Origin: Bryobacterales bacterium | GTDB taxonomy: Bacteria; Acidobacteriota; Terriglobia; Bryobacterales; Bryobacteraceae | Assembly (NCBI GenBank): GCA_963744175.1 | Contig: CAVUSQ010000002.1 | Span: forward strand, 62,178 to 126,177 | Length of the DNA stretch: 64,000 bases | Direction of reading: 5' to 3' | Shown: positions 1 through 64,000 of the stretch, in pieces | Layout: the number at the start of each line of letters is the position of its first letter | Numbering within the stretch: position 1 is the first letter of the stretch | Notes under the pieces: model-generated | The model's database searches: none | What the model was told of the DNA's origin: nothing | What the model saw: the letters and a program-made list of their open reading frames with translations, nothing else | Position numbers and translations under genes: made by a program

Positions 1-806
1 GAGATATACCAGGCAGAGCCATTGTCGGCAACGAACATTCCGTACGTTTTCAGGGCTTGCAGGATAACCTGAACGTCAGTCGGGAAACCGGAAATATCGA
101 AAGTCGCGCGCAAGCGGAAACGTTGACCCATGGCTGGATACGCTGTACTCGTGAGGCTCGAAGCATAGTGCCGCGCGGGCCAGACGAACGCGTCGAGAGT
201 CTGAGGGACGGTGAGCCGGATGGCGTGCTGGATGACTCCCGCGGCAACTTCATCGTATTTCACCAAGCCCGGAAAAACCGGGAGGCCCGCGGCGTCGGCC
301 GAGGTCCAACTGGCGGGCCGCAAGGTATTCGAGTTGAGGTTAAAGATAGCGCCGGAGCCAGCCTGCCAACTCGCGGCTAGCGGCGTGGCGCTCCACAGTT
401 CGTAGAGAATGCAGTTACTGGTATCGACCGCGATGGCATGGCGGTCCCCGGTGCTTGCGCTGCCGCCTTCAATGGGGGCGGTGAGCGGGATGGCGTAAGG
501 GCCGGGATCGCTTTCGCTGGCGTATTGAAAGGCCGCGGGGTATTTTGTTTGCGTTCCGGGAACAGTGATAAAGGGGATGCCAATGGGTCCGCCGTCCCAG
601 AGACCGGAGCCGAAATCGGCGTGCAAAGTGACGTTGACGCCAATGGTTCCGACCAGGGTGGACGAATTAGCGGCTACGGGGAGTTGGTTGACGGGAGCAT
701 TCCAAACATTGTTCGCGGGTAGGACAGGGCAGCTTCCGATGGTGGGCTGCGCGCACATGGAGCCGGCGAAAATCAGCAGTGCGGGCGAGACGAAACGAAG
801 CTTCAC
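1..806 (-). CDS. Secreted hypothetical protein (start inside window, 3' end runs off the left edge)
   Basis: Absent from the ORF track because no stop lies in the window. Reverse strand from GTG 806-804 (AAGGTGG SD 5 nt upstream) is open to position 1: VKLRFVSPALLIFAGSMCAQP (signal-peptide-like) ...GDRHAIAVDTSNCILYELW... No family recognised. Confidence 0.6.
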   Translation of the reverse strand, partial: MKLRFVSPALLIFAGSMCAQPTIGSCPVLPANNVWNAPVNQLPVAANSSTLVGTIGVNVTLHADFGSGLWDGGPIGIPFITVPGTQTKYPAAFQYASESDPGPYAIPLTAPIEGGSASTGDRHAIAVDTSNCILYELWSATPLAASWQAGSGAIFNLNSNTLRPASWTSADAAGLPVFPGLVKYDEVAAGVIQHAIRLTVPQTLDAFVWPARHYASSLTSTAYPAMGQRFRLRATFDISGFPTDVQVILQALKTYGMFVADNGSAWYI

Positions 807-908
807 AGCCACCACCTTATTCAATGTGAACGCATTGCTGGAGTCGAGTCAACCAGGGGTTCGCCTGAGAAGCCGGCGCGAGTCGCTTTAAGAAGAGGTA
901 AAGCGGGG

Positions 909-937
909 TTGACAAGACGAATAATCCGGCGCATAAT
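909..937 (+). promoter_or_regulatory. Sigma70-like promoter upstream of the PadR-ADOP module
   Basis: TTGACA (909-914), 17-nt spacer, CATAAT (932-937). The -10 box ends 18 nt before the ATG at 956. Consensus match by eye only. Confidence 0.4.
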
Positions 938-955
938 CGCTCCTATCAAGCGTCT

Positions 956-1291
956 ATGGGAGTAAAGTACACGGGCGAGATGGTGCAGGGCACGCTGGAT
1001 ATGCTGGTCCTGAAAACGTTGACCCGCGGACCGATGCACGGGTATGGGATCGCCGAGTTCATTAAACAGGTTTCTGAGGAGGTGCTGCGCGTCGAGGAAG
1101 GATCGCTCTATCCGGCGCTACATCGGCTGGAGCTCGACGGGTTCATCGATTCCGAATGGGGGCAATCGGCGAATAACCGCCGGGCGAAATATTACCGGCT
1201 GACGGCGCGGGGCCGAAAACAGTTCTCAAAGGAGGCGAGCCACTGGAAACAGCTCGCACAAGCCATCACCAGGGTAATGGAGATCACGTGA
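956..1291 (+). CDS. PadR-family transcriptional regulator
   Basis: 111-aa ORF. GTLDMLVLKTLTRGPMHGYGIAEFIKQ...EGSLYPALHRLELDGFIDSEWGQSANNRRAKYYRLT is the PadR winged-helix signature. Its stop overlaps the next gene start (GTGA at 1288-1291). Confidence 0.9.
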   Translation: MGVKYTGEMVQGTLDMLVLKTLTRGPMHGYGIAEFIKQVSEEVLRVEEGSLYPALHRLELDGFIDSEWGQSANNRRAKYYRLTARGRKQFSKEASHWKQLAQAITRVMEIT

Positions 1292-3820
1292 GATTTTTCA
1301 AAAGACTATTACACCGGCGGCGGCTGGATCGCGATCTCGACGAAGAGCTGCGGTTTCATCTCGAAATGAGCGGGAATCCGCGTGGGTTCGGTAATGCGAC
1401 GCAGATCAAAGAAGTGTGCCGGGACATGTGGAGTTTCGTGTTCTTGGAATCGATGTGGCAGGATTTTCGGTATGCGCTGCGCATGCTGGCGAAGAGTCCG
1501 GGCGTGACCACTGCGGCGATTGCCGCGCTTGCGCTGGGCATCGGGGCGAACACCACGGTCTATACCATCGTGAGTAAGGCGCTGAATTTCAACATTGGCA
1601 TCGATCATCCCGAGCGGCTGGTGCTGATCGAGATCGACCGCGCGCACATGGCGCAGACTTTCGAAGAATCTGTTCGATCCGCGGGTGTTGCGGTGCAGGT
1701 TAAATCGCTCGATCTGATCGGTGCGTTCCGGTACGGGCCGGTAAACCTAAGCGCATCGGGGGCCTTGCCGGACCGCTATTTATGTTTCGAAATTTCGGCA
1801 TCGGGATTTCAGATTATTGGACGCGCTCCCATGCTTGGACGCGTCTTCACTCCGGAAGACGAGCGCACCGGTGCGCCAGTTCTCATGCTGAGCCACGGCG
1901 TCTGGCAGGATCGCTTTGGCGGCGATCCGTCGGTGATCGGGAAAACGGTTCGCATCGATGAGGTGCCTGCGTACGATTGTCGGCGTGATGCCTCGCCGGC
2001 ATGCGGTTCCCGGAAGATACATCGCTGTGGATTCCCTTTTCGCTGGCCGCAGGCGCGCGACCTCCGATGCTGATCGGGAGGCTCGCGGGCGGCGTGAAGG
2101 TGGCGGCGGCACGCAGTGAGATTGAAGCGCTGGCTCGCAGTCTGATCGGCCCGGGTCCTAAGACTTCCGCGGGTCCGATCGTGGATGTGCGAGCCGATGA
2201 TGATGCTCTACGGCGTGTACGCGTCGCGTCCATTATTCCTGGCGCAGCTCGTCGCGGTTACATTTGTGCTGTTGATTGCGTGCGCCGATGTCGCCAATCT
2301 TCTACTGGGGCGGGCGGCGGTTCGAGCGCGGGAAATTTCAATCCGCATGGCGATCGGGGCGGGACGCGCGCGGATCCTGCGTCAGCTTCTGGTCGAAAGC
2401 GCAGTGCTGGCGATGGCCGGCGGATTTCTCGGATGGCTGGTCGCTCTGGGAGGACTGCGCTGGTTCGAGCATGCTACGGCGACGCTGCACCGGCCAGCCT
2501 GGATGGATTTTTCGATGGACGCCCGAGTGTTGATTTATTTTGCGGCCATCACGCTCGCGACCAGCGTCCTGTTTGGATTGGCTCCGGCGCTGCGGCTGGC
2601 TCGCGTGGATGTGAACCATACCATCAAGGAGGGGGGACAGGGAGCGTCGGGCGGGACACGTGGACGTTCGATTGGCAATGTTCTGGTCGCGTTCGAAATG
2701 GCGCTTGTGCGTGATTCTGCTGGCCGGCGCGGGCTTGCTGATCCGCAGCTCGCTCAATGTGTATCGCGCGCCGATTGGGCGTGGACCCGTCAAACGTCCT
2801 GACCATGCAAATTAATTTGCCGGAGGCGAAGTATCGGCGGGATGAAGACCAGGTCGCATTTCATGAACAGCTCAAAGGCAAGCTCGAATCGCTTCCCGGC
2901 GTGGAGAGTGTCGCGCTCGCGTCCGCGATGCCCACATCGGGATATTGGTATGGGTCGAGTCACTTGCGAGCTGGAAGGGTCCGGCCTTGCGATTCCGGCG
3001 GTCGAGCGAACTGACGGTCAGCGCGAATTATTTTCGCGTGATGCGCACGGAATTGCTGCGGGGGCGCGCGTTCCACGCGCGCGAAACGGATGCGGTGATG
3101 GTCAACGAGGCATTCGCGCGAGAGTTTTTCGCGGGAGAAGATCTTCTCGGGAAGCACATGCGCGTCGGGTCGGCGATGGCTCACAATCGTCGGAATCGCT
3201 GGGGATATTCAACAGGATTATCGGCGTCCGGCTGAGCGCGAGCCGTTAATATTCGCGCTTACGACGCGGGTCCTCAGCGTGCGATGTTCCTGGCTGCGCG
3301 CACGCGTGTGTCGCCCGCAGGTCTGGCCGAAGCGTTTCGACGCGAGTTGGCGAAACTGGACGAAAATCTTCCGGCATTTGACATTCGCACGCTCGAGACT
3401 CGAGATCGCACAAAATCGCTTGAACGTCGGAGCGATCTGCGTGCTGCTTGACGATTTTCGCGGGAATCGCCCTGGTGATGGCGTTTGTCGGATTGTACGC
3501 GGTGGTGGCGCACGCGGTGAGCCAGCGGACGCAGGAAATCGGAATCCGCATTGCGATGGGTGCGGCTCCGCGCGACATTCTCGGCATGGTGTTTGTGCAG
3601 GGCTTGCGGCCGGTCGCGCTGGGGCTGCTGGTGGGATTGCCCGCCGCAGTGGGCGTGGGCCGTGTGTTGAGGGTGGCGCTGGTAGGCGTTTCAACAAACG
3701 ATCCGGTGACTTTCGCGGGGGTGATCCTAACATCTGGTGGGCGCGTGTGTTCTGGGGTGCGCAATACCGGCGCGGCGCGCGGTGCGAGTGGATCCGGTGA
3801 TCGCGCTGCGGCGTGATTAG
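1288..3820 (+). pseudogene. ADOP-family (MacB_PCD + duplicated FtsX) ABC permease, heavily frameshifted
   Basis: Track fragments 1288..2073, 2001..2714, 2185..2802, 2757..3014, 2945..3235, 3279..3800 (part) and 3448..3816 tile one permease. Landmarks: LDEELRFHLEM leader, LIACADVANLLLGRA..REISIRMAIGAGR, QRTQEIGIRIAMGAAPRDIL, and a C-terminus RVDPVIALRRD* with TAG at 3818-3820. The reading frame changes at least 10 times. Confidence 0.85.
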
Positions 3821-3828
3821 CGCTCCAA

Positions 3829-5132
3829 CTACCGCAGAGCGCCGATCGTATACTCGAGCACGGCATACTGGCTCTGATAATCGTACTTTGCGCTGAGATT
3901 CTCGATCTCCGCTTGAGTCAGGTTCAACTCCGCCTGAGTCAACTCCGACGATGGAAGAGAGGCCGAGATTATAGCGGCCTCTGCGCAAGATCGAGCGCCA
4001 GTGCGGCTTGCCGGAGAAATTGAGCGGTCACGTCGATCCGTTGAAACGCGGTGATTGCGCCGCCGTAAGCCACCCGCACGTCGCGAGCAATGATCTGCTG
4101 CTGGTTGCGAAGTCGCTGGTCCGACTCCATCGCCCGCTGATGAGCTGCTTCGCGCCGCGCTGAAAACAAGTGACCGTTGAAGACGGGAATATTGACGTTC
4201 GCGGCAATGCCCTCGTATTCGGCAGGGATCGGCGCAGTGGCGGGGGTGTTGATGTAGGGAATGAATCCGCCCACGGCTTCTACGCTCACGGTGGGTCGCT
4301 TCAGATCCTTTTCAGCTTCGAAGAATTTGTAAGCAGCAGTCGCGCGAAAGACGAAGACTGGCTAGCTCGGGGCGGTTGCTGATGGCTTGTCGCGATCAGA
4401 TCGTCGGGCGTCGCCGGCGGACCGGCGGGAAGGGCTTCTTCGACGAATTGATAATTCGCAGGCTGATCGGAGCCAAGCGCGCGGCCCAATTCCGCGACCG
4501 CTCGCCTGGACGGCCTCTTGGCTCGGATCAGCAGCAGCTTGGCCTCGGAGACATTCACATCAGCGAAACTGACATCGAGCTGCGATTTGAGATTGTTTCT
4601 TGCCAGTTCAGTCACTTGATCGCTGAGGAGTCTGCCGGGCCTCGATGGTTTGTTGCGCCACCTTAATCACCGCCTGGGCGTGCAACACGTCGAAGTAGGC
4701 GCGATTGACTTGCAGCACTACGTCGTAACGCGTGGCTTGCAGAGTCTGCGTGGATGCTTGCGCCTGAAAACGCGCGCTCGCCACCAGGTTCGGAGTGCGG
4801 CCGGAATCGGTGACCAGTTGGTTGACAACAGCGCCCCGCCCGAACCGGTTGAACAGTCGGGAAGCAGTCAGTTCGCCCGCGCCGATTCGCGATAAGTCGT
4901 TAGCCTGCGATCCCGTAATTTCACCGTTAAGCGTCGGGTAATACGCCGCTCGATTGATAACAATTTGTTCGTGCGCGAAATTCGCTTCGTTCTGCGCGCC
5001 CTGGATCTGGGGATGGTTCTTGACAGCGATCGCGACTGCATCCTGTAGCGTAAGCTTCGGGGGAGATTGCGCGAAGGTCGGGCCTGCGGCCAGTGCGAAA
5101 AGGATAGGAAGCTTATTGATTCTGAGTGGCAT
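3829..5132 (-). pseudogene. TolC/OprM-like outer-membrane efflux protein, frameshifted
   Basis: Fragments 4608..5177, 4301..4615 and 3969..4289, plus a 3' piece ending LEYTIGALR* (TAG 3829-3831). Start placed at ATG 5132 (MPLRINKLPILFALAAGPTFAQ signal, AAAGGAA SD). At least 4 frame breaks. Confidence 0.75.
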
Positions 5133-8100
5133 TTCGTTCCTTTCTGCCGTAAACGAGAAGATAAGCGGCCGGAACAATGAACACGGTTAGAAGCACCGAT
5201 GAGGTCAGGCCGCCGATGATGGCGCGGGCCATGGGAGTGTACTGCTCCCCGCCCTCGCCCAGCTTCATCGCCATGGGAATCATGCCGATAATGGTTGCCA
5301 GTGACGTCATGAGAATGGGCCGCAGGCGAACTCTGCAGGCAGTGATCACGGCATCGGCAACTGACAAGCCCTGTTCTTCCAGCTTATGGGCGAAGTCGAC
5401 GATCAAGATGCTGTTGGAGTCGGCGATACCGATCAGCATCAGCACTCCCATCAGACGACATTACGTTAAGAGTCGTGTGCGTCAAAGGCAAAATAATCAG
5501 TACACCTACAAAGCCCATTGGAATCGCCAGCATGATCAGGAACGGATCGATCCAGGATTTGAATTGTGCAACCAGGATGAGGAATAAAAGAATGAATGAA
5601 ATGCCGAAGCCTAGCCCAAAACTCTTGAAAGATTCATCCATGCTATTGACCATGCCCCGCAGAGTCACGCGGATGTTGGAGGGAAGTTTAGCATCCTTTA
5701 TGGTCTCGAGGATGCCGGTGCGGAGTCTTGGCCAGATCCTCGCCAGAGGGAGTGACATAGATATCCACGACGCGCTGAATCTGATAATGATCGATTTCCG
5801 TAGGGGATTGTAGATTAACCAGTTTCACAACCGAATCGAGAGTCGTGGGGGTCTTTGCGTTGGGCGCCCGCAAAGGAATTTGCTTCAGGTCGATCAGGTT
5901 ATGAATGGCGTTTTTTCCGTGCTCGGCATACTGCACACTCAGGAAGTAATCGTTACCAGTCTTATAATCGACCCAGTAGTTAGGCGCAATCATGATGTTT
6001 GAATTCAGTGCCGTGATTACGTTATCCACCACATCTTTCTGAGTGAGTCCCAATTCCCCCGCGTGTACCCGATCGATGTCCAGTCGGACGGACGGGTAGT
6101 TCATGTCCTGCGGAATATAGATCTGATCGACACCGGGAAGCTGGCGAATGCGGCGCGCGAGATCTTGCGCAGTGGCGTAGGTCAGCTTGAGATCGCGGGT
6201 GTTAACCTGAACATCGATAGGCGCAGGCTGCCCCTGATTGAGGATCGCGTCCTGCATGGACCCGCTTTGGAAAGAACGTGCGAACATCCGGGAATTGTGC
6301 TGCCAAGTCCTTCTTGACGCGGTCCATATAAACGAAGCTGCTGCTCTCGTGTCCCTCATTCAGAGCTACTTGTACCGTGGCCATGTACATTCCAGCGTTC
6401 GTCGTATACAAGGAAGAAATATCGTTAACCACGCCGATATTCGAGAGAATCATCTTGAGATCCTTCGGGTCGATATCGTGGCGGATCAGGTCCTCTATCT
6501 TCGCCACGTAGTCGTTGGTAACCTCAATACGCGTGCCAGTGGGGACTTTGACGTTCACGGTAAACTGTCCGGCGTCGGTCTGGGGAAAGAACGCCCGGCC
6601 AAGCAGAGGATAGATCGCGAGACTCGCCACAAAGACTCCCAGGAGGAGCACCAGCGTAAGCGCCGGACGCTTTAGAGCCCGGCGGACCCATCGTTCATAC
6701 AGATCGAGCAGGCCGTTAAATTGGCGATTGAACCAGGCATTAAAACGGGCGCCCCAGGACTTGTCTTCAGGTGCGTCGGAATGTGACTCGCTTTCGCCGT
6801 GCGGCACGGCTTTCAAGAAACGGGAGCAGAACAGCGGGATCACTGTCATCGCGACCACAAACGACGCCAGCAGCGCCAGGCAGAAGGACAGCGCAAGCGC
6901 GGAGAACAGAAACTTACTGACACCGAACAACAGGGTCACCGGGAAGAAGTCGACTACATCGACCAGAGTCGCAGCCAGCACAGCCAGATTGACCTCGGCG
7001 CCGCCCATCGCTGCTGCGACGGCCGGCGTCGATCCCATTTCCAAATGACGATAGATGTTTTCGAGGGATATGACTGAGTTATCGATCACGCGAGAGAAGG
7101 CTAGCGCGAGACCGCTGAGGATCATCGTGTTGATGGTGCTTCCCATCATGAAGAGAACTACAAATGTAGCGAGCGCGGAAATCGGAATCGACAGCAACAC
7201 CGCGCCCGTGGCTCGCATGCTGCCCAGGAACACCAGAATCATGACGCTGGTCAGCACCAGACCGATAACACCTTCATGAAAGACCGTGTTTAATGCCTGT
7301 TTGACAAAGACGGATTGATCGAAGACGATATCGGTCTTCAACTGTGCCGGAAGATCGAACAGATGCTGGACCAAGCCCCGGACGTCGTTCACCACCTGAA
7401 TCGTATTGCTGTCGCCGCCCGATTTCATGATCGGAATATCGGCGGACTTCTGCCCGTCAATACGTACGATGTTGTATTGCAATTGACTGGCGTCTTTGGC
7501 TTCGCCTACGTCTCCGACAGTGACCCAGCGGGTCCCGACGGTTTTGATCGGGCACGTTGTCTAAGTCCTCGACATTTTCCACCAGGCTATTGGAATAGAC
7601 GTAATAGTCGCTGTTGCCGATCTTGACATCTCCGGCGGGCAGGATGAGATTGCTGTTGTTCACCGCGTCGACCACATCCATCACACTCATTTGCCGGGAA
7701 AGCAGTTTGTAAGGATCGACGTAGATCATCGCCTGCCGGTACTTGCCGCCGAACACCGCCGGGATTTCAGAACCTTTCACTACAGCGATTTGATTGCGTA
7801 TTTGAAACTGGGCCAGATCGTGAAGCTGGGTTTCATTCAGTCCTTCGCCCTTGACGGTAACCAGGCACACGGGAAGACTGGAGGCGTCGGATTTCAGTAC
7901 CAGTGGAGGCAAAGTTCCGGGCGGCAGGCGTTTCAAATCGGCGAGTGCAAGATTCGATAACTGGGTCACGTCCGCATCCGCGTCCGTTCCAGGTTGAAAG
8001 TAAGCCTTGATAATGCTCACGCCGAGCAGGGAGCGGGACTCCATGTGATCCATACCACTTGCCTGGGTGAAGAAGCGCTCCAGCGGATTGGTAATATCGA

Positions 8101-8275
8101 CTTCAATGTCTTGCGGCGGCATCCCGCTATAAAAGGTCGCCACGACCACTACCGGCAAGTTAATCGGCGGAAACAGATCGACCGGCATCCGCGACATGGC
8201 GTTGATACCGATGACGGCCAGAGCCAGACAGATCACGACAATGAAATAGGGATTGCGGATTGAAAAACCTGGCAT
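5113..8275 (-). pseudogene. RND (AcrB/HAE1-type) efflux pump inner-membrane subunit, frameshifted
   Basis: Fragments 7457..8275, 6202..7482, 5688..6359, 5384..5758 and 5113..5451 tile an AcrB-like protein (MPGFSIRNPYFIVVICLALAVIGINAMSRMPVDLFPPINLPVV...). At least 4 frame breaks, one at a CCC/GGG run near 7556. Confidence 0.9.
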
Positions 8276-8288
8276 GGGCGATTCCTCG

Positions 8289-9623
8289 CTAGTGCTGCTC
8301 TTCGGGGCTGTCGATATTGCATCAGGTCGAGCGATTTGGGCTGAACCACCTGGCCGGCTTTCAGACTGCTCCGGTCACTGACCACCACCATGTCACCTTC
8401 CTTCAATCCGGAGAGTACTTCCGCATCGGTCGCAGTCTGGATACCCAACACAACGGAGCGGATTTCTATCTTGTTGGACGCATCGACCACGTCCACCGTC
8501 GTCCCATTCGCGGTGTGGTCCACGGCCTGAAGAGGTACCGCCAGCGCATCCTGCTTTATGCTCCAGTTGAATCGTCGCATCGGCGTAAAGCCCCGGCAGC
8601 AGCACGCGCTGTGGATTCGGGACATCCACTTCCGTATGCATCGTGCGGGTGTCTTCCCGTACATCGACGGAGAAGCGCGCTATTTTCCCCGGGAAGGTCC
8701 GATCGAGCGATGAGACCTTCACGCTCACCGGATCGCCGACGTGAATGTATTTGACATAGGTCTCCGGCACCGGAATCACCAGGCGAAAAAGATCGTCCTC
8801 GGAGAGCCGGACGATCGGCATCGCCTGGGTGCTGGAACTGGTTCCGGCCTGCACCAACGCTCCGAGATTGGCGAACCGCTGGGTGATCACTCCGGCGAAA
8901 GGCGCGGTAATTTTGGTATAGTCGAACAAATCCTGATCGTGCTCCCGCTTGGCTTGTGGCAGCGCCAGCGCGCTTTGGGCTGATTGCAGATTCGACTCGC
9001 GAGCCTTCCACTTGCGCGGCCGACGCCAAGGCTCTCGCCTTCAGAATCATCCACTTCCTGCTGGGCGACCAATCCGGGCTTCGATTTCGCGACGTTGTTC
9101 AGTCGATCGAACTGTAGCTGCATCACTTTGTGCTGCGCTTCGACGCGGCCCAATTCGTTTTGGGCGTGCGTAATCTGCTCGCTCGCGTTCTTGATCGCGG
9201 CGTCGTCCTGCCGCAATTGCGACTGCAGTTCGGGAATCTCCAGAGTGGCAATGAGTTGACCCTTCTGCACGTGGGTTCCGTAGTCGACGGGAGATCCTTG
9301 ATATAGCCGGACTCTTTGGCATAGACATCGATTTCCTGGAACGGGACAAGCTCGGAAGACAGCGTCAAGGTCCTCGCCAGTGGCTTCCTGCCGATCTTGA
9401 CAACGCCGACGGAAACCTCAATCGAGCCACCAGCACCGGGATCCCTGGCTTGCACTTTTTCTGTGTTGCCGCAGGAGACCACGACACTCGCCGCAAGGAC
9501 GATTAGGCCAAAGCACACTTTCTTATTTCGGCTCAACGAGGCCTCCAAGGAAGATCGCAGTTCCCTGGCCATTGCCGCAGGCGCTTCGCCAACTCCTCCA
9601 ACGAGAACCCTGAAGAACGGCAA
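8289..9623 (-). pseudogene. RND efflux periplasmic adaptor (membrane fusion protein), frameshifted
   Basis: Fragments 9123..9623, 8887..9270, 8556..9050 (part), 8393..8929 and 8233..8664. Lipoprotein-like N-terminus LAASVVVSCGN. Adaptor motifs: TLEIPELQSQLRQDDAAIKNA (coiled coil) and FDYTKITAPFAGVITQRFANLGALV. Probable end ...PEEQH* (TAG 8289-8291). At least 5 frame breaks. The true start may be the internal Met at 9572. Confidence 0.8.
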
Positions 9624-10265
9624 AAATCAGTCAAGCTCTCGCTCCTCGGCGAGTATCTTGGTAGCCTCTGCCGGTATATCCGCGACAAGCTCCAGCGGAA
9701 CGTTGAGGACCCCATGGCGGTCGCCGTGAAGCAAATCCCCGGAACGAATTTTCAATCCGCCAATCTCGACCGGTTCGCCGAAATCGATGATGTGGGCATA
9801 GGAGTGAGAAACCGAGAGATTCCCGCGAAAACAATTGAAAATTCAAAGCTTTTATCGCCGGAAGGTCGCGCACGGCTCCATTGGTGACGCATCCCACGCA
9901 ATCCAGAGCAAGGGCGATCGAGGCATGAATTTCACCTACAAATGCTCCTAGCCCCGGTTTACCGTCGGCGTCCTGCACCACGATTACCCTTGGCTTGGGT
10001 AGAGATGCCACATAGTGTCCACCAATCCATGCGGTCATAGTAACAGCGATGGGTCATCGGCGGAGACACGGTTCGAATTCGTCCCGTCGCGGCGTAACCG
10101 ACCATCGGAGGCAGATCCGGGAACCGGCAGCGCACCGCGCCGGGAAATGAATCCCTCATTTCGCAGCCGGGCGCTCAGTCTTTCGATCGCGTTCGAGACG
10201 GTACAGGTATCGAATGCTCGCAAACTTTCTAGATCCACGGCAGAGAGACCTTTGCGCGAACTCAT
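9533..10265 (-). pseudogene. RraA-family (RraA / HMG-CHA aldolase-like) protein, frameshifted
   Basis: Fragments 10035..10265 (DLESLRAFDTCTVSNAIERL), 9959..10159, 9631..10038 (VVQDADGKPGLGAFVGEIHASIALALDCVGCVTNGAVRDL) and 9533..9715 tile one RraA-like protein. At least 3 frame breaks. The 3' end is uncertain. Confidence 0.55.
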
Positions 10266-10452
10266 TTGTTTCCAGTTTTACAAATGGGGCCGATTAGCCT
10301 AGAAACGGATTGAGACATGACAAGAGGGTGCTACTTCAATAACATACGACGGAATTGCATAATCCTGACATACCATCGTCTTGGTATTTTTGGACAAAAA
10401 ACGTAGTAGACAGCTTAGATTTAGTAGAGATTCGAGTTAGGATTGAGGAAAG

Positions 10453-11895
10453 ATGAGTAAAATCGACGTGGCGAATTCCGAGCAAGCCAGCCGGGTACTT
10501 TTCAGAAGTTCCCGCATGGCTCTGGTCCTCGGATTTGGAGGTCTCATATCGATAATGGCTCTGGCTGGAATCGACGCGCTGCGATCGCTGCAGCAGTTTC
10601 GCAGGAGCGACGACCAGATCAGACGGCATTATCTTTCTCAAAACCATGTCCTGAACGACATTCGTTCCGATGTACATGTTTCGGGCACTTATGTCCGGGA
10701 CTACCTGCTGGAGCCTGACCGCCAGCGGGGCGAAGCCTATCGGAAAGGTCTCGAAGACTTGAGAAAGCATATGGAGTCGGCGCTTGAATCCTACGGCCAG
10801 CAAGTGGCACCCCCTGAAATGGAGCACTATAAAGCGCTCCGTACAAAGCTGACCGACTACTGGGAAATCCTGACGCCGATCTTCACATGGGACACGGCGG
10901 AGCGGCGGCGCTCCGGCTACGCCTTTCTGCGGGACGAGGTGTTCCCGCGCCGTCAGAATATGCTGGCCATCGCCGATCAGATCGCCAACATCAACGAGCA
11001 GCAATTGACTTCTGGAAACAACCAGGTGGTCGGCCTCCTGCTGAAATTTCAAGCTCGCCTCGTGATAACGTTAGTCGCGGCGCTGGCCCTCGGATTCGGA
11101 TTGGCCGCACTCACGATGTACAGAATTCTGAAACTCGAGGCGCAGGTACATACGCGGTTTGAGGAGGCGACCGAGGCCCGGAGTGAACTGAAGGACTTGT
11201 CGGCGCGTCTGGTCCAGGCCCAGGAAATGGAGCGGCGCGCGCTCTCCCGCGAGCTACATGATGAGGTTGGCCAGTCGCTTTCAGCAGTTTTGATAGAGCT
11301 GCGGAATTTATCGGTTGGACTCGCGACCAAACCCAAAGAGCTTTTGAGCGAACATGTCGAAACCATAAAGACTTTGGTGGAGGGAATGATCCGGGTGGTT
11401 CGTAATATGGCGCTGCTTCTAAGGCCCTCCATGTTAGATGATTTGGGCTTGATTCCGGCCCTGAAATGGCAGGCGCGTGAAGTTTCCAGGCGCACCTCTA
11501 TTGACGCGAGCGTTTCGGCTGAGTTAATTTCCGATGACTTTCCGGATGAGTATAAAACCTGTATCTATCGGGTAGTTCAAGAAGCGCTTCACAACGTTTC
11601 GAGTCATGCTCACGCCGGCAGTGTCCGCATCCGCGTACAGCAGGAACGAGACCGGCTGAGTCTCTTGATCCAGGACGATGGCCAAGGCTTTGACAGCAAG
11701 CAGGTGAAAGGACTGGGATTACTGGGAATCCAAGAACGCGTCACTCGATTAGGCGGGACTTGCACCGTACACTCAACGCCGGGGAGCGGAACGATACTCG
11801 CCATAGAGCTACCGTTTAGTGGCGCACCATTCAACTCTAAGACAAGCAGTATGAGTGAGGAAATGCGTGAAACAAATTCGCATCCTGTTGGCTGA
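10453..11895 (+). CDS. Sensor histidine kinase, HisKA_3 (NarX/LiaS-class) with periplasmic sensor region
   Basis: 480 aa. Two hydrophobic segments flank a ~170-aa region, followed by a coiled coil. H-box LSRELHDEVGQSLSAV; HATPase_c motifs DDGQGFD and GLGLLGIQERV. SD GAGGAAAG before ATG 10453. Confidence 0.9.
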   Translation: MSKIDVANSEQASRVLFRSSRMALVLGFGGLISIMALAGIDALRSLQQFRRSDDQIRRHYLSQNHVLNDIRSDVHVSGTYVRDYLLEPDRQRGEAYRKGLEDLRKHMESALESYGQQVAPPEMEHYKALRTKLTDYWEILTPIFTWDTAERRRSGYAFLRDEVFPRRQNMLAIADQIANINEQQLTSGNNQVVGLLLKFQARLVITLVAALALGFGLAALTMYRILKLEAQVHTRFEEATEARSELKDLSARLVQAQEMERRALSRELHDEVGQSLSAVLIELRNLSVGLATKPKELLSEHVETIKTLVEGMIRVVRNMALLLRPSMLDDLGLIPALKWQAREVSRRTSIDASVSAELISDDFPDEYKTCIYRVVQEALHNVSSHAHAGSVRIRVQQERDRLSLLIQDDGQGFDSKQVKGLGLLGIQERVTRLGGTCTVHSTPGSGTILAIELPFSGAPFNSKTSSMSEEMRETNSHPVG

Positions 11896-12517
11896 CGATC
11901 ACAACGTAATGCGCAGAGGTCTCCGGCTATTGCTCGAAAGCCAGCCGGAGTTCACAGTGGTGGCCGAAGCCGCCGATGGCAGACAAGCGGTCGAACAGGC
12001 GGAGGCGACTAATCCGGATGTGGTGGTGCTCGATATCGCAATGCCGAATCTCAACGGGATCGAGGCCGCTCAGCGCATTATCTCCCAGCGGCCTGGCACC
12101 TCGATTATTTTTCTGAGTATGCATTCGGATGAGGGCTACGTTCTTCGTGCCCTCAAAGTGGGGGCGAAAGGCTATTTGCTGAAGGATTCCGCGGAAGGGG
12201 ATCTCATTGAAGCGATCACTATGGTTCATCAGGGGAAGACATTTTTCAGTCGCGAAATCGGCCGAATGCTGGTTGAGGATTATGTACGGGAAATCAGAAC
12301 GCGTGGGGTCGAGGATAGCTACGAGCTGCTAACTTCACGCGAGCGCGAGATCTTTCAGTTATTAGCCGAAGGCAAGTCGAATAAAGAGATCGCAGGAGCC
12401 TTGAACCTTAGTGCACACACGGTCGAGACACATCGCCGAAATCTGCAGGATAAGCTTAATCTTCATAGCTTCGCCGAACTGATTCTCTACGCAGTGCGGA
12501 AGCGGATTATCTCGTAA
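11867..12517 (+). CDS. NarL/FixJ-family response regulator (REC + LuxR-type HTH)
   Basis: IRILLADDHNVMRRGL...DVVVLDIAMPNLNGIE (REC) and LTSREREIFQLLAEGKSNKEIAGALNLSAHTVETHRRNL (LuxR HTH). The track start 11855 is GTG; I prefer the in-frame GTG at 11867, preceded by GAGGAAA. It overlaps the kinase 3' end. Confidence 0.9.
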   Translation: MKQIRILLADDHNVMRRGLRLLLESQPEFTVVAEAADGRQAVEQAEATNPDVVVLDIAMPNLNGIEAAQRIISQRPGTSIIFLSMHSDEGYVLRALKVGAKGYLLKDSAEGDLIEAITMVHQGKTFFSREIGRMLVEDYVREIRTRGVEDSYELLTSREREIFQLLAEGKSNKEIAGALNLSAHTVETHRRNLQDKLNLHSFAELILYAVRKRIIS

Positions 12518-12527
12518 TGTCCCGTCA

Positions 12528-12569
12528 CGATTTTCGCGTCTACCCGCATGCTGACGCATGGCGGCTCGG
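12528..12569 (+). repeat. Short variant (copy A) of a hairpin-forming intergenic repeat
   Basis: CGATTTTCGCGTCTACCCGCATGCTGACGCATGGCGGCTCGG shares CGCGTCT..CCGCATGC-(T)NAC-GCATGGCGG with the copies at 32287 and 55990. It lies between two convergent stop codons. Confidence 0.5.
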
Positions 12570-12588
12570 CGTAAACGCGATCTGACAG

Positions 12589-12879
12589 CTAACCTTTTAG
12601 CGCGCGCTCGAGCCGGCTATGCTGCAGCTCGTGGAGAAGGCGCATCACGTTGTATGCACTCAGTTCGACCATCAGTCGCGTGATTTTTTCGTGTTGCTCA
12701 TCGTTTAGATCGCCTTCAACGGATTTCATTGCCGCGACCACGCTCGACTGTTGCTTTTCGAGCTCGGTATCATCGATAACACCATCCGCCATGGCGTCCA
12801 CGAATGCCGACAGGTTTTGTACCTGCTCGTCAATGATCGGCATGTGTGTCTTCTCGTCAAACCAACTTATTCTTGTCAT
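12589..12879 (-). CDS. Small acidic helical protein, last gene of the PspA-ABC-AAA operon
   Basis: 96 aa, MTRISWFDEKTHMPIIDEQVQNLSAFVDAMADGVIDDTELEKQQ... Its ATG (12879-12877) overlaps the AAA gene stop (ATGA). No family recognised. Confidence 0.7.
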   Translation of the reverse strand: MTRISWFDEKTHMPIIDEQVQNLSAFVDAMADGVIDDTELEKQQSSVVAAMKSVEGDLNDEQHEKITRLMVELSAYNVMRLLHELQHSRLERALKG

Positions 12880-14624
12880 AAAATGCCTTTCAATTCGAAA
12901 AAACGGTGTTGCAGACGCTCACGTCCGCCCGGCTCCTGAACTTGCTTGCGGAACGCTTCGGGAAGGAACTCGGCGTCAGTGCATTCGAGCATGGCGGCGA
13001 TCTCCTGCATCTCCTTCTCCAGTCCATCGAGGGATGGAAGAAAGCCCGCCAGCTCGCGTTCGAGCGCCAGCTTGCCGATTCCGGATTCCCCGAGCAAGCG
13101 TCCGCGGCGCGCGGCTCTGGTTACAATTCCCTCAATGTCCGCGCCTGAGAGTCGGCCGGTTAAAGGAACATCGGGAATCTCATCGGGAGTCAACTTGATG
13201 CCGGCCTTTCGGCCCATGGCTTGGAACATCGACCGCAATTCTTCCGCTTGCGTGGGATAAAACAGAGGGATGTGAACCTCCGCACGGCCCTGCCGCTTCA
13301 GGTCGATGGGTAAAAGGTCGGGGCGGGATGTCAGCAGCATCCACAAAATTTTCCCACGATAGCGAGTGTCGCCCATTTGCGCGGCGATTAGGGAAAAGAC
13401 ACGGCTGGAGGTGCCTGAATCGCCCTCCTGCTCGCGATTGCCCAGCGCGGCGTCGGCTTCGTCGATGACCACGACCACGGGCCCCATGGCTCGTAATACG
13501 CCGAGGACGCGCTCCAGGTTCCCCTCCGTTTCGCCGACATACTTGGAGCGGAAATTCTTAAGAACGAGGCAGGGCGCACCCATTTCACCGGCCATGCATT
13601 GCGCCAGAAACGTTTTTCCCGTGCCCACGGGACCGCAGACCAGATAACCCATCGGCAGCGTTTCTGTGTCGCCCCGCTGAAGCAGTTGCGCGTCCTCGCG
13701 AAGGCGCTGCTTCACGGAGGCGTGACCTACCAGGACATCAGTATTCCACTTCGGCTCCATGAATTCGAGCAAGCCGCGGCATTGGCGCTCGATCAGTTCC
13801 TTCTTGAGTCCGCGCATGCGGGGTCCGTCCAGGCGGTGACCAGGTTCGAAGGCAGATTGAATCAGGACGTTGATATCCACGCATGAAATGCCCGCAGTGA
13901 GGCGCGTTAATTCGGCTTCCGAATAATCGGAAGCGAGGTGGAGATCGCGGCCTTCCAACGCATAATGTATAAAATGTGCGCGTGCGGCTTCATCGGGCAT
14001 CGGGACTTCGATGCTGGCGACATAAGGATTCGAAGTGACGCGCTCACTTAGGGCAGCGGCGCTCTCGTCCATCAAAACCATCGCCATGTTGAGCCGTTTC
14101 ACATGCGGACTGGCGGCCCAGTTAAGAAGGGTCACGACCTGTTGGGATGCGGCCGGACTCAGGCGGCCGGGCTCACCGCTGGGCAGGAGAAACGAGGCGT
14201 GGTCGATCAGAATTGCGGCGCTCACGCTTTCCTCACCCGCCATGATGTTGTTCTGCACGAATCGATCGAGGAGCGCAAACGCGGTGGAAGGGTCCTTTCT
14301 GGCCAACGCGAGGTCGCCAACTTTTTCGTTGGCGCGAACCACCATTTCCTTGAGCCGCACGCCGTCACGCCCCGCAAAAGCCCGCAGCCCGCGCGCCAGA
14401 TCGTAATAGAGCACCAGATCCCAGCGGCCGAATACCTGCTCCGCCAGAAAATCGGAAGCGGCTCCATAAGAAGATCCGTCGGCGGACAAGGGAACCAGAT
14501 CGTGCACGTTGCCGTGAACAACAAACAGCGAGGTGGAGCCGGAAAAATACAGCTCCGATAGCTCAGCGGCCCACGACGGGAACCAGGCGGGAATTTTGCC
14601 GTGTTTGTGTTCGGCGGGCGTCAT
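12876..14624 (-). CDS. Classical-clade AAA+ ATPase with degenerate N-terminal ATPase-like half
   Basis: C-terminal module: Walker A GPVGTGKT, pore-loop-like SKYVGETE, Walker B VVVIDEAD, SRH-like LLTSRPDLLPIDLKRQGRAE. N-terminal ~330 aa has no P-loop (LFVVHGNVHDL) but a Walker-B-like AILIDHASF. Start placed at ATG 14624 (MTPAEHKHGKIPAWF), which overlaps the upstream stop (ATGA). The Arg-rich track extension to 14768 is rejected. Confidence 0.85.
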   Translation of the reverse strand: MTPAEHKHGKIPAWFPSWAAELSELYFSGSTSLFVVHGNVHDLVPLSADGSSYGAASDFLAEQVFGRWDLVLYYDLARGLRAFAGRDGVRLKEMVVRANEKVGDLALARKDPSTAFALLDRFVQNNIMAGEESVSAAILIDHASFLLPSGEPGRLSPAASQQVVTLLNWAASPHVKRLNMAMVLMDESAAALSERVTSNPYVASIEVPMPDEAARAHFIHYALEGRDLHLASDYSEAELTRLTAGISCVDINVLIQSAFEPGHRLDGPRMRGLKKELIERQCRGLLEFMEPKWNTDVLVGHASVKQRLREDAQLLQRGDTETLPMGYLVCGPVGTGKTFLAQCMAGEMGAPCLVLKNFRSKYVGETEGNLERVLGVLRAMGPVVVVIDEADAALGNREQEGDSGTSSRVFSLIAAQMGDTRYRGKILWMLLTSRPDLLPIDLKRQGRAEVHIPLFYPTQAEELRSMFQAMGRKAGIKLTPDEIPDVPLTGRLSGADIEGIVTRAARRGRLLGESGIGKLALERELAGFLPSLDGLEKEMQEIAAMLECTDAEFLPEAFRKQVQEPGGRERLQHRFFELKGIL

Positions 14625-15473
14625 TGCGCGACCTTTCGCCAGTCGGCATCGAGGATGGCGGGCGGCTCTTGCATTTGATCCACCACGCCAGTAATGTGCT
14701 GCAGTTCGCGGATTGCCGCTTCGGTGGATTGGACGCTGGCGGCGACGCCTTCGATCTGGCTGGTCCATGCGTCGGGATCCTGGCGATTGACGCTCGATTC
14801 GACCAGCGCTTGAATCTTGGCTTCAATGCGGTCCAGCTCCAGGCGGACGAACTCGGCGTTTTCGCTGGCCTTTTTGTAGTTTTCCAGGCGCAATTCCTGG
14901 GCAGCAACGCTGTCCTCCAAAGAGTGTTTGATACGTTCTTCCTGCGCTCCCAAGCCGGCGATTTTTGCTTTTGTATTTTCGATTCGCGAGCGGATTTCGG
15001 CGTCGTTGGTGGAATGGAGGAAACGATCCAGCCCCTGTTGAGATACGAGCAGGCGCAGAAAAATCCATAGCAAGCGATCGAGGGCGGGAGTGCTCAGGTC
15101 TTCTGACGACGAAGCTTGCTGGCCGCTGACGCCGCGGGCGATCGATTTCATTTCCAGGCAACGCGAGCGCAGTGCGTCGAATCGCTGACGGGATTCCGGC
15201 GGGAGAGAATTCATGATTTCCGCGAGCGATTCGCCTCCGGACGTACCAGGCTGCAATTCCTTATGGACCTGCGCGTCGATCGCGTCGCGGAATTTCGGGC
15301 GGGAAACCAAGCCCTGCCAGGTAAGCGATCTCGCCGGCCAATACCAGTGGGATCGTCGCATCGGGCCACGGGGAAATTGCCGCTGCTGCCGCCGCACCGA
15401 AGAAAAACAGGAGGTTCCAGCGGTAGAGGAAGGCTCGCTTCAAGTACTCCGCGATGCCCGCGGACGTTTTCAC
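14621..15473 (-). CDS. Membrane-anchored coiled-coil protein (one frame break near 15305)
   Basis: The N-terminal hydrophobic part (frame of ORF 15261..15488: KTSAGIAEYLKRAFLYRWNLLFFFGAAAAAAISPWPDATIPLVLAGEIAYLAGL) continues in the frame of ORF 14621..15397 (VSRPKFRDAIDAQ... long heptad-like C-terminus). The switch sits at a GGG/CCC run. The GTG start at 15473 overlaps the ABC ATPase stop (GTGA). Confidence 0.65.
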
Positions 15474-16276
15474 TTGCGGACCTCGCACTGCTCCACGATG
15501 TCGCGAATGGCGAACACGGTTTCGTTGAAATGAGCTTCACGCTGCATCTGGCGGGCCGGGCGGTCGGGGCTGGGAAGCTCCATTTCCTTAATGATAGTGC
15601 CAGGAGAGCCGGACAAAATGTAGATGCGGTCGCCCAGGAAAACGGCTTCCTCCACCGAATGCGTCACGAAGAAAACGGTGGCTTCCTGCTCTCGCCAAAG
15701 GCCGATTAGCAGATCCTGCATGTTAAGGCGAGTGGCGGGATCGAGTGCGCCGAACGGCTCGTCCATCAAAATGATGTGCGGCGAGAGGATCAATGTCCGC
15801 GCGATCGCAACCCGCTGGCGCATGCCTCCCGACAATTGATGCGGGAATTTCTGCGCGTCCCGCAAAGGGTTAAGACCCACTTTGCCAATCCACTCCCGTG
15901 CCCGCGCGTCGCGTTCCTTGCGCGATACGCCGGCGCATTCCAGGCCGAAGGAGATATTGTCGAGCACGGTGCGATTGTCAAACGAAGTGTAGTCCTGAAA
16001 GACCATGCCGCGGTCGGGTCCAGGACCTTCTACCGATTTGCCCATCACCTTTACCGTTCCGGTGGTCGCCGGAAATTGCGGGCGCAAGCCTGCGATAAGA
16101 CGCAGGATGGTGGACTTGCCGGACCCCGAGGGCCCTAATAATGACACAAACTCGCCGCGCTCCGGCTTGTTGGGAACTTGAAACGTGATGTCGCGGATTG
16201 CAGGGGTGACTCCGCCATCGGGAGCCTCGAAGTCCTTGCTTACTCCTTTGAATTCGACGATCAGTTCTTCGGGCAC
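15470..16276 (-). CDS. ABC transporter ATP-binding protein (NitT/TauT, SsuB/TauB/NrtD-like)
   Basis: Walker A GPSGSGKST, signature LSGGMRQR, Walker B ILMDEPFGALD, H-loop FFVTHS. Start placed at GTG 16276, 2 nt after the permease stop, rather than the track start 16324. Confidence 0.9.
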   Translation of the reverse strand: MPEELIVEFKGVSKDFEAPDGGVTPAIRDITFQVPNKPERGEFVSLLGPSGSGKSTILRLIAGLRPQFPATTGTVKVMGKSVEGPGPDRGMVFQDYTSFDNRTVLDNISFGLECAGVSRKERDARAREWIGKVGLNPLRDAQKFPHQLSGGMRQRVAIARTLILSPHIILMDEPFGALDPATRLNMQDLLIGLWREQEATVFFVTHSVEEAVFLGDRIYILSGSPGTIIKEMELPSPDRPARQMQREAHFNETVFAIRDIVEQCEVRK

Positions 16277-16278
16277 GC

Positions 16279-17106
16279 TCAGTCTGAGTCCTCTCGATAA
16301 GGAAAGAGGCCATGTTGGACCCATCCGAGAAAGCGGTCGATTCCGTACGCCAGGGCGCCGATCACAATCAGAATTAGAATGATGTGCTCGGACATGCCTC
16401 GTCGCTGACTGGTCGATAGAAGGTACCCTAAGCCATGCTCGGCGTTAATTAATTCGGCGAGCATGATGTAGCCGAAAGCTAACCCGAATAGCGAGCGGAG
16501 GCTTTTATAAATGTCGGGGAGCGCGAGCGGCACGAGAACCTTTCGGATCACTTGCCACCGTGACGCGCCTAGAGTTGTCGCGGTCTCCACATAGCGGTCC
16601 GGAACCGATGTGATGGCGTGGACCGAGTCGGAATATACGAACGGCACGCAAGCGATGAAAATGAACATCACTTTCTGCGTTTCCTCGATGCCGAACCAGA
16701 GAATGGTTAAGGGGATCAGCGCTGCCACAGGGATATTGCGCGCGAATAGTGCCACCGGCATAACCGCGGCTTCGAGCACCCGCCACGATCCCGCGGCGAT
16801 CCCCAGAGGGACACCTACCGCAATCGCCAAACCAAATCCGGCAAGCACTCGGCGCAGCGTTGCGATGATGCTATCGAGCAAGCCTCGCTCATACCATAGA
16901 GGTTTGAAACTTCGCCCTACTTCGAGAGGTGACGGTAGAATTACCGGCGAGACCCAGCGCTGTTCGGGCGTCGCGCCGAACGTCGCGAGGAACCAAAGCG
17001 CGAAGATCATTCCGACCGCGCCTGCTCCAATCAGCCATCCAGTGCGCGGGGCGGGTGGAATGCGAAGATCGAAAAGGCCGGGGCTTTTCGCATCGGAGCG
17101 GGCCAT
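16279..17106 (-). CDS. ABC transporter permease (BPD_transp_1; SsuC/TauC/NrtB-like)
   Basis: 275 aa and multi-TM. EAA-like loop ETATTLGASRWQVIRKVLVPLALPDI. Its start lies 1 nt after the binding-protein stop. Confidence 0.9.
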   Translation of the reverse strand: MARSDAKSPGLFDLRIPPAPRTGWLIGAGAVGMIFALWFLATFGATPEQRWVSPVILPSPLEVGRSFKPLWYERGLLDSIIATLRRVLAGFGLAIAVGVPLGIAAGSWRVLEAAVMPVALFARNIPVAALIPLTILWFGIEETQKVMFIFIACVPFVYSDSVHAITSVPDRYVETATTLGASRWQVIRKVLVPLALPDIYKSLRSLFGLAFGYIMLAELINAEHGLGYLLSTSQRRGMSEHIILILIVIGALAYGIDRFLGWVQHGLFPYREDSD

Positions 17107-17107
17107 T

Positions 17108-18685
17108 TTACTTGGTAGCTTCCAACGGGTAGACCTTCACTTCTACGCGGCGATTCTTGGCCTGGTTCAAAGGATCGTTCGGATCCGCGGGGCGAGCCCA
17201 CCCCATTCCCGATACGCTGAACTGATTCGGCTGAAGCGTGGGGAACTTTTTGAGAATCGCTTCCTTCACCGCGTTAGCCCGGTTTCCGGAAAGCTCCTGC
17301 ACAGCCGATTCAGGCACGCGATCCTTCATCGAGGAATCCGAGTGACCTTCTATAATGATGCGCGCAGCGCCGAACTGTCCGGCCATTTTGCCGATCTCCT
17401 CCACCACAAACTTTGCATTCGGGTCGTAGAGTTGCTCAGTGGCCTTGCCGTCTACGGTTTCAGTAACCTGCTTCGAGAGGTCCCACGAGTTTGGATAAAA
17501 GTGGATCACGACAGTCTTGGTAAGGATCTCATCGGACTCGCCTTGAATCGCCGCAGCCGTGGCGGGAGCGAACTGGACGGCGTATTCATTTTTCTGGCTC
17601 GAATATTTCGCTTCCTTCCCGAGCTTCTGCAAAACGCTGAAGTCCATCACCTGATCGAACTCCGTCTTGTCGGAAACCGCTCCAATGCGTTTGTACAAGT
17701 AGTACGCCGTGTTCCAAGTCCGCTCAAAATTCGTTGGATTATTCTGATTCAGAAAAAATTCCTGATTCTCGGCCCAATTCGTGGAATGCGCGTCGCCCTG
17801 CATACTGAGCGCGTCCGCCTCGGGAATGGAGTACCCAGCCGCCATCAGCTTAGCCGCGGCAGCCTTGCTGTTCTGATCCTTCAACGATTCCATGCCATCG
17901 AAAATCCCGCGCACCAGGCCTTCAATAATGTCGGGATTGTCCTTCGCGAAGTCGGCTCGAGCAAACCAGATGTCGGCGATCAGCTTGTTGGCGGTCGTCG
18001 TGGTCACCAGCATACGATTACCTTTGACCTTCGCCAGGTTGTAAATATCCGGCGACCAGCTCACAGCTCCGGCGATTTTCTTATCGGCGTTGAAAGCAGC
18101 CGCGGCCTGGAAAGCGTCCTGGGTGAACTTGAAGTTCACCTCCGATGGCTGCACGCCCCCATTGATCAGTGCGTTGAGCACGAAGAAATGGGACGGCGAG
18201 TTCTGCGCGAGAACAATAGTCTTGCCGCGCAAATCGGCGATACTCTTGACGGTATCGCGCACCACAATTCCATCGCCGCCATTGGACCAATCCACCTGCT
18301 GATAAATTCGCGGCATCACGCGTGAATCTTTGTGCAGCGCCTCCATGAACAGAGGAACCATATCCAAAGTCCCCCAGCCGACGTGGACATTGCCTGCCGC
18401 GTAAGCGTCGCGCATCGCCACCGGATCGTCGATCAGGATGAGCTCAACTTTGAAGTCCTTACCGCCGGATGTTTTCCAGACCTTGCCGGCCTTGAATCCA
18501 TTGTTGGCCAGGATGATCGGCGCCCAACCCGCCCAAACATTGATCGCAAAGCGAACAGTCCGGTCCGCCAGCGGCTTGTAACTTGAAATACCCTGCACCG
18601 GAGGAAGCTTCGCCGCCGGAACATATTTATACTCTTTCGCCGTCGTGATCCCGCTGGTATCGGGAGCTTCGGTCGTGGTGGTCAT
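17108..18685 (-). CDS. NMT1/SsuA-like substrate-binding protein fused to a C-terminal OmpA-like domain
   Basis: 525 aa. The N-terminal two-thirds resemble nitrate/sulfonate/bicarbonate-type binding proteins (RFAINVWAGWAPIILANNGF...). The C-terminus carries OmpA_C-like motifs (IIIEGHSDSS, LSGNRANAVKEAIL, NRRVEVKVY). This ORF has no signal peptide or TM segment. Confidence 0.85.
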   Translation of the reverse strand: MTTTTEAPDTSGITTAKEYKYVPAAKLPPVQGISSYKPLADRTVRFAINVWAGWAPIILANNGFKAGKVWKTSGGKDFKVELILIDDPVAMRDAYAAGNVHVGWGTLDMVPLFMEALHKDSRVMPRIYQQVDWSNGGDGIVVRDTVKSIADLRGKTIVLAQNSPSHFFVLNALINGGVQPSEVNFKFTQDAFQAAAAFNADKKIAGAVSWSPDIYNLAKVKGNRMLVTTTTANKLIADIWFARADFAKDNPDIIEGLVRGIFDGMESLKDQNSKAAAAKLMAAGYSIPEADALSMQGDAHSTNWAENQEFFLNQNNPTNFERTWNTAYYLYKRIGAVSDKTEFDQVMDFSVLQKLGKEAKYSSQKNEYAVQFAPATAAAIQGESDEILTKTVVIHFYPNSWDLSKQVTETVDGKATEQLYDPNAKFVVEEIGKMAGQFGAARIIIEGHSDSSMKDRVPESAVQELSGNRANAVKEAILKKFPTLQPNQFSVSGMGWARPADPNDPLNQAKNRRVEVKVYPLEATK

Positions 18686-18686
18686 C

Positions 18687-18818
18687 TCATCTTTTGCTGA
18701 CCTTGACGCTCTTTACTCCGGGCAGCGCGCCCAAACGCCACAGCGCTACGCCGACCAGAGCCAACACGACAGCCAGAACCGCCAAATAAAACGCAGGCTT
18801 CGGATTTCCGCTAGCCAT
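18687..18818 (-). CDS. 43-aa single-TM mini-protein, or the detached membrane anchor of the binding protein
   Basis: Below the track size cut-off. MASGNPKPAFYLAVLAVVLALVGVALWRLGALPGVKSVKVSKR*, with GAGGTG SD upstream. The stop TGA lies 1 nt before the binding-protein ATG. Removing one A from the AAAA run at the 3' end would fuse both ORFs in frame. Confidence 0.45.
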   Translation of the reverse strand: MASGNPKPAFYLAVLAVVLALVGVALWRLGALPGVKSVKVSKR

Positions 18819-18853
18819 ATAAAATTTTCACCTCAATTGTGTTTGCGAACGGC

Positions 18854-19618
18854 CTAGTTGTGGGACGTCTGCGTAGTCTTCTCGTCGACTACCGCCGGTC
18901 CCAGGTCTTTGGTGGAATCGGCCAGCTTCGTCGTTTCCGGCGAACGCAATCCCAACTCCGCCTCAAACTGCGTGAGCGCATCTTCGGCCATCGCCTTCTC
19001 GACTCTCTCCTCGGCTTGGATCGACTCCATGCCTTCCTGCGACAAATCGGCCGCGACCCGCACCTTCGCGCGGTTCTTGTCGATCTTGCCCTGGATCACC
19101 TCTTCGATCTTGCCGAAATCGGTGGTGATGTCCATGTTGAAGGACTGCGCCAGTTTCGCCACCTCGGCTTCCGCCGAACTCATTTTCAACTCGGCATCGT
19201 ACTTCTGAATTTTCTCGCGAACGTCGCCCAGCTTCTTAGTCGCATGCTGGATCTTCTTCAGGTTGTTCCCATATGCCTCCTCATGCATGGTGAGCTGCTG
19301 CTCATTCGCGGCAAGATCCTTCTTCGCCTTCTGCAACTCCAAGGCAAATTTCGCCGCGGCATCGCGCTCCCCCGCTTTCAGATACGTCTTGGTTTGCGTC
19401 TCCAGTTTCTGGACGTGATCCCTGCCCACGGCCACTTGACGCGAGACGCGCTCCACCAACGCCCGATAAGTCTCCAACCCCTGCCGCCCGTCCTTCATCT
19501 GCTCGACAGCGGTATCGTATTCATACTGCATCTGCGCAATCGGATCAGCTTCCCAGAAAACATTGGCGATCTTATTCAATTGCGCACGAAATGCGCTCCA
19601 GAATTTCCCCAAAATCAC
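18854..19618 (-). CDS. pspA: PspA/IM30/Vipp1-family protein (ESCRT-III superfamily)
   Basis: 254 aa with a GTG start and AAGAAGG SD. The N-terminus FWSAFRAQLNKIANVFWEADPIAQMQYEYDTAVEQM matches the PspA_IM30 helix-0/helix-1 pattern, followed by long coiled-coil helices. Confidence 0.85.
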   Translation of the reverse strand: MILGKFWSAFRAQLNKIANVFWEADPIAQMQYEYDTAVEQMKDGRQGLETYRALVERVSRQVAVGRDHVQKLETQTKTYLKAGERDAAAKFALELQKAKKDLAANEQQLTMHEEAYGNNLKKIQHATKKLGDVREKIQKYDAELKMSSAEAEVAKLAQSFNMDITTDFGKIEEVIQGKIDKNRAKVRVAADLSQEGMESIQAEERVEKAMAEDALTQFEAELGLRSPETTKLADSTKDLGPAVVDEKTTQTSHN

Positions 19619-19728
19619 GCCGTACCTTCTTTCTCGTTTCTTCGACCCTCATTCTACTACTACGATGACCGCCGCGAGACTGTTCCCTACTCGCGTCAAT
19701 CGGCTAAAATCAAAGAGTTTAGAAGCGC

Positions 19729-20253
19729 ATGATACCGTTCGCGGACTACTGCCGGAAGGTCGAGCACCATATCGAGACGGCCTACGGCGTCCGAATCGTG
19801 ACCAGGGACATCCCGGACCCTTTGACCGGCGACCTCAACGGCGCCGAAATTCACATCGATTATGCGGTGACTCCAGAACAGCGCCTCTTTCTGCTGGCGC
19901 ACCTTTTCGGCCACACCGTCCAATGGAACACCAGTCCGACGGCATTCGATCTAGGCCGTCCCCAGAATCCCCCGGTGAGTGCGGATTGCTTGCCAGCGTT
20001 GATGGACTATGAGCGCGAAGCCGCCGGCTATGCACTTGGTCTTTTGCACGAAATCGGCATCACCGAAACCGACCAATGGTTCGCCGACTATGCGGCGTGC
20101 GATGCGGCTTACCTCCAGCACTACTACGTGACCGGTGAAAAGCGAGAGTTCCTGAGCTTCTGGCAGGACGGCACTCCGCGCGTCCAAGAAAGTCCGGTCC
20201 CGCCATTCTCCATCGTCGCGCGATGCTTCCGTAGCGATGGCGTTGTAATTTAG
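19729..20253 (+). CDS. Hypothetical protein, ImmA/IrrE-like fold with HLFGH in place of HEXXH
   Basis: 174 aa. TPEQRLFLLAHLFGHTVQW resembles the RxRFTLAHELGH region of DUF955/ImmA-IrrE metallopeptidases, but the catalytic Glu position is Leu. Divergent from pspA. Confidence 0.5.
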   Translation: MIPFADYCRKVEHHIETAYGVRIVTRDIPDPLTGDLNGAEIHIDYAVTPEQRLFLLAHLFGHTVQWNTSPTAFDLGRPQNPPVSADCLPALMDYEREAAGYALGLLHEIGITETDQWFADYAACDAAYLQHYYVTGEKREFLSFWQDGTPRVQESPVPPFSIVARCFRSDGVVI

Positions 20254-20519
20254 CAGCTTGTCGCGGCGAGTTCGTTAGCACGAAGCAGCTGCGTCCCATC
20301 CGATCCATAATTTGGGTAACTATTTACTTCGCTAACCACATTCTGCCAGGCTGTTGATGGCGTTACAGGCTGAAAAACCCGCTATACTGAACACAAAAGC
20401 CGCTCCAGCTAGAACTGGGCGGCTCGTGTTCAACCCGTGTTTGAGCCACGGACCGATAGTTTCTTGTCAGTCCTATCCTATCCGATAAGCGACCACAAGG
20501 CAAGCCGGGTGAGCACCGA

Positions 20520-20960
20520 TTGGGGTTCAACTATATGGCCTTGCTGTCGGCGAACATTCTTCTCTGTGAAACAGTTTTGTGGGAGGAACCGCCTTCTTCT
20601 GGGGGCGGGAAGGTGCCTACCGCAGTCCGTATGATGAGCGCTATAACGGTCGCACGAGGCAATAGCACTGCCCGCTTCTTCTCAGTGACATCGGTGAGTT
20701 CTCAACCTGGAGATTTTGAACAGCATCAACTCAGAATTAAAGTAACGGACAGAAATCTTAGACTCATCGCGGAAGCGAACGACTGGCCATTTAAGTTTGG
20801 CTATCTGCTCGATCCCTCTGGCCCGGGGGGATTCACGCTGACAACTGAATTCAACATCGACATCACGCCGCACCAATTGCCTCTTCACTGCTTGGTTTCA
20901 GCTTTTGTGGACGCTCAGACCGTAGCGAGAGCACCAATTATGCTGCGGCGGCTGGTATAG
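20520..20960 (+). CDS. Orphan hypothetical protein in the AT-richer islet
   Basis: 146-aa ORF with a TTG start; ATG at 20535 is an alternative (MALLSANILLCETVLWEE...). No family firmly recognised. Its 3' end overlaps the convergent ORF by 23 nt. Confidence 0.4.
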   Translation: MGFNYMALLSANILLCETVLWEEPPSSGGGKVPTAVRMMSAITVARGNSTARFFSVTSVSSQPGDFEQHQLRIKVTDRNLRLIAEANDWPFKFGYLLDPSGPGGFTLTTEFNIDITPHQLPLHCLVSAFVDAQTVARAPIMLRRLV

Positions 20961-21360
20961 GATCGCTCCATGCTGAGTTGGAACCAACCGTCTGAGCCGG
21001 AATCGGCGCAACATTCGCGTTCGAGTTCGCACCTATGCTCACGAACATCGAGTTCGCAGGTGCGACGACGTGATCCCACACGATGGGAGCGGATACCAAC
21101 TGCGGGGTCCATGGCTCAGCGGAGTACGCCACAAAAGAGCGAACAGAATTCCCCAACTGCTCTCTTAGGCGATCCTCACAAACATCATCAAAATGATATT
21201 CTGCTAGCGCCGCATCCACTGCAATGCACGCCGCCTTTAATTCTGGAACGTCGTAAGCTCCGGCTGAATTATCTTCAAACCAGTTTTCAAACTCAGAGAA
21301 CGGTAGCCGCCCATCTTTATAAGCAGCGATGTGATTTGACAACTCGCTCAAGCTGAACAT
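20938..21360 (-). CDS. Orphan hypothetical protein (helical N-terminal half, low-complexity tail)
   Basis: Start placed at the internal ATG 21360 ([32 protein letters not shown]...). The track extension to 21501 is possible but reads poorly. Confidence 0.4.
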   Translation of the reverse strand: MFSLSELSNHIAAYKDGRLPFSEFENWFEDNSAGAYDVPELKAACIAVDAALAEYHFDDVCEDRLREQLGNSVRSFVAYSAEPWTPQLVSAPIVWDHVVAPANSMFVSIGANSNANVAPIPAQTVGSNSAWSDPIPAAAA

Positions 21361-21844
21361 GGCGGGCCCTCCCAATAGTATTATACGTAAAATTTCCTGC
21401 CAAGAACATCTTTGTCGTATTTTTTCTAACCTTAGAATACTGGAACGTATTGATTCTGGGGAATTTACACTGGTTGTCGATTCATTGACGCCTAAGGTCA
21501 AACCAGGAACGGACTACAAGGGGAATATCTGTACGCACAACGAAATGAGTCGCATTTTGGACCATCGCTATCCCGCTACCGATCAACGACATATAGTTGC
21601 GAAAGTCCATCGCCATCTCACTGCTAGCGGCGAAGCGTGCTATAGCGGCAAGTACGATCCAAAAACCATAACGACGCCCGACTGGATCAAATATCAGGAA
21701 CTACCACCCAATAGTACTTCTGGATGTGAGTTGTGCGAAGCAGGCGATATAATTTTCCCAAGCGGCAGGTTCATGCATTCCAAATATCGCCCCTCGACAT
21801 TTCAGTGTCTATGGATTAGTTTTCGTGCCCTCATCAGACTATGA
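21359..21844 (+). CDS. Orphan hypothetical protein (start uncertain)
   Basis: 161-aa ORF. The ATG at 21359 overlaps the opposite-strand start at 21360, so a later start ([10 protein letters not shown], ~21545) is plausible. Its stop overlaps the next ATG (ATGA at 21841-21844). Confidence 0.4.
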
Positions 21845-21990
21845 AGCCCCACCCTGAAATGATCGAAGGGCCAGAAGCGTTCGCGCGTTTCCGCGAGGCC
21901 GTCCAGAAGGTGCTGACAGTTCCCAAGAGCGCGGTTCCGAATCCGTTCGGACATCGCCCAAAGAAGAAAAAGCCAGCACCGAAGGGCTAG
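21841..21990 (+). CDS. 49-aa protein with lysine-rich tail, translationally coupled to the preceding ORF
   Basis: Below the track cut-off. [52 protein letters not shown] at 21988-21990. Confidence 0.4.
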
Positions 21991-22721
21991 CCTTTTCTCT
22001 TCCCGCGCTTCTGTCGAGCCGCTTCCTTTTCAGTTAGGATACGTTTGTGGTTCTTTCCGGTTGCCTCATTCCAGGTTAGCCGCTTGCCGACGATCTGAGA
22101 CGCGGCCATCTTGAAGCGGTCGAAGTCCGTCATCTCTTTACGGTTGTTGAAGCGGTACGCCTGTTCGTCCACATAACGGAACAGGAAACGGTTCGACACT
22201 GACGTAGGTTCCGCTGATCGATCGTTTCAGGAGACTCCAATAGTTCTCAAGGCTGTTGGTCTGTACGTTGCCATCCACGGTATGGCGTGATCCACGACTT
22301 GATGGGCGTAGTCACCCTCCAGCCCTTCGTATGACAAAAGGAAATCGGTGTAGAGCGCGGAACCAGCTTCCACGTGCCTGTTAACTCCAGTCTGGAGAGC
22401 CCGCTTCTTGCGGTTGGGAATCACCATAGTCCGAACCTTGCCGCCGCGCTCCATGATCTCGAGTACGGGAGTCTTGTCCTTGCCGCCAGTGCCAGTGATC
22501 CGGCGACGACGTTGGGCAACGTGCATATTGCATGCTTTCCTGCCTATAAAGGTTTCGTCCGCTTCGACGCGGCCGCTGGCCTTCTCGATAGAGCCATCAT
22601 GGACCGCCATGCGGATACGGTGATTCATAAACCATGCCGACTTCTGAGTGACTCCTAAGTCACGAGCCATCTCGCAGGTTATATATTCAGTAACTCTGCA
22701 TGCTTCTGTGGCGTGGGCCAT
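21987..22721 (-). mobile_element. IS1595-family (ISXO2-like) transposase remnant: N-terminally truncated and frameshifted
   Basis: Fragments 22227..22721 (...VEADETFIGRKACNMH...KDKTPVLEIMERGGKVRTMVIPNRKK...) and 21987..22199 (LFRYVDEQAYRFNNRKEMTDFDRF...GKRLTWNEATGK). A hidden middle piece (VDGNVQTNSLENYWSLLKRSISGTY) is in a third frame. The N-terminal zinc-ribbon region is missing. I could not identify terminal inverted repeats. Confidence 0.75.
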
Positions 22722-22750
22722 GCCCTGCGAACCACCGTTTCAGCATCGAG

Positions 22751-25393
22751 CTATTCCTGGCGAAGAGCAATCAAAGGATCCACCCGGCTCGCGCGCCGCG
22801 CCGGTATAAAGCTCGCGAACAAAGCGGCCGCCACCAGCACGGCAATCGTGATCGCGAACGTCGATAGCTCCGTAGGCTGAGTACCGTCCACCAGACGCAC
22901 CAACACCCGCCCGGCCGCCAGAGCGCCCGCAGCGCCAACTCCCACACCCAGAAAAATCATTCCAAGGCTCTGACGGACCACCAGCCATATCACATCGCCC
23001 GCTTTTGCCCCCAGTGCCATGCGTACACCCATTTCCGGCACGCGCTGGCCGGTCAGATACGCCATAACGCCGTAAATTCCGATGCACGCCAGCACTAGAG
23101 CCAGTGCGGCGAAAATGCCGAACAACAGCAGGAGAAAGCGTTGCCGCGCAAGCGAATCCCGGACGAACTGTTCCATCGTGCTTACCTCGTATAGAACCTG
23201 ATCGTTGCCCGACCCCCGCACCTCTCTCCGCAATGATTCGACCGCACTCAAGGGCGCGATGCTCGTGCGGACGGCGATCGACATGAGTTCGGACCACCGC
23301 CGCACTAAAGGGTCCGGCACTTGCGCAAACGGATAGTAGAGCTGCGCGCGCACCTTAGCCTGATCGTCGCTCGCCAGTCCCCATTGGCGGACATGACGCA
23401 CCACGCCCACCACGCGGACGGGGTCGGGCCCGATACCGATCCAAAGGTGCTTGCCCAGAGGGTCCTCAGATCCGAAAGCCTCGTGGGCCATCACTTCGTC
23501 GATGACGGCGACAGACTCGGTTCCTTGACGGTCCTGATCCTCGATAAACCGACCCCCGAGCAGTGGAATGCCCATGACCTTCAAATAACCGGGCGTCACG
23601 CTGTTCGCCAAAACGAGTGGCTGCTGGTTTTCCGGCGGCGCTGCCGCACTCGTCGAATAGCCGATCGGGTTACTGCCTTCGCGCATGGGAACGGTGTCGA
23701 CCATGGCTACCGCTTCAACTCCTGGAACGCTGTGCAATCGATCGAGAATCTCCTGCCAACGCACGCGTGTCTTCCCGGGATTTGCCAGCGTGGCAGGTGA
23801 TAGCGCGACGCGGCTGGTAAGCACGTTGTGGATGTTCAAGCCGGGGTCGAGCGAGGAGAGGCGCAGCAGCGTGCGCCCAAGCACCGCCGCCGATACTAAT
23901 AGCACCACCGCCAGCGCGATTTCGCAGATAACAAAGGCCGCGTGCAAACGGCGCGAGTTTCCGGCGATGCTTCGCGCCCCCGCCCGGAGTATCTTTTCCA
24001 GTTCGCGAGCAGGAGCGCGCAGAGCCGGCGCCAGTCCGAAAAGCAAACCGCTCGAGAGCGAAGCGGCGAGCGCGAATAACAGCACATGCCAATCGAGCTG
24101 AACCTCTTCGGCGCGCGGCAAACTGCCGGGCCAGAACGCCACAAACGGGCGGATGCCGATTGCTGCCAGCAAAACTCCCAGCGCCCCTCCGCCGATCGCG
24201 AGCACGGAGCTCTCGGTCAAACATTGGCGTACCAGGCGTCCCCGCCCTGCCCCGAGAGCGACCCGCATCGCCAGCTCGCGTTCACGCGAAACCGCGCGGG
24301 CCAGCAGCAGGCTCGCGACATTTGCGCAGGCGATCAACAGCACCAGGCTGACCGCGCCCAATAGCAACCACAGCGTTGACCGGACATCTCCGACATCCGG
24401 ACGAAGCGGTTCCGCAACAAAGCTCCGCCCCTTGTTCGACTTGGGATATTCGTCCGCCAGATGCCGCCCGATCAGCGCCAGTTCCACTTGCGCCTGTGCC
24501 AGCATCTCATCCGGCCGGAGGCGTGCCCAGACTTGAAGTCCCCGATGCGCCTCGCGATTTCGCATTGCCGGCGAAGTGTTCTGCCCCAGTAGAGTAATCA
24601 CATCCGGGTCCATGCCAAAATGAAAGCCCGCGGGGGTGATGCCAACAACCGTGTACGGCTTTTCATCGAAAACAATTCGCGAACCGATCGCCGCCGGGCT
24701 TCCTCCGAAACGCCTTTGCCAAAGCCCATGGCTGATGATCGCCACTGGCGACGCACCCGCCGCGTCTTCTTCCGGCCGAAACGCGCGTCCTCGGAAAAGA
24801 GGAACGCCGAGCATGGAAAACAGATCGTGCGTGACCTCGCTCCGATTCACATACTCGGCGTCGCCGGGCTCACTGAGCGTCCCTCCGTTATCGTTCCAGG
24901 CCACCATTTCGAGAACATGGCTCTCGCGCTTGCAATCGACGAAGTTCGGGTATGTGAAGTTCCAACGATTTCCCCAATGCGTGCTCCAATCCGTCTGTTC
25001 CTCCACGTGGACCAGCCGGTCGGGATCCCGATAAGGAAACGGCTTCAGCAACACCCCGTTGATCACCGTGAACATGACGGTGGTCGCTCCGCTGCCGAGG
25101 GCGAGCGTCAGCAGCGCAATCGCCGCAAATCCAGGTCTCTGCCGCAGGGAGCGTAGCGCGTAATGGAAATCCTGCCAAAAATCTTCCAGCCATCGCGTGC
25201 CACGGGCGTCGCGGCATTGCTCCTTCACCTGCTCAGGACCGCCGAGAGCGAGCCGCGCTTGCCGTCGCGCTTCTTCGGGATCGAGACCCTGCGCGATCAA
25301 ATCGCTCGCCGTTTGGTCCAGATGAAATCGCAGTTCCTTTTCGAGCCGCTCTTCCATTTGTTGCCGGCGCAACAAGCGGTGCCACCAGTTCAT
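22751..25393 (-). CDS. ADOP-family (MacB_PCD + duplicated FtsX) ABC permease, intact
   Basis: Start placed at ATG 25393 (MNWWHRLLRRQQMEERLEKELRFHLDQ), which overlaps the PadR stop (ATGA). FtsX motifs LIACANVASLLLARA, RELAMRVALGAGRGRL and QRVPEMGVRMALGAKAGDV. C-terminus RVDPLIALRQE. Confidence 0.9.
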   Translation of the reverse strand: MNWWHRLLRRQQMEERLEKELRFHLDQTASDLIAQGLDPEEARRQARLALGGPEQVKEQCRDARGTRWLEDFWQDFHYALRSLRQRPGFAAIALLTLALGSGATTVMFTVINGVLLKPFPYRDPDRLVHVEEQTDWSTHWGNRWNFTYPNFVDCKRESHVLEMVAWNDNGGTLSEPGDAEYVNRSEVTHDLFSMLGVPLFRGRAFRPEEDAAGASPVAIISHGLWQRRFGGSPAAIGSRIVFDEKPYTVVGITPAGFHFGMDPDVITLLGQNTSPAMRNREAHRGLQVWARLRPDEMLAQAQVELALIGRHLADEYPKSNKGRSFVAEPLRPDVGDVRSTLWLLLGAVSLVLLIACANVASLLLARAVSRERELAMRVALGAGRGRLVRQCLTESSVLAIGGGALGVLLAAIGIRPFVAFWPGSLPRAEEVQLDWHVLLFALAASLSSGLLFGLAPALRAPARELEKILRAGARSIAGNSRRLHAAFVICEIALAVVLLVSAAVLGRTLLRLSSLDPGLNIHNVLTSRVALSPATLANPGKTRVRWQEILDRLHSVPGVEAVAMVDTVPMREGSNPIGYSTSAAAPPENQQPLVLANSVTPGYLKVMGIPLLGGRFIEDQDRQGTESVAVIDEVMAHEAFGSEDPLGKHLWIGIGPDPVRVVGVVRHVRQWGLASDDQAKVRAQLYYPFAQVPDPLVRRWSELMSIAVRTSIAPLSAVESLRREVRGSGNDQVLYEVSTMEQFVRDSLARQRFLLLLFGIFAALALVLACIGIYGVMAYLTGQRVPEMGVRMALGAKAGDVIWLVVRQSLGMIFLGVGVGAAGALAAGRVLVRLVDGTQPTELSTFAITIAVLVAAALFASFIPARRASRVDPLIALRQE

Positions 25394-25728
25394 TCCGCAC
25401 CCTCTTCTGACAGGCGGAGAATGAGGCCCACTGCTTCCGTCAAGCGGCGCCAACTCGCGGCTTCCGCTTCCAGTTGCGCCCGCCCCTTCCGTGTCAACCG
25501 ATAGAACTTCGCTTCGCGCCCGGTCTCGGTCTCCTTCCAGTCCGCGGTCAAAAGGCCGCGATTTTCGAGCCGGTGCAACGCTGGGTAAAGCGAGCCCTGC
25601 GGGACTTGCACCACATCCCGCGATACCTGCTGAAGCCTTTGGGCGATCGCATACCCGTGAACGGGACCGAGCGCGACCACCTGCAGGATCAGCAGGTCCA
25701 GGGTGCCTTGGGGAAGATCTGATTTCAT
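25390..25728 (-). CDS. PadR-family transcriptional regulator
   Basis: 112 aa. GTLDLLILQVVALGPVHGYAIAQRLQQ...QGSLYPALHRLENRGLLTADWKETETGREAKFYRLT. Confidence 0.9.
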   Translation of the reverse strand: MKSDLPQGTLDLLILQVVALGPVHGYAIAQRLQQVSRDVVQVPQGSLYPALHRLENRGLLTADWKETETGREAKFYRLTRKGRAQLEAEAASWRRLTEAVGLILRLSEEGAE

Positions 25729-25776
25729 CTTCTACATGTTAATAATTAACGTGTAGAAGCGCAAGGTGTGAGCTGG

Positions 25777-26349
25777 TTATTTCTTGGGAGGATTGATCAT
25801 AATATGCGCGCCCGCCGTCCCCGCGGACATCAGCCAGGGTGCGCCATCGCTAGCCTTGGTGGAGAGGCCGGTCGATTGGGGCGTGGCATAAGGCACATAG
25901 ATCACCCATCGCAGATATGGATCCGCCACTTTTCCACTCGCGGCATCGAAGCTGGTGCCTGTCAATACATACAACGTTCGCGGCTCGCGAGGAAGCGAAA
26001 GTTTTCCGTCCGCAACTTCCTTCCACCGGATGTCGTTGCGCGGTTGTCCGGTAATTTTCTGCGCCAGGAGTTCGCGGCCGCGAGCCATATAAGGTTCCAG
26101 CTCCTTGTGATAACAAGCCACGTTGAACGAACTTTTGGCGGGGTCGCTAGCAAGACAGATAAGTTCGTTCTTGCCCTCGCGAAGCGGGACGAGCTCTCCC
26201 TTAGCGTTATAGCCGAGCACCGCCGCGCCCTCGCGAAGTTCGGTCGGCGCAGCGAGAATCGCGGCACGGATTTGCGTCTCGGGCAAAGGCATCTCGGCAG
26301 CCGCCAACGTTGATGCAAAAAGAATTGTCCAACAAGAGATTTTCGTCAT
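25777..26349 (-). CDS. Secreted hypothetical protein
   Basis: 190 aa with an N-terminal signal-like MTKISCWTILFASTLAAAEMP. No family recognised. Confidence 0.6.
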   Translation of the reverse strand: MTKISCWTILFASTLAAAEMPLPETQIRAAILAAPTELREGAAVLGYNAKGELVPLREGKNELICLASDPAKSSFNVACYHKELEPYMARGRELLAQKITGQPRNDIRWKEVADGKLSLPREPRTLYVLTGTSFDAASGKVADPYLRWVIYVPYATPQSTGLSTKASDGAPWLMSAGTAGAHIMINPPKK

Positions 26350-26378
26350 CTTGTTTACCTTATCACTCAGCCAATGCC

Positions 26379-26404
26379 AAAAAACGGGCGCTAGAAAGCG
26401 CCCG
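26379..26404 (-). terminator. Rho-independent terminator
   Basis: On the minus strand: CGGGCGC-TTTCTA-GCGCCCG followed by TTTTTT. It lies between the 26525..26941 gene and the next gene start. Confidence 0.6.
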
Positions 26405-26524
26405 CCTTAATTACCGCCATTTAGGGTTTTTGGAGGCCAACGTTGAGGTCTCGCAAGTCTATGCGTTTAAACGGCTTGCCCGCAGCAGATCAGGCTGCTT
26501 TCGGGAACTCTCAAAGGGAAATCA

Positions 26525-26941
26525 TTATTGCATGCCGACTTCGATTGTCGGTTTAGCCGCGGCGGCGCGCTCGACTGTCGCATGCGGATTTTTCGCAACG
26601 ACGAAATGCAGCGCTTTGCCCATGGCTCCAGATTCGAAGCGCTGGAGCGCGTACATACCGCCCGAATCCACCATGATCAACTTGGCCTTCTCCGTTCCCG
26701 GCTCGACGTCGTAGCCGGCGGCGAGAAGGGCAACCTTTACTCGATCGCCTATAATGAAGATTCCTTTCGCTCCTTCTAACGTCGAAACCGAGTAGTTGCC
26801 CGGCTGCAAAACGACGTTGCCAAAACGCGCTTCAAAGGGCAGCGTGAACGAGCCGCGGTAGTGCTCAGACTGTGCACTCGCAGTTCCTGCGAAGGCGGCT
26901 GCCAACATCACGGCACTCATGGTCCACTTCATATTCAACAT
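26525..26941 (-). CDS. Secreted hypothetical protein
   Basis: 138 aa with signal peptide MKWTMSAVMLAAAFAGTASAQ. No family recognised. Confidence 0.6.
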   Translation of the reverse strand: MLNMKWTMSAVMLAAAFAGTASAQSEHYRGSFTLPFEARFGNVVLQPGNYSVSTLEGAKGIFIIGDRVKVALLAAGYDVEPGTEKAKLIMVDSGGMYALQRFESGAMGKALHFVVAKNPHATVERAAAAKPTIEVGMQ

Positions 26942-27050
26942 GGGTAGTTCTCCTTATCCTGCTTAGTTCAATTCCGAACCTTTCGGTCTCTTTGTTCGTC
27001 AATCAGACAGACGAAACATTTCGCGGATCGCATCTCAGCAGGAGATCAAT

Positions 27051-28403
27051 TTGTTATCAGGACCTAAGTTGAAGACGAATGACGAGTTAGGGAATGTTGT
27101 GATTTCCGTGCGGGTTCAGTTCGGCGTTTTCGAGGTCAACCTGCGGGAACGCGAGTTACGTAAGTTCGGATTGCGCGTTAAGCTGCAACAAAAGCCGTTT
27201 CAAATTCTCCATCGTTTGCTCGAAACCCCCGGGGAGTTTGTGAGCAGAGAGGAGCTCGCGCGGTTTCTATGGCCCGATCTCCATGTGCTCTTTGACCGGA
27301 GCCTGAATACGGCGGTGAACGCGCTTCGGCGTGCGCTGGGCGATGCGGGGAGAAACCCGCGGTTTATCGAATCACGACAGGGTTTAGGATATCGATTCAT
27401 TGCGCAAGTCGAAACTATTGCTCCGGTTGCAGTCAGCTCACAACGGCGAAGCACCGAGGCGCATCGGGATTATCTCAAAGGCCGATATTTTTCCAACAAG
27501 CAGACGGTGGAGGATCTTCACAAGAGCATCGCCCACTTTGAATCGGCTCTGGCGCACGATCCGGGCTATGCGCTGGCCCACACTGGCCTCGCTGATACGT
27601 ATATCCAGTTCGCGTTTCAGGGAATGCTTCCAGCTCGAGAATCTTTTGCGCATGCGAAGAAGTTCGCCGAGGCTGCATTACGAATCGATGACCGCCTGCC
27701 GGAGGCCCACACTTCGATCGCCGGAGTGAGACGCTATTGCGACTGGGACTGGACGGGCGCTGAAGCCGCTTATCACCGAGCGCTCAAGTTGAATTCGAAT
27801 GACCCGCGCGCGCATCGCCTATATGCCGATTACCTTTCAACGATGGGGCGTTCCGAGGAAGCCCTGAGAGAAATCAGCGCAGCACAAGAGCTGGATCCGC
27901 TGTCATTGATCATTAACATGGAAATGGCCTGGATTCTCTATATCGCGCGCGATTTCCAAGGAGCCGCCGAACAGTCCTGGAAGACTCTGGCCATGGAACC
28001 GCGGTTTGCGCCCGCCCAAAACACGCTTGGACTCGCCTATCAGCAGATGGGGATGATCGAGGAAGCCATCGTGGAGTTGGATAATGCACGCGCCTGTTCG
28101 GCGGAGCATCCCGCGGCGCAGGCGGCGCTCGCGCATGCTCTGGCAATCGCCGGGAGACGAGCCGAAGCCGAGATAATTCTGGAGGGACTCAAAAAAATGT
28201 CACGGACCCGCAACGTGGCCTGGTATTGGCTCGCTCTTTTGAATACGGCGCTTGGCGCATGTGACGCGGCGTTCGAGTCGCTTCACGAAGCATACGAGAA
28301 TCGCGAGGCTTGGCTAGTCTGGCTCAAAGTCGAGCCGCGTTACGATCCATTGCGCGAAGATGCCCGATTCGACCGTTTGTTGCGACGCATCGGTCTCGAA
28401 TGA
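27051..28403 (+). CDS. Winged-helix (OmpR/CadC-type trans_reg_C) DNA-binding protein with C-terminal TPR repeats
   Basis: 450 aa, TTG start with GGAGA SD. wHTH: VKLQQKPFQILHRLLETPGEFVSREELARFLWPD...LNTAVNALRRALGD...GYRF. Followed by repeated TPR-like AxxxYxxALxLxP units. Confidence 0.85.
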   Translation: MLSGPKLKTNDELGNVVISVRVQFGVFEVNLRERELRKFGLRVKLQQKPFQILHRLLETPGEFVSREELARFLWPDLHVLFDRSLNTAVNALRRALGDAGRNPRFIESRQGLGYRFIAQVETIAPVAVSSQRRSTEAHRDYLKGRYFSNKQTVEDLHKSIAHFESALAHDPGYALAHTGLADTYIQFAFQGMLPARESFAHAKKFAEAALRIDDRLPEAHTSIAGVRRYCDWDWTGAEAAYHRALKLNSNDPRAHRLYADYLSTMGRSEEALREISAAQELDPLSLIINMEMAWILYIARDFQGAAEQSWKTLAMEPRFAPAQNTLGLAYQQMGMIEEAIVELDNARACSAEHPAAQAALAHALAIAGRRAEAEIILEGLKKMSRTRNVAWYWLALLNTALGACDAAFESLHEAYENREAWLVWLKVEPRYDPLREDARFDRLLRRIGLE

Positions 28404-28674
28404 AGGCTGATTGATGGAGGAGCGAGGTCAATTTGTCATACGGCGCCTGCGCAGTTAGAGACAGAGCGACCACGGCGATGATGCCGAGGGTAAGAACACC
28501 TTAACTAATGGCCTGTCGCAGGGAAATCGTTAGCATGTCCCCTCCTTTACAGTCGGGGTTCGGTAATGGGCTCCTGGGCCGTCCTCAGCTTTTCCTGCCG
28601 AGCCCCGACCGTAAGGAAGGGGACGACGACGGTAACGATTTCTCAGCGACAGGCTGCTTGTGTGCTGTTTCTGA

Positions 28675-28775
28675 AGGGGCGGTCCCCTGGACCGCGGCCG
28701 ACGCCTGCGTCGGCCCATGTTTTAAGTGCGCGTGCAGAGCCGGACCAAGGGGTCCGGCGCGGACGAGGCGTCCGC
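28675..28775. other. Cluster of four GC-rich stem-loops in a long convergent intergenic spacer
   Basis: AGGGG-CGGT-CCCCT (28675-28688); GGCCGACG-CCTG-CGTCGGCC (28696-28715, followed by CATGTTTTA); GCCGGACC-AAGG-GGTCCGGC (28739-28758); GCGGACG-AGG-CGTCCGC (28759-28775). Confidence 0.45.
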
Positions 28776-28851
28776 TCCACCGCCCTCGCTATACAAACTT
28801 CAGAAACAAGACACTAGTATGTATGCGGTGCATCCAATCGAAGACCGCGCC

Positions 28852-31800
28852 TCAGAAGGTCATCTTCAGCGCCAACTGCATTACACGCGGGGTAAAGCCG
28901 ATGTTGGAGGCCGTGATCTGGCCGAATGCTCCCGCGTTCGTCGGAATGCCCGCTGGGTTGTCCTTGACTGTCCAACTGGAAATGGCGGCTCCCGGAAGGG
29001 CAAACTGCGGGGTATTCGTGATATTGTAGGCCTCGGCACGGAATGACAAACGATACTTTTCGGTGAATTGGAAGTCTTTGAAGATCGAGAAATCCAGTCC
29101 TCTCCAGTCCGGACCGTAGCACTGAGCGCGCCCTTCATTTCCGGGATTGCCGATAGACTGCTGCTGGAAGGCATTCAAATTGATCCAGTTGTGAATCGTC
29201 GGGTTCGACGCCTGGCAGGACTGGCCTGAGATCTGATTCGGGCGGTCCGAAGAGGTATTCGGCAAGTTGATCAGATTCTGTCCGTCCGTAACGGTGTATG
29301 GCTCACCGGACTGCCAGAATGCTATGGCGTTCGCCTGCCACCCGCCGATAGCTGCCCTGGTCAAGCCCTTCGCGGACTTACCGAACGGAAGTTCGTAATT
29401 GATGCGCATGGTGAACTTGTTTTTGAAGCCGATGTTGGAGTTGCCCCAGTCGTAACTGCGATTGTTGATCACTTGCCCGATGGTCTCGGCGATGTCGGTC
29501 AGGCTGGTCAGGTTGCGGTTGAACACATAGTTGGCATTCACGGTCAAGCCGTTGGAGTAGCGTCGCTCGAAGATAAACTGCGCGGCATTATATTCACTGG
29601 CCCCACCTGTGCCGTAGTCCGTTATTCCGGTAATGTTGGGGAGGGTCGCGGCTCGAACGTAGCCAGGCGTCACCGCCGTTCCTGAAGGCACAGGCAAATT
29701 CACATTCGGGGCATATTGCAGATGACGCCCGAGTGACCCGATGTAGGACACGGTAAAGACATTCTGGCCAAGCTGTTTCTGTGCTGTGAAGTTCCACTCC
29801 ATGACTTTCGCCCCTGGATAATAATCAGAGTGCGAGGACAAGGATGAATTCAGACCGCCGGCCACAGGTCCGAGCAGTTGCGGGATATTGGCGGGCACGA
29901 TCGGAGGTGGGCCTTGCGACAATGTACCTACGCCCGCCGGACACACCGACGATCCCGTCAACGCAGCCGGAGAACAGGTAAAGCTCACGGTTACGAAAGG
30001 CGGGTTGGGAAGGTTCAATGAGCCCGAGGCATAATCCTGCGCGAAGTAGCTCATACCGAAGCCTCCCCGAAGCACCAAACCTTTACCGGGGTTGTACGCA
30101 TAGCCCAAGCGCGGTTGGAACTGCTTCCAGTTGGGCTGCACGCAGGCAGCTTGCCCAATACAAAACGTATTGGTGTCGATCTGGTAATTCGAACGCTGAG
30201 CAGTCGCGCTTTGGAGCTGACCGATGTGATCCCAACGCAGGCCAAGATTGAGAGTCAGCTTGCGTGTGGCGTGCCAGTCGTCCTGGATGTAAATGTGAGG
30301 CTCCCAGGTCCGATAATATTGGAATTGATAAGGGTACTGCCGAGTGATGGTGGTGGGAACACCTTGTAGGAAGTTGGCAAGACTGTTGGGCGGAGCGCCC
30401 GCGGTTGCCGCGCTCCAGACGAAATTGCCCGTGCCGTTCTGGATCTGGTAATACTGCTCCTGACGCCGGATCATGCCGGCGCCGATCTTGATGTTATGAG
30501 AGCCGCGGGTCCACGTGACCACGCCCTCTTCCTGAAACACATTGTCGATTTCATAAATAGGAACGGAAGTACAGTCGCCCAGTGTGTTGCAGCTTCCCGA
30601 ACCGGTGTAGCCGTTGATCGAGACATTCGCCAACCCGGAGACATATTTGTTCACGTCCGCTCCGGGGATGCCAAACAGGTTCGACAGGTTCGTGCCCTGA
30701 TTTGCCGAGAGAGTCGCAACGTTTAGCCGGGTGAAGCCGTCCTTCAGTTCCATCGCGAGTGTCGGAGTGAAGATGTGAATGTAATCCAGCATGTATGCTT
30801 GCGAGTTCTCGGTCGAGTTACCCGGGTAAATGCCGTTGCCTGGATTGATGAGTATGCCGTCCTCTTTGACTTGGGGATACAGGGTTGGATACACGGTAGT
30901 CGTCGGGTTGTAGGTGAAACGGCCGAACATGCTGTCCTTGTCGGTGAAACGGTGATCGATTCGCGCATCGACCGTCTTGGCAAAATACTGGTTGTTCACA
31001 TTGCCCGAGTAGTTAGCCGTGGGCGGTGCGCCCGGAATGTTTGCCGCCGGGAAGAGTGACAGATACTCCACCGCGACGCGATCGAGCAGTGTAGGCGCAA
31101 TCACCGGTCCGCCGACATCGGAGAAATTGCCGGGATTCGCTTTTTCAAAGGCAGTTGGCGTGGCCAGCAAGCCTGTGTTCTTGCCCTGGATCAGCCGCAG
31201 CACCTCGATATCGCCAAAGAAGAAGGTCCTGTTCTTGATGATCGGCCCGCCCACGCTGCCGCCAAACTGGTTTTGGTGGAACTCCGCGCGCCCAATGGCT
31301 GCACTGTTCGCGAAGAAGTCGTTGGCGTTCAATTGGGTGTTGCGGAAATATTCGTACACTCCGCCGTGGAACGCGTTGGTGCCCGACTTCGTGATCAGAT
31401 TGATGACCGCGCCGCCCGCCCTTCCCTCTTCCGCCGGGTAGGCATTGGTGTCTATCTTAACTTCCTCGAGCGAATCGATCGATGGCCGGTAGAGTATCGA
31501 GAACTGTTCGCGCTCGTTGTTGTCCATGCCGTCGACCAGGTGGTTGTTGAAAGTCTCATTCTGGCCGTTGGCGACAACGCCCGAAGTCTGCCGCCGATCG
31601 TCCGGGCGGGTGCCACTGATAATCGAGTTGGAAGGTGCGGCCGCGGCGCCGGGCGCGGTTTCGACCAGGGTGATGTAATTGCGGCCGTTCAGCGGAAGAT
31701 CCTGAACGGACTTCGCCGCCACCGTATCCCGCATCGTGGAGCTATCGGTCTGCAGTGCGGGAGTGGTCGCGGTCACTTCCACAGTTTGGGTGGTGTCACC

Positions 31801-32142
31801 GACTTGTAACTGAGCATCGGTACGGGCGCGGTCACCGGCGACGAGAGTTACGGTTGTTACAAACCTCTTAAAGGCTGGTGCTTCCACGGTTACCCGGTAC
31901 TGGCCGGGCGGCAGCAGGTTAATGACGAAGTCACCCGATCCAGTGCTCTGCGTGGTTCTCGCTTCCGAGGTCGCCGTATTGACGACCGTGATCTTCGCAT
32001 TCGGCAGCAATGCGCCCGCAGCATCGGTAACTGTGCCTAAGATATCCGCGGTGATGAGCTGGGCGAATGCCTGAGCTCCGAAGAAACAAAGAAAGAGAAA
32101 GCACCCACTGAGTGTGCGAGACAGACGTTGTTGCATACTCAC
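28852..32142 (-). CDS. TonB-dependent-receptor-like outer-membrane protein with N-terminal carboxypeptidase-regulatory-like domain
   Basis: 1096 aa with a signal peptide. ADILGTVTDAAGALLPNAKITVVNTATSEARTTQSTGSGDFVINLLPPGQYRV (CarboxypepD_reg-like). DLPLNGRNYITLV plug region. Terminal ...LALKMTF aromatic residue typical of OM barrels. Confidence 0.9.
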   Translation of the reverse strand: MSMQQRLSRTLSGCFLFLCFFGAQAFAQLITADILGTVTDAAGALLPNAKITVVNTATSEARTTQSTGSGDFVINLLPPGQYRVTVEAPAFKRFVTTVTLVAGDRARTDAQLQVGDTTQTVEVTATTPALQTDSSTMRDTVAAKSVQDLPLNGRNYITLVETAPGAAAAPSNSIISGTRPDDRRQTSGVVANGQNETFNNHLVDGMDNNEREQFSILYRPSIDSLEEVKIDTNAYPAEEGRAGGAVINLITKSGTNAFHGGVYEYFRNTQLNANDFFANSAAIGRAEFHQNQFGGSVGGPIIKNRTFFFGDIEVLRLIQGKNTGLLATPTAFEKANPGNFSDVGGPVIAPTLLDRVAVEYLSLFPAANIPGAPPTANYSGNVNNQYFAKTVDARIDHRFTDKDSMFGRFTYNPTTTVYPTLYPQVKEDGILINPGNGIYPGNSTENSQAYMLDYIHIFTPTLAMELKDGFTRLNVATLSANQGTNLSNLFGIPGADVNKYVSGLANVSINGYTGSGSCNTLGDCTSVPIYEIDNVFQEEGVVTWTRGSHNIKIGAGMIRRQEQYYQIQNGTGNFVWSAATAGAPPNSLANFLQGVPTTITRQYPYQFQYYRTWEPHIYIQDDWHATRKLTLNLGLRWDHIGQLQSATAQRSNYQIDTNTFCIGQAACVQPNWKQFQPRLGYAYNPGKGLVLRGGFGMSYFAQDYASGSLNLPNPPFVTVSFTCSPAALTGSSVCPAGVGTLSQGPPPIVPANIPQLLGPVAGGLNSSLSSHSDYYPGAKVMEWNFTAQKQLGQNVFTVSYIGSLGRHLQYAPNVNLPVPSGTAVTPGYVRAATLPNITGITDYGTGGASEYNAAQFIFERRYSNGLTVNANYVFNRNLTSLTDIAETIGQVINNRSYDWGNSNIGFKNKFTMRINYELPFGKSAKGLTRAAIGGWQANAIAFWQSGEPYTVTDGQNLINLPNTSSDRPNQISGQSCQASNPTIHNWINLNAFQQQSIGNPGNEGRAQCYGPDWRGLDFSIFKDFQFTEKYRLSFRAEAYNITNTPQFALPGAAISSWTVKDNPAGIPTNAGAFGQITASNIGFTPRVMQLALKMTF

Positions 32143-32286
32143 CCCTTGAGAGTTCCGGATTTGCTTTAAGCTTCCAGACTCGTGAATCTAGGCTAAGCTA
32201 CTCCAGAAGAGCGCCGGTGTCAAGGGGGGTGGTATTTAGAAGGGTAGTTGAGTCTTTATCGCTGGAGTTAAGGGTCGGTTGCAATA

Positions 32287-32343
32287 CGATTCTTTTGGCG
32301 GAAATGCTCGCGTCTGTCCGCATGCTTACGCATGGCGGTTCAG
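32287..32343 (+). repeat. Copy B of a hairpin-forming intergenic repeat
   Basis: CGATTCTTTTGGCGGAAATGCTCGCGTCTGTCCGCATGCTTACGCATGGCGGTTCAG. The core 32298-32343 matches 56001-56047 except for one substitution and one 1-nt indel. Confidence 0.6.
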
Positions 32344-32347
32344 ATAT

Positions 32348-34038
32348 CAGTCTAAGCCGAAGGTGGCGATCACATCTCCCACTGCCAGTGACATGTACTG
32401 CTTGCCGTTGGCCAGATATGTCATCGGCGAAGCGTACACCCGGTCGTTGCCGGCGAAATACCAGAGGCGCTCGCCGGTGCGCGCGTCGAGGGCGAAGATC
32501 ACACCTTCCTGCGTGCCGCCGAATACCAGGTTGCCCGCCGGTGGACGTAACTCCGCCCCACGGCGGCGTCAGCACCTTGTGCTCCCACTTGATTACTCCC
32601 GTAAGCGGATCGATCGCGATGACCTTGCCCCAGCTCTCTTCCGGAGCGAAGCGCGCCGGACGGCCCCGGCCGCCACCGCCGGGCAGATTGCCGCCATTAC
32701 CGAAGATGCCGTTCGAGTTTAACGGAGAGCGGACGGCGCCAGGGCCGCGGAGCGGTTTCGTCGTCGGTTGCCGTGGCGAATGGCGTTCTTGGTGAACATG
32801 CGGCGCTCATCGCGGGCAAACACATACATCAGCTTGGTGATCGGACTGTAGCTGTGGGCCATCCAGTTGGCCCCTCCGTCGACGCCGGGCTGGATCTTGT
32901 CGTTGCCTTCGGGCGTCGGATCGTTGCCTGGAATAATATCCGGGCGTCCCTTGTCGTCAAAGCCCTTGTTCCAGGTCTGCCGCACGAAAGGCTTGGCAAA
33001 TTGGAATTCCCGTTGACCCGGTCCAGCAGATAGAAAAACCCATTGCGGTTGGCCCATGCCATCAGCTTCCGCGGCCGCCCGCGCAGCTCCGCGTCGATCA
33101 GCACAGGAATCTGGGTCGAGTCCCAATCGTGGGTATCGCTGGGGGTGAACTGAAAATGCCACTTGAGCTTTCCGGTGTCGGGATCCAGCGCTATCACCGA
33201 GCATGAATATAAATTGTCACCGGTCCCGCGCTCATCGCGATTGTAATCCGGCCAGGGATTGCTGGTGCCCCAAAAAACCGTGTTGGTATCGGGGTCATAG
33301 GAGCCGGTGTTCCAGGTGGTTACGCCGCCGGTCTTCCACGAATCGCCCGCCCAGGTTCCGAAATTCGCCTCGCCCGGCTGTGGAATGGTATGGAAGCGCC
33401 AGGCCAGCTTGCCGGTCTTGGCATCATAAGCGTCGAGGAAACCTGAGACTGGATGCTCGCCGCCCGCCATGCCGACGATCACCTTGTCCTTCACGATCAG
33501 CGGCGCGCCGGTGGCGGCATAACCATCGTCGGCGGCGTAATCGTGAATGTCGGTCTTCCAGAGTTCGCGGCCCGATTTGGCATCGACCGCGACCAGGTGC
33601 ATATCGAGCGTGTTCATGTACAGGGTCTTGCCCAGAATCGCCAAGTCCGCGGTTGACTCTTCCGCAACAGTTGTAGGTGCGCTCGGGATTGCGGTAGCTG
33701 TAGACCCACAACACGCGGCCCGTTTCCGCGTCCAGAGCGTAAATATCGTTCTCCGGGCGGGTGAGGTACATGATTCCGTCGACCACCAGCGGAGTGGTTT
33801 CGAACTTCTCGTTGTGGCGGCCCTGGAACAGCCATTTTACGTGAAGGTTTTTTACGTTCCCCTGGTTGATCTGATCGAGGCCGCTGAAACGCCAGCTGTT
33901 ATAGGTGCTGGAATACATCAGCCAGTTGCCCGGCTCTTTGTCGGCATGCAGCAGACGGTCGTTGGTAATGGGCAGCCCCTGCGCGTGCAGGAGGACGGTT
34001 GCCGTGATGGTGAGCATACAGGCTCGTCGATTTGTCAT
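32348..34038 (-). pseudogene. PQQ-dependent dehydrogenase (methanol/ethanol quinoprotein family), frameshifted
   Basis: Fragments 33424..34038 (NWLMYSSTYNSWRFSGLDQIN...KWLFQ...ETTPLVVDGIMY), 32829..33644, 32719..33204 and 32198..32575 (part) tile an 8-bladed propeller dehydrogenase. Probable end ...ATFGLD* (TGA 32348-32350). At least 4 frame breaks. The start overlaps the cytochrome c stop (ATGA 34035-34038). Confidence 0.85.
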
Positions 34039-34784
34039 TGCTCTCCTCGCAGGGAACTCAAGTATGCCACTACGTCGTTCAGCTCCTTCGCGCTGAGAAT
34101 CGCGCCGAAGGCCGGCATTAGTGCGGGTTTGTCGTGCCGGATCTCCTGGATATTGTCCTTGTTGAAGGAACGCAGATTGTCGTTGGAGTCCCGAAGTTGA
34201 ATGGAAATATCGTCCTCGTTCAGGCGGATCCCGCTGACTGTGCGGCCGTTCTTGAGCACCACTTCCACCGCGCGATAGCGTATCGGCACATCTGCTTCCG
34301 GGCTGACCAGAGATTCGGTTAGATACGCGAGATTGCGCCGGCGGCCCACGTCGGCTAAGTCGGGCCCGACTGTTCCGCCAATAAGTCCGATCGAGTGACA
34401 GGTCGAGCAGTGGCCCTTGCCTTCAAAGATCGCCTTGCCAGCGCCGGTATCGCCGACAGCTTTCTCGCCTATGCCCGCCGAGCCGAGTTTCCTCACGAAG
34501 GCGACCAGCTTCCAGACGTCGGTGTCAGTGATCGCAACGGCAGGCATCGCTCCCGGAATGCCGTTGCGGATGGTTTTAAAGAGATCGGCATCCGAACTGC
34601 CGTGGGTATAGATGCCGGTGGTGAGATCGGCTCCGCGCCCGCCTTGGCCGCGGCTTCCGTGGCAATACGCGCAGTTCTTCGAAAACAAAGGCACGGCGTC
34701 CGGGCTATCCGCCGGAGTCTGAGCCGCGGCTAACGCAATCGCGCAGCTAAACCCGATGACATTCCGCATTCCAATTTTGCGCAT
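34035..34784 (-). CDS. Dihaem c-type cytochrome
   Basis: Two CxxCH motifs (CAYCH, CSTCH) and a signal-like MRNVIGFSCAIALAAAQTP. The start is uncertain (Met at 34784 or 34769; the track gives 34826). Confidence 0.8.
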   Translation of the reverse strand: MRKIGMRNVIGFSCAIALAAAQTPADSPDAVPLFSKNCAYCHGSRGQGGRGADLTTGIYTHGSSDADLFKTIRNGIPGAMPAVAITDTDVWKLVAFVRKLGSAGIGEKAVGDTGAGKAIFEGKGHCSTCHSIGLIGGTVGPDLADVGRRRNLAYLTESLVSPEADVPIRYRAVEVVLKNGRTVSGIRLNEDDISIQLRDSNDNLRSFNKDNIQEIRHDKPALMPAFGAILSAKELNDVVAYLSSLRGEQ

Positions 34785-34841
34785 TCTCTGAACATATAGC
34801 CTACGCAAACCGTCGCCGCTTTGCAATCAGCTCCGTGCAAA

Positions 34842-36585
34842 ATGGAAAATGATCTGACAAAATCGTTGGCAGCCATGATCCGCGTTTCCTTCCTCCTTTT
34901 TTTATCGGCTCTTCCCGCGATGCCTCAGACGCCTGACGTCATTTACTACAACGCCGCGATTATTACGATGTCGCCTTCGCAGCCGGCCGCCGAGGCTGTC
35001 GCCATCCGAGGCGATCGCTTTACCGCTGTCGGCGCTAATGCCGACGTGCTCAAGACGGCCGGCCCCGAAACGCGCAAGATCGATCTCGGTGGAAAGTGCA
35101 TAGTGCCCGGCATCATCGAGACTCACGTCCACCCGATTGGCGCGGCGCTCAGTGAGATCGACGGCCCTGTGCCTCTGGTCCATTCGATCGCTGAGTTGAA
35201 GGATTATATCCAGACACAGGACAAAAAACTTCCGCCCGGGCGGCTGATCTTCATTCCGAAAGTCTACTCGACGCGCCTCACTGACCATCGTTATCCCACC
35301 CGTTATGAGCTGGACCAAGCAGCGCCCGACAATCGCGAAGTGGTCGCCGATAACGGATATGCGGCCGTGGTTAACTCGCTGCTCCTCAGGAAACTTGGCA
35401 TCAACCGCGATACACCGCAACCCGCGAATGGCCGCATCGAAAAGGACGCGAAGGGCGAGCCTACGGGGCTGATTCTCGGCGCGCCGCAGTTGCTCGAATC
35501 CGTGCGCACTCCACGACCAATCAACGCGAAAGACCGTTTGTGGGCGCTGAAGACGATGCTCGCGCGTTATAATTCCGTCGGCATCACCAGCATCATCGAC
35601 CGCTCCGAGGGACCAGAAGGCTTTAGAACCTACCAGACGCTCTATCAGTCCGGCGGGTTGACCGCCCGCAGTTTCGTTACCTATCTTATCCAGGCGCAAG
35701 GCACGCCCGCCCAGGTGCGAGCGGAGATCGAGCGCATCCCGTTCACCACCGGCGTTGGCGACAACTGGGTTCGGGTCGGATCGCTCAAGACCATCGCCGA
35801 CGGAGGGATTCTGATCGGCACCGCGTACCTGCGCGAACCCTACGGCCCGCATACCCAGATCTACGGCTTCCTCGATCCGAGTTATCGCGGCGTCCTTAGC
35901 GTACCGATAGAAAACCTCTTCGAAATGGCGAAGACGGCCGCGGAACTGGGCTGGCAGATGACCGCGCACACTACCGGCGGCGGCGCCACCGACGCGCTGC
36001 TCGAATCCTATGAATACGCCAACCGCACCATGCCGATTCAGCGATCGCCGCTTCACCGTGACCCACGGCAACTTCCCCAACCGCCAAGCCATCGAACGTT
36101 CGAAGAAATTAGGCGTCGTCTACGATATCCAGCCGTTTTGGCTGTACCTTGACGGGCCCGCGATTAAGGACGTCTTCGGCCCCGAGCGAATGAAGGACTT
36201 TCAGCCGCTGCGCTCATTGTTCGACGCCGGAATCGTCGTGGGCGGCGGTTCCGATCATATGGTCCGCTCCGATCCCCGCGAAGCTACCAACCCGTATCAT
36301 CCATTCCTGGGAATGTGGATCGCGGTCACCCGCAAGATGGTGGACGGACAGGTCCTGAATCCCGAACAGCGCATCACGCGCATGGAAGCACTGAAAATGT
36401 GGACCTGGAACGGCGCCTATCTCACTTTCGAGGAAAAGGAAAAAGGATCGATCGAGCCCGGCAAGCTCGCGGATCTCGCGGTCATCACTAAGAACTACGC
36501 CACGTGTCCCGAGGATGAGATCAAAGACATCGAGGCGCTGCGCACCGTCGTAGGCGGCAAAGTGGTGTATGACCGGCTTCCTTGA
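34842..36585 (+). pseudogene. Amidohydrolase-family (Amidohydro_3-like) metal-dependent hydrolase, one frame break near 36040
   Basis: ORF 34821..36152 (signal-like MIRVSFLLFLSALPAMPQ; GKCIVPGIIETHVHP metal motif) continues in ORF 36010..36585 (RRFTVTHGNFPNRQAIERSKKLGVVYDIQPFW...). The start codon is uncertain (TTG 34821, ATG 34842 or ATG 34875). Confidence 0.8.
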
Positions 36586-36597
36586 TTCGGGCGATAG

Positions 36598-36709
36598 CAG
36601 GATGCTGAAAAAGGCATATTAGCCGCCGATGAACGCAGATGAACGCGGATACAAAAGCGGCAAAGGCCTTGTTGCGGCCAACCTTGTCTTTGACTTTTTC
36701 AGCAGCCTG
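36598..36709. repeat. Palindromic intergenic element with internal tandem 9-mer
   Basis: Arms CAGGATGCTGAAAAAG (36598-36613) and CTTTTTCAGCAGCCTG (36694-36709) are complementary at 15 of 16 positions. Inside: GATGAACGC-A-GATGAACGC (36628-36646). Confidence 0.45.
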
Positions 36710-36786
36710 TGCCAGCGGGATCCCCGCCCTGACGGGACGGGGTTATAACCCCTGGCGGTCAGCCATGCGGGAAACATGAAGTTGCT

Positions 36787-37949
36787 CTAATCGATGACGA
36801 TCCGGCGCGTCCATTGCGAGTTGTCCTCGCGATTGCTGATGAGTGTTTCGCGCAGCTGATCGCGCGTGGGCTGGATGTCGCCGCGAGCGTTGATCGCCCT
36901 TGAAACCAGACTGTGCTCTCCGGGCGCCGGCTGCTTCCAGGGCAGGGACCACAGGACCCATGCGGCGTCCCCCTCGCGGTGATCGATAGTCGCGGTACGC
37001 CACGCGCCTCCGTCGATCTGAACCTCGACACGGCGATTCTTGCGGGACCTCCCCACGCTGCTCCCGCGATATTGTATTCGAATCGCTCCCCGACTGGGCG
37101 CCGCGTGACACGGGCGATGACCGACTTTAGATTGTTGCGCGAGATGGAGCTGTCCAGCCAGAGAGTGCCCGCAGGCGACTTTATCGCCCGAAGGCTCTGA
37201 TAGTTTCGCGCCATTTGCCGGCCCTCATACGGCCGGTCGATCACTTCGATCCGCGTCAACCACTTGATTTGCGCCATCCCATACCAGCCCGGCATGATCA
37301 AGCGCAGTGGAAAGCCGTGTTCCGGCGGCAGCGGTTTACCGTTCATCCCGAAAGCCAGCAGGTTATCCTCGGCTAGAGCGTCTTGGACATACAGACTCCA
37401 ACCGTGTGGCGAAAGGTAGCTGGTATTACCAGCCTCAAACTTCTTGTCTTCTTCCGAGTCCATGCCCAGGAACACAACCTCTCGAGCCTCGGGGCTCAAG
37501 GAGCACTCCTTCAGTACTGCCGCGAGGCTCACACCCGACCATGACGCGGTACTCACCAACCCATTCATGATTCGCGGATCGCCGGTGTTTCCGGAGCACT
37601 CAATAGTTGTCGTGACGGTACGGCGGTCGGGCCGGTTGAGAAAATCCTCTAGAGACAGGGCTATCGGACGCTTCAGCAGGCCGCCTATCCGCAACTGCCA
37701 GCCACTCGAATCGGCGGAGATTGTACTGGTCTGATGAAAGGCAAAGAAATCATCGGCGGGAGTGATCGCCGAAGTGAGAGTACGCAAGTCGAAGCACTTT
37801 ACTCTTGGATTCGCGGCCTGCGCATCGGTGCGAAACTCCGGCCCATAGTCGCTAAACGCGACCAATTCTTCATCGGGAGCGAGAGCGAGCGCCAGAAAGG
37901 GGAATCCGGAACTCGCTGCGAGAAAGCGGCGGCGGGACCATCGGCCCAA
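36787..37949 (-). pseudogene. Sulfite-oxidase-family molybdopterin oxidoreductase (Tat-exported), one frame break near 37060
   Basis: Twin-arginine signal MGRWSRRRFLAASSG. Oxidored_molyb-like TIECSGNTG...FPLRLIMPGWYGMAQIKWLTRIEV. The C-terminal dimerisation part continues in the frame of ORF 36787..37056 (RRVEVQIDGGAWRTATI...). Confidence 0.8.
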
Positions 37950-37980
37950 CTCAGCGCCTCACGTTCCACTGGGGCATTAA

Positions 37981-40900
37981 TTAAAATGTAAACCGAAGGC
38001 TGCCCTGATACAAACGGTTGTTGTTCACCTGTACGGACTGGGTGCCGTGGGCCGTTGTGATCTCGCCGAAGGCGGCATCGCCCAGGGTGGTGTCGGGCAG
38101 GTCGAATTGCGGAGTGTTGCTGAGGTTATACACCTCGGCGCGGAACTCCAGCTTGAACCGTTCGGTAAGGTTGAAGCGGCGGAAAATCGAGGCATTGATC
38201 GCCATCAGGTTCGGGCCATGCAGGATGTTCCGGCCGACATTGCCGATGGTTCCGGCAGCAGGGTTCGCGAAAGAGGAGGGCGAAAACCAGTACGAATTCG
38301 GTCCTCCGCAAGACGTCCCGCACTCGTGGCCTTCTATCACTACGGGGGCGACCTGCTCGGGCCACTGGCTGTTGCCGGTAGCGTTCAGGCTGGTGCTGGA
38401 CGCGCTGAACAGCAGCGGCAAACCGCTTTCCCAGGTCCACAGGCCGTTGAGCTGCCAATCGCCCAGGACCGCTTTCCCGACGCCGCTGGTGAGCCACTTC
38501 CTGCCCGCCCCAAAGGGCAGCTCCCACAAAGCGCTGTAAGTAAGAGTGTTTGCCCGATCGTACTTGGTCAATCCCTTGTAGTTAACATAAACCAGCTCGT
38601 TATACTCCGAGTAGTCGATAGACTTGCCAAAAGTATAAGACGTGTTCATCTGGAGTCCGTTCGAGAATTGGCGATTCAGCTTCACTTGCAGCGCTTCATA
38701 ATGGGAACCTTCAAACACCAGATGACTGGTGGTAGCGTTGCGCCCGTACAGAATATTCAACGGTTCGCTGGCGGTACCAGTGCCCGCCACGGTGGCGGCG
38801 TTGATGTTGACCGACCCGGTGTTGACATTGGTGTTCTCAAGGCCAAGGGCGTGGTTGCCTACGTATGCCGCTTCCAACGAAAATCTGGAAGGCAATGCCC
38901 GCTGGATCGCGAAATTCCAACTCTCAATAGTCGGGACCGGGTAATTGGATGGAGTGACGGTGTAAGCCTGATTGGGCGCATTGGGGATGATTCCATTGGC
39001 AGGAATAATCACGGGCTGAGGCGTTGGAAAACCAGTAGCCATGGATCCGGCCGCGAGGTAAGTGTTCGCCGCCACAAGCTGCTGATTCTGTTTGACCGGG
39101 TACTGCCAATTTTCGGTGTAGCGATAGAAACTGCTCATGCCATAACCAGTGCGGATTACAGTCTTATCGTTAAGCCGGTAAGCGAGACCGATTCTCGGGT
39201 AAATGTTCTTCGGGTAATTCTTGACCCCCAGTGTCAACGGGGTATTGCCCAAACCGCCAAGCAGCAAACTATTCGTCGTCGGATCGTAGTTAACAGATCC
39301 GGCTGGGAACTGCGAAGTGGAGGCCGGCCAATACTCCCAGCGGGCGCCCAAGTCCAGCGTCAATTTTTTGGACAGCTGCCACTTGTCCTGGAAGTACAGC
39401 GCGTAAACTTTGTTGCGGCGGGTGGGTTCGATTTCCGCCAAGTCGCGGCCGATGCCCGTGGGCTGGTCCAGCACAAAAGCGGCAAGCGAGTTGAATTGAC
39501 CGTTCGCGATGCCCGAGGCATTCAGCGTAGTGGGTCCGGCAGCGTATGTAAACCGGCCGCGAGGGCTATAAGTGGCGGTCTGCAACAGGAAATACTGCTC
39601 GTAACGGCCGTCAAACCCCCACTTGATCACATGGTTACCTTTCACCTTATTCCAGTTGTTCGCGATCTCGAAGTTGGTAGTGGAACGCCTCCAGGGCAAA
39701 CAGCCATTGACGCCGATCATGGGAGTGTCATATCCGCCCACGAAGATCTCGGCTAAACCGCTGGTCCATGCATCGCCGAGATTGCCGTTGGGGATGCCGA
39801 GCTTTTGGGTGAGATTCTGGCCCGTGTCCACATTGGTCGCATCGTTGCGATTGCGTACTACACCAAGACGCACTTCGGTGATCAGAGTAGGGTTGAAGAT
39901 ATGGCTATAGTTCACACCAGGGCTTTGATTGAGCGAAACCCCGTTCGCATCGAATCCGGAGTTAGACGGACCGCCATACTCCCCGTGAGCAGGTCCATAT
40001 AATCCGGGATTGAGCAAGGTGTTGTGGTTCAGGCTATACCGGACGAAAACTTTGTTCTTGGTATCAATCACGTAATCAATCTTGACGTCGAAGCCATCGA
40101 TATTCTTGGTCTGATCCGTGGTCACCGCTATGTTGTTCGTCAGGGTCGGAAGCGTGGGCTGCGGCAAAAAGGCCATGTACTCGTTGAAGATCGGGCTGAT
40201 GCGACTGGTGGGAATAATTTGACCGGGGAATGGGGTCCGGCCTGTTCCGTTCGCCGTATTTCCGGTTAGCGGGTCATAGATGATGGTGGGGGAAGCGGTG
40301 AAATTTCCCAGGCGCATAGCCGTTGTCGGGATGGTGGGTGTCGCCAGTTGGCCGACGAGGTCGCGGCTGCCCTGATAGTCGGAGAAGAAGAAGATCTTAT
40401 CTTTCTTGATGGGTCCCCCGACCGAGCCGCCGAACTGATTGTGTACGGCGTGGGGAACGCTGAGGGCAAAAACGTTGCGGGACTGCAAGTCGCTGTCATT
40501 GTGGTATTCGAACAAACTTCCATGGAAAGAATTCGTGCCCGATTTCATGATCACGTTGACTGCCGCGGCGCCTGCCCGACCGATTTCGGGATCCCAGACG
40601 GTGGTACTGACGTCGACGCCCGCTATGGCGTCGGCCGGCAGCACGATGGCCGTCAGATTGTTGTCCTGCTCAATGTTATTGTCGATCCCCTCGATCATGA
40701 AGTTGTTCAAGCGGTCCAGCCCGTTGACCGGAACCTGGAGGGATTCCTGCGAGTTGAAGAACGGCGAGTTGGAGCGATAGCCTTGTGTGGCCCCTGGAAG
40801 CGTCACGATCGTATTTTGATAGTTGCGCTGGTTGAGCATGGGCAGGGCGTTCAATTGCTGGCTCTCTACCGTGCCACCAGAATCGGCGCGGTCGGTTTGC

Positions 40901-41292
40901 AGGACGGGTACTTCTGAAGTGACGTCGACGACCTGCGACACCTCGCCAGGTGTGAGCTCCAAATCGATGCGAACGGTGGTGTTGGCGTCGAGCGCAATGC
41001 TGGAGCGTATAACCTTTTGAAACCCGGGTTGCGCGATTTCTATCCGATAGGTGCCAGGATCAAGGTTGGCGAACGCATAAAACCCACTGTCATTGGTGGT
41101 TTCGGTACGCCGGTAATTCGTGTTGGTTTCGATAATATTGACGGGCACTCCGGGAATGATGGCATGCGAGGTATCGCCGACCGTCCCCAGGATTGTACCC
41201 TTCAATTGCTGTCCGTAAGACGGAAGTGATGCCGGTAGCAACATAGCCACGACGCAGGACACAATCGTAGCGGAGAACTTGCTGGAACACAT
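37981..41292 (-). CDS. TonB-dependent-receptor-like outer-membrane protein with N-terminal carboxypeptidase-regulatory-like domain
   Basis: 1103 aa with a signal peptide. GTILGTVGDTSHAIIPGVPVNIIETNTNYRRTETTNDSGFYAFANLDPGTYRI. ALPMLNQRNYQN plug region. Terminal ...GSLRFTF. Confidence 0.9.
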   Translation of the reverse strand: MCSSKFSATIVSCVVAMLLPASLPSYGQQLKGTILGTVGDTSHAIIPGVPVNIIETNTNYRRTETTNDSGFYAFANLDPGTYRIEIAQPGFQKVIRSSIALDANTTVRIDLELTPGEVSQVVDVTSEVPVLQTDRADSGGTVESQQLNALPMLNQRNYQNTIVTLPGATQGYRSNSPFFNSQESLQVPVNGLDRLNNFMIEGIDNNIEQDNNLTAIVLPADAIAGVDVSTTVWDPEIGRAGAAAVNVIMKSGTNSFHGSLFEYHNDSDLQSRNVFALSVPHAVHNQFGGSVGGPIKKDKIFFFSDYQGSRDLVGQLATPTIPTTAMRLGNFTASPTIIYDPLTGNTANGTGRTPFPGQIIPTSRISPIFNEYMAFLPQPTLPTLTNNIAVTTDQTKNIDGFDVKIDYVIDTKNKVFVRYSLNHNTLLNPGLYGPAHGEYGGPSNSGFDANGVSLNQSPGVNYSHIFNPTLITEVRLGVVRNRNDATNVDTGQNLTQKLGIPNGNLGDAWTSGLAEIFVGGYDTPMIGVNGCLPWRRSTTNFEIANNWNKVKGNHVIKWGFDGRYEQYFLLQTATYSPRGRFTYAAGPTTLNASGIANGQFNSLAAFVLDQPTGIGRDLAEIEPTRRNKVYALYFQDKWQLSKKLTLDLGARWEYWPASTSQFPAGSVNYDPTTNSLLLGGLGNTPLTLGVKNYPKNIYPRIGLAYRLNDKTVIRTGYGMSSFYRYTENWQYPVKQNQQLVAANTYLAAGSMATGFPTPQPVIIPANGIIPNAPNQAYTVTPSNYPVPTIESWNFAIQRALPSRFSLEAAYVGNHALGLENTNVNTGSVNINAATVAGTGTASEPLNILYGRNATTSHLVFEGSHYEALQVKLNRQFSNGLQMNTSYTFGKSIDYSEYNELVYVNYKGLTKYDRANTLTYSALWELPFGAGRKWLTSGVGKAVLGDWQLNGLWTWESGLPLLFSASSTSLNATGNSQWPEQVAPVVIEGHECGTSCGGPNSYWFSPSSFANPAAGTIGNVGRNILHGPNLMAINASIFRRFNLTERFKLEFRAEVYNLSNTPQFDLPDTTLGDAAFGEITTAHGTQSVQVNNNRLYQGSLRFTF

Positions 41293-41398
41293 ATTTGCCC
41301 CCCCTACTGGGTTAATACTAAAGCACTATATGGTTCATATTCACAAGTCTCAAGGAGTATGTTGCGAACTGTTACCGTAATGTAACGTAGCGCTTGCT

Positions 41399-43105
41399 TC
41401 ACTTAGCTCGACCCGAACCTTCCCGTAGAACGACCTCGGAGTCGGTGGCGACATTCAACCACTCTTCCTTAAGACCGCTGGGCCACTCCGCTAAGACGTT
41501 TGCCTGGCGGGATTCGCCCAGTCCGAAATGGACGCGAACGTCGCTTGCGCTGAGGTAGCTGCCATCGGTGTGGACCCTACGTACAAGCGGGTCCTTGCCG
41601 GCACGACTAACGGTGAGGCGGGTTCCTATGCCGTCGCGATTGGATTTTACACCCTGCAAACGAACTTCGAGCCAGTGGCCTCTCGGGGCGGTTTCGTTGA
41701 GAAGAAGGCGTACCGGGCCATTGTTATTGGCGACCACAATGTCGATGGTGCCATTGTTATCGATATCCCCGAACGCGGCGCCTCGGCCGACTTCAGAGAG
41801 AGCGAATGGGCGACCGGCTTCGGCGCTGGTATCGCGGAAGCGTGACCCTTCCTTGTGTAGCAGTAGATTACGCTGATGGAACGGGTAAGGCTCCCCGCGC
41901 AAGGCCTCCAGTTTCGTCACCGCGCCGTTGGCGATGAACAGGTCCAGCCGCCCTCCGTTGTCGTAATCGAACCAGGATGTGCCGAATCCGGTGAACGGAA
42001 GAGTCGGCAAATAAAGGCCGAACTGAATGGTGGCATCAGTGAAATCGGCGTGTCCGGCATTTCGATAGAAGGTGGCTCCTTCGCGGGCGAGGTTCGTGAC
42101 GAAAATACTTTCATTTCCGCTGCTGTCGGAATCACCAACGGCGACGCCCATGCCGGCCCGCGCAACGCCGTCGGCCGAATATGCCGCCCCGGACAGCAGA
42201 GCGGCTTCTCGAAATGTCCCGTTTCCGTTGTTTAGCCAGAGCAGATTAGCTTCCGCATCGTTGGCGACATAGATGTCGGGCCAGCCATCCCCATTAAAAT
42301 CGCCCGTCGCCACGCCGAGTCCGGGGCCGATCGCCGCACCGATTCCGGCCGTCTGGGTGACGTCTTGGAACTTCCCGTTGCCTAAATTCCTGAAAAGCCG
42401 GTCTGGGACGGCCTTATACGCTCTAGGAGAGCAGTAATCGCGCTCGCCTGTCGGAGTCGAACAACTCTTGTTGCCTCGAACCGTGAAATCGAGGTAATGG
42501 GCGACGTAAAGGTCCAGGTGGCCGTCCTTATCGTAGTCGACGAAGGACGCGCTGGTGCTCCAGCCGCCGTCGGCGACGCCGGCTTCCTTGGTGACATCGG
42601 TAAACGTGCCGTTGCCATTATTGCGGTACAGGATGTTCGACCCGAAATTGGTGACGTACAGATCCGGGTAGCCGTCGTTGTTATAATCGCCGACGGCTAC
42701 GCCCATACCATAACCAGAGGAGGTGAGTCCGGCCTGCTCGGTCACGTCCACAAACTGTAACTTGCCGGTTTCCTTCAACATGTTACGGAACAGACGATTG
42801 CCTGGCTTAAAGCTCGGGGATGGAGGGAACAGAGCGCCGGCAGGCGTTTTTCCAGGCTCCAGAATTGTACCCTGGACTAAAAAGATGTCCAGATCGCCAT
42901 CGCCATCGTAATCCAGCAGGGCTACACCGGAACCCATGATCTCCGGCAAATAATATTCGCCCGTCGCGCCTGTAAAATGATGAAACCGCAAGCCGGTCTC
43001 GGCGGCAACGTCGCGAAATGCAGGCTTTGGGGATTCGTGGGTACGCGCGCAACTCATCAATGCAAATGGGTAGCACAAGAAAGCGATCCGTCCAAAAGAT
43101 GTCAC
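41399..43105 (-). CDS. CRTAC1-family protein (FG-GAP/VCBS repeats + ASPIC/UnbV domain)
   Basis: 568 aa. Repeated [27 protein letters not shown] calcium-binding-like loops. C-terminal ...[10 protein letters not shown]...GSYLSASD (UnbV_ASPIC-like). The GTG start overlaps the upstream stop (GTGA). Confidence 0.9.
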
Positions 43106-44526
43106 TTGGGGGACTGTTGATCTACTTTCTTAAGAATCATGCCGATCTGAGCAGTTAACTGGTCCTGGCCGAGTGCCGCCGCGCGTTGGCCGGCCTGTTG
43201 CAGATAGCGTTCGGCATTGCCGAAGTCGTTGGCTTCGGCGTAGGCGATGCCCAGAGTGTACATGAAGCGGGGCGTATCCGCATCCTCCGGGGTAAGTGTC
43301 TGAGACAATTGGGCGATCGCGTCTGAAGTCCTTTTCTGCATCAGTAGCAAGTGGCCAAGCTGATAATGGGCTTGCCGGAATTTGGGTTTGTTCTCGATAG
43401 CGGTTTGATACTCGCGACTCGCCTCATCGAATTTGCCTCGACGCTCTAGCATCGCGCCTAGATTGCTGTGCGCTTCAGCATAGTTGGGACTGCTCTCTAG
43501 GGCCTTGCGAAAGGCGGCCTCGGCTTGGGGAAAATGGCCCTGGCTGATCATGAAAACGCCATAATCGTAATGACTTTGCGGCAGATTGGGGTTGATCTTC
43601 ACGGTCGCGCGATACGCCTCCTCGGCTTTCTCGGGCTGGCCTGCGCGGGCATATAACGAGATCAGATTCGCGTGCGCTTGTGCCAGCATGGGGTCCTGGC
43701 GCACCGCTTCCTCGTGCTCGGCGATCGCCGGTTCCATTTGCCCTGCATTTTCGAGATCGACCCCTTTCATCAGGTGCGCCAATGCTGAATTATCGAGCGC
43801 GCGAACCGCATCCAGCATGGGATCTTCGGGTTGCGGATCGTTATCGGCCTTGTATTTTTGATATGCCTCCATGTGCCGACGCGCCTCGGCCGCTTGGCCG
43901 GACTTCTGATAAGCCAGCGCCAGAGCATAGTGCGCGGTTCCATAGGACGGCCAAAGCTCGCACGACTTGCGATACGCCTCCTCCGCTTGAGAAAGCTGCC
44001 CATTGGCGGCTGCGATTCGGCCCAGCCAGTAATAGGCGGGCGCGACCTGCGGATTGTCCTTTAGAATCGATTCGCAGATCCGGCGGCTTTCCTCCAGCCG
44101 CCCCAGGCCCAGCAGCACTTCCGCGAGTTTGATTCGGGCGGGCACGTATTCCGGGTCGATCCGGATTGCATCTTTCAGATTCGCGGCCGCTTCTTCATTC
44201 TTCCCGTTCAGTGCCTGAACCAAGCCGAGATAGTAAGCCCACTGGAAATGTTCGGGATCGAATCGCCGTGCGCGACGGTAGCAAACTTCCGCGGATTCCA
44301 ACTGCTCAAAGGAATGCAGGACCATTCCCAGGTTACCGTTGGTTTTTGAGTCTAAAGGCTTCGCTTGCAGTGCGTGGTATGGGGCCTCTACCTGCGAGCG
44401 AAGCTGGGGACGATAAGTCTCAAGATTGAGGCTGGGGACTGCGGGCAAAGAGTCCGCGTCAGGGCTGCGGTGGGTAGAACAGGCGGCAAGCAGGAGCAGC
44501 ATCGCAGTGACGTGCCCGCGAATCAT
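43102..44526 (-). CDS. TPR-repeat lipoprotein
   Basis: Start placed at ATG 44526 ([17 protein letters not shown], lipobox LAAC). About 10 TPR-like repeats (AxxxYxxAlxxxP pattern). Confidence 0.85.
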
Positions 44527-44787
44527 GTCGAGATTATACTCCGAATCTGGATTATGTGCTGGTGAAGAGAAAACACGGTCCTTGCTGATCAAGGAGATGC
44601 AAGCGTCTCAATTCGCGTTTTGGCGTAGAGTGTTATTTTTGTAAGGCTATTAACTTGTTTATAATTAGTCTATTGCGACTACGTAACAGACCGCAACATG
44701 CCCCTTGAGACTTGTCGGCCGACTCACAAAGTAGTCCAATGGCACTATCGATTAGTGGCGAACCATTAACGAAGGGAGCTCATGTAA

Positions 44788-47364
44788 ATGTACTGGCGAG
44801 CAGAAAAGTCGGTTTCCTCGTTTTGGCGAATTGGCGCGATAGGGTTGACCGTCCTTGCCAGCCCAGGGTTCGGCCAAAGGGCACCTCTTTTCAAGAGCGA
44901 GATCCAGCCGGTACTCGAGAAGAATTGCGTCGCATGTCACGGCTCCCAACAAAAAATGGCCGGCCTCGATTTGAGCAGCTTCGCCGGAATGATGCAAGGC
45001 AGCACCAGCGGACCGGTGATTGCGCCTGGAAAACCCGAACGCAGCCTATTGTGGAAAATGATCGAAAACGATCAGATGCCGCAGGGCGGTAAACTCAGCG
45101 CCGCCGACAAGCAGTTGATCCAAGCCTACATCGCCCAAGGGCGTTTCCCTCTTCAGCCGACAGAATCCGCAGAGGAGATCCAGAAGCGAGAAGCCGCCAG
45201 GATCACTGCGGAAGATCGTAACTGGTGGTCCTTCAAGAAACCTGTAAAAGCGGTTCCGCCTGTCGTCGCTAATAAGGATCAAGCGCGTACGGCAATCGAT
45301 AATTTCGTCCTTGCCCGGTTGGAGAAGAAGGGCTGGAAGATGGAACCGGAAGCGGACCGGGTTACCCTGATCCGCCGCGCTTATTTCGACCTTACCGGTC
45401 TTACCCCCACGGTTGCCGAGGTCAAAGCTTTTGTTGAAGATAAATCCGACAACGCCTGGGAGAAGGTGGTCGATTATTTGCTCGCATCCCCACATTACGG
45501 AGAACAATGGGGCCGGCATTGGCTGGATGTGGCTGGTTATTCCGATTCGCGTGGCGACGCGGGCGATAGCGATCGGGAAGCGGTGTGGAAGTATCGAGAT
45601 TACGTAATCCATGCGTTCAATAACAACAAGCCTGTTAACCGGTTTTTGTTAGAGCAGATGGCTGGCGATCAACTGGTCAATTACAAGCCGGGAACGGTTC
45701 CCACGCCCGATCAGGTGGAACCTTTGATCGCGACCGGTTTCCTCCGCACCACGGCGGACATCACCGATAATCAAACGATTTACGAAGTCGATAAGTACTT
45801 CGATGCGCAGCAGAAGGCGATGGAGACCAGCCTCACGGCTGTGATGGGCGTCACCATTCAATGCGCGCGCTGCCACGATCACAAGTTCGACCCGTTTCTG
45901 CAAAAAGACTATTACAAGCTGATGTCGATCTACCAAGCCGTCTGGGATCCGGAAAACTGGCTGGCGGGCGACCTGAATTTCGGGCCATGGCCCAGCCGGA
46001 TGGTCCTGAACATGGACGAATCCTCCCGCGCGGCGTGGATCAAGGACGTGACCAGCAACGATTCCAAGGCGTTGAGGCATCTGGACGATCTTCTGGAAGC
46101 CACGTATCAGAGGTATCGCGCCGAATTGAAGACCGGCCGGGACATTTCCGACGAAGCGAAGCGCATGCAGATCCGCAAGGATATCGAAGCCGATCCGGAT
46201 CTGGAAGTGGACCGCAACGTTCTGAAGGATTTCATTACCGACCAGGAACTCGAGAAGCGATATCCGGAGCTGGCGCAGTGGAAAGACGATATCCAGGTGA
46301 AGAGGGCCAATCGCAAGAGCCCTTCGAAGATTCCGCCAAACTATATCGAAGCGGCGTGGGATGTTTCTAAGACCCCTTCGGCAACGTATGTGTTAGCGCG
46401 CGGGAATTATCTGGCGCCGGGCGCGGAAGTGCAGCCGGGCATTCCCCTGGTGCTGGATAGTCCGGAGCACGCGCTGCAGTTTCCGGATCCGAAGAAACAT
46501 CCGGAATGGAACGGCACGAACCGGCGTTTGATTCTGGCCAACTGGATGACCTCGTCCGACAATCCGCTGGTTCCGCGAGTGTTCGTGAACCGCGTCTGGC
46601 AGTGGCATTTTGGAGAAGGGATCGTCCGCTCGGTAGACGATTTCGGCAGCCAGGGGTCCAGGCCCACCAATCCCGAACTGCTGGACTATCTTGCGGTATC
46701 GTTTCAGGAGCACCATTGGGATCTGAAATGGCTGAACAAGGAAATCATGATGTCGCAGGTGTACCGGCAGGCTTCGGCGGAAGTTCCGCAGTACCTTGCC
46801 GCGGATCCTTCCGATAAACTGTTGTGGCGGAAGGCTCCTTTGCGCCTGGAAGCGGAGACCATACGGGATTCGATGTTGGAAGTGAGCGGTCTGCTCAGCA
46901 CTGAGATGTTCGGAAAGCAGGAGCCGATCAAGCGCGGCCCGGACGGGCAGTGGATGGAAGACGACAAGAAGGGCGCGGGCCAGACTCGCCGTAGTATTTA
47001 CCTGGCGCAGACACGTACCAGGTGGGTGAACTTCCTGCACGTGATGGATTGTCCGGACATGACTTCGGATCATCAGGACGAGCGGTTCCGGTCATCTCTA
47101 CCGACGCAGTCGCTGGCTCTCATGAACAGTCAACTGGTGATGCGGGCAAGCAAAGCCTTTACGGATAAAGTCCTGGAACAGACTGATAATCACCCCGAGG
47201 CGGCGGTGATGCTGGCGTTCGAGGAGATGTATAACCGGCCGCCGACGGCGCGGGAAGCGGAGCTTGCGAAAAAATCGATGACGGCGGAGAGCGATCCTAA
47301 AGAGGGCCTCCGGCTGTTCATCCAGGCCATGTTCGGAGCGAATAACTTTTTGTACAGTTTCTGA
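44788..47364 (+). CDS. PSD1-type protein: Planctomycete cytochrome c (PSCyt) + DUF1549 + DUF1553
   Basis: 858 aa. CVACHG haem-binding-like motif near the N-terminus. DUF1549-like RRAYFDLTGLTPTVAEVKAFVED...HYGEQWGRHWLDVAGYSDS. DUF1553-like NPLVPRVFVNRVWQWHFGEGIV. Confidence 0.9.
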   Translation: MYWRAEKSVSSFWRIGAIGLTVLASPGFGQRAPLFKSEIQPVLEKNCVACHGSQQKMAGLDLSSFAGMMQGSTSGPVIAPGKPERSLLWKMIENDQMPQGGKLSAADKQLIQAYIAQGRFPLQPTESAEEIQKREAARITAEDRNWWSFKKPVKAVPPVVANKDQARTAIDNFVLARLEKKGWKMEPEADRVTLIRRAYFDLTGLTPTVAEVKAFVEDKSDNAWEKVVDYLLASPHYGEQWGRHWLDVAGYSDSRGDAGDSDREAVWKYRDYVIHAFNNNKPVNRFLLEQMAGDQLVNYKPGTVPTPDQVEPLIATGFLRTTADITDNQTIYEVDKYFDAQQKAMETSLTAVMGVTIQCARCHDHKFDPFLQKDYYKLMSIYQAVWDPENWLAGDLNFGPWPSRMVLNMDESSRAAWIKDVTSNDSKALRHLDDLLEATYQRYRAELKTGRDISDEAKRMQIRKDIEADPDLEVDRNVLKDFITDQELEKRYPELAQWKDDIQVKRANRKSPSKIPPNYIEAAWDVSKTPSATYVLARGNYLAPGAEVQPGIPLVLDSPEHALQFPDPKKHPEWNGTNRRLILANWMTSSDNPLVPRVFVNRVWQWHFGEGIVRSVDDFGSQGSRPTNPELLDYLAVSFQEHHWDLKWLNKEIMMSQVYRQASAEVPQYLAADPSDKLLWRKAPLRLEAETIRDSMLEVSGLLSTEMFGKQEPIKRGPDGQWMEDDKKGAGQTRRSIYLAQTRTRWVNFLHVMDCPDMTSDHQDERFRSSLPTQSLALMNSQLVMRASKAFTDKVLEQTDNHPEAAVMLAFEEMYNRPPTAREAELAKKSMTAESDPKEGLRLFIQAMFGANNFLYSF

Positions 47365-47390
47365 CCCGGTTCGAAAATATAGGAGTCACG

Positions 47391-48818
47391 ATGGGATTTA
47401 TATCACGTAGACGGGCGCTGCAAAATGCGGCGGTGGGGTTCGGTGCGATGGCGGCGAACTCGATTTTCCAGTGGGACAAACTCTTTGCCGCGGAGTCGGC
47501 AGCGGCGAAAGACCGCGTCTACGACCTGAAGCCGAAGGCGCCGCATTTCCCGGCCAAGGCGAAGCGAGTCATCTTCATTTATATCGGCGGTGGACCGAGC
47601 ACGATCGATATGTACGATCCCAAGCCGACGCTCGTTAAATATGACGGGCAGCCCGCGCCGTTTGAGATCAAAGGCCGCGCGCTGAACGGTTCACAGCAGG
47701 TGATGGCGAGTCCCTGGAAATTCAAAGACTGCGGCCAAAGCGGGCGCCAGATCTCGGATCTGTTGCCGCACTTCCAGAAGGTAGTCGATAAGGTGACCTT
47801 CGTGCGGTCGATGACCACGGACCGCATCGACCACTCGACGGCCCAGTTCACATTCGTCACCGGACGCGGGTTCACTGGATTTCCGGCGATCGGCTCCTGG
47901 GTGAGCTATGCGCTCGGCACCCAGAATCAGAATCTGCCCGCTTACATCGCCCTCGGAGAAGGCGCGACGATCGGCGATCGCGCGCACTCCTCGGCGTGGC
48001 TCCCTCCCATCTTTAATGGCACCGGGATGCGCGCGAATCCGGCGGCGCCGATCTACGATATCAAGCGTCCGGACAGCATGAGCGTCGATCAGCAAAAGCG
48101 GCTGCTTAGCATGGTGGAGGACCTGGATCGCGAACAGAAGGCCCAATTCTATCCCCTGGATCAGGACCTGGAATCGCGCATCGCAAATTATGAACTAGCG
48201 GCCCGCATGCAGATGGAAGCCCTGAAAGTGGCGAATTTCGACGAAGAGAGCGAAGCCACCAAGAAACTTTACGGCATCGACGAGAAGGTAGCCGGACCGT
48301 TCAGCAAATTGTGCCTGATGGCGCGCCGCCTGGCTGAGAAAGACGTGCGCTTCATTCAGATTTATGGCGGAGGCGGCGGGAACTGGGATACTCACAACAA
48401 TATTGAAGGTCAGCTTCCCGGTCTGTGCCAGTATATCGATCAGGGCATGTCGGCGCTGCTCATCGATCTGGCCCAGCGCGGCATGCTGGAAGACACGCTG
48501 GTGGTCTGGTCGGGTGAATTCGGCCGTCTGCCCACCATCGAGGCGAAGAATTCTAAACCCGGCCGCGATCACAATCCTTATGGGTTCAGCATGTGGATGG
48601 CGGGCGCCGGAGTTAAGCCTGGATTCGATTACGGCCAGACAGACGACCTGGGATATGCGGCCGTAAAAGATTTCAAGTGCACACACAGCGACATCCATGC
48701 CACGGTGCAGCATTTGCTGGGACTCGATTTCAAGAAAAACACGTTTCCGTACGAGGGACGGGACGAGTCACTGGTAGGAGTGCTTCCTGCGCGCGTGATC
48801 ACGGAAATTTTGGCCTAA
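47391..48818 (+). CDS. DUF1501 (sulfatase-fold) protein, Tat signal
   Basis: 475 aa. SRRRALQNAAVGFGAMAA twin-arginine signal. KAKRVIFIYIGGGPSTIDMYDPKP is typical of DUF1501. It is the usual partner of the preceding PSD1 gene. Confidence 0.9.
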   Translation: MGFISRRRALQNAAVGFGAMAANSIFQWDKLFAAESAAAKDRVYDLKPKAPHFPAKAKRVIFIYIGGGPSTIDMYDPKPTLVKYDGQPAPFEIKGRALNGSQQVMASPWKFKDCGQSGRQISDLLPHFQKVVDKVTFVRSMTTDRIDHSTAQFTFVTGRGFTGFPAIGSWVSYALGTQNQNLPAYIALGEGATIGDRAHSSAWLPPIFNGTGMRANPAAPIYDIKRPDSMSVDQQKRLLSMVEDLDREQKAQFYPLDQDLESRIANYELAARMQMEALKVANFDEESEATKKLYGIDEKVAGPFSKLCLMARRLAEKDVRFIQIYGGGGGNWDTHNNIEGQLPGLCQYIDQGMSALLIDLAQRGMLEDTLVVWSGEFGRLPTIEAKNSKPGRDHNPYGFSMWMAGAGVKPGFDYGQTDDLGYAAVKDFKCTHSDIHATVQHLLGLDFKKNTFPYEGRDESLVGVLPARVITEILA

Positions 48819-48840
48819 CCTAAAGGAAACGGGCGGAACT

Positions 48841-49614
48841 ATGCTTTTACGCACCATCTCGACCGCATGCATTACGCTATGTTTTGCGCTGCTTCCTGGA
48901 CCGGCGCCGGCCGGCCCCCCGCAGCAAGCCGATCAGGATCGCGAGGCAAGAACGCGGGAATATGTAAAGGTTTTGGTGATTGAGGTCGATCAATGGACCA
49001 AGGATTTCCCTCGAGACTTTTATATGGCTGCAGCACGACCACCTGTCGACTCAAGTAAGTTGTCGGAAAGCGTCAAAGCCGGCGCGGAGCAGTTGGGCGA
49101 TACCGTCAAGCAGCTCTCTGCGCTGAGTAAGGCTCAGGATGTTCTCGCCAATGGCGAGTTTCGCAACGAGTTGAACAAAACTCTGGCGGCGGCAAAACAA
49201 GTGAATGAGGCCATGGGGAGCCAGAGATTTCCCGGCGTCCTCCAAAACAAGTGGGATCAAATCCGGACCGATTTGAACAGCCTGGCTCAGGTCTATAAGC
49301 TCGATACGCTTGCCTATCTGCCACCTCCGGCACCTGGGCGCGCCGGCCAGACAGCGGCAGCGGTTCCTGGCGGCGTCGTCGGGTATATCGTCGATCAGTC
49401 GTGCGCTCTTAAGGGCAAGGGAATGTGGACCAATGCCACCTGCATCGCGAGATGCATCCGGGACGGCGATAAGGCGGTGCTGGTAACCGAACAAGGCAAG
49501 ATTTATCAGATCGCGAATCCCGATAAAATCGATTCCGACGCTTATGGTCTGAAAGTGACGATCGTCGGCAAAACGGATTCGGATACCATTACGATCGCCA
49601 GCTTGACGATGTAG
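48841..49614 (+). CDS. Secreted protein: helical N-terminal domain + C-terminal 3-Cys module
   Basis: 257 aa with a signal peptide. The last ~80 aa, GYIVDQSCALKGKGMWTNATCIARCIRDGDKAVLVTEQGKIYQIANPDKIDSDAYGLKVTIVGKTDSDTITIASLTM*, are homologous to the whole mature part of 53978..54271. Confidence 0.7.
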   Translation: MLLRTISTACITLCFALLPGPAPAGPPQQADQDREARTREYVKVLVIEVDQWTKDFPRDFYMAAARPPVDSSKLSESVKAGAEQLGDTVKQLSALSKAQDVLANGEFRNELNKTLAAAKQVNEAMGSQRFPGVLQNKWDQIRTDLNSLAQVYKLDTLAYLPPPAPGRAGQTAAAVPGGVVGYIVDQSCALKGKGMWTNATCIARCIRDGDKAVLVTEQGKIYQIANPDKIDSDAYGLKVTIVGKTDSDTITIASLTM

Positions 49615-49619
49615 CTGTG

Positions 49620-50450
49620 CTAATGGTGCAGCTCGTGGAACAGTTCCAAGTCCTTTTGGATTGCTTCCATCGGCGTTAGATCCGTCGCGCCCTGTGTCAG
49701 CAGATAAAAGCGGATGCCTCCCTTATTTTCAGCGGCGGCGAAGATTTTCGGCCAAGGCATTTTACCCTTACCCAAGAGCACCGATTTCCCGTTTACTGAG
49801 GGGCCATCGGTGGCCAGGATACAATCGCATCGCCGCGGGTATTGTTCGAGGAATGCTACGGGATCGGCGTTCTGGCTGCAGGCGCGAATATCGGTCTGGA
49901 ACACCAAGTCCGGCGCAGTCGCCAGGATGTCGATCGGACGTTTTCCATCGACCACTTCGAATTCGACGGCGTGGTTGTGAAAGGCACACCGCTGGCGCTC
50001 CTTCTTCAGTTTCTCAGCGGATTTCTGGAGCAGGTCCGTTAACTTCTTCCAGCCTTCCACGCCGGCGCCTTGAAACCCGATCGCACCGGGCTGTGCAGCC
50101 AAGCCTCTGACGCAGGAAACGCTCTCCGAACCTAAAATGTGATTGATCTCAATGGCATGCTCCAGGCGGTCCGCAAAGACTTCCGGCTCATTATGCGTGG
50201 AGTAGCATTTCAGGTGAAGGCTATCGAGCTGACTGCGGATTTCTTTCGCCCGAACGGGCGTCCAATCGATGTATTGGGTGAACTCCACACCTTCGTAGCC
50301 CATTTTGGCCACCGATCGGAGAGTCCCCTCGAAATCCGCGTTCAGTTCTTTCTGGACGGCGTAGAGCAGCACGCCGACCGGGATGTGCCTCCTGGTCTGT
50401 GCGTATACAGACGCAGCGGCCAGGGCTAAGAATCCACGCCGGGAAAACAT
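49620..50450 (-). CDS. Xylose-isomerase-like TIM-barrel protein (sugar phosphate isomerase/epimerase family), Tat signal
   Basis: Start placed at ATG 50450 (MFSRRGFLALAAASVYAQ). ...MGYEGVEFTQ...HNHAVEF... is the AP_endonuc_2-like pattern. Confidence 0.85.
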   Translation of the reverse strand: MFSRRGFLALAAASVYAQTRRHIPVGVLLYAVQKELNADFEGTLRSVAKMGYEGVEFTQYIDWTPVRAKEIRSQLDSLHLKCYSTHNEPEVFADRLEHAIEINHILGSESVSCVRGLAAQPGAIGFQGAGVEGWKKLTDLLQKSAEKLKKERQRCAFHNHAVEFEVVDGKRPIDILATAPDLVFQTDIRACSQNADPVAFLEQYPRRCDCILATDGPSVNGKSVLLGKGKMPWPKIFAAAENKGGIRFYLLTQGATDLTPMEAIQKDLELFHELHH

Positions 50451-50482
50451 TTCGCAATTCCGCAAGATTATTTCCTCCTTTG

Positions 50483-51364
50483 TTATCCCGATACTTGGCG
50501 GACTACCCCGCGGAGAGTCGCGCAGAGGCGTGGCACGTCGGTCTCGGCATTGTCCCCTTCGTATTCCAGCCCGACAAAACCCCGGTATCCCGATTTGCCG
50601 ATCATTGCGAGCAAGCGGTTCCAGTCGGCAGGCTCTTTTTTCCCGTCCGCCGTGGAGATGTCGACCTTCAGATGAACGCTGGTGGCATAAGGCAGCATGG
50701 ACTGAAATTGCGAATATCCATCCACGCGCAGGTTTCCGGAATCCGCATTGATGCCGGCCCAGGGAGAGGCGGTTTGTTTGACGATCTCAATGGTCGGCTG
50801 CGCAGCCGTTGTAAGCCCACCATCGTCTTCGACACCCAGGGTGATCCCTTTCGTCCCAGCATATTCCGCTCCGCGTTTGAGCACTTCCACGGCCCACGTG
50901 ATGGCCTGCTGCTCTGTGGCGTTATCCGGTATCGCCCCTCCAAATACCCGCACGTGGCCGGCGCCGAGCCGCTCCGCGACATCGACCCATTTTTTGATGC
51001 TTTCGAACTCGGCGTGCTGCAGCTCAGCCGTTGGCTGGGCCAATCGCACACGAACTCCGGCATTGTAAATCTGCACGCCGTTCTTGAAGGCTAGCTTCCT
51101 CAGCGACGCCAGATATTGATCCGAGGTGTTCGGGAACCAATACACCGTGCAATCCAGCCCATCGAGGCCCCAATCCGCAACCCGGCGAATCAGATCTTCA
51201 TAGTTCATCGACTGCGCGGCGAATTGCTTCCGGTAAGAGTACGCGACCAGACCGGCATGCAAGTGACTTTGTGGAGCCGACTGCCCAGCCAGGCGAATCG
51301 CGGGCAGCGTTGCCAGTGCTCCCAAAGCTTGTCGACGGGTGACCCGGATTGCAGAATCGTTCAT
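50483..51364 (-). CDS. Xylose-isomerase-like TIM-barrel protein, Tat signal
   Basis: 293 aa. RVTRRQALGALATLPAIRLAG signal. ...WGLDGLDCTVYWF...ITLGVEDDGG...VHLKV... Confidence 0.85.
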   Translation of the reverse strand: MNDSAIRVTRRQALGALATLPAIRLAGQSAPQSHLHAGLVAYSYRKQFAAQSMNYEDLIRRVADWGLDGLDCTVYWFPNTSDQYLASLRKLAFKNGVQIYNAGVRVRLAQPTAELQHAEFESIKKWVDVAERLGAGHVRVFGGAIPDNATEQQAITWAVEVLKRGAEYAGTKGITLGVEDDGGLTTAAQPTIEIVKQTASPWAGINADSGNLRVDGYSQFQSMLPYATSVHLKVDISTADGKKEPADWNRLLAMIGKSGYRGFVGLEYEGDNAETDVPRLCATLRGVVRQVSG

Positions 51365-51692
51365 AGATCCAACCTTTCGCCGAAATGCGCCTTATAAACA
51401 CTGACGTGGTCCCGGCATCATTACAAGTATCAACCTGATATTACAGCTTGTTACAAAAAGTCGTGCTTAAAAAATTCTCTCCGACAAGGGGCCGTCGCAA
51501 TTTTGTACCTCTTATGACCGCTGTTGAAGGTATACGCCTGCTACAAGATGTATGTAACGACTGTTACGAGAGCTCTCTGAAACATGATTTCAAGTACTTA
51601 CTTGATTCTGAGGCACAATCTCGTAGTTCCGCTTGAAGGGGTCTCGAAAGTGTCGTAACATTATTCTTCCGCATTCCCTGTGGAATTGAAGA

Positions 51693-52940
51693 ATGTTGAC
51701 GCCCAGAGTAACGAACAACCGGAGCGGATCGCGGGAGTTCCAGAAGTTTGACGGCTTGATCCGTCAAGTGGCGGAAAGCGAGACCTTTCGTACGGCGCCG
51801 GTGATGCGCGCCTTGCTGGTCTATCTGTGGGAACATCAGGGGCAGTCGGTCAGCGAATACGCAATTGCGACCGAAGCGCTGGGACGCGCCCCTTCTTTCG
51901 ACCCTAAATCGGATTCCACCGTTCGGGTGCAAGTCGCGCGCCTCCGGGCGAAGCTGAAGGAGTTTTCAGAGGACGCGGGCGAATCCTTTCCGCTGCACCT
52001 GGCGGTGCCGCGGGGGGGACACGAATTACAGTGGGTGTATGATCCCCCTCAAAAATCCCTCGCCTCGAAATTCGACGGATTGCCTAAATCGTATCTCTGG
52101 GCAACGGGTTTGGCGGCGTTGTTTTTGCTCGCGGTCTGCGTTGTTCTAATGGTGGAAGTTCGTAGTTTGAAGGCGTCGCTGCCGGCGCCGGCGCAGATAC
52201 CGAGATTCTGGCAGTCCTTTCTGATGCCTGGCAAATCGGTTGAGGTGGTAGTTCCCAGCCCGCTGTATTTCGCGTGGCCTTCCCACGGAGTTTATGTAAG
52301 GGATTTCAAGGTCTCAGATTTCAGCCAATGGATGACGTCGCCATTTATAAAGGAGACCGCGAAAAAATGGGGTCCTCCGGAGTTGTCTCAACAGTACGTG
52401 GGGGCAATGGAAATGACGGCGGGCATTAACGTGCTGCAGTATCTCGAAAAAGCGGGACAGCCGGTCCGACTCGTAGAATCCCGGCGATTTCCAGCAGAAT
52501 CGTTCGCGGCCCAGAACACCGTCTTCCTGGGAATGCCGCGCACGGCCGGTTACCTGGATCAAATGCTGGCGAAGACTAACTTCTATATTGCCAGCGTGGA
52601 CCCGGACCTGATTAAAAGCCGGAATCCTGTACCGGGGGAGCCGGCGGAGTTCCGGGAGATCTCCTATTCCTCTGACCGGAGGATGGCTCCGGCGATTATC
52701 ATACTTTTGCCAGCGCGACCCGAACACACGCGCATGTTATTGCTTTTGGGCCGCCATCTTACCAGCATCACAACTATGCTGGTTACTCTTCAAGGGCTCA
52801 AACAGGTTGATGAGCAATGGGTGAAAGCGGGCTCACCGGATGCTTGGGAAATGGTGATCGAGGCAGAAATCTACCGCGACACGATTCTGAAATTTTCCAC
52901 GATGGCGTGTCGACCCATCTCAGCAACCTTCTGGAAATAA
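51693..52940 (+). CDS. Membrane-anchored winged-helix (CadC/OmpR-like) regulator with extracytoplasmic domain
   Basis: 415 aa. ALLVYLWEHQGQSVSEYAIATEALGR...DSTVRVQVARLRAKLKEF resembles a trans_reg_C wHTH. One TM segment (YLWATGLAALFLLAVCVVLMV), then a ~250-aa unknown domain. Confidence 0.65.
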   Translation: MLTPRVTNNRSGSREFQKFDGLIRQVAESETFRTAPVMRALLVYLWEHQGQSVSEYAIATEALGRAPSFDPKSDSTVRVQVARLRAKLKEFSEDAGESFPLHLAVPRGGHELQWVYDPPQKSLASKFDGLPKSYLWATGLAALFLLAVCVVLMVEVRSLKASLPAPAQIPRFWQSFLMPGKSVEVVVPSPLYFAWPSHGVYVRDFKVSDFSQWMTSPFIKETAKKWGPPELSQQYVGAMEMTAGINVLQYLEKAGQPVRLVESRRFPAESFAAQNTVFLGMPRTAGYLDQMLAKTNFYIASVDPDLIKSRNPVPGEPAEFREISYSSDRRMAPAIIILLPARPEHTRMLLLLGRHLTSITTMLVTLQGLKQVDEQWVKAGSPDAWEMVIEAEIYRDTILKFSTMACRPISATFWK

Positions 52941-53028
52941 ACCGTAACAATCGGTAACATACCTCTTGGCACTTCTGCTGGAAGGGAATTGCGTGTTGAG
53001 CTGACAGACAGTCCCTCGCGGAGCGTCC

Positions 53029-53958
53029 ATGATTTCTACGGTCACAAGCAGCACGGTTTTACTATCCGCAGTATTTCTGACAGCGACAGCGTCCGGGCAA
53101 ACCACGTCGAAGTGGCATACGCGGGATGTAACTCGCTTGAGCCAGGTGCAAATCTCGGACTATCTCAAACGAAGCGATGTCATATTTGTGGCGGTAGGCG
53201 CGACGGAATCGCAGGGCGCCGACGCCAGCGATCGTGAGTACATTGCGCCTCTTGGCTCGGCGGCGCAGATGGCCGAGGAAACCGATGCAGTATATATGCC
53301 GAACCTATGTTATTTCTATCCGGGTTCGACCATCACCTCTTCGGCGACCGTTTATATTTCCATTCCTTTGGGAGAGGCTTATCTCAAAGCGATCGCGCAC
53401 TCGCTGCTGCGCCAGGGATTTAAGACTCAGATTTGGGTGTGGCACGGGCATGGACCCTCGCCGCTGTACGTGGGTGCGATGGTGCGAGACTTTTTTGAAG
53501 AGACCCACGTGCCGATCCTCGCGATCGACGCGGCGCAAGCGGAACGCGCATACAAGGGGCCGAAGGATATGATTATGTATGGCAAGTATGCCTCCGTGGG
53601 GCACATCGAAGATCTGCCGCTTGCAAGCGAGGCGCCTGCCCGGCCGGCCCGCAAGGCAGCCTCCGCTGACGACCCGGGTTTAGCGACGCTCACCAAGATG
53701 GGGCTCGCGGGCAGTCTGGCGCTGGGTTATTGGTGGGCGGATCCCGAGGCTCACGGATCCGGGGGCGGTAGCGCGAAGCTGCCCTCTACAGTGGAAGAGC
53801 GTGCGGAATGGGCCAAAACGGGGATGCAGCAACTGGCTGCTATCGTAAAGACCATGGACCTGAAGACGGTGGTATCCGCGCTGCAGCAACATGCCAGGTT
53901 CACGGAAGAGAAAATTGTTCCGAAGTTCAAAACTCTGCTGCCCGAAACCGAAAAATGA
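53029..53958 (+). CDS. Creatininase-fold paralog 1 with Sec signal peptide
   Basis: 309 aa. Signal MISTVTSSTVLLSAVFLTATASGQ. IFVAVGATESQGADASDREY aligns with the creatininase ILPVGSxEQHGPHLPLxTD block (His replaced by Gln). RQGFKTQIWVWHGHGPS aligns with the NGHGGN block. Confidence 0.75.
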   Translation: MISTVTSSTVLLSAVFLTATASGQTTSKWHTRDVTRLSQVQISDYLKRSDVIFVAVGATESQGADASDREYIAPLGSAAQMAEETDAVYMPNLCYFYPGSTITSSATVYISIPLGEAYLKAIAHSLLRQGFKTQIWVWHGHGPSPLYVGAMVRDFFEETHVPILAIDAAQAERAYKGPKDMIMYGKYASVGHIEDLPLASEAPARPARKAASADDPGLATLTKMGLAGSLALGYWWADPEAHGSGGGSAKLPSTVEERAEWAKTGMQQLAAIVKTMDLKTVVSALQQHARFTEEKIVPKFKTLLPETEK

Positions 53959-53977
53959 TCCGATCAGGAGAGCGTAT

Positions 53978-54271
53978 ATGAATCGATGGATGTTGATGTT
54001 CACGCTTATTACAGGTATTGCCGCTGCGGCGGATTTGAGCGGCTACATTGTGGATCAGACGTGCGCGGGCAAGAAAGCGATGTGGGAAGATTCAGAATGC
54101 GTCGCCCGTTGCGTGAGGAGAGGCAGTGTAGTGGTGCTGGTGACCGATGACGGGGCGATCCACAAAATCGCGAACCAGGATAAAGTGAAGGCTGAATCCT
54201 ATGGCAAAAAGGTGACGGTCACGGGCAAGATCGAGGGTGACACCATTACCATTGAAGACTTGAAGATGTAG
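53978..54271 (+). CDS. Small secreted 3-Cys protein
   Basis: Start placed at ATG 53978 (AGGAGA SD): MNRWMLMFTLITGIAAAADLSGYIVDQTCAGKKAMWEDSECVARCVRRGSVVVLVTDDGAIHKIANQDKVKAESYGKKVTVTGKIEGDTITIEDLKM*. Confidence 0.7.
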   Translation: MNRWMLMFTLITGIAAAADLSGYIVDQTCAGKKAMWEDSECVARCVRRGSVVVLVTDDGAIHKIANQDKVKAESYGKKVTVTGKIEGDTITIEDLKM

Positions 54272-54275
54272 TTTG

Positions 54276-54989
54276 ATGCAGACGAATAAAGCGACCGCCG
54301 CGGCTGCCTCAGGATGCCTCTTTTTGTCTTTGGGGCTATGGATTGCGATGCGCGCTGGAGCGGAGCCACAGGAGACCGGATCCGAGACTTGGATCTTCGA
54401 TCGACTCGATCAGCTCGGCGGTCATGCCACCACTGTTCTGGGCCATCCGCACGTGATCGACTCGCCGGAAGGCAAGGCGGTCGAGTTTAACGGCCAAGAC
54501 GACGGCCTTCAGCTCGAAGTGCATCCGTTAGAGGGCGCCGCGACCTACACCTGGGAAGCAGTTTTCCGGCCCGATGGCGGCGATCCGGAGCAACGCTGGT
54601 TCCACCTCGAAGAAAATCCAGCAACCGGTTCCGACGCGGATAGCCGAATGCTTTTCGAGATTCGCGTGATCGGGGATCGCTGGTGTCTCGACGCCTTCAA
54701 TCGGTCGGGATCGGTGCAGAAGGCTCTGCTCGATCGCAAGAGTCTGCACACCCTGGGAGTCTGGCACCGTGTAGCCGCGGTTTATGATGGCGCGGAGTTC
54801 CGAAGCTACGTAGACGGCATTCTGGACGGCTCTGCGAAAATCTCTCTGACGCCGCAGGGCGCCGGACGAACGTCCATCGGCGTGCGCATCAACAAAGTGT
54901 ATTATTTCAAAGGCGCCATCCATCTGGCGCGTTTTACCCGTCGCGCGCTTTCGCCTTCGGAGTTTGTGAAATTGTCCGGCAATCCGTAA
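54276..54989 (+). CDS. Secreted LamG/concanavalin-A-like lectin-fold protein
   Basis: ~237 aa with signal-like AAAASGCLFLSLGLWIAMRAGA. ...GKAVEFNGQDDGLQLE...WHRVAAVYDGAEFRSYVDGILDG...FKGAIHLARFTRRALSPSEF is the Laminin_G_3-like pattern. Confidence 0.7.
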   Translation: MQTNKATAAAASGCLFLSLGLWIAMRAGAEPQETGSETWIFDRLDQLGGHATTVLGHPHVIDSPEGKAVEFNGQDDGLQLEVHPLEGAATYTWEAVFRPDGGDPEQRWFHLEENPATGSDADSRMLFEIRVIGDRWCLDAFNRSGSVQKALLDRKSLHTLGVWHRVAAVYDGAEFRSYVDGILDGSAKISLTPQGAGRTSIGVRINKVYYFKGAIHLARFTRRALSPSEFVKLSGNP

Positions 54990-55006
54990 TTGAAGGAGCG
55001 GTTTAA

Positions 55007-55930
55007 ATGTCCCACAAGATTCTATTCATGCTAAGTCTAAGCTGCTGCATGCTGACAACAGCTCCGGCATGGTCCCAGGTGCGGAAATTACACACGCGCG
55101 ATCTGACCCGGCTGAGTCAGGTTCAGGTCGCCGATCATTTGAAGCACAGCGACATCATATTTATACCTTTGGGAGCGGTGGAAACCAACGGCATCATGCC
55201 CAGCGATCGCGATTATGTCTCGCCGCTGGCGTATGCGATGGCCATGGCCGACGATGTCGATGGCTTGTACATGCCCGGTCTGGTATGGTCCTACCCGGGC
55301 ACTACATTGATTGCCCAAGCCACCGTAAATATGTCGCCGACGCAAGGGCTGAATTTTTTGAGGGCGGTAGCGGAGTCTCTTTTGCGACAGGGCTTTCGCC
55401 GGCAGGTATATATTTCATCGGGACAAGGCCCCGCGCCGCTGACCGCCGGAACGTTGGTTCGGGAATTTTATGACACGGAGCATGTTCCACTCCTCTATAT
55501 CGACATGGACGCCTATCTGCCGAAATTGAAACTGCCGCCGACAGCCCGGGACAAGGCGTTGTACGGGGCGCACTACATCACCGGGAGAATCATCGATCTG
55601 CCGCTCCAAGGCGAATACGGCGAAGCGGAATCGCAGGCGGCGGGTCCCGTGCCTGAGAATACCGGGTTGGCAGGGCTGACGAAACTTGGTTATTCAGGCA
55701 GCTTATCGCTGGGATCGTGGCAGCCCGACGTCATGGCCCACGGCAGGCCTCCAGTGTTGGCGTCCTCAGCCGCTCAGCGCGAGGAGTGGGGAAAGGAAGG
55801 GGAGGCTCAGATTCGTGCGATCGTCAAGCTGATGAAGATGCAGGAAGCCATGGACGACTTAAAGCAACACGATAAATTCACTAACGAGATTCTGATTCCG
55901 AAATATGGGAAGTTGGTCCCCAGTCGCTAG
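55007..55930 (+). CDS. Creatininase-fold paralog 2 with Sec signal peptide
   Basis: 307 aa. Signal MSHKILFMLSLSCCMLTTAPAWSQ. IFIPLGAVETNGIMPSDRDY (His replaced by Asn). RQGFRRQVYISSGQGPA (second His position is Gln). Confidence 0.75.
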   Translation: MSHKILFMLSLSCCMLTTAPAWSQVRKLHTRDLTRLSQVQVADHLKHSDIIFIPLGAVETNGIMPSDRDYVSPLAYAMAMADDVDGLYMPGLVWSYPGTTLIAQATVNMSPTQGLNFLRAVAESLLRQGFRRQVYISSGQGPAPLTAGTLVREFYDTEHVPLLYIDMDAYLPKLKLPPTARDKALYGAHYITGRIIDLPLQGEYGEAESQAAGPVPENTGLAGLTKLGYSGSLSLGSWQPDVMAHGRPPVLASSAAQREEWGKEGEAQIRAIVKLMKMQEAMDDLKQHDKFTNEILIPKYGKLVPSR

Positions 55931-55989
55931 TCTGCAGGTCCGTAAGTATATGGGAACTTTAGTAATTGGAGACTAGTATGCTCTTCCAC

Positions 55990-56047
55990 CGATTCTGTTA
56001 GCGGAAATGCTCGCGTCTGTCCGCATGTTTTACGCATGGCGGTTCAG
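55990..56047 (+). repeat. Copy C of a hairpin-forming intergenic repeat
   Basis: CGATTCTGTTAGCGGAAATGCTCGCGTCTGTCCGCATGTTTTACGCATGGCGGTTCAG, near-identical to 32287-32343. Confidence 0.6.
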
Positions 56048-56085
56048 TAGCCACGTTGAAAGCATGCGGGTAGACGTAAATCTAG

Positions 56086-57207
56086 ATGGATCAATCCACA
56101 TTCGATGCGCTCGAGCAGACTTCCCGGTGCGAAGGGCCCGAGGCGGTGCTCGATCTGGTGATCGAGACGGCCTTGCGGGAGAAGAACTATCGGTTGCTGT
56201 TCGGCGCGCGGATCATGCAGGTTCGCCACCGTTTAGGTCTGAAGCTCATCGATACCGATCCGGTCCCCCAGGTCACCAGCGAACAGCGTCCTATCTATGA
56301 GAAAGCCCTGACCGATGCCGCGCGAGAGGCAGGCGGCCTGCTGCTCGACAACGGCGATATCGCTGGGGCGTGGCCGTATTTTAAGGCGATTGACGCTCCG
56401 GCCGCGGTCGCCGCTGCCATAGAAAATGTAACCAGCGGAGACGGACTTGAGCGTATCATCCAGATTGCGTACCAAGAGGGCGTGAACCGCAGAAAAGGTT
56501 TCGAGTTGATCCTGCAGCACCATGGGATTTGCAGCGCCATCACCTGGTTCGGATCCAATCCTGACTCTGAAAGCCGCGAGAGGTGTCTCGATCTGCTGGT
56601 CCGGACGCTGTACATGGAAGTGGCTGCCGCTCTCAAAGAAACCATCGCCTCCTCGGAAGGCGCCGCGCCTCAAACGAACAGCTTGCCGGAATTGATCGCG
56701 GGACGCGCTTGGCTATTTGAAGGAACCAGCAGCTATGTCGATAGCACGCATTTAACGGCGGTCGTTCGATTTTCCCCCGAGCTTGAGGATCGGGAAGCGC
56801 TACGCATGGCTTTGGAGCTGGCCGAGTATGGCCAACATCTGAATCCTATGTTTCATTTTCGCGGCGATCCGCCATTCGAGGCCACCTATCTGGATCACGC
56901 GTTCTACTTGCGAGCTCTCCTGGGGATAGACGTCGACGAGGCCATCGCGCATTTCCGCCGGAAAATCCTTGGGATCGGCGATACGATTCATGCCGAGGCC
57001 CTCATTGAGCTACTGGTGCGGTTGGGCCGGTATGAGGATGCGATACAGGCATCCCTTGCATACCTTCCCGACGCCGGCGGGAGCTGTACGCCCGTTCAGC
57101 AGTTGTGCCAGATGGCAGGAAATTACACCCAGCTGCGGAGCATCGCGCGAGAAAGCGGCGATTTGTTGGGATTTGCGGCCGGGGTCATTCAAGGAGGAGA
57201 TAAATAA
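56086..57207 (+). CDS. Cytoplasmic all-helical hypothetical protein
   Basis: 373 aa with no signal peptide or TM segment. MDQSTFDALEQTSRCEGPEAVLDLVIETALREKNYRLLFGARIMQ... No family recognised. Confidence 0.6.
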   Translation: MDQSTFDALEQTSRCEGPEAVLDLVIETALREKNYRLLFGARIMQVRHRLGLKLIDTDPVPQVTSEQRPIYEKALTDAAREAGGLLLDNGDIAGAWPYFKAIDAPAAVAAAIENVTSGDGLERIIQIAYQEGVNRRKGFELILQHHGICSAITWFGSNPDSESRERCLDLLVRTLYMEVAAALKETIASSEGAAPQTNSLPELIAGRAWLFEGTSSYVDSTHLTAVVRFSPELEDREALRMALELAEYGQHLNPMFHFRGDPPFEATYLDHAFYLRALLGIDVDEAIAHFRRKILGIGDTIHAEALIELLVRLGRYEDAIQASLAYLPDAGGSCTPVQQLCQMAGNYTQLRSIARESGDLLGFAAGVIQGGDK

Positions 57208-57211
57208 TAAG

Positions 57212-58036
57212 ATGAGTTCCATGCACTCCCGCCGCCGTTTCGGAGTCCTAACCGCCGCCGCGCTGACTTCGCTGCGCGCCCAGAATAAGGCTCCCATCCC
57301 GATTGGCCTGCAACAGACCGCGGTCAACAAAAATATCCAGCAGGACCTTCCAGGAACGCTGCAGGCCGTCGCGAAAATGGGCTACCAGATAATTGAATTC
57401 TCCGCGGGCACGTTCATGAAGTGGAGTCCCGCGACAGCCCATGACGTCCGAAAGATATTGGATGACGTGAATCTTCGCTGCCGCTCCACGCACAACGAAA
57501 TCGCTTCGTTTTCGAGCGACGGTCTATCCCGCGCCATCGAACTGAATCATATTATCGGATCGGATACCTTGGTCTCCGTTCGCGGACCCGTTCCGCCGAC
57601 CCTCGATGCATGGAAGCGCTTTAGCGAACAGTTGAGTCAGGCTGCCGATCGTATTCTTGCTGCGCATATGACCCTGGGATTTCACAATCATGAAATTGAA
57701 TTCAAGCCCGTTGACGGAACTCGCCCCATAGATATTCTGGCCGCCAACAAAGACATCACCTCGTTCCATTTGAACCTGGGTCTGTGTCTGAAAGGTGGCG
57801 GCGATCCCATTGCCTTCCTGAACCAGTGTCCTGGACGCGTTCAGGCGATCCTGTGTCAGGATTTTGAAGGCAAAGCGCGCTGGAAGGAAACGTTCGCGGC
57901 GGCCGAGAACGGGAGCGGATTGGAATTCTATTTAATCCAAAGAACCGACGGCCTCTCACTGGTGCCGCGCGAAGGCACCGATTTATTGGAGTTCGCGCGG
58001 CAGGACCTCGAATATTTTCGCCGCCTGCATTCCTGA
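57212..58036 (+). CDS. Xylose-isomerase-like TIM-barrel protein, Tat-like signal
   Basis: Start placed at ATG 57212 (AAGGAGGAGA SD; MSSMHSRRRFGVLTAAALTSLRA). ...MGYQIIEFSAG...HNHEIEF... The track extension to 56969 overlaps the previous gene and is rejected. Confidence 0.85.
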   Translation: MSSMHSRRRFGVLTAAALTSLRAQNKAPIPIGLQQTAVNKNIQQDLPGTLQAVAKMGYQIIEFSAGTFMKWSPATAHDVRKILDDVNLRCRSTHNEIASFSSDGLSRAIELNHIIGSDTLVSVRGPVPPTLDAWKRFSEQLSQAADRILAAHMTLGFHNHEIEFKPVDGTRPIDILAANKDITSFHLNLGLCLKGGGDPIAFLNQCPGRVQAILCQDFEGKARWKETFAAAENGSGLEFYLIQRTDGLSLVPREGTDLLEFARQDLEYFRRLHS

Positions 58037-58041
58037 CCCAT

Positions 58042-59052
58042 CTAAAAATATGGAGCGTGCGACATCGGCGATGGCAGGCCGTCGGCGGTATCCAATTCCA
58101 TGAATTCGACGCGAGTGCCGTCGGGATCGAAGAAATTTCCCTGCCATTTGTGGTTCACGCCCACATGCGCCTCATGCTGGCGATCGTAGTCCTTGAACGC
58201 GGGCCGGGCCTCTACCGCCGCGACCGTCTTCGCCATCGTGTCCAACGTTGCGAGAGCGATATGACCGGATCCGCGACCCCCGGTCGGAGGCGGGTCGGGC
58301 CGAGTCCGCATAAGGCTCCATTCGATATAGTCGTCGCTTTCCGGCAGCTTCAAATTCGACAGGTTGGCAAACAGCGGGCCCTCTCTCGGCGCTGAAGGGG
58401 CTGCTCCCGGAGCTTTCATGGTGGGATCGGCGCGCCAAAATTCGCGTACTCCGAACCCATCCAGATAAAACTTCGTCGTTTCCGGTTTCGAAATACTGAA
58501 TCCGGTGTGAAGGATACGGCGGGAAAGGCGCTGGTCCGAAAGATCCTTACCATAGCTCAGCACGCTGAGACTCTCCGGCGTATATTGCATCACCTCGATC
58601 GCATCGCCGTCAGGGTCCGATATCTGGAAGGCCAGATCGTGAGTGGGCGTTTTCGCAATTTTGCCGGGTACGGAATAGCCCAAGGATTTCAGATAGAGCC
58701 GCATCGCCTCCGCGTCGTCCGTCTCGACAGCATAACCGGCCCAACGCATTTCCGTGTTGGAGGACTCCGGCATCACGACAATGTACTGCCGGTTATTCAC
58801 TTTGAAGTAGACACTGGAAACCTGGTCCTGAGGAAGGCCGCTTTTTACCACCGCAGTCTGATTCCGAAGGACTGTAAAAACCTCCTGAAATCCGAGCAGA
58901 TCTCCGTAGAAATGGCGCGATGCGTTCAGATCGTGCGATCGCACCACAATCTTGGAGACGCCGAGCAGCCGGGGCCGCTTCGCATCTTCCGCGTTTGCGG
59001 TAACCGTCATGAGTGTTCCGGTCAGTATGGTGGCGATGATAAATTTGGTCAT
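58042..59052 (-). CDS. Secreted two-domain VOC (glyoxalase/bleomycin-resistance/dioxygenase) family protein
   Basis: Start placed at ATG 59052 (MTKFIIATILTGTLMTVTANA signal). VVRSHDLNASRHFYGDLLGFQEVF and HTGFSISKPETTKFYLDGFGVREFW are VOC beta-alpha-beta-beta-beta starts. An alternative start lies at 59067. Confidence 0.75.
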   Translation of the reverse strand: MTKFIIATILTGTLMTVTANAEDAKRPRLLGVSKIVVRSHDLNASRHFYGDLLGFQEVFTVLRNQTAVVKSGLPQDQVSSVYFKVNNRQYIVVMPESSNTEMRWAGYAVETDDAEAMRLYLKSLGYSVPGKIAKTPTHDLAFQISDPDGDAIEVMQYTPESLSVLSYGKDLSDQRLSRRILHTGFSISKPETTKFYLDGFGVREFWRADPTMKAPGAAPSAPREGPLFANLSNLKLPESDDYIEWSLMRTRPDPPPTGGRGSGHIALATLDTMAKTVAAVEARPAFKDYDRQHEAHVGVNHKWQGNFFDPDGTRVEFMELDTADGLPSPMSHAPYF

Positions 59053-59069
59053 TGTTGCGACGTCCATTA

Positions 59070-59104
59070 TATATCGCTTCAGATCGCGGGCAGGCAGCGA
59101 TATA
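59070..59104. promoter_or_regulatory. Perfect 9-bp inverted repeat in a divergent promoter region (candidate operator)
   Basis: TATATCGCT (59070-59078), 17 nt, AGCGATATA (59096-59104). It lies between the VOC gene start and the creatininase-fold paralog 3 start. Confidence 0.3.
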
Positions 59105-59131
59105 CTGGCGCCTACTACAGGAGGTACCACT

Positions 59132-60052
59132 TTGAAACTGACACAGATGGGAGTGCTTTGCGCACTCCTTGCACCTTGGGCGCCCGGCCAGACTGCGGCC
59201 ATGCGCACTCGCTATCTTCCCAGCCTGACGAATCCGGAAGTCGAACAGTATCTGAAACGGAACGATATTATCTTTATCCCGGTTGGCACGGTGGAATCGT
59301 TCGGAACCATGCCCTCGGACATGGAGTATCGGATGGCGGAAGCGTATGCAGCCAAGATGGCGGAGGAAGTCGATGGCTTGGTGCTGCCTCACGTCCTGTA
59401 CTTTTATCCCGGCGTTACGGTTACCGGGGCGGCTTCGGTCTACATCCCGCAGGATATCGGTCTCAGTTATTTGAAAGCGTTGGCGCACTCCTTGCTCCGC
59501 CAGGGATTTCGCCGCCAGATCTATTTGTCCGCGCATGGACCTTCAGACCAGTATGTGAGCGGCATGGTGAGGCAGTTTTTCGAAGAGACGAAGGATCCGG
59601 TTTTGTATATCCACTTGCCGCTTCTCAATCGCGCGCAGGCGCCCGCCGGGGCCGGAAACACGTTTCGCTCGATTGGTTATGGCGCCTATTATCTACTCGG
59701 CAGAATGAACGATATTCCACTCGATCTCGATCCGCCGAAACCCGACATGCCTCCTCTGCCGAGGCCTCCGGCGTCGCTCGCAATCCTCTCTCCTCTCGCT
59801 CCGGAGAGCAGCGCGGTGGGTAGCTATGAACCGGATCCGGAACATAACGGTGGCAGACCCCTTCAGCCGGTTCATATGACAGCGGAGGAGCGCGAGAGGC
59901 TCGGCAAAGAAGGTGCTGCGTTAATTGAGCGCAACATCCGAGCGGTCAATATCAAAGCGGTTGTCCAGGCGCTACGCGATGAGGATAAGTATGTTCACGA
60001 CATCATTCTGCCGCGCTTCAAAGATATCCTGCCCAAGGATCAGCCGCAATAA
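59132..60052 (+). CDS. Creatininase-fold paralog 3 with short signal peptide
   Basis: Start placed at TTG 59132 (GGAGG SD 8 nt upstream; LKLTQMGVLCALLAPWAPGQTAA) or ATG 59147. IFIPVGTVESFGTMPSDMEY (His replaced by Phe). RQGFRRQIYLSAHGPS. The track extension to 58952 overlaps the VOC gene. Confidence 0.75.
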   Translation: MKLTQMGVLCALLAPWAPGQTAAMRTRYLPSLTNPEVEQYLKRNDIIFIPVGTVESFGTMPSDMEYRMAEAYAAKMAEEVDGLVLPHVLYFYPGVTVTGAASVYIPQDIGLSYLKALAHSLLRQGFRRQIYLSAHGPSDQYVSGMVRQFFEETKDPVLYIHLPLLNRAQAPAGAGNTFRSIGYGAYYLLGRMNDIPLDLDPPKPDMPPLPRPPASLAILSPLAPESSAVGSYEPDPEHNGGRPLQPVHMTAEERERLGKEGAALIERNIRAVNIKAVVQALRDEDKYVHDIILPRFKDILPKDQPQ

Positions 60053-60127
60053 GTCTGCTGACTTGACCGCATTCCGGTGCTGGCAACTCCCCACTCGCAG
60101 GCCGCGCACAGTGACCCGATTTATAAG

Positions 60128-62581
60128 CTACTCGCACCTGAGTGCCGCCACAGGATCGAGGCGCATAGCGCGGCGTGCGGGAACGTAACACGCGACAAGC
60201 GCGACCACCATCAATATCACGGCAACGGCGGCGTACGTCAGCGGGTCGTGCGCAGTCACACCGAAAAGCTGGTTGGCCATAAGGCGGGTCAATCCGAATG
60301 CCGCGGCGAGGCCGGCAGCCACGCCAACGAGCGCCATTTTAGCGCCTTCGCTAAGCACCATACGCATCACATCGCTGCGCTGCGCGCCGAGGGCGATTCG
60401 CACGCCGATTTCGTGCGTGCGCTGGCCGACCAAATAAGAAACCACGCCGTAAATTCCGACGCACGCCAGCACCAGCGCGAGGCCCGCGAACACCCCCAGA
60501 AGAATCATCGAGAGTCTGCGCGGAGCAAGAGCGCCAGCCAGAACCTGGTCCATCGTCTGCACGCCATAGATGACCTCGCGAGAGTCGAGTTCCTGAACGC
60601 TTCGGCGAACATCCTTCATAATCGACGCGGGATCGCCCTCCGTGCGAACCACAACCGCGGCGCCGCCCGCGGCGAGAGCCATCAGTTTATCTGGAATTTG
60701 CATGAACGGGTAGAAAAACTGCGCTTCGATCGACGCTTGGGCGTCACCGCCCGGCCCCCATTGCTTAATATGCCCCACCACTCCGACGATTTCCGCCTGC
60801 ACGTCGAACTGCATCAGGTGGACCCGCTTCCCGATGGGATTCTCGCCCGGAAAGTACGTGCGCGCGAAAACGTCGTCAATGTCCATCACCAGCGGAGTGT
60901 TCTCATTATCCTGCTCGGTGACGAAGCGGCCGCGTTCCAGGGTGATTCCCATGGCCTGCTGGAAATCCGCTTCGACTAGATAAAACATCGCTCCGGGCAT
61001 CTCGTTTTCGCTCGCCGGCTTCGGCCGTCCTTCGATCCAGAACGGCACTGCGGAGTCATGAATCATCGGGCGCGAGCCCAGCGTGACAGAGACGGCCCGC
61101 ACCCCGGGAATCGATCGAATCTTATCGTGGAATTGACGCAGCCTGGCGCGCGTTTCGGCTGTTGTGGTCGCCGAGGATGACGGCATCGACACGCTGAAGG
61201 TAATTGCCCCACTCGGCTGGTATCCGGGATTCACGCGCCACAGCGCTGCAAGACTGCGAAGCATCAGGCCCGCGCCGATCAGAAGAACAAGGGCCATCGC
61301 GATTTCGACTGCCACAAAGGCGCCTTGCAGTCGATGACGTGCGCCGCTGGAGCCGCGGCCGCTCTCCCTCAGAACCTCCTGCAAATCTACGCGTGAACTT
61401 TTGAGGGCCGGGGAAAGTCCGAAAATAATCGCGGCAAATAGAGATAGCGCCATCGTGAACAGCAGCACGCGTCCATCCAAGATTGCTCCGGCGGAGACTT
61501 CTCCGGCGCGCGGCAGCGTCCCGGGCAAAACCTGGAGCGCCGCTCTCATGGCGCCAAAGGCGATCAGCAATCCCAGCATCCCTCCCAGCGCGGCGAGAAG
61601 AACATTTTCCGTGAGAAGCTGGCGGACGATGCGCGTGTGGCCTGCGCCCAGGGCCGCGCGAACGGCGAACTCACGCGAGCGCCGGGTCGCGCGCGCCAGC
61701 AGAAGATTCGCCACGTTCGCGCAAGCAATCAACAGCAGGAAACCGACGGCGGCGAGAAGCACTAGCAGGAAGGGTTGAACGTTGCCGACGATGTCCTCCT
61801 TCATCGGGACCAGCGTAATGCCAACGCTTTTATTGGAATCCGGAAAGGCGGCGGCAAGATCGCGCGAAACGACGTCCATATCGGCTTTCGCCCGCTGGAG
61901 ACTGACGCCGGGTTTCAGCCGGCCGACGACGCGCGCGCTCACAGAGATGCGGCGATCGCGAAACGAGGCATCGTTCCACTGGCCAATGGGCGTGTAGACG
62001 TCGCGATCCTGGCCGTAGAAACTGAAGCTGGAAGGAATCACGCCCACGATCGTATAAGATGTTCCGTTGAGAACCAGCGATTTGCCGGTGACGTCCGGTG
62101 AGGCGCCGAATGCCCGTGTCCAGAAGCCGCCGCCTAGAATCACCACCGGCGCCGCCCCCACCTCATCGTCCTCAGGCCGGAACGTGCGACCGAGAACGGG
62201 ATTTATGCCGAGGGTGGAAAAGAAGTCCGCGGAAATCATATAACCGCTCAGGCGCTGAGCTTCCGCTGTGCCGCTCACGTTGTAATCTTTGTTGCGGTAG
62301 ATGGCCATCGACGCGAACGTCTGCGTTTCGCGGCGCCAATCCAAAAAATTGAGGTAGACGGGCGGGCTTTTGTCGTCTCCTGGCCTTTTCTCGGAAACGG
62401 CCACCAGTTGTTCCGAATGAGGATATGGCAACGGATTGAGCAGGACGCCGTCGACGATGGAGAAAAGCGCCGTGTTCGCCCCAATCCCGATCGCCAGAGT
62501 GAGAATGGCAATGACGGCGAAGCCCGGCGACTTAAGGAGTATCCGAACGGCGTACGGCAAATCTTGTGACAGGACCGTCAT
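60128..62581 (-). CDS. ADOP-family (MacB_PCD + duplicated FtsX) ABC permease, intact, no adjacent PadR
   Basis: 817 aa. It starts directly at DLPYAVRILLKSPGFAVIAILTLAIGIGANTALF, without the charged cytoplasmic leader of the other two copies. FtsX motifs LIACANVANLLLARA, REFAVRAALGAGHTRI and QRTHEIGVRIALGAQRSDV. C-terminus RLDPVAALRCE. Confidence 0.9.
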   Translation of the reverse strand: MTVLSQDLPYAVRILLKSPGFAVIAILTLAIGIGANTALFSIVDGVLLNPLPYPHSEQLVAVSEKRPGDDKSPPVYLNFLDWRRETQTFASMAIYRNKDYNVSGTAEAQRLSGYMISADFFSTLGINPVLGRTFRPEDDEVGAAPVVILGGGFWTRAFGASPDVTGKSLVLNGTSYTIVGVIPSSFSFYGQDRDVYTPIGQWNDASFRDRRISVSARVVGRLKPGVSLQRAKADMDVVSRDLAAAFPDSNKSVGITLVPMKEDIVGNVQPFLLVLLAAVGFLLLIACANVANLLLARATRRSREFAVRAALGAGHTRIVRQLLTENVLLAALGGMLGLLIAFGAMRAALQVLPGTLPRAGEVSAGAILDGRVLLFTMALSLFAAIIFGLSPALKSSRVDLQEVLRESGRGSSGARHRLQGAFVAVEIAMALVLLIGAGLMLRSLAALWRVNPGYQPSGAITFSVSMPSSSATTTAETRARLRQFHDKIRSIPGVRAVSVTLGSRPMIHDSAVPFWIEGRPKPASENEMPGAMFYLVEADFQQAMGITLERGRFVTEQDNENTPLVMDIDDVFARTYFPGENPIGKRVHLMQFDVQAEIVGVVGHIKQWGPGGDAQASIEAQFFYPFMQIPDKLMALAAGGAAVVVRTEGDPASIMKDVRRSVQELDSREVIYGVQTMDQVLAGALAPRRLSMILLGVFAGLALVLACVGIYGVVSYLVGQRTHEIGVRIALGAQRSDVMRMVLSEGAKMALVGVAAGLAAAFGLTRLMANQLFGVTAHDPLTYAAVAVILMVVALVACYVPARRAMRLDPVAALRCE

Positions 62582-62671
62582 GGCTGCATTTTATGTCATC
62601 CCCTGATGTGTCGCAATATCGGCCACGATAGGGGAATGGCTGGAGTCCTGGGACGCTCTCAACTCCAGAAT

Positions 62672-63403
62672 TCAGACCAGGACCGTCCCGCCATCGACCA
62701 CCACGGTCTGCCCAGTGGCGAATCCCTCTTGCATCAGGAATAGATAGGCTTGTGCTATGTCATGAGGTTCACCGACTCGACCCACAGGCAGACTATTGCC
62801 GACACTGTCAAACAGGTGCTCCCGTTCTGCTGCCGTCATGTTCTGCCACAGATTCGTCCGAACAATGCCAGGCGAGACCGCATTCACACGAATCGGCGCT
62901 AACTCCAGGGCAAGGGCGCGTGTCAGGGCTTCGATGGTTCCGCAGACACTGGCGGCAACTACCCATCCTTTACGTGGACGCTGCCCGGCAATTCCGGTGG
63001 TGAGGACAATCGAGCCCCCCTTGCGAATATTCCTGCTTCCGTATTTGACTGCGGCCAGCGCTGCCCAATAACGCAGCTCAAAGGCCTGTCTGGCCTGCTT
63101 GAGGTCCGTGGCGGCAAGGTCGTGCAAATGGAGGGTATCGCCAGCGGTGAATACCAGGTGATCGAAAGCACCGAGCTTGGTAAAGAGCGTTTCGACAGCC
63201 TGCTCGTCGGAGAGGTCCAGCGCGTGCCCCTCCGCGTTTCCGCCAAACGCTTCAACCGCCTTCTGAACTCGTTCCGGATTGCTTGAGGCGATAACGATCT
63301 TGGCGCCCTGTGATGCCGCCTGCTCGGCGACCGCAAAACCAATCCCGGACGAACCACCCAAGATCACTACCCGCTCGTTCTGTAAACCGTTTCCTTGTTG
63401 CAT
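62672..63403 (-). CDS. SDR-family oxidoreductase (atypical active-site region)
   Basis: 243 aa. Gly-rich VVILGGSSGIGFAVA, PIRVNAVSPGIVRT, and C-terminal GQTVVVDGGTVLV. At the position where YxxxK is expected by my by-eye alignment the sequence reads AASVC. Confidence 0.8.
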   Translation of the reverse strand: MQQGNGLQNERVVILGGSSGIGFAVAEQAASQGAKIVIASSNPERVQKAVEAFGGNAEGHALDLSDEQAVETLFTKLGAFDHLVFTAGDTLHLHDLAATDLKQARQAFELRYWAALAAVKYGSRNIRKGGSIVLTTGIAGQRPRKGWVVAASVCGTIEALTRALALELAPIRVNAVSPGIVRTNLWQNMTAAEREHLFDSVGNSLPVGRVGEPHDIAQAYLFLMQEGFATGQTVVVDGGTVLV

Positions 63404-63470
63404 TGAATTCCTTTCTGTCTACAACGTCAAAGATGCCGTGGATCTCGCATGCGGTTCATGCATAATAATC

Positions 63471-64000
63471 ATGATGTCTATGCGTTTAGAGAAACTACGC
63501 CAGGTCGATTTGAACCTTCTGATTACATTCGCCGCCATTGCGGAGGAGAAGACCGTCACGGCAGCAGCGTCCCGGCTATTGCTGAGCCAGCCCGCTGTAA
63601 GCAGGGCGCTGCAGCGCGCACGCGCACTATTTCAGGACGACCTTCTGGTCCGGTCTCCGAAGGGGTTCGAACTCACGTTGCGAGGCCGCAGGATCCTTGA
63701 TGAACTTGAGGTTCTGGTGCCCAAGATGGAAAACCTGATCGCGCCCACTGCTTTCGACCCACTAAGGGAGAAGAGTCACTTCCGGATTTCCGGCCCCGAC
63801 AATGTTTGCACAGTCGTGCTGCCGCGTTTGTGCCGGCAATATGCGAACGGGCGCTACCAAGTCCATTTTGAATTCCATCCGTGGCAGAGTGGCGTCGCGG
63901 AGCTGGTTGAGCACGGGCAACTCGATCTTGTTCTCCACATTGATGACGGGCTCCTGCCGTCGCACTTTCAGTCGGAGAGGCTCTATCGTGAGGATTGGAT
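63471..64000 (+). CDS. LysR-family transcriptional regulator (3' end runs off the window)
   Basis: Absent from the track because no stop lies in the window. MMSMRLEKLRQVDLNLLITFAAIAEEKTVTAAASRLLLSQPAVSRALQRARALFQDDLLVRS... is a LysR/NodD-type HTH. Divergent from the SDR gene. Confidence 0.8.
   Translation, partial: MMSMRLEKLRQVDLNLLITFAAIAEEKTVTAAASRLLLSQPAVSRALQRARALFQDDLLVRSPKGFELTLRGRRILDELEVLVPKMENLIAPTAFDPLREKSHFRISGPDNVCTVVLPRLCRQYANGRYQVHFEFHPWQSGVAELVEHGQLDLVLHIDDGLLPSHFQSERLYREDW

Follow-up and report, generated by a model that had tools for sequence, protein, structure and literature searches.

Our analysis suggests that the block of five broken genes at positions 1288-10265 of the window (the whole 64,000-nucleotide stretch of DNA analyzed here) probably reflects patchy consensus error left uncorrected in an assembly of the long-read type, rather than gene decay or a real biological feature; we put the probability of this reading at roughly 93%. 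Under it, the deposited sequence of the block would carry a spurious single extra base every ~300 nt, as part of an assembly-wide population of errors that would cluster in blocks of roughly read length (median, 17 kb). Such patches would presumably be sites that few reads supported or that polishing did not reach. The assembly itself would be of long-read origin, with local read depth or polishing likely setting the patch boundaries. In the organism, the ADOP permease, the tripartite RND efflux system, and the RraA-like gene are most likely intact.

Frameshift-aware protein-to-DNA alignment against intact orthologues at congener loci L003, L004, L006, L009, and L010 placed 29 firm frame breaks in the block, plus 2 doubtful ones, at a density of ~3.3 per kb, which bears out the description of five genes shredded by "~25 or more" breaks in an earlier, sequence-only reading of this DNA. 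Across the five genes, 27 of the 29 firm breaks are extra single bases and 2 are missing bases, and ~3,000 aligned codons hold no in-frame stop. The first gene, a probable ADOP-family duplicated permease (MacB_PCD plus FtsX) on the forward strand at 1288 to ~3811, has 12 firm breaks, of which 11 are extra bases and one is a missing base (at 1966, 1994, 2190, 2704, ~2770, 2946, 3007, 3176, 3255, 3404, 3447, and 3733), as well as the doubtful compensating pair at ~1654/1694, which lies within an open frame. It aligns end to end with its orthologues L009 (875 aa) and L010 (829 aa) at 56-58% identity, without internal in-frame stops. The TIGR03434 ADOP scores of 767 and 761 bits (cut-off, 622) belong to L009 and L010, respectively; within the broken window copy, the fragment at 1288-2073 matches MacB_PCD in a profile search.

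The remaining four genes lie on the reverse strand. The TolC-like outer-membrane efflux protein (~3834 to 5177) has five breaks (4631, 4390, 4338, 3980, and 3946), every one a single extra base on which three references agree, and it retains 69-74% identity to those references with no stops; its orthologue carries Pfam OEP, and a TIGR01844 match scored 151 bits, below the 225 cut-off of that model. The RND efflux permease of the AcrB/AcrD/AcrF family (~5116 to 8275) has four breaks, again all single extra bases (7552, 6273, 5726, and 5455), and 1052 of its codons align with the G013 orthologue at 89% amino acid identity without a stop. A MAFFT nucleotide alignment with five orthologues recovered each of these four breaks as one extra column in the window, independently of the frameshift-aware aligner. 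Orthologue L003 covers positions 1-1020 of the ~1020-position ACR_tran profile (PF00873) at 698 bits, and the window fragment at 6202-7482 matches profile positions 271-654; taken with the 1052-codon alignment, these matches show that the window gene spans the whole AcrB/AcrD/AcrF profile.

For the RND periplasmic adaptor (membrane-fusion protein; ~8308 to 9623), references L003 and L006 gave three to four breaks, consisting of a missing base at 9290 and extra bases at ~9030, 9005, and 8557. The gene is thus broken, as the sequence-only reading had held, although its count of at least five breaks was slightly high. L004 was rejected as an adaptor reference: its 530-aa ORF has an upstream open extension overlapping the RraA-like gene, and its apparent breaks at 9826-9514 were not counted for the adaptor because they belong to that neighbor. 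The adaptor orthologue matches HlyD_D23/HlyD_3 and, at 166 bits, TIGR01730 RND_mfp (cut-off, 94.9). Finally, the RraA-like/aldolase-family gene (~9536 to 10265) has four breaks (10142, 10015, 9822, and 9635), all single extra bases, with 66-75% identity to three references and no stops; its orthologue matches Pfam RraA-like at 71.7 bits.

The genes on either side are intact, in keeping with the earlier account of the flanks. To the left on the forward strand, a PadR regulator (956 to 1291) occupies a single open frame and covers positions 1-74 of the 75 in the PadR profile. To the right, and likewise on the forward strand, a histidine kinase (10453-11895) has 4HB_MCP_1, HisKA_3, and HATPase_c in one frame, and a LuxR-type response regulator (11855-12517) has Response_reg and GerE in one frame. 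These genes form the limits of the error-rich patch. About 50 kb of the window carries open frames of 817-1103 codons, including the 900- and 1096-codon frames that had been pointed out at 22751-32142. The window also holds another error patch, smaller than the first, in a gene for a PQQ-dependent dehydrogenase on the reverse strand at ~32350-34038. Two of its ORFs match, in succession, positions 1-100 and 158-334 of the 595-position PQQ profile. Compared with four paralogue or orthologue references (53-58% identity), it has ~5 breaks, at 33645, 33008, 32769, 32756, and 32539, of which the last three were placed by L030, the sole reference reaching past 32811.

Breaks of the same kind occur across the whole assembly and affect genes that no cell could spare, as expected of an assembly artefact. 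We sampled 17 loci of 20 kb each from congener G003, yielding 217 reference proteins. For 100 of them, the best tblastn hit in the genome under study (G000) reached at least 55% identity, and 90 of those passed thresholds of at least 60% identity and at least 85% coverage. Among these 90 orthologue pairs, 61 were broken; the 36,264 codons of the sample held 187 extra-base events, 32 missing-base events, and 5 stops, for a rate of 2.0 events per kb. With intact congeners as a control, the same aligner called 4 events over 13,759 codons (0.1 per kb). The broken genes include rpoB (1 extra base, at 91.6% identity), rpoD (3 events), and dnaG (6 events), together with those for PNPase and RNase E/G and with ctaD, plsX, mnmG, serA, and mtaB. 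The assembly comprises 7.09 Mb in 11 contigs at a completeness of 60.15%, compared with 90-100% for congeners of 4-8.5 Mb.

These events are unevenly distributed. Under a uniform (Poisson) rate, 11 of the 90 genes would be expected to be unbroken, whereas 29 were (chi-square 225, 89 df), which upholds the earlier judgment that randomly spread error does not fit. A de novo codon-model scan of the whole genome found 5,529 of 9,901 coding segments to be 3'-truncated, at 0.78 per kb; the corresponding figures at the G003 control loci were 78 of 312 and 0.23 per kb. Two-state segmentation delimited ~120 error-rich patches over ~40% of the genome, both rough figures, as its rates and switch probability were chosen by the analyst; one of these patches is window 1823-9823. 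Error-rich patches reach 141 kb at most (median, 17 kb), and the cleaner blocks 284 kb (median, 24 kb). Counted against the reference proteins, events number 3.0 per kb inside the patches (48 genes) and 0.96 per kb outside them, where 20 of 42 genes are broken. Patchiness is an assembly-wide property and is not peculiar to this locus, and the density of the block matches that of the other error-rich patches, so the block is not special. The uniqueness that the sequence-only reading implied for it is contradicted by this match, by the 4.9% of 9-kb genome windows whose score in the de novo scan equals or exceeds that of the block, and by the broken PQQ gene; the option it had raised of a low-quality assembly patch or an error-rich read source gains support from the like insertion breaks in 61 of the 90 genes and from the ~120 patches. 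No link to contig ends was seen, the error-rich fraction being 0.30 within 20 kb of the ends and 0.40 overall. As a measure of fragmentation, the share of each 8-kb window covered by ORFs of 200 aa or more was dropped: at 58% GC, long spurious frames hide the breaks and leave it too insensitive.

The sharp alternation of error-rich and cleaner blocks also leaves some room, in our view perhaps one chance in a few, for an artefact of another kind, in which reads of coexisting strains were merged, or raw long reads filled the spaces between accurate short-read contigs, and the boundaries mark a change of data source instead of depth. The long open frames over about 50 kb of the window are consistent with such a change, as is a weak tendency for events to be commoner in GC-richer sequence, and G or C accounts for 157 of the 214 skipped bases (60% expected), which would fit a coverage bias of short reads. 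The difference in GC between error-rich patches (59.4%) and the remainder (57.8%) is weak, however (rho 0.26), and may partly be detection bias, and we rejected GC content as the cause of the patches on these grounds. The "clean" class still has 0.96 events per kb and almost half of its genes broken, and no region looks to be of pure short-read quality. A merger of strains should, in addition, have left substitutions and longer indels, which are not conspicuous, and stops number only 5 in the 36,264 codons.

True recent pseudogenization, in which the efflux module, the ADOP permease, and the RraA-like gene were inactivated in the organism and are gathering frameshifts, was another option of the sequence-only reading, and we consider it very unlikely. 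It would account for dense breaks bounded by intact flanking genes, and the loss of one efflux copy could be tolerated given the many paralogues (several matches per genome). Decaying genomes, such as those of host-restricted lineages, contain many pseudogenes, with runs of neighboring genes bearing several frameshifts each, and the block resembles them in having such a run. Bacterial mutation is, however, deletion-biased, and its indels concentrate in homopolymers. A cluster of pseudogenes would be expected to show mixed lesions and relaxed constraint; the block instead shows 27 extra bases to 2 missing ones, with no deletion bias and no nonsense codons. Nor are its indels concentrated in homopolymers, as had been suggested for checking: among the 27 extra-base breaks, only 5 have a run of at least three no more than 3 nt away, and none is near a run of at least four. 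Genome-wide, 34% of events (n = 187) have a run of at least three within 3 nt, compared with 35% of random positions, and there is no enrichment. The earlier remark that some breaks sit at short G/C runs applies to the one at 7552, where the window has CCC and the orthologues CC, but not to the breaks in general.

Divergence from relatives argues against decay in the same way. The comparison of dN with dS proposed in the sequence-only reading was possible in part, as dS is saturated (pS 0.70-0.77) and dN alone is usable; dN to G013 is 0.07-0.21, not above that of intact orthologue pairs, and for the RND gene it is 0.074, compared with 0.10-0.12 between intact pairs. Single-base indels accompanied by neither nonsense nor excess missense change are what an assembly artefact would leave. 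Genome-wide, broken genes are 76.7% identical to G003 at the amino acid level, and unbroken genes 74.5%. A pseudogene cluster should, moreover, be confined to dispensable genes, yet rpoB, rpoD, and dnaG are broken alike at the same density, as are the 61 of 90 genes, and no living cell could truly have such breaks.

Nor are the break positions shared with the aligned relatives. Five congeners (G013, G003, G005, G017, and G006) have the operon intact, with the same gene content and order as the block, although G013, which served as an intact operon reference, has a completeness of only 65%. In two low-completeness congeners, G015 (73%) and G014 (79%), the same operon has many extra-base breaks, and the RND gene has 16 and 4 events, respectively, at residues other than the 242, 668, 850, and 940 (reference numbering) of the window. 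A tripartite RND operon of adaptor, AcrB-type permease, and TolC-type channel beside an ADOP permease is thus the arrangement in these congeners too, and the only difference from their loci is the broken reading frames of the deposited sequence, which is nothing biological.

Two further readings take the extra bases to be real. The first, to which we give only the slightest credence, is that a soil bacterium not yet cultured, or relic DNA left by a dead population of it, carries ~20-kb blocks of insertion-biased, homopolymer-independent mutagenesis free of substitutions, a process that is not known to have been described. The second, that the cell copes with real extra bases by programmed frameshifting, transcript slippage, or editing, draws its sole support from the good protein conservation in the corrected frame and is hardly credible: there is no strong 3- or 4-mer enrichment that would betray a slippery site or methylation motif (the best, CGC, is found in 57% of contexts versus 44%), no homopolymer link, and no conservation of position among relatives, and ~2 events per kb over two thirds of the sampled genes exceeds, to our knowledge, any known recoding system.

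Patchy consensus error, the reading we prefer, has close parallels. Gene-fragmenting indel errors in long-read assemblies were reportedly described by Watson and Warr in Nat Biotechnol in 2019. As with PacBio or Nanopore indel errors, genes here fall into neighboring pieces that lie in different frames, essential genes are hit, the protein is conserved once the frame is followed, and marker-gene completeness is depressed. Two reports describe single-base indels in long-read assemblies as truncating genes, essential ones included (ARAMIS, PMC8574707; Kastor, PMC12007338), and they describe the indels of finished long-read assemblies as mostly homopolymer-associated, with G/C deletions in GC-rich genomes. 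Unlike the errors so described (PMC8574707, PMC12007338), 187 of the 219 events here are insertions, without homopolymer enrichment. They are also clustered in blocks of ~17-24 kb. This profile would resemble stochastic read error surviving at low support more than systematic base-calling error.

The block has no biological significance, and its significance is practical only. The assembly represents its species in a collection with one genome per species, and the coding sequence that we sampled from it has ~2 spurious frameshifts per kb; gene calls, pseudogene counts, completeness estimates, and findings of "broken genes" that derive from it should be discounted, and those from G014 and G015 probably likewise. 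For annotation, the efflux module and the ADOP permease are probably best treated as intact genes. The insertion-only, homopolymer-independent, patchy profile may also help to spot like artefacts elsewhere.

The five-gene efflux block between window positions 1288 and 10265 is broken across reading frames, as the sequence-only reading had claimed. Nothing but short overlapping frames appears there in the 1-12 kb open reading frame (ORF) list, intact frames lie on either side, and the flanking genes for PadR (956-1291), a histidine kinase (10453-11895) and a response regulator (11855-12517) are intact. Intact orthologues and the window fragments together identify the genes as an ADOP permease (TIGR03434), an RND pump (ACR_tran), an adaptor (RND_mfp/HlyD), a TolC-like protein (OEP/TolC) and an RraA-like protein. 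A DNA search of 30 relatives showed that several congeners share the block, with nucleotide identities of 70-77%. In the congeneric genomes G013, G003, G005, G017 and G006, the adaptor, the RND pump and the outer-membrane protein are each encoded by one uninterrupted frame. With congener proteins as tblastn queries, every window gene was retrieved as colinear pieces chained across changing frames. Breaks, i.e., single extra or missing bases relative to an orthologue, were called with our own protein-to-DNA aligner, which permitted one-base insertions and deletions and was run with two to three references per gene. This yielded 29 firm breaks and 2 doubtful ones: 4 in the RND pump, 5 in the TolC-like gene, 3-4 in the adaptor, 4 in the RraA-like gene and 12 in the ADOP permease, which also holds the doubtful compensating pair at ~1654/1694, inside an open frame. 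The earlier counts generally stood, save that those for the adaptor were slightly too high. In a MAFFT nucleotide alignment with five orthologues, the window sequence also showed each of the four RND breaks as one additional column, and, as a control, the aligner reported only 4 events in 13,759 codons (0.1 per kb) of the efflux block of intact congeners.

Breakage extends well beyond the efflux genes. The source assembly (G000, with the window at C2:62178-126177) comprises 7,091,401 bases, free of N and at 57-60% GC, in 11 contigs of which the largest is 2.23 Mb. Its marker-gene completeness is 60.15% (contamination 0.64%), whereas most congeners of 4-8.5 Mb reach 90-100%; such low completeness in a large and highly contiguous assembly was a first hint that broken genes might be an assembly-wide property. 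Seventeen 20-kb stretches of G003 (96% complete) supplied 217 non-overlapping reference ORFs of at least 200 aa. For 100 of these, the best tblastn match in G000 reached 55% identity or more, and 90 of the 100 also passed at least 60% identity and at least 85% coverage; the other 117 and 10 were left out for lack of a confident orthologue. Across the 90 G000 genes (36,264 codons), extra and missing bases numbered 187 and 32, respectively (2.0 events per kb), and there were 5 stops; 61 genes were broken. Affected genes included those for the primary sigma factor RpoD (3 events), primase DnaG (6), PNPase (3), RNase E/G (16), cytochrome oxidase subunit I (7), PlsX (6), MnmG (7), SerA (8) and MtaB (9). 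Further, a single extra base at C1:636839 divides rpoB (C1:633451-637808, minus strand) between a 1177-aa and a 357-aa frame; the gene has no stops and is 91.6% identical to the G003 copy, a single 1446-aa frame. Because a living cell cannot have such genes broken, the breaks are mistakes in the deposited sequence.

Natural decay of the block fares poorly against the character of its breaks. Frameshift-aware alignment found no in-frame stop codon in any of the five genes, and the RND pump retains 89% amino-acid identity to its G013 orthologue over 1052 codons. dN to G013 (0.074-0.21) does not exceed values for intact orthologue pairs, while dS is saturated, which leaves the dN/dS ratio uninformative. 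The absence of nonsense codons and the unraised dN thus disfavor decay. So do the predominance of single extra bases (27 of 29 firm breaks, against 2 missing bases) and their independence of homopolymers in the block (only 5 of 27 lay no more than 3 nt from a run of at least 3, and none of 27 near a run of at least 4), given that bacterial indels are deletion-biased and slippage-prone. On these grounds, and with essential genes likewise broken, we rejected pseudogenization.

The two congeners that match the block most closely, G015 (73% complete; L002, C82:1-7100) and G014 (79% complete, 5 contigs; L005, C2:465966-473493), have efflux operons that are likewise full of single-base events, mostly extra bases. 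Their RND genes carry 16 and 4 events, respectively, at residues different from those in the window, which indicates that the breaks are not inherited and instead accompany low-completeness assemblies. One event, at reference residue 696 of the RND pump, is common to both relatives.

Within G000, the errors are patchy: 29 of the 90 sampled genes were unbroken, relative to 11 expected at a uniform rate (chi-square 225, 89 df). A de novo scan, using a dicodon model trained on G000's own long frames and a seven-state Viterbi decoding, scored coding segments ending at least 8 codons ahead of their in-frame stop as truncated; these made up 5,529 of 9,901 segments in G000 (0.78 per kb), compared with 78 of 312 in G003 control loci (0.23 per kb). 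Two-state segmentation of 1-kb bins, at rates of our own choosing, yielded rough figures: ~40% of the genome fell into 120 error-rich patches (median 17 kb, mean 24 kb, maximum 141 kb). Reference-based densities agreed, at 3.0 events per kb inside patches (48 genes) and 0.96 outside (42 genes). Window positions 1823-9823 form one such patch, and the remainder to the window end was classed as cleaner. At least as many truncated segments as in the block (16 in 9 kb) occur in 4.9% of 9-kb windows genome-wide, and the block's density of ~3.3 breaks per kb is, next to the 3.0 inside patches, ordinary for a bad patch. The block is one among many error-rich stretches in a probably poorly polished assembly.

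Excerpts from two published reports describe how single-base indels truncate genes in long-read assemblies, mostly at homopolymers and as G/C deletions in GC-rich genomes (PMC8574707; PMC12007338). In contrast, the G000 profile is one of insertions, independent of homopolymers and grouped in blocks of read-length size. As these three features would fit stochastic read error, we infer that the breaks were probably left where few reads or no polishing backed the consensus. No sequence motif stood out at G000 events, CGC-containing contexts being mildly enriched (57% versus 44%), and error-rich patches were not associated with contig ends. At extra-base events, G or C accounted for 157 of the 214 skipped bases (60% expected), with a positional uncertainty of a few bases in the aligner's placement of each event, and patches were slightly higher in GC (59.4% versus 57.8%; rho 0.26 per kb), which may partly reflect easier detection. 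Together, the two excesses could stem from detection bias or from a dependence of errors or polishing on base composition.

The cleaner class is not error-free, as a PQQ-dependent dehydrogenase gene (window ~32350-34038, minus strand), adjoined by a cytochrome c gene (34035-34826), carries ~5 single-base breaks; the part of the window classed as cleaner thus contains a second, small error patch. Also in this cleaner part, at 12589-19618 and 53029-60052, the de novo scan flagged only isolated events (16316, 58073 and 60191), a rate near the background of the control genome. Just before the 900-codon ORF, a 164-aa ORF (22227-22721, minus strand) matches positions 2-103 of the 153-position IS1595-type DDE transposase profile and, since only part of the profile is matched, is possibly a truncated insertion-sequence remnant.

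Follow-up and report, generated by a model that had tools for sequence, protein, structure and literature searches.

A tightly packed operon joining PspA, a putatively peptidoglycan-tethered ABC transporter and a p97/Cdc48-type AAA+ ATPase in a Bryobacterales genome

The window, that is the whole 64,000-nucleotide stretch of Bryobacterales DNA that was analysed, contains a run of minus-strand genes for a PspA/IM30 family protein, a substrate-binding protein with an OmpA-like domain (SBP-OmpA), the permease and ATP-binding subunit of an ABC importer, a coiled-coil membrane protein (TMCC), an AAA+ ATPase and a small acidic protein (P96), accompanied by a divergent gene (P174) and two putative transcription signals (Table 1). 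The open reading frames were found where the original prediction had placed them, and its domain labels were matched in Pfam (PspA_IM30, NMT1 plus OmpA, BPD_transp_1, ABC_tran, and AAA). Its junctions all proved correct when checked one by one in the sequence: pspA is followed by a 35-nt gap, the SBP-OmpA and permease genes are spaced by 1 nt, and the permease and ATPase genes by 2 nt, while the ATPase stop overlaps the TMCC start via GTGA and both the TMCC/AAA+ and the AAA+/P96 gene pairs overlap via ATGA.

Table 1. Features of the operon and its flanks (positions in the window).
Feature	Coordinates	Strand	Description
Stem-loop	12519..12593	-	directly 3' of the P96 stop, between convergent genes
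P96	12589..12879	-	96-aa acidic protein; last operon gene in most lineages
AAA+	12876..14624	-	tandem classical AAA+ ATPase, 582 aa; Pfam AAA 83.6 bits, residues 328-453 only
TMCC	14621..15473	-	283 aa when intact; two N-terminal TM helices, cytoplasmic coiled coil
ABC ATP-binding subunit	15470..16276	-	268 aa, GTG start 16276; Pfam 98.6 bits
Permease (BPD_transp_1)	16279..17106	-	ABC importer, NitT/TauT type; Pfam 82.5 bits
SBP-OmpA	17108..18818	-	membrane-anchored, 569 aa when intact; NMT1/SsuA/TauA-like plus C-terminal OmpA-like peptidoglycan-binding domain
pspA	18854..19618	-	254-aa divergent PspA/IM30 family protein; Pfam PF04012
ECF-sigma-type promoter-like element	19661..19686	-	GGAAC-N17-CGTA; conserved in clade; putative function
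P174	19729..20253	+	174-aa accessory gene, divergent from pspA, beyond the region of the original prediction

Eight genes had been counted initially; the intact operon consists of seven co-oriented, stop-start-coupled genes, the supposedly independent 43-aa transmembrane gene (18687-18818) being the part of the SBP-OmpA gene that encodes its signal anchor. In the window, a surplus G near 18697 splits SBP-OmpA into this 43-aa frame and a 525-aa remainder; in a close relative (locus L001, 92% nucleotide identity) the SBP is a single 569-aa gene, and deletion of the extra G from the window gene yields a 569-aa protein near-identical to it. The coiled-coil protein had likewise been read as one frame, but in the window it is split by a one-base insertion that had been missed: the frame opened by the GTG at 15473 encodes 70 aa and stops at 15261, the coiled coil lies in another frame (14621-15397), and deletion of the extra G at about 15314-15316 gives a 283-aa protein (278-295 aa in the homologues listed). 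Approximately 30 uncompensated single-base insertions were found in the adjacent RND efflux genes of the window, which are intact in L001, and because these neighbouring genes are so full of single-base insertions both operon frameshifts are probably assembly errors; if both were real, the operon copy in the window would be non-functional.

The pspA product, which belongs to a family of membrane-repair proteins, scored 49.1 bits against PF04012 (cut-off 33.9) over profile positions 1-217 of 220; its N-terminal helix is conserved, as is a C-terminal LGLRSPETT...KDLGP motif. Its orthologues are 57-77% identical across phyla, and the window protein gave no match to solved PspA or Vipp1 sequences. 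Among solved structures, the binding domain of SBP-OmpA is nearest to TauA/SsuA and its C-terminal domain to MotB/OmpA/TssL. In NCBIfam the permease matched SaoP, TauC, and NtrB best and the ATPase TauB, SaoA, and NtrCD, with none of these matches reaching the family cut-off. The Walker A, signature, and Walker B motifs of the ATPase are intact and its length agrees with the gene call in L001.

The AAA+ protein, whose start codon is supported by full-length homologues of 575-602 aa, is a type II (p97/Cdc48-type) classical AAA ATPase with a dead first domain. Its D1 (about residues 10-280) is degenerate, with HGNVHD for Walker A and LIDH for Walker B; D2 (about residues 300-510), followed by a helical C-terminal extension, carries Walker A GPVGTGKT, Walker B VVVIDEAD, the KYVG pore loop (KYVGE in the translation), and the SRH-like TSRPDLLPIDLKRQGR, and judged by these motifs is the predicted active domain. 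PDB sequence matches to Cdc48/VCP/AFG2/Rix7 are confined to D2; D1 was modelled by AF2 with a pLDDT of about 90, and Foldseek aligned the full-length model with p97, Cdc48, Rix7, and Msm0858 (E about 1e-13 to 1e-14). The classical-AAA hallmarks noticed originally are thus readable in the motifs, while the proposed likeness to Vps4 holds only as an analogy, the protein being of the tandem p97/Cdc48 type with neither an MIT domain nor a known ESCRT-III-binding module detected, which weighs against the interpretation preferred below.

TMCC belongs to a family of 912 clusters at 50% identity and is characterized by a Lys/Arg-rich N-terminus and post-TM2 segment, a conserved C-terminal PPxIL motif, and an all-helical AF2 model with a mean pLDDT of 65. 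Its position in the operon was labelled "SIG+TM+Snf7" by Ravi et al. (mSystems 2024); this assignment as a "divergent Snf7" was not reproduced, and several tests in this analysis detected no Snf7, PspA, or ESCRT-III similarity. Among nine distant TMCC contexts checked with HMMs, TMCC is immediately preceded by the ABC permease and ATPase genes in 7/9, PspA is present in 4/9 and AAA+ in 3/9, and one context is a PspA-SBP-TMCC triad without ABC genes or AAA+. The closest partner of TMCC is apparently the ABC transporter, which seems to be a new observation. Several of the distant TMCC-ABC loci lack PspA and AAA+, and therefore the ABC-TMCC module can work without both; these loci also weigh against the preferred interpretation.

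Two accessory genes accompany the core. P96, a probably helical protein for which no Pfam or PDB family was found, is encoded 3' of the AAA+ gene in 34/38 Acidobacteriota, 11/13 Myxococcota, 1/1 Planctomycetota, and 0/16 Gemmatimonadota loci, and its recognition as a conserved seventh operon gene is apparently new. The same appears to be true of P174 as an accessory operon member. In the window and in 10 related Acidobacteriota loci it precedes pspA in divergent orientation; in 7 Myxococcota loci its homologues are co-oriented with P96 and come immediately after it, and in one locus (L085) a homologue directly follows TMCC. Its approximately 1,100 relatives are all annotated as hypothetical. 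An alignment of homologues shows the invariant motif HLFGHTVQWN; the resemblance to Peptidase_M78/IrrE is very weak (Pfam M78 E = 0.2), and no match was found in PDB.

The order PspA, SBP-OmpA, permease, ATPase, TMCC, AAA+ was found in about 75 genomes at species level from Acidobacteriota, Gemmatimonadota, Myxococcota, Spirochaetales, and Planctomycetota, as grouped in the analysis. When counted at AAA+-anchored loci on contigs extending far enough, PspA is present in 51/52 loci, the SBP in 53/54, the ABC genes in 67/68, and TMCC in 74/75; among relatives, 4-nt overlaps join permease and ATPase in 42/65 and TMCC and AAA+ in 43/80. The co-occurrence of PspA, this AAA+ protein, and the SBP-OmpA transporter, which had been set as a test of the original prediction, is therefore strongly conserved in five phyla, and the proposal of one tightly packed unit is borne out by both packing and conservation. 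Within the cluster neither promoter-like matches (4 versus 3.4 by shuffling) nor terminator-like matches (11 versus 9.5) are in excess, in line with the original reading of the sequence. The PspA/ABC transporter/TMCC/AAA+ cluster is a real, tightly packed operon kept in several phyla.

A distance of 43 nt separates the 3' end of the promoter-like element from the pspA GTG downstream of it, and the -10 portion of the element falls within the invariant 17-mer TCGTAGTAGTAGAATGA. The pattern is unremarkable in the window alone (2 matches versus 0.93 expected); it is present, with a variable spacer sequence, in the window and in 10/10 related loci of its clade, where its background in the loci is 0.027 per 360 nt. 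This conserved putative ECF-sigma-type promoter before pspA, apparently unreported so far, is consistent with the suggested envelope-stress role; however, it is clade-specific (15/53 loci), which weighs against the preferred interpretation. The neighbouring NarL-type two-component system is not retained alongside the operon in the compared loci. At the other end the stem-loop (MFE -32.8 kcal/mol, z-score -2.74; 1/200 shuffles folds equally well) is likely to mark the transcript end as a putative terminator without a U-tract.

According to these data, an about even chance is given to a modular envelope-maintenance system expressed as one transcription unit from the ECF-sigma-type promoter to the terminal hairpin. 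The N-terminal helix of the SBP would hold it in the inner membrane and its OmpA-like domain would bind it to peptidoglycan; with permease and ATPase it would form a NitT/TauT-type ABC transporter fixed beneath the cell wall. TMCC, located in the inner membrane with a cytoplasmic coiled coil, may act as a hub that partners the transporter and offers membrane docking for PspA and the AAA+ ATPase, as LiaI/PspBC do for LiaH/PspA. The pore loops in the active D2 ring of a hexameric AAA+ protein would pull subunits from PspA and/or TMCC assemblies for recycling or remodelling, with the dead D1 ring as a docking platform and P96 and P174 as lineage-variable cofactors.

It is possible, yet rather unlikely, that the transporter is a sensor rather than an importer, in which the peptidoglycan-tethered SBP and ABC proteins sense a ligand or the wall-membrane distance or integrity and the ATPase cycle, via TMCC, switches PspA recruitment and AAA+ activity, uptake being incidental. 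The double tethering of the SBP by TM anchor and OmpA domain is unusual for a nutrient-scavenging protein, TMCC immediately follows the ABC ATPase in 7/9 distant contexts, and no transporter equivalog cut-off is reached; against this, the domains of permease and ATPase are those of an ordinary type I importer and their motifs are intact, and we know of no precedent for signalling through this transporter class to a coiled-coil protein. A sensor is also favoured by locus L083, which consists of PspA, TMCC, and an SBP-type protein and has no permease or ATPase, and by the same variant in the Archangium entry of Ravi et al. (Table S3).

We consider it improbable that the AAA+ protein acts as an extractor in the manner of Cdc48, Msp1, or FtsH-type unfoldases, removing membrane proteins that are damaged or have stalled (possibly TMCC itself or the transporter), with PspA independently sealing the leak and not serving as its substrate. 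Its nearest sequence and fold relatives (Cdc48/p97, AFG2, Rix7, Msm0858) are unfoldases or segregases, its aromatic pore loop is intact, its gene overlaps with that of TMCC and not with pspA, and a standalone orthologue occurs without PspA and TMCC in L082. However, PspA accompanies it in 51/52 anchored loci, and a PspA-AAA+ dyad without TMCC or transporter is described in other bacteria (Ravi et al., mSystems 2024), which ties the ATPase to PspA. An anti-phage island using PspA and the ATPase in abortive infection or membrane defence is very unlikely, since the PADLOC matches (AAA+ to IetA, 54 bits; OmpA domain to ZorB; ATPase to mad3) are weak, domain-level, and generic, no defence architecture fits, no nuclease or toxin-like component is present, and the chromosomal context is stable with vertical conservation across whole orders. 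Chance adjacency of a nutrient importer and an unrelated PspA/AAA+ pair, already disfavoured and hardly credible, could draw on the separation of the ABC-TMCC and PspA/AAA+ genes in distant TMCC loci, but it conflicts with the constant order across the five phyla, the 4-nt overlaps at module boundaries, and locus L087, where the module order is altered and all parts are still together.

The envelope-maintenance reading can be compared with several known systems. The NitT/TauT importers (TauABC, SsuABC, NrtABCD) match the window in SBP fold class and in permease and ATPase families, whereas every equivalog score is far under cut-off, the window SBP has a TM anchor and an OmpA-like domain, and the ATPase gene shows translational coupling to one for a dedicated coiled-coil membrane protein. 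The tandem D1-D2 fold of Cdc48/p97/VAT and the mycobacterial Msm0858 matches the AAA+ protein at full length (D2 sequence E about 1e-32); unlike them, it lacks an N-terminal double-psi barrel or substrate-recognition domain and the D1 Walker A and B motifs, and its operon context is membrane-associated. With the Psp (PspFABC) and Lia (LiaIHGFSR) systems the operon shares a PspA-family effector, small membrane proteins as candidate recruiters, and likely a stress-responsive regulation, and by analogy TMCC may correspond to LiaI or PspBC; scanning of the operon products gave no Pfam/NCBIfam match to PspB, PspC, PspF, LiaI, or LiaF, and the AAA+ protein is of the classical-clade unfoldase type, whereas PspF is an NtrC-type enhancer-binding protein.

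As in ESCRT-III with Vps4/CdvC of archaea and eukaryotes, a polymer gene of the ESCRT-III superfamily (pspA) and a classical-clade AAA with pore loops share one operon, and an SBP gene, ProX, is found in some archaeal ESCRT loci (PMC10936438). The window ATPase differs from Vps4 in lacking MIT and the Vps4 C-terminal domain and in having two AAA domains, the first dead, with Cdc48/p97 as nearest relatives; Vps4-like partners are stated to be absent from bacteria in current reviews (PMC7619361; PMC10936438).

The original view that this gene combination lies outside every known Psp system is not supported, the layout having been described computationally by Ravi et al. (mSystems 2024), who obtained the operon architecture from comparative genomics, proposed the same ESCRT-III/Vps4 analogy, and independently inferred ATP-dependent membrane remodelling linked to solute transport. 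In their operon description, which runs to two sentences and one table row, P96, P174, the ECF-type promoter, and the TMCC-ABC core do not appear. By the published description, OGG56892.1 (Ca. Handelsmanbacteria) has the six core genes in the same order and with the same domain architecture, and the window is thus a further example of this computationally described system.

The reading frames that the original prediction had placed on the minus strand are all present, and so are the proposed junctions: pspA is followed by the next gene after a gap of 35 nt, the gene of the substrate-binding protein (SBP) by the permease gene after 1 nt and the latter by the ATPase gene (GTG 16276) after 2 nt, while GTGA overlaps the ATPase and coiled-coil membrane protein genes, one ATGA the latter and the AAA+ gene and another ATGA the AAA+ gene and the gene of a 96-aa acidic protein (P96). 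The assumed lack of internal promoters and terminators is also sustained, since promoter-like and terminator-like matches within the cluster were not more frequent than in shuffled sequence; no Rfam elements were found in the operon region and no attenuator hairpin in the pspA-SBP gap (z = 0.16). A stable hairpin 3' of the last stop codon (-32.8 kcal/mol, z = -2.7) is a candidate for the transcript end.

Features of the operon and its surroundings in the window
Feature	Coordinates	Strand	Relation	Basis
RND efflux homologues	3000-10000	minus
Histidine kinase and response regulator genes	10453-12517	plus	converging on operon end
Operon reading frames	12589-19618	minus		ORF survey
P96 gene	12589-12879	minus
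C-terminus of the coiled-coil membrane protein	14621-14670
Extra G, coiled-coil membrane protein gene	15314-15316 (near)			alignment to L001
Extra G, SBP gene	18697 (near)			alignment to L001
C-terminus of PspA	18854-18960
Invariant 17-mer	19642-19658		overlaps -10 part of the ECF-type element
ECF-type promoter-like element GGAAC-N17-CGTA	19661-19686		upstream of pspA	motif and conservation
P174 gene (174 aa)	19729-20253	plus	divergent from pspA; outside the range first predicted

The cluster itself stands, but with seven genes in its intact form instead of the eight counted originally, and in the window with two probable assembly frameshifts. In the closest relative found (L001; nucleotides 92% and AAA+ protein 98% identical to those of the window) the SBP-OmpA fusion is a single 569-aa gene and the coiled-coil membrane protein (TMCC) a single gene of 284 aa. 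The alignment to this locus revealed two extra G residues in the window, and when each was deleted in silico the proteins became near-identical to their L001 counterparts. Because the deletion restores an L001-like protein, the 43-aa transmembrane reading frame, first taken for a gene, is by this alignment the N-terminus of the binding protein, its membrane anchor, split off by the extra base; the remaining 525-aa SBP reading frame by itself lacks a signal sequence. The second frame break, overlooked in the original prediction, interrupts the TMCC gene, which had been considered a single reading frame; homologues of the repaired protein are 277-295 aa long in all 120 among the matches listed. 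Another part of the window holds RND efflux homologues (outer-membrane factor, 1051-aa ACR_tran pump and membrane-fusion protein). These are intact in L001; in the window, uncompensated insertions of single bases, about 30 in number, split them into about 15 short reading frames. An indel-prone assembly is the likelier cause, massive recent decay the less likely one, and with such an assembly both operon frameshifts are most likely artefacts. Programmed frameshifting was rejected for both breaks because the extra bases are missing from relatives and indels abound elsewhere in the window.

The domain labels of the original prediction were upheld by profile searches (PspA_IM30, NMT1/SsuA-type plus OmpA, BPD_transp_1, ABC_tran, AAA). 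The operon PspA is assigned to the PspA/IM30 family by a full-length profile match above the gathering score (PF04012, 49.1 bits, cut-off 33.9), in which residues 1-221 cover profile positions 1-217 of 220; neither the single sequence nor a 13-sequence profile found a PspA or Vipp1 match in PDB. The transporter is predicted to be a type I ABC importer of the NitT/TauT family, with scores of 82.5 (BPD_transp_1), 98.6 (ABC_tran) and 35.1 bits (NMT1/SsuA class) that all exceed the Pfam cut-offs; among solved structures its binding protein is closest to TauA and SsuA. No NCBIfam equivalog cut-off was reached by the transporter, all matches being well below, and a rival explanation is that it senses rather than imports. 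The C-terminal domain of the binding protein is OmpA-like and predicted to bind peptidoglycan, as it matches PF00691 (45.7 bits, cut-off 27.2) and MotB/OmpA structures, and EGHSDS, NRANAV and NRRVEV were read in the translation.

The AAA+ protein of 582 aa matches PF00004 (83.6 bits) and carries the motifs GPVGTGKT, VIDEAD, KYVG and TSRPDLLPIDLKRQGR, so that Walker A, Walker B, the aromatic-hydrophobic-Gly pore loop and the second region of homology place it in the classical AAA clade. Its similarity to known AAA proteins is confined to residues ~293-507, which are best matched by domains of Cdc48, VCP, AFG2 and Rix7 (E = 1e-32 for Cdc48/VCP among PDB sequences), and residues 1-308 gave no Pfam match even at E <= 10. 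In the AlphaFold model (pLDDT ~90) the N-terminal 300 residues form an alpha/beta domain and then a helical lid, and by Foldseek the whole 582-residue model aligns to p97, Cdc48, Rix7, NVL and the mycobacterial Msm0858 with E of ~1e-13 to 1e-14. The first AAA domain (D1) has HGNVHD in place of the P-loop and LIDH in place of Walker B, and is therefore predicted to be unable to hydrolyze ATP. Sequence and model together thus describe a type II classical AAA protein in which D1 is dead and the second domain (D2) active. A rival explanation for this protein is that it acts as an extractor.

For the conservation scan an alignment of the AAA+ N-domain was used as an anchor, by which 140 relatives were obtained and 80 loci kept, and the reading frames of these loci were searched with profiles built from the window proteins. 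The kept loci span Acidobacteriota (Bryobacterales, Solibacteraceae, Terriglobia and others), Gemmatimonadota and Myxococcota, together with one MAG each of Spirochaetales, Planctomycetota and Bdellovibrionales. A rival explanation takes the operon for a chance adjacency; the co-occurrence is kept across phyla, with PspA in 51 of 52 assessable loci, SBP-OmpA in 53 of 54, the ABC ATPase in 67 of 68 and TMCC in 74 of 75, which refutes the possibility that the genes are neighbors only in this genome. The order PspA, SBP-OmpA, permease, ATPase, TMCC, AAA+ is retained wherever the contig is long enough, with a single exception, L082. Overlaps of 4 nt were found at the permease-ATPase junction in 42/65 loci and at the TMCC-AAA+ junction in 43/80, the pspA-SBP spacer (2 to 196 nt) being the sole variable junction, and identity across phyla is 57-77% for the operon PspA and at least 49% for the AAA+ N-domain. 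The exceptional Bdellovibrionales locus (L082:4872-6674) encodes a 600-aa tandem AAA+ orthologue with no PspA, TMCC or transporter, flanked by reading frames of 978 aa and 796 aa.

TMCC begins with two hydrophobic helices flanked by Lys/Arg-rich segments, from which its helical part of ~220 residues is predicted to be cytoplasmic, and ends with a conserved PPxIL motif; the family comprises 912 clusters at 50% identity. No Snf7 or PspA match was obtained in Pfam with 65 diverse members at E <= 1, and none of any kind in profile searches of PDB sequences. By hhalign the probability was 1% against a small Snf7/CHMP reference alignment of approximate sequences; for the comparison with the operon PspA it was 0.1-0.2%. 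Foldseek returned only generic coiled-coil and BAR-like matches with E > 0.1 for a model with pLDDT 65. The published label of TMCC as a "divergent Snf7" was thus not reproduced from sequence or model, by a Snf7 comparison of low sensitivity, since PspA against Snf7, run as a positive control, scored no more than 10.8%. The best PspA-TMCC hhalign match falls on both C-terminal tails and is not significant. These tails, LGLRSPETT...KDLGP in PspA and PPxIL(D/E) in TMCC, are kept across phyla, and their likeness to the ESCRT-III C-terminal ATPase-recruiting motifs is one of position only.

Nine distant TMCC representatives were looked up for modularity, the first six with profile checks. The ABC permease and ATPase lie directly upstream of TMCC in seven of these loci, SBP-OmpA is adjacent in five (probably six, as the contig of L091 ends within the upstream gene), PspA in four and AAA+ in three, and one TMCC (L090) is an orphan. 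These partner counts suggest that TMCC is the hub and the ABC transporter its closest partner, with PspA and AAA+ as a second module; a PspA and AAA+ dyad is also recorded for Clostridium in the retrieved passages of Ravi et al. (PMC11237479). L083 (L083:5605-8855) is a triad of PspA, SBP/VWA and TMCC without transporter or ATPase, where an SBP_bac_11+VWA fusion stands between PspA and TMCC, and in L086 (L086:1205-6414) the usual pspA position is taken by a 230-aa VWA protein. L087 (L087:1457-8855) presents PspA, AAA+, SBP-OmpA, an 88-aa reading frame, permease, ATPase and TMCC; its PspA gene is in three pieces, and for this reason this metagenome contig probably carries frameshifts too.

The AAA+ gene is followed by that of P96 in 34 of 38 loci from Acidobacteriota, 11 of 13 from Myxococcota and the single one from Planctomycetota, but in none of the 16 from Gemmatimonadota. 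Its product has the conserved pattern ADG...EL...QH...ELSAY and no significant Pfam or PDB match. Homologues of P174 occupy the same divergent position in 10 related Acidobacteriota loci, come immediately after P96, on the strand of the operon, in seven Myxococcota loci and directly after TMCC in L085; linkage in two or three distinct places speaks for a functional connection with the operon. The motif HLFGHTVQWN is invariant in P174, for which neither Pfam nor PDB gave a significant match, a Peptidase_M78/IrrE hint appearing at E = 0.2 only. In eight Gemmatimonadota loci (L036, L039, L048, L057, L060, L075, L077, L079) AAA+ is the last operon gene, P96 and P174 are missing, and the genes downstream vary by locus.

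ECF-sigma promoters typically combine GGAAC with CGT, and with the -35 element GGAAC and the -10 element CGT sought 16-17 nt apart, a candidate ECF-sigma-type promoter was recognized upstream of pspA. Within the clade, the window and each of the 10 related loci have it, with variable spacer sequence; it is missing from other clades. The invariant 17-mer TCGTAGTAGTAGAATGA, shared upstream of pspA by L001, L003-L005, L007-L009, L012, L014 and L015, is longer than the -10 element needs and may therefore additionally hold a regulator site or the transcript 5' end. The window also encodes a histidine kinase (4HB_MCP_1 + HisKA_3) with a NarL/GerE-type response regulator, a pair of the same class as LiaSR that is present in L001 too. 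This two-component system is probably not the operon's regulator, because the kinase was found in 0/80 and the regulator in 2/80 related loci. The explanation that the operon serves phage defense was rejected, as PADLOC gave only generic, domain-level matches and no defense-system protein set.

A four-element envelope mechanism is the most likely reading of these data. An ABC transporter in the inner membrane, with a binding protein that would be tethered to both membrane and peptidoglycan, would be joined by TMCC as a membrane hub to PspA and the ATPase; PspA would polymerize on the stressed membrane, and the tandem AAA+ would extract subunits of PspA and/or TMCC assemblies via the D2 pore, the dead D1 ring serving as a docking surface. 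It may be speculated that the docking peptides are the conserved motifs at the C-termini of PspA and TMCC. The complete version, a bacterial ATP-driven ESCRT-III-type remodeling machine in which AAA+ docks via dead D1 on the PspA (LGLRSPETT...KDLGP) and/or TMCC (PPxIL) tails and depolymerizes them, the assembly being coupled via TMCC to the peptidoglycan-tethered transporter, is put forward tentatively and is rather doubtful. If true, it would be a trans-envelope device linking the cell-wall or periplasmic state to inner-membrane remodeling, and it would contradict the review-level statement that bacterial PspA has no Vps4-like partner, bacteria appearing to be without a Vps4-like ATPase according to recent reviews (PMC7619361; PMC10936438). 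For the question of how bacterial PspA/Vipp1 polymers come apart, this operon, highly conserved in sequence in Acidobacteriota, Gemmatimonadota, Myxococcota and other phyla, is the most obvious test case of AAA+-driven PspA disassembly, and it could reveal the way in which a machine of this kind connects to periplasm and cell wall.

The system was described in Ravi et al. (mSystems 2024, PMC11237479; bioRxiv 2020) in section 18, Text S2.2 and Table S3, where the same Snf7/Vps4 analogy as in the original prediction is drawn. The row OGG56892.1 of Table S3, from Ca. Handelsmanbacteria, lists PspA, SBP+OmpA, permease, ABC ATPase, TM+coiled-coil and inactive-AAA+AAA, and the window operon belongs to this type by gene order and architecture. 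Contrary to the original claim, the combination is consequently not new to the computational literature; the literature search found no experimental paper on the system, and to that extent the claim holds. Thus the window operon is a further, strongly conserved instance of a computationally described system and no discovery. Since the idea is already in print as comparative genomics, the value of the window is limited: it confirms the conservation, corrects the anatomy (seven genes, tandem AAA, two extra conserved genes) and indicates tractable hosts, the cultivable carriers being Paludibaculum, Gemmatimonas, Anaeromyxobacter or Haliangium relatives. P96, P174, the ECF-type promoter and the terminal hairpin are absent from the retrieved passages of that paper.

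In comparison with known ATPases, Vps4/CdvC has an MIT domain at its N-terminus and one AAA cassette, whereas the operon AAA+ has no MIT domain and its residues 1-308 form a second, degenerate AAA domain. Because the MIT domain is missing and the protein scores 45 bits against the NCBIfam CdvC cut-off of 650, it is a tandem Cdc48-type ATPase and not Vps4-like, and with this refinement the earlier interpretation agrees with the published comparative-genomics inference. Cdc48/p97 possesses an N-terminal double-psi barrel and two nucleotide-binding AAA domains, while the operon AAA+ lacks the N-domain (D1 starts from ~residue 10), has no Walker A or Walker B in D1 and scores 80 bits against the TIGR01243 cut-off of 803; the tandem fold is common to both.

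Follow-up and report, generated by a model that had tools for sequence, protein, structure and literature searches.

The region described here lies in a window of 64,000 nucleotides of DNA from a Bryobacterales bacterium, an acidobacterium from soil, the whole stretch that was analysed, and it includes three paralogous genes encoding creatininase-fold proteins with leaders, which we call P1, P2 and P3. With positions counted from the first nucleotide of the window, these genes and their neighbours are the following:

44788-47364, plus strand: PSCyt1-PSCyt2-PSD1 protein
47391-48818, plus strand: DUF1501 protein
48841-49614, plus strand: 257-aa exported protein with a DUF5818-like C-terminus
49620-50465 and 50483-51364, minus strand: two Tat-leader xylose-isomerase-like TIM barrels, divergent from the regulator gene
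51693..52940, plus strand: ToxR/CadC-like membrane-anchored regulator, with an N-terminal Trans_reg_C winged helix and a TM helix at 136-154
53029..53958, plus strand: P1, creatininase-fold paralog with leader, 309 aa
53978..54271, plus strand: small exported DUF5818-like protein, paralog of the C-terminal domain of the 48841-49614 product
54273..54989, plus strand: exported LamG/concanavalin-A-like protein between P1 and P2, its position kept in related loci
55007..55930, plus strand: P2, creatininase-fold paralog with leader, 307 aa
56086..57207, plus strand: conserved hypothetical all-alpha (TPR-like solenoid) protein, no leader, no Pfam family
57212..58036, plus strand: xylose-isomerase-like TIM-barrel protein with a twin-arginine leader (SRRRFG)
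58042..59067, minus strand: exported glyoxalase/VOC-family protein, divergent from P3
59132..60052, plus strand: P3, creatininase-fold paralog with leader, 306 aa, TTG start

The three ORFs were confirmed at these coordinates, where the earlier note had placed them. P1 starts with the ATG at 53029 (GGAG 6 nt upstream), P2 with the ATG at 55007 (AGGAG upstream) and P3 with the TTG at 59132 (AGGAGG 7 nt upstream); a longer ORF that opens at 58952 is unlikely to be the true P3 gene. The proteins share 39-43% pairwise identity along their full length, which bears out the paralogy claimed in that note, and a six-frame hmmsearch of the window recovered P1, P2 and P3 as exactly three family members. 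Among the sequence blocks by which they had been recognised as relatives, DVIF/DIIF..G..E, SLLRQGF(K/R).Q and the C-terminal ..P(K/R)(F/Y) are present in the trio, and the motifs ESQG/ETNG/ESFG...SD and WHGHGPS/SSGQGPA/SAHGPS read as quoted; LTRLSQVQ(I/V), also said to be common to the three, is shared by P1 and P2, but P3 has LPSLTNPEV in its place. P2 is the most widespread and the most conserved paralog of the trio. In public automatic annotation these proteins appear as 'creatinine amidohydrolase' or 'creatininase family protein'.

P1-P3 are members of the creatininase-fold metallohydrolase superfamily (PF02633), an assignment made at first by eye. All three exceed the gathering score of the Pfam Creatininase model (32.9, 40.8 and 61.6 bits, respectively, against 31.3), with matches that cover only positions 3-130 of the 238 in the profile. 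The family profile matches the creatininases 1J2T and 3A6J (E=3e-17), and hhalign aligns the N-terminal half with 1J2T at 98% probability. When the AF2 model of P2 (pLDDT 90.7, pTM 0.87) was compared using Foldseek, the top 26 matches were all creatininase-family proteins and the next ones had E>0.1; the PDB matches were 1Q3K, 1J2T, 3A6x, 3NO4 and 3LUB (E 1e-8 to 8e-7, TM 0.48-0.62). No different fold was assigned by the profile or structure searches. The C-terminal half, including the Glu183 region of creatininase, could not be aligned to this enzyme in the profile alignments or by hhalign; for this reason any reading of the Glu183 equivalent and of metal site 2 is provisional.

Within this superfamily the trio belongs to a distinct, uncharacterised Creatininase subfamily, for which 659 clusters, formed at 50% identity, were recovered at E<=1e-3. 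Its members retain the N-terminal half of the fold and possess a distinctive C-terminal half, which ends in two long helices; the NCBIfam models for creatininase, IolN and MftE give 18-55 bits, over the N-terminal half only, with members from the window and from elsewhere. We found no biochemical characterisation of any subfamily member in the literature. Leaderless members are common in gut Firmicutes, in operons with sugar transporters, glycosidases and carboxylesterases, and exported members are common in soil Acidobacteriota. A crude neighbour-joining tree without support values groups the exported members in a roughly monophyletic clade, in which the canonical ones branch at the base and (P3,(P1,P2)) is derived.

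The binuclear site of Pseudomonas putida creatininase is formed by Glu34, His36, Asp45, His120 and Glu183 (numbering checked against 1J2T). In the profile alignment to this protein, P1-P3 lack the full set: the Glu34 and Asp45 equivalents are kept and His36 is replaced. P1 carries E60, Q62, D68, E70, H141, P143 and H242; P2 carries E59, N61, D67, D69, Q140, P142 and H245; and P3 carries E55, F57, D63, E65, H135, P137 and H238, which are, in this order, the residues at the Glu34 and His36 positions, the Asp of the 'SD' motif, the residues at the Asp45, His120 and Glu122 positions, and a conserved C-terminal His (shifted by one in P3) that probably corresponds to creatininase His178. P1 has an additional, clade-specific H139 in WVWHGHGP. 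The reading of the first His ligand as Gln, Asn or Phe, and of the NGHGGN His as kept in paralogs 1 and 3 and changed to Gln in paralog 2, agrees with this alignment. The Glu and Asp ligands had also been described as kept, which holds for the Glu34 and Asp45 equivalents; however, the 'SD' Asp named as the ligand was most likely the wrong residue, Asp45 aligning instead with the acidic residue two positions later, and both acidic positions are conserved. None of the three proteins has a His up to 10 residues away from the His36 position, nor does P2 have one near Q140, and no canonical His was found at a shifted position; the substitutions are therefore real and do not reflect an alignment shift. 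The Pro at the Glu122 position extends across the subfamily.

Each of these states is fixed within its ortholog group. P1 orthologs keep Gln at the His36 position and P3 orthologs have Phe or Met, while in P2 orthologs E-N-D-D-Q..H is invariant in 120 clusters and occurs in 17 of 19 genome loci; His at position 120 persists in the two most divergent P2-like loci (L008 and L022) and in P0124. The canonical residues (Glu, His, Glu/Asp and His, plus a C-terminal Asp-His dyad) are present in all 119 Firmicutes homologs examined and in some exported members. The sites of P1-P3 are under strong constraint: relative to the close relative L054, dN/dS is 0.016 for P1, 0.045 for P2 and 0.050 for P3 (dS 0.54-0.70). 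In P2, 47% of the mature columns are invariant overall, the site loops form solid invariant blocks, and the protein retains E59, D69 and H245 as well as the SYPGTT loop, all of them elements typical of catalytic sites in this family. Given the low dN/dS, the invariant loops of P2 and the fixation of the states by ortholog group, the altered sites look repurposed rather than decayed.

Signal-peptide-like N-termini had been noticed in all three proteins, and hydrophobic leaders were indeed called in each of them by a heuristic that considers n-, h- and c-regions, small residues at -3/-1 and the Kyte-Doolittle maximum over 10-11 aa (the arrow marks the end of the leader):

53029..53097, plus strand: predicted Sec signal peptide of P1, MISTVTSSTVLLSAVFLTATASG↓Q (heuristic)
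55007..55075, plus strand: predicted Sec signal peptide of P2, MSHKILFMLSLSCCMLTTAPAWS↓Q (heuristic)
59132..59188, plus strand: predicted Sec signal peptide of P3, MKLTQMGVLCALLAPWAPG↓Q (heuristic)

These leaders are 19-23 aa long, lie ahead of the conserved domain, reach a Kyte-Doolittle maximum of 1.9-2.4 (10-11 aa) and end in ASG↓Q, AWS↓Q and APG↓Q, following the general pattern (A/S/G)-x-(G/S/A)↓Q. The n-region of P1 has no basic residue (the leader of its L054 ortholog is MFSTIKFRTPLCALFLTTLAAA↓Q); the P3 leader is the weakest of the three, with a weak h-region, and P3 orthologs have clear leaders. A leader with this ending was found in 114 of 119 P2 orthologs, as compared with 1 of 119 Firmicutes homologs, and also in 43 representative clusters; the products of neighbouring genes carry Tat or Sec leaders as well. 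P1-P3 are probably Sec-exported, periplasmic proteins. Since exported members with the full canonical residue set also exist, export is not specific to the ligand-divergent ones.

It could be argued that P1-P3 are ordinary cytoplasmic orthologs of creatininase, IolN or MftE, in which case the leaders would result from mis-chosen starts and the ligand differences from alignment errors. The public annotation points in this direction, as do the 273-aa call made by the gene caller for the L054 ortholog of P1, from which the leader is removed, the fact that IolN is the best NCBIfam match of P1 and P3, and the weak likeness of the neighbouring TIM barrels to IolE/IolO. However, the scores (18-49 bits) stand against equivalog cut-offs of 172-245; the 273-aa call drops the conserved block HTRDVTRLSQ and has a proper leader in frame upstream; Shine-Dalgarno sites precede the long starts; and more than 100 orthologs have kept the leaders, whereas the Firmicutes homologs that lack them begin at a conserved MRTR. 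The absence of His near the substituted positions, the Pro at the Glu122 position throughout the subfamily, and the lack of a mycofactocin radical-SAM or Gfo/Idh/MocA dehydrogenase gene among the listed neighbours also speak against it. Together, these findings largely refute this proposal, which we regard as hardly credible.

The trio is ancient and syntenic. The conserved gene order is ToxR-like regulator, P1, LamG, P2, helical protein and P3; P1, P2 and P3 lie in one operon in two related loci (L001 and L002) and are clustered across genomes. The helical protein encoded at 56086..57207 is the conserved partner downstream of P2 and upstream of P3, and the DUF5818-like gene at 53978..54271 is present in L054 and absent from this place in L001. 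The gene set at 44788..49614 is found in linkage with the P2 locus in about 14 related genomes. The three xylose-isomerase-like TIM barrels near the trio match IolE/IolO at 21-23 bits, against cut-offs of 290-300. Among the annotated neighbours of P1-P3 there is no Gfo/Idh/MocA dehydrogenase or kinase, and no radical-SAM, mycofactocin or riboflavin/F420 gene.

The regulator encoded at 51693..52940 has one TM helix and a periplasmic domain of about 260 aa. In 11 related loci, a Trans_reg_C membrane regulator directly adjoins an ortholog of P1 or of P2. Together with the replacement of both P2 histidines by amides, invariant across orthologs as are the pocket loops, this arrangement would suit non-catalytic periplasmic ligand binders, with P2, and perhaps P1, acting as a co-sensor for the adjacent ToxR-like regulator in the manner of ToxS or TcpH. 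We judge this to be distinctly improbable: a regulator is expected by default to lie beside its target genes, and no sensor role is required to explain this, P2 retains the catalytic-site elements mentioned above, and about one third of the P2 loci have no regulator.

In other Acidobacteriota and in a Gemmatimonadota MAG, tandem pairs were observed that consist of a canonical exported copy and a degenerate copy (Q-H-D-E-N-x-G, with a Pro-rich linker), and two proteins, P0246 and P0265, combine a degenerate and a canonical domain in an exported fusion. Creatininase-fold proteins crystallise as hexamers, and the creatininase PDB entries contain six chains each. These observations, along with the operon and clustering of the trio and the fact that P2 is the most conserved paralog despite the most altered site, are consistent with P1, P2 and P3 being subunits of one periplasmic hetero-oligomer, in which the degenerate protomers, P2 above all, would serve a catalytic protomer as pseudo-subunits with a structural, regulatory or substrate-binding role. 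Yet no paralog in the window has the full canonical set, so that none of them stands out as the catalytic partner; for many P2 orthologs, neither P1 nor P3 lies within 10 kb; and tandem duplication followed by subfunctionalisation also predicts the clustering of paralogs. Such an assembly is conceivable, although we consider it unlikely.

From this evidence we find it probable, if with some reserve, that P1-P3 are anciently duplicated periplasmic members of the creatininase subfamily with remodelled sites, encoded in a conserved module. The ancestral enzyme would have been a metal-dependent hydrolase that cleaved an ester, a lactone or an amide group in a compound derived from sugars or plants, given that canonical members sit with glycoside or sugar transporters, glycoside hydrolases and carboxylic-ester hydrolases; since none of the esterase and glycosidase partners seen in the wider subfamily occurs in the 64,000-nt window, this carbohydrate/ester hypothesis carries over only weakly to P1-P3. 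In the exported acidobacterial clade the second-metal-site His (creatininase His36) would have been replaced by Gln in P1, Asn in P2 and Phe or Met in P3, and P2 would later have lost the His120 equivalent as well, to Gln. P1 and P3 would be at most mononuclear hydrolases, using Glu, Glu, His and the conserved C-terminal His; Gln and Asn are still able to ligate metals, however, and the clade-specific H139 might restore a second site in P1. The all-oxygen set of P2 (Glu, Asn, Asp, Asp, Gln) would represent a repurposed pocket, perhaps one for a hard metal (Ca/Mg) or for direct binding of the substrate, or else P2 may be a non-catalytic partner subunit. The trio would act in the periplasm within a co-transcribed module formed by the ToxR-like regulator, P1, LamG, P2, the helical protein, possibly the xylose-isomerase-like TIM barrel, and P3, set in an island of exported xylose-isomerase-like TIM barrels, the VOC protein and the DUF1501/PSCyt-PSD1 pair. 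The trio may have either a new activity or a non-catalytic binding role, as the earlier note suggested.

A more speculative proposal, to which we assign a low probability, is that the trio and the canonical/degenerate pairs and fusions represent a periplasmic hetero-oligomeric creatininase-fold machine, whose altered-site pseudo-subunits would serve either to bind a hard metal or the substrate, or to pass a signal to the ToxR-like regulator, the fold having been recruited outside the cytoplasm for new chemistry or sensing on plant- or sugar-derived compounds.

This is an annotation-level result, and divergent paralogs are common in enzyme families. It defines a subfamily of about 660 clusters (50% identity), cytoplasmic in the sugar/esterase operons of gut Firmicutes and exported in soil Acidobacteriota, in which the metal-site His appear to have been lost stepwise and fixed under strong purifying selection. 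The subfamily offers those in search of new enzymes a concrete target, which might prove to be a new class of carbohydrate- or ester-active hydrolases, and it is a natural series for studying the remodelling of a binuclear site, or its conversion to a binding site, after export; if the canonical/degenerate pairs are heteromers, they would provide a bacterial periplasmic example of pseudoenzyme subunits.

Among the known systems, creatininase (EC 3.5.2.10; P. putida, 1J2T/1Q3K/3A6x) has the same fold as the trio (Foldseek E ~1e-8, TM 0.5-0.6), with which it shares the Glu34 and Asp45 equivalents and, in P1 and P3, that of His120. The conserved C-terminal His of the trio lies in 'D..(E/A)HG', which resembles 'DIEHGG' (His178) of creatininase, a correspondence that we infer. 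In contrast, the trio has Gln, Asn or Phe in place of His36 and Pro in place of Glu122, and P2 has Gln at the His120 position; the trio proteins are about 50 residues longer, with two long terminal helices, and carry predicted signal peptides, whereas P. putida creatininase is cytoplasmic. P1-P3 were rejected as creatinine amidohydrolases proper (TIGR04448; 18.3, 31.1 and 37.9 bits against a cut-off of 235), and they do not have the complete catalytic pair Glu122 and His178 of creatininase, the Glu122 position being Pro in all three.

IolN, the 3-dehydro-scyllo-inosose hydrolase of Thermotoga maritima (NF041098), is a creatininase-fold enzyme that acts on a sugar-derived (cyclitol) substrate and is encoded with the xylose-isomerase-like IolO. 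Its likeness to the trio lies in the similar model length (307) and, tentatively, in the neighbouring TIM barrels with their weak IolE/IolO matches; the differences are the predicted export, the loss of His36, and the lack of an inositol dehydrogenase or kinase among the listed neighbours. P1-P3 were rejected as IolN (27.1, 22.5 and 48.9 bits against a cut-off of 245, over the N-terminal 140 residues only), and other subfamily members score 21-51 bits with this model. Two structural-genomics entries labelled 'putative creatinine amidohydrolases', 3LUB from Bacteroides fragilis and 3NO4 from Nostoc punctiforme, have the same fold as P2 (TM 0.52-0.62), with sequence matches to the trio in the N-terminal half only.

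MftE has been described as a creatininase homologue (PMC10885120). P3 alone matches its model (TIGR03964), at 19.6 bits against a cut-off of 172, and no mycofactocin gene is among the annotated neighbours, so P1-P3 were rejected as MftE; the model of ArfB, the archaeal formamide hydrolase, was not matched by the window proteins. Both MftE and ArfB belong to the same Pfam family as the trio and carry out metal-dependent amide hydrolysis; unlike them, the trio is predicted to be exported. To our knowledge, all characterised creatininase-fold enzymes (creatininase, MftE, ArfB and IolN) are cytoplasmic and have a His-containing metal centre.

The three ORFs reported in the earlier note are present at 53029-53958 (P1), 55007-55930 (P2) and 59132-60052 (P3), all on the forward strand. 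P1 and P2 start with ATG and have GGAG and AGGAG upstream, respectively, whereas P3 starts with a TTG at 59132, seven bases after AGGAGG; given these start codons and upstream sites, the earlier coordinates define the gene models that are most plausible. The three products are 39-43% identical to one another over their full length, so they are indeed paralogs, and they are the only members of their family within the window. The shared motifs quoted previously were all found, although LTRLSQVQ is common to P1 and P2 only. In the same region, the ORFs at 58507-59823 (+), 60077-60979 (+) and 58793-59536 (-), of 247-438 aa, overlap real genes on the opposite strand or in another frame and resemble the spurious ORFs common in DNA with 57% G+C; equivalent antisense ORFs also lie over the family genes of related loci.

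The assignment to the creatininase family had been made by eye. P1, P2 and P3 all score above the Pfam Creatininase gathering score, over the first 130 of the 238 profile positions only. A profile of the family (46 sequences) matched the Pseudomonas putida creatininase with E=3e-17, and hhalign gave 98% probability, for the N-terminal half only. The AF2 model of P2, built on the same alignment, has a pLDDT of 90.7 and a pTM of 0.87; a Foldseek search with this model against the PDB returned 26 significant matches, all of them creatininase-family structures (1Q3K, 1J2T, 3A6x, 3NO4, 3LUB; E 1e-8 to 8e-7, TM 0.48-0.62), and all the remaining matches had E>0.1. With the predicted structure taken into account, the creatininase fold is a sound assignment for this family, and the modest TM values together with the unalignable C-terminal half indicate that the subfamily has strongly diverged. 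P1-P3 and ten other subfamily members scored 18-55 bits with the NCBIfam equivalogs of creatininase, IolN and MftE, whose cut-offs are 172-245; true orthology with any of these proteins is thus ruled out, and the trio corresponds to none of the characterised enzymes. Proteins of this type are already labelled "creatininase family protein" or "creatinine amidohydrolase" in public annotation, hence the family assignment itself is not new.

The active-site positions were mapped from the profile alignment, using the numbering of the P. putida enzyme (1J2T), whose sequence and numbering were confirmed; the mutant names E122Q, W154F and W174F in the PDB agree with it. From the P. putida structures we take the ligands of metal 1 to be Glu34, Asp45 and His120, those of metal 2 to be His36, Asp45 and Glu183, and the catalytic residues to be Glu122 and His178. 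The corresponding residues are as follows.

Residues of P1, P2 and P3 at creatininase site positions
Glu34: E60 in P1, E59 in P2, E55 in P3
His36: Q62 in P1, N61 in P2, F57 in P3
Asp45: E70 in P1, D69 in P2, E65 in P3
His120: H141 in P1, Q140 in P2, H135 in P3
Glu122: Pro in P1, P2 and P3

The histidine substitutions described in the earlier note are therefore real, while the equivalent of Asp45 sits two residues past the Asp of the "SD" pair that had been taken for it. The residue map has no histidine near the substituted positions in P1-P3, so the objection that the canonical histidines might simply be shifted does not apply. P1 orthologs carry an additional His139 within the conserved WVWHGHGP. 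Neither hmmsearch nor hhalign to creatininase, which aligned the N-terminal half only, mapped a counterpart of Glu183 or His178. A conserved C-terminal histidine (H242 in P1, H245 in P2, H238 in P3) lies in the motif D..(A/E)HG, which resembles DIEHGG of creatininase, and we infer from this sequence that it is the counterpart of His178. The residue before it is D, E or Q in most members with His36 and A or G in most members without it, a loose correlation only. The glutamates of the "EER" that follows this histidine were considered as ligands and rejected because the canonical Firmicutes members (those with the full set of creatininase-type site residues) do not conserve them.

The substitutions are fixed. 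The P2 set E-N-D-D-Q..H is kept throughout 120 ortholog clusters (76-100% identity) and in 17 of 19 genome loci; His is still found at position 120 in the two P2-like loci that diverge most (L008 and L022) and in the homolog P0124, which indicates that the loss of His120 in P2 came later. Position 36 is Gln in every P1 ortholog, and Phe or Met in P3 orthologs. All three genes are under purifying selection: in comparison with L054, a locus from a close relative with the same gene order, dN/dS is 0.016 for P1, 0.045 for P2 and 0.050 for P3 (dS 0.54-0.70), equal to or below the values of all neighbouring genes. Among P2 orthologs, 47% of the columns of the mature protein reach 99% invariance or more, and the site loops GAVETNGI.PSDRDYV, SYPGTT, QGPAPLT and PDVM.HG form unbroken invariant blocks. 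The fixed substitutions, the low dN/dS and the invariant loops argue that the pocket is being maintained and is not decaying.

The signal-peptide-like N-termini noticed earlier were recovered by heuristic prediction as a hydrophobic leader of 19-23 residues in each paralog, ending in ASG, AWS or APG followed by Q, a few residues ahead of a conserved (H/R)TR. Of 119 P2 orthologs, 114 share this architecture, as do 43 representative subfamily clusters and the orthologs derived from the genome loci; 117 of 119 Firmicutes homologs start directly at MRTR. The leaders of P1-P3 have no twin-arginine motif, so these proteins are predicted to follow the Sec route; Tat-like RR leaders occur on the TIM-barrel and DUF1501 proteins nearby. 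The n-region of P1 is without a basic residue, and the h-region of P3 is the weakest of the trio. A lipoprotein reading of P2, which has a Cys in its h-region, was discarded, as the protein lacks a lipobox and its Cys is not a conserved residue. In public annotation, the P1 ortholog of L054 (6990-7811) is cut to 273 aa and misses the signal peptide and the HTRDVTRLSQ block; an in-frame ATG upstream restores a normal leader of textbook form, MFSTIKFRTPLCALFLTTLAAA followed by Q. Mis-called starts of this kind would hide the exported nature of the clade in databases.

A profile of the three paralogs retrieved 659 clusters (50% identity) at E<=1e-3 and 97 at E<=1e-30. Of the 43 representative clusters with a leader, 25 have a substitution at the His36 position, versus 8 of the 67 leaderless ones. 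In a crude NJ tree the exported members form one clade, with the fully canonical exported homologs P0148 and P0163 at its base and (P3,(P1,(P0124,P2))) as a derived group. Most of the genome loci belong to Bryobacterales and Terriglobia, and there are others in Opitutaceae and Gemmatimonadota; matches in Clostridia are 29-34% identical.

Across the family these genes are associated with sugar-uptake, glycosidase and esterase genes. In Firmicutes, one type of operon combines AraC, an MFS_2 glycoside symporter, a canonical leaderless homolog and, often, a type-B carboxylesterase, in the vicinity of GH31, GH127, GH3 or GH1 genes; a second type includes LacI, a sugar ABC transporter, Amidohydro_2, GH31 and a canonical leaderless homolog. 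Examples of the first type are the loci L043-L052 (e.g. Eisenbergiella porci, L046 6567-9742), where the homolog is possibly an uncharacterised carbohydrate-linked hydrolase of gut bacteria. The E. porci homolog P0296 is canonical and has a carboxylesterase and an MFS_2 transporter as neighbours. Tandem pairs of exported members, the first copy canonical and the second degenerate, occur in the loci L023, L024, L025, L026, L029 and L031, which come from other Acidobacteriota and a Gemmatimonadota MAG; those of Acidobacteriaceae type are set in an esterase island. In L025 the pair (9946-10921 and 10781-11864) is embedded among six carboxylic-ester hydrolases; the island contains Abhydrolase_3, GDSL, a PF00756 esterase, PfkB, two COesterases and a tannase/feruloyl esterase. 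The carboxylesterase, GDSL and tannase partners were searched for in the window and are absent. The second tandem copy has the set Q-H-D-E-N-x-G, in which Gln replaces Glu34, Asn replaces His120 and Gly replaces the C-terminal His, and a Pro-rich segment follows its leader. In addition, the homologs P0246 (652 aa) and P0265 (647 aa) are predicted exported fusions of a degenerate domain, with no equivalents of Glu34 or His36, and a canonical one (FEMHGPHG...TD, HGP/HSP), which in Rosetta-stone fashion hint that degenerate and catalytic protomers may pair. A hetero-oligomer of P1, P2 and P3 is consequently a serious rival explanation: canonical and degenerate copies are recurrently paired or fused, and the crystal forms of creatininase are hexameric, with six chains per entry.

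In the course of events that we propose, the ancestral enzyme of the subfamily would have been a metal-dependent enzyme that hydrolysed an ester, lactone or amide group in a compound derived from sugars or plants, and the second metal site would have been lost in the exported acidobacterial clade. P1 and P3 would then be mononuclear hydrolases at most, and the all-oxygen set of P2 (Glu, Asn, Asp, Asp, Gln) may represent a repurposed pocket, used for hard-metal binding, for direct substrate binding or in a non-catalytic partner role.

The trio is part of a conserved gene order: a ToxR-like regulator, P1, LamG, P2, a leaderless all-alpha protein, in some cases a xylose-isomerase-like (XI-like) TIM barrel, and P3. 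Near this module are found a PSCyt-PSD1/DUF1501 pair, an exported VOC protein and more XI-like TIM barrels with Tat leaders. Since this clustering is conserved, including in the related loci L001 and L002, where the three paralogs form one co-directional cluster, the duplication is older than the divergence of these lineages. The associated features of the window are listed below.

27051-28403, +, second Trans_reg_C regulator, fused to TPR repeats
44788-48818, +, PSCyt1-PSCyt2-PSD1 (DUF1549/DUF1553) cytochrome-c-domain protein, then a DUF1501 protein with a Tat leader
49620-50465, -, XI-like TIM barrel, twin-arginine leader
50483-51364, -, XI-like TIM barrel, twin-arginine leader
51693-52940, +, ToxR/CadC-like Trans_reg_C regulator with a winged helix, a single TM helix at residues 136-154 and, at residues 155-415, a periplasmic domain of ~260 aa that has no annotation
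53978-54271, +, small exported protein of 97 aa, between P1 and LamG
56086-57207, +, helical hypothetical protein of 373 aa, no leader
57212-58036, +, XI-like TIM barrel, twin-arginine leader

Both Trans_reg_C regulators are without a receiver domain. From adjacency, P2, and perhaps P1, may act as a co-sensor for the ToxR-like regulator. The product of 56086-57207 adjoins P2 and P3 orthologs across Bryobacterales; it matched no Pfam or NCBIfam family, and its 604 homologs are all labelled "hypothetical". Its AF2 model (pLDDT 89.7) shows an all-alpha solenoid, for which Foldseek returned only generic TPR-like matches (TM <=0.33), and hence it provides no functional lead. The three TIM barrels, with a weak likeness of 21-28 bits to IolE, IolO and hydroxypyruvate isomerase, are presumably periplasmic given their twin-arginine leaders. 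The PSCyt1-PSCyt2-PSD1/DUF1501 pair is widespread and is tied to the P2 locus in ~14 related genomes. The 97-aa protein has a paralog in the C-terminal domain of an exported protein of 257 aa encoded 4 kb upstream (48841-49614, +); both are weakly DUF5818-like and share YIVDQ.CA.KG..MW....C..RC.R.G. The small gene occupies the P1-LamG interval in the window and in L054, but not in L001. Upstream of the module, genes on the minus strand (28852-32142, 37981-41292, 34035-34826, 36759-37949 and 41399-44592) encode two CarboxypepD_reg + OMP_b-brl_4 outer-membrane proteins resembling TonB-dependent receptors, a dihaem cytochrome c, a molybdopterin oxidoreductase, and a TPR protein adjoined by one of FG-GAP/ASPIC type; the latter pair is again found beside creatininase-like genes in the locus L053. 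The Rfam scan of the whole window gave no matches, and promoter and terminator counts in 51300-60300 were not above the shuffled expectation, a scan in which one promoter-like site (59078-59106) lies upstream of P3.

Our literature search found no paper that connects the creatininase family with export, with Acidobacteria or with carbohydrate loci. To judge by the searchable literature, the exported clade, its fixed histidine loss and the ancient syntenic triplication are unreported, and so are the canonical-degenerate pairs and fusions and the association of the subfamily with carbohydrate and esterase genes. The result, based on sequence and model, is not startling, and the trio makes a good target for the discovery of enzymes. 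Among characterised proteins, creatininase, IolN, MftE and ArfB are nearest to the trio, which has in common with them the fold and part of the metal-1 site; in contrast to them, P1, P2 and P3 fall below the equivalog thresholds, lack the full ligand set, have a different C-terminal half and carry leaders.
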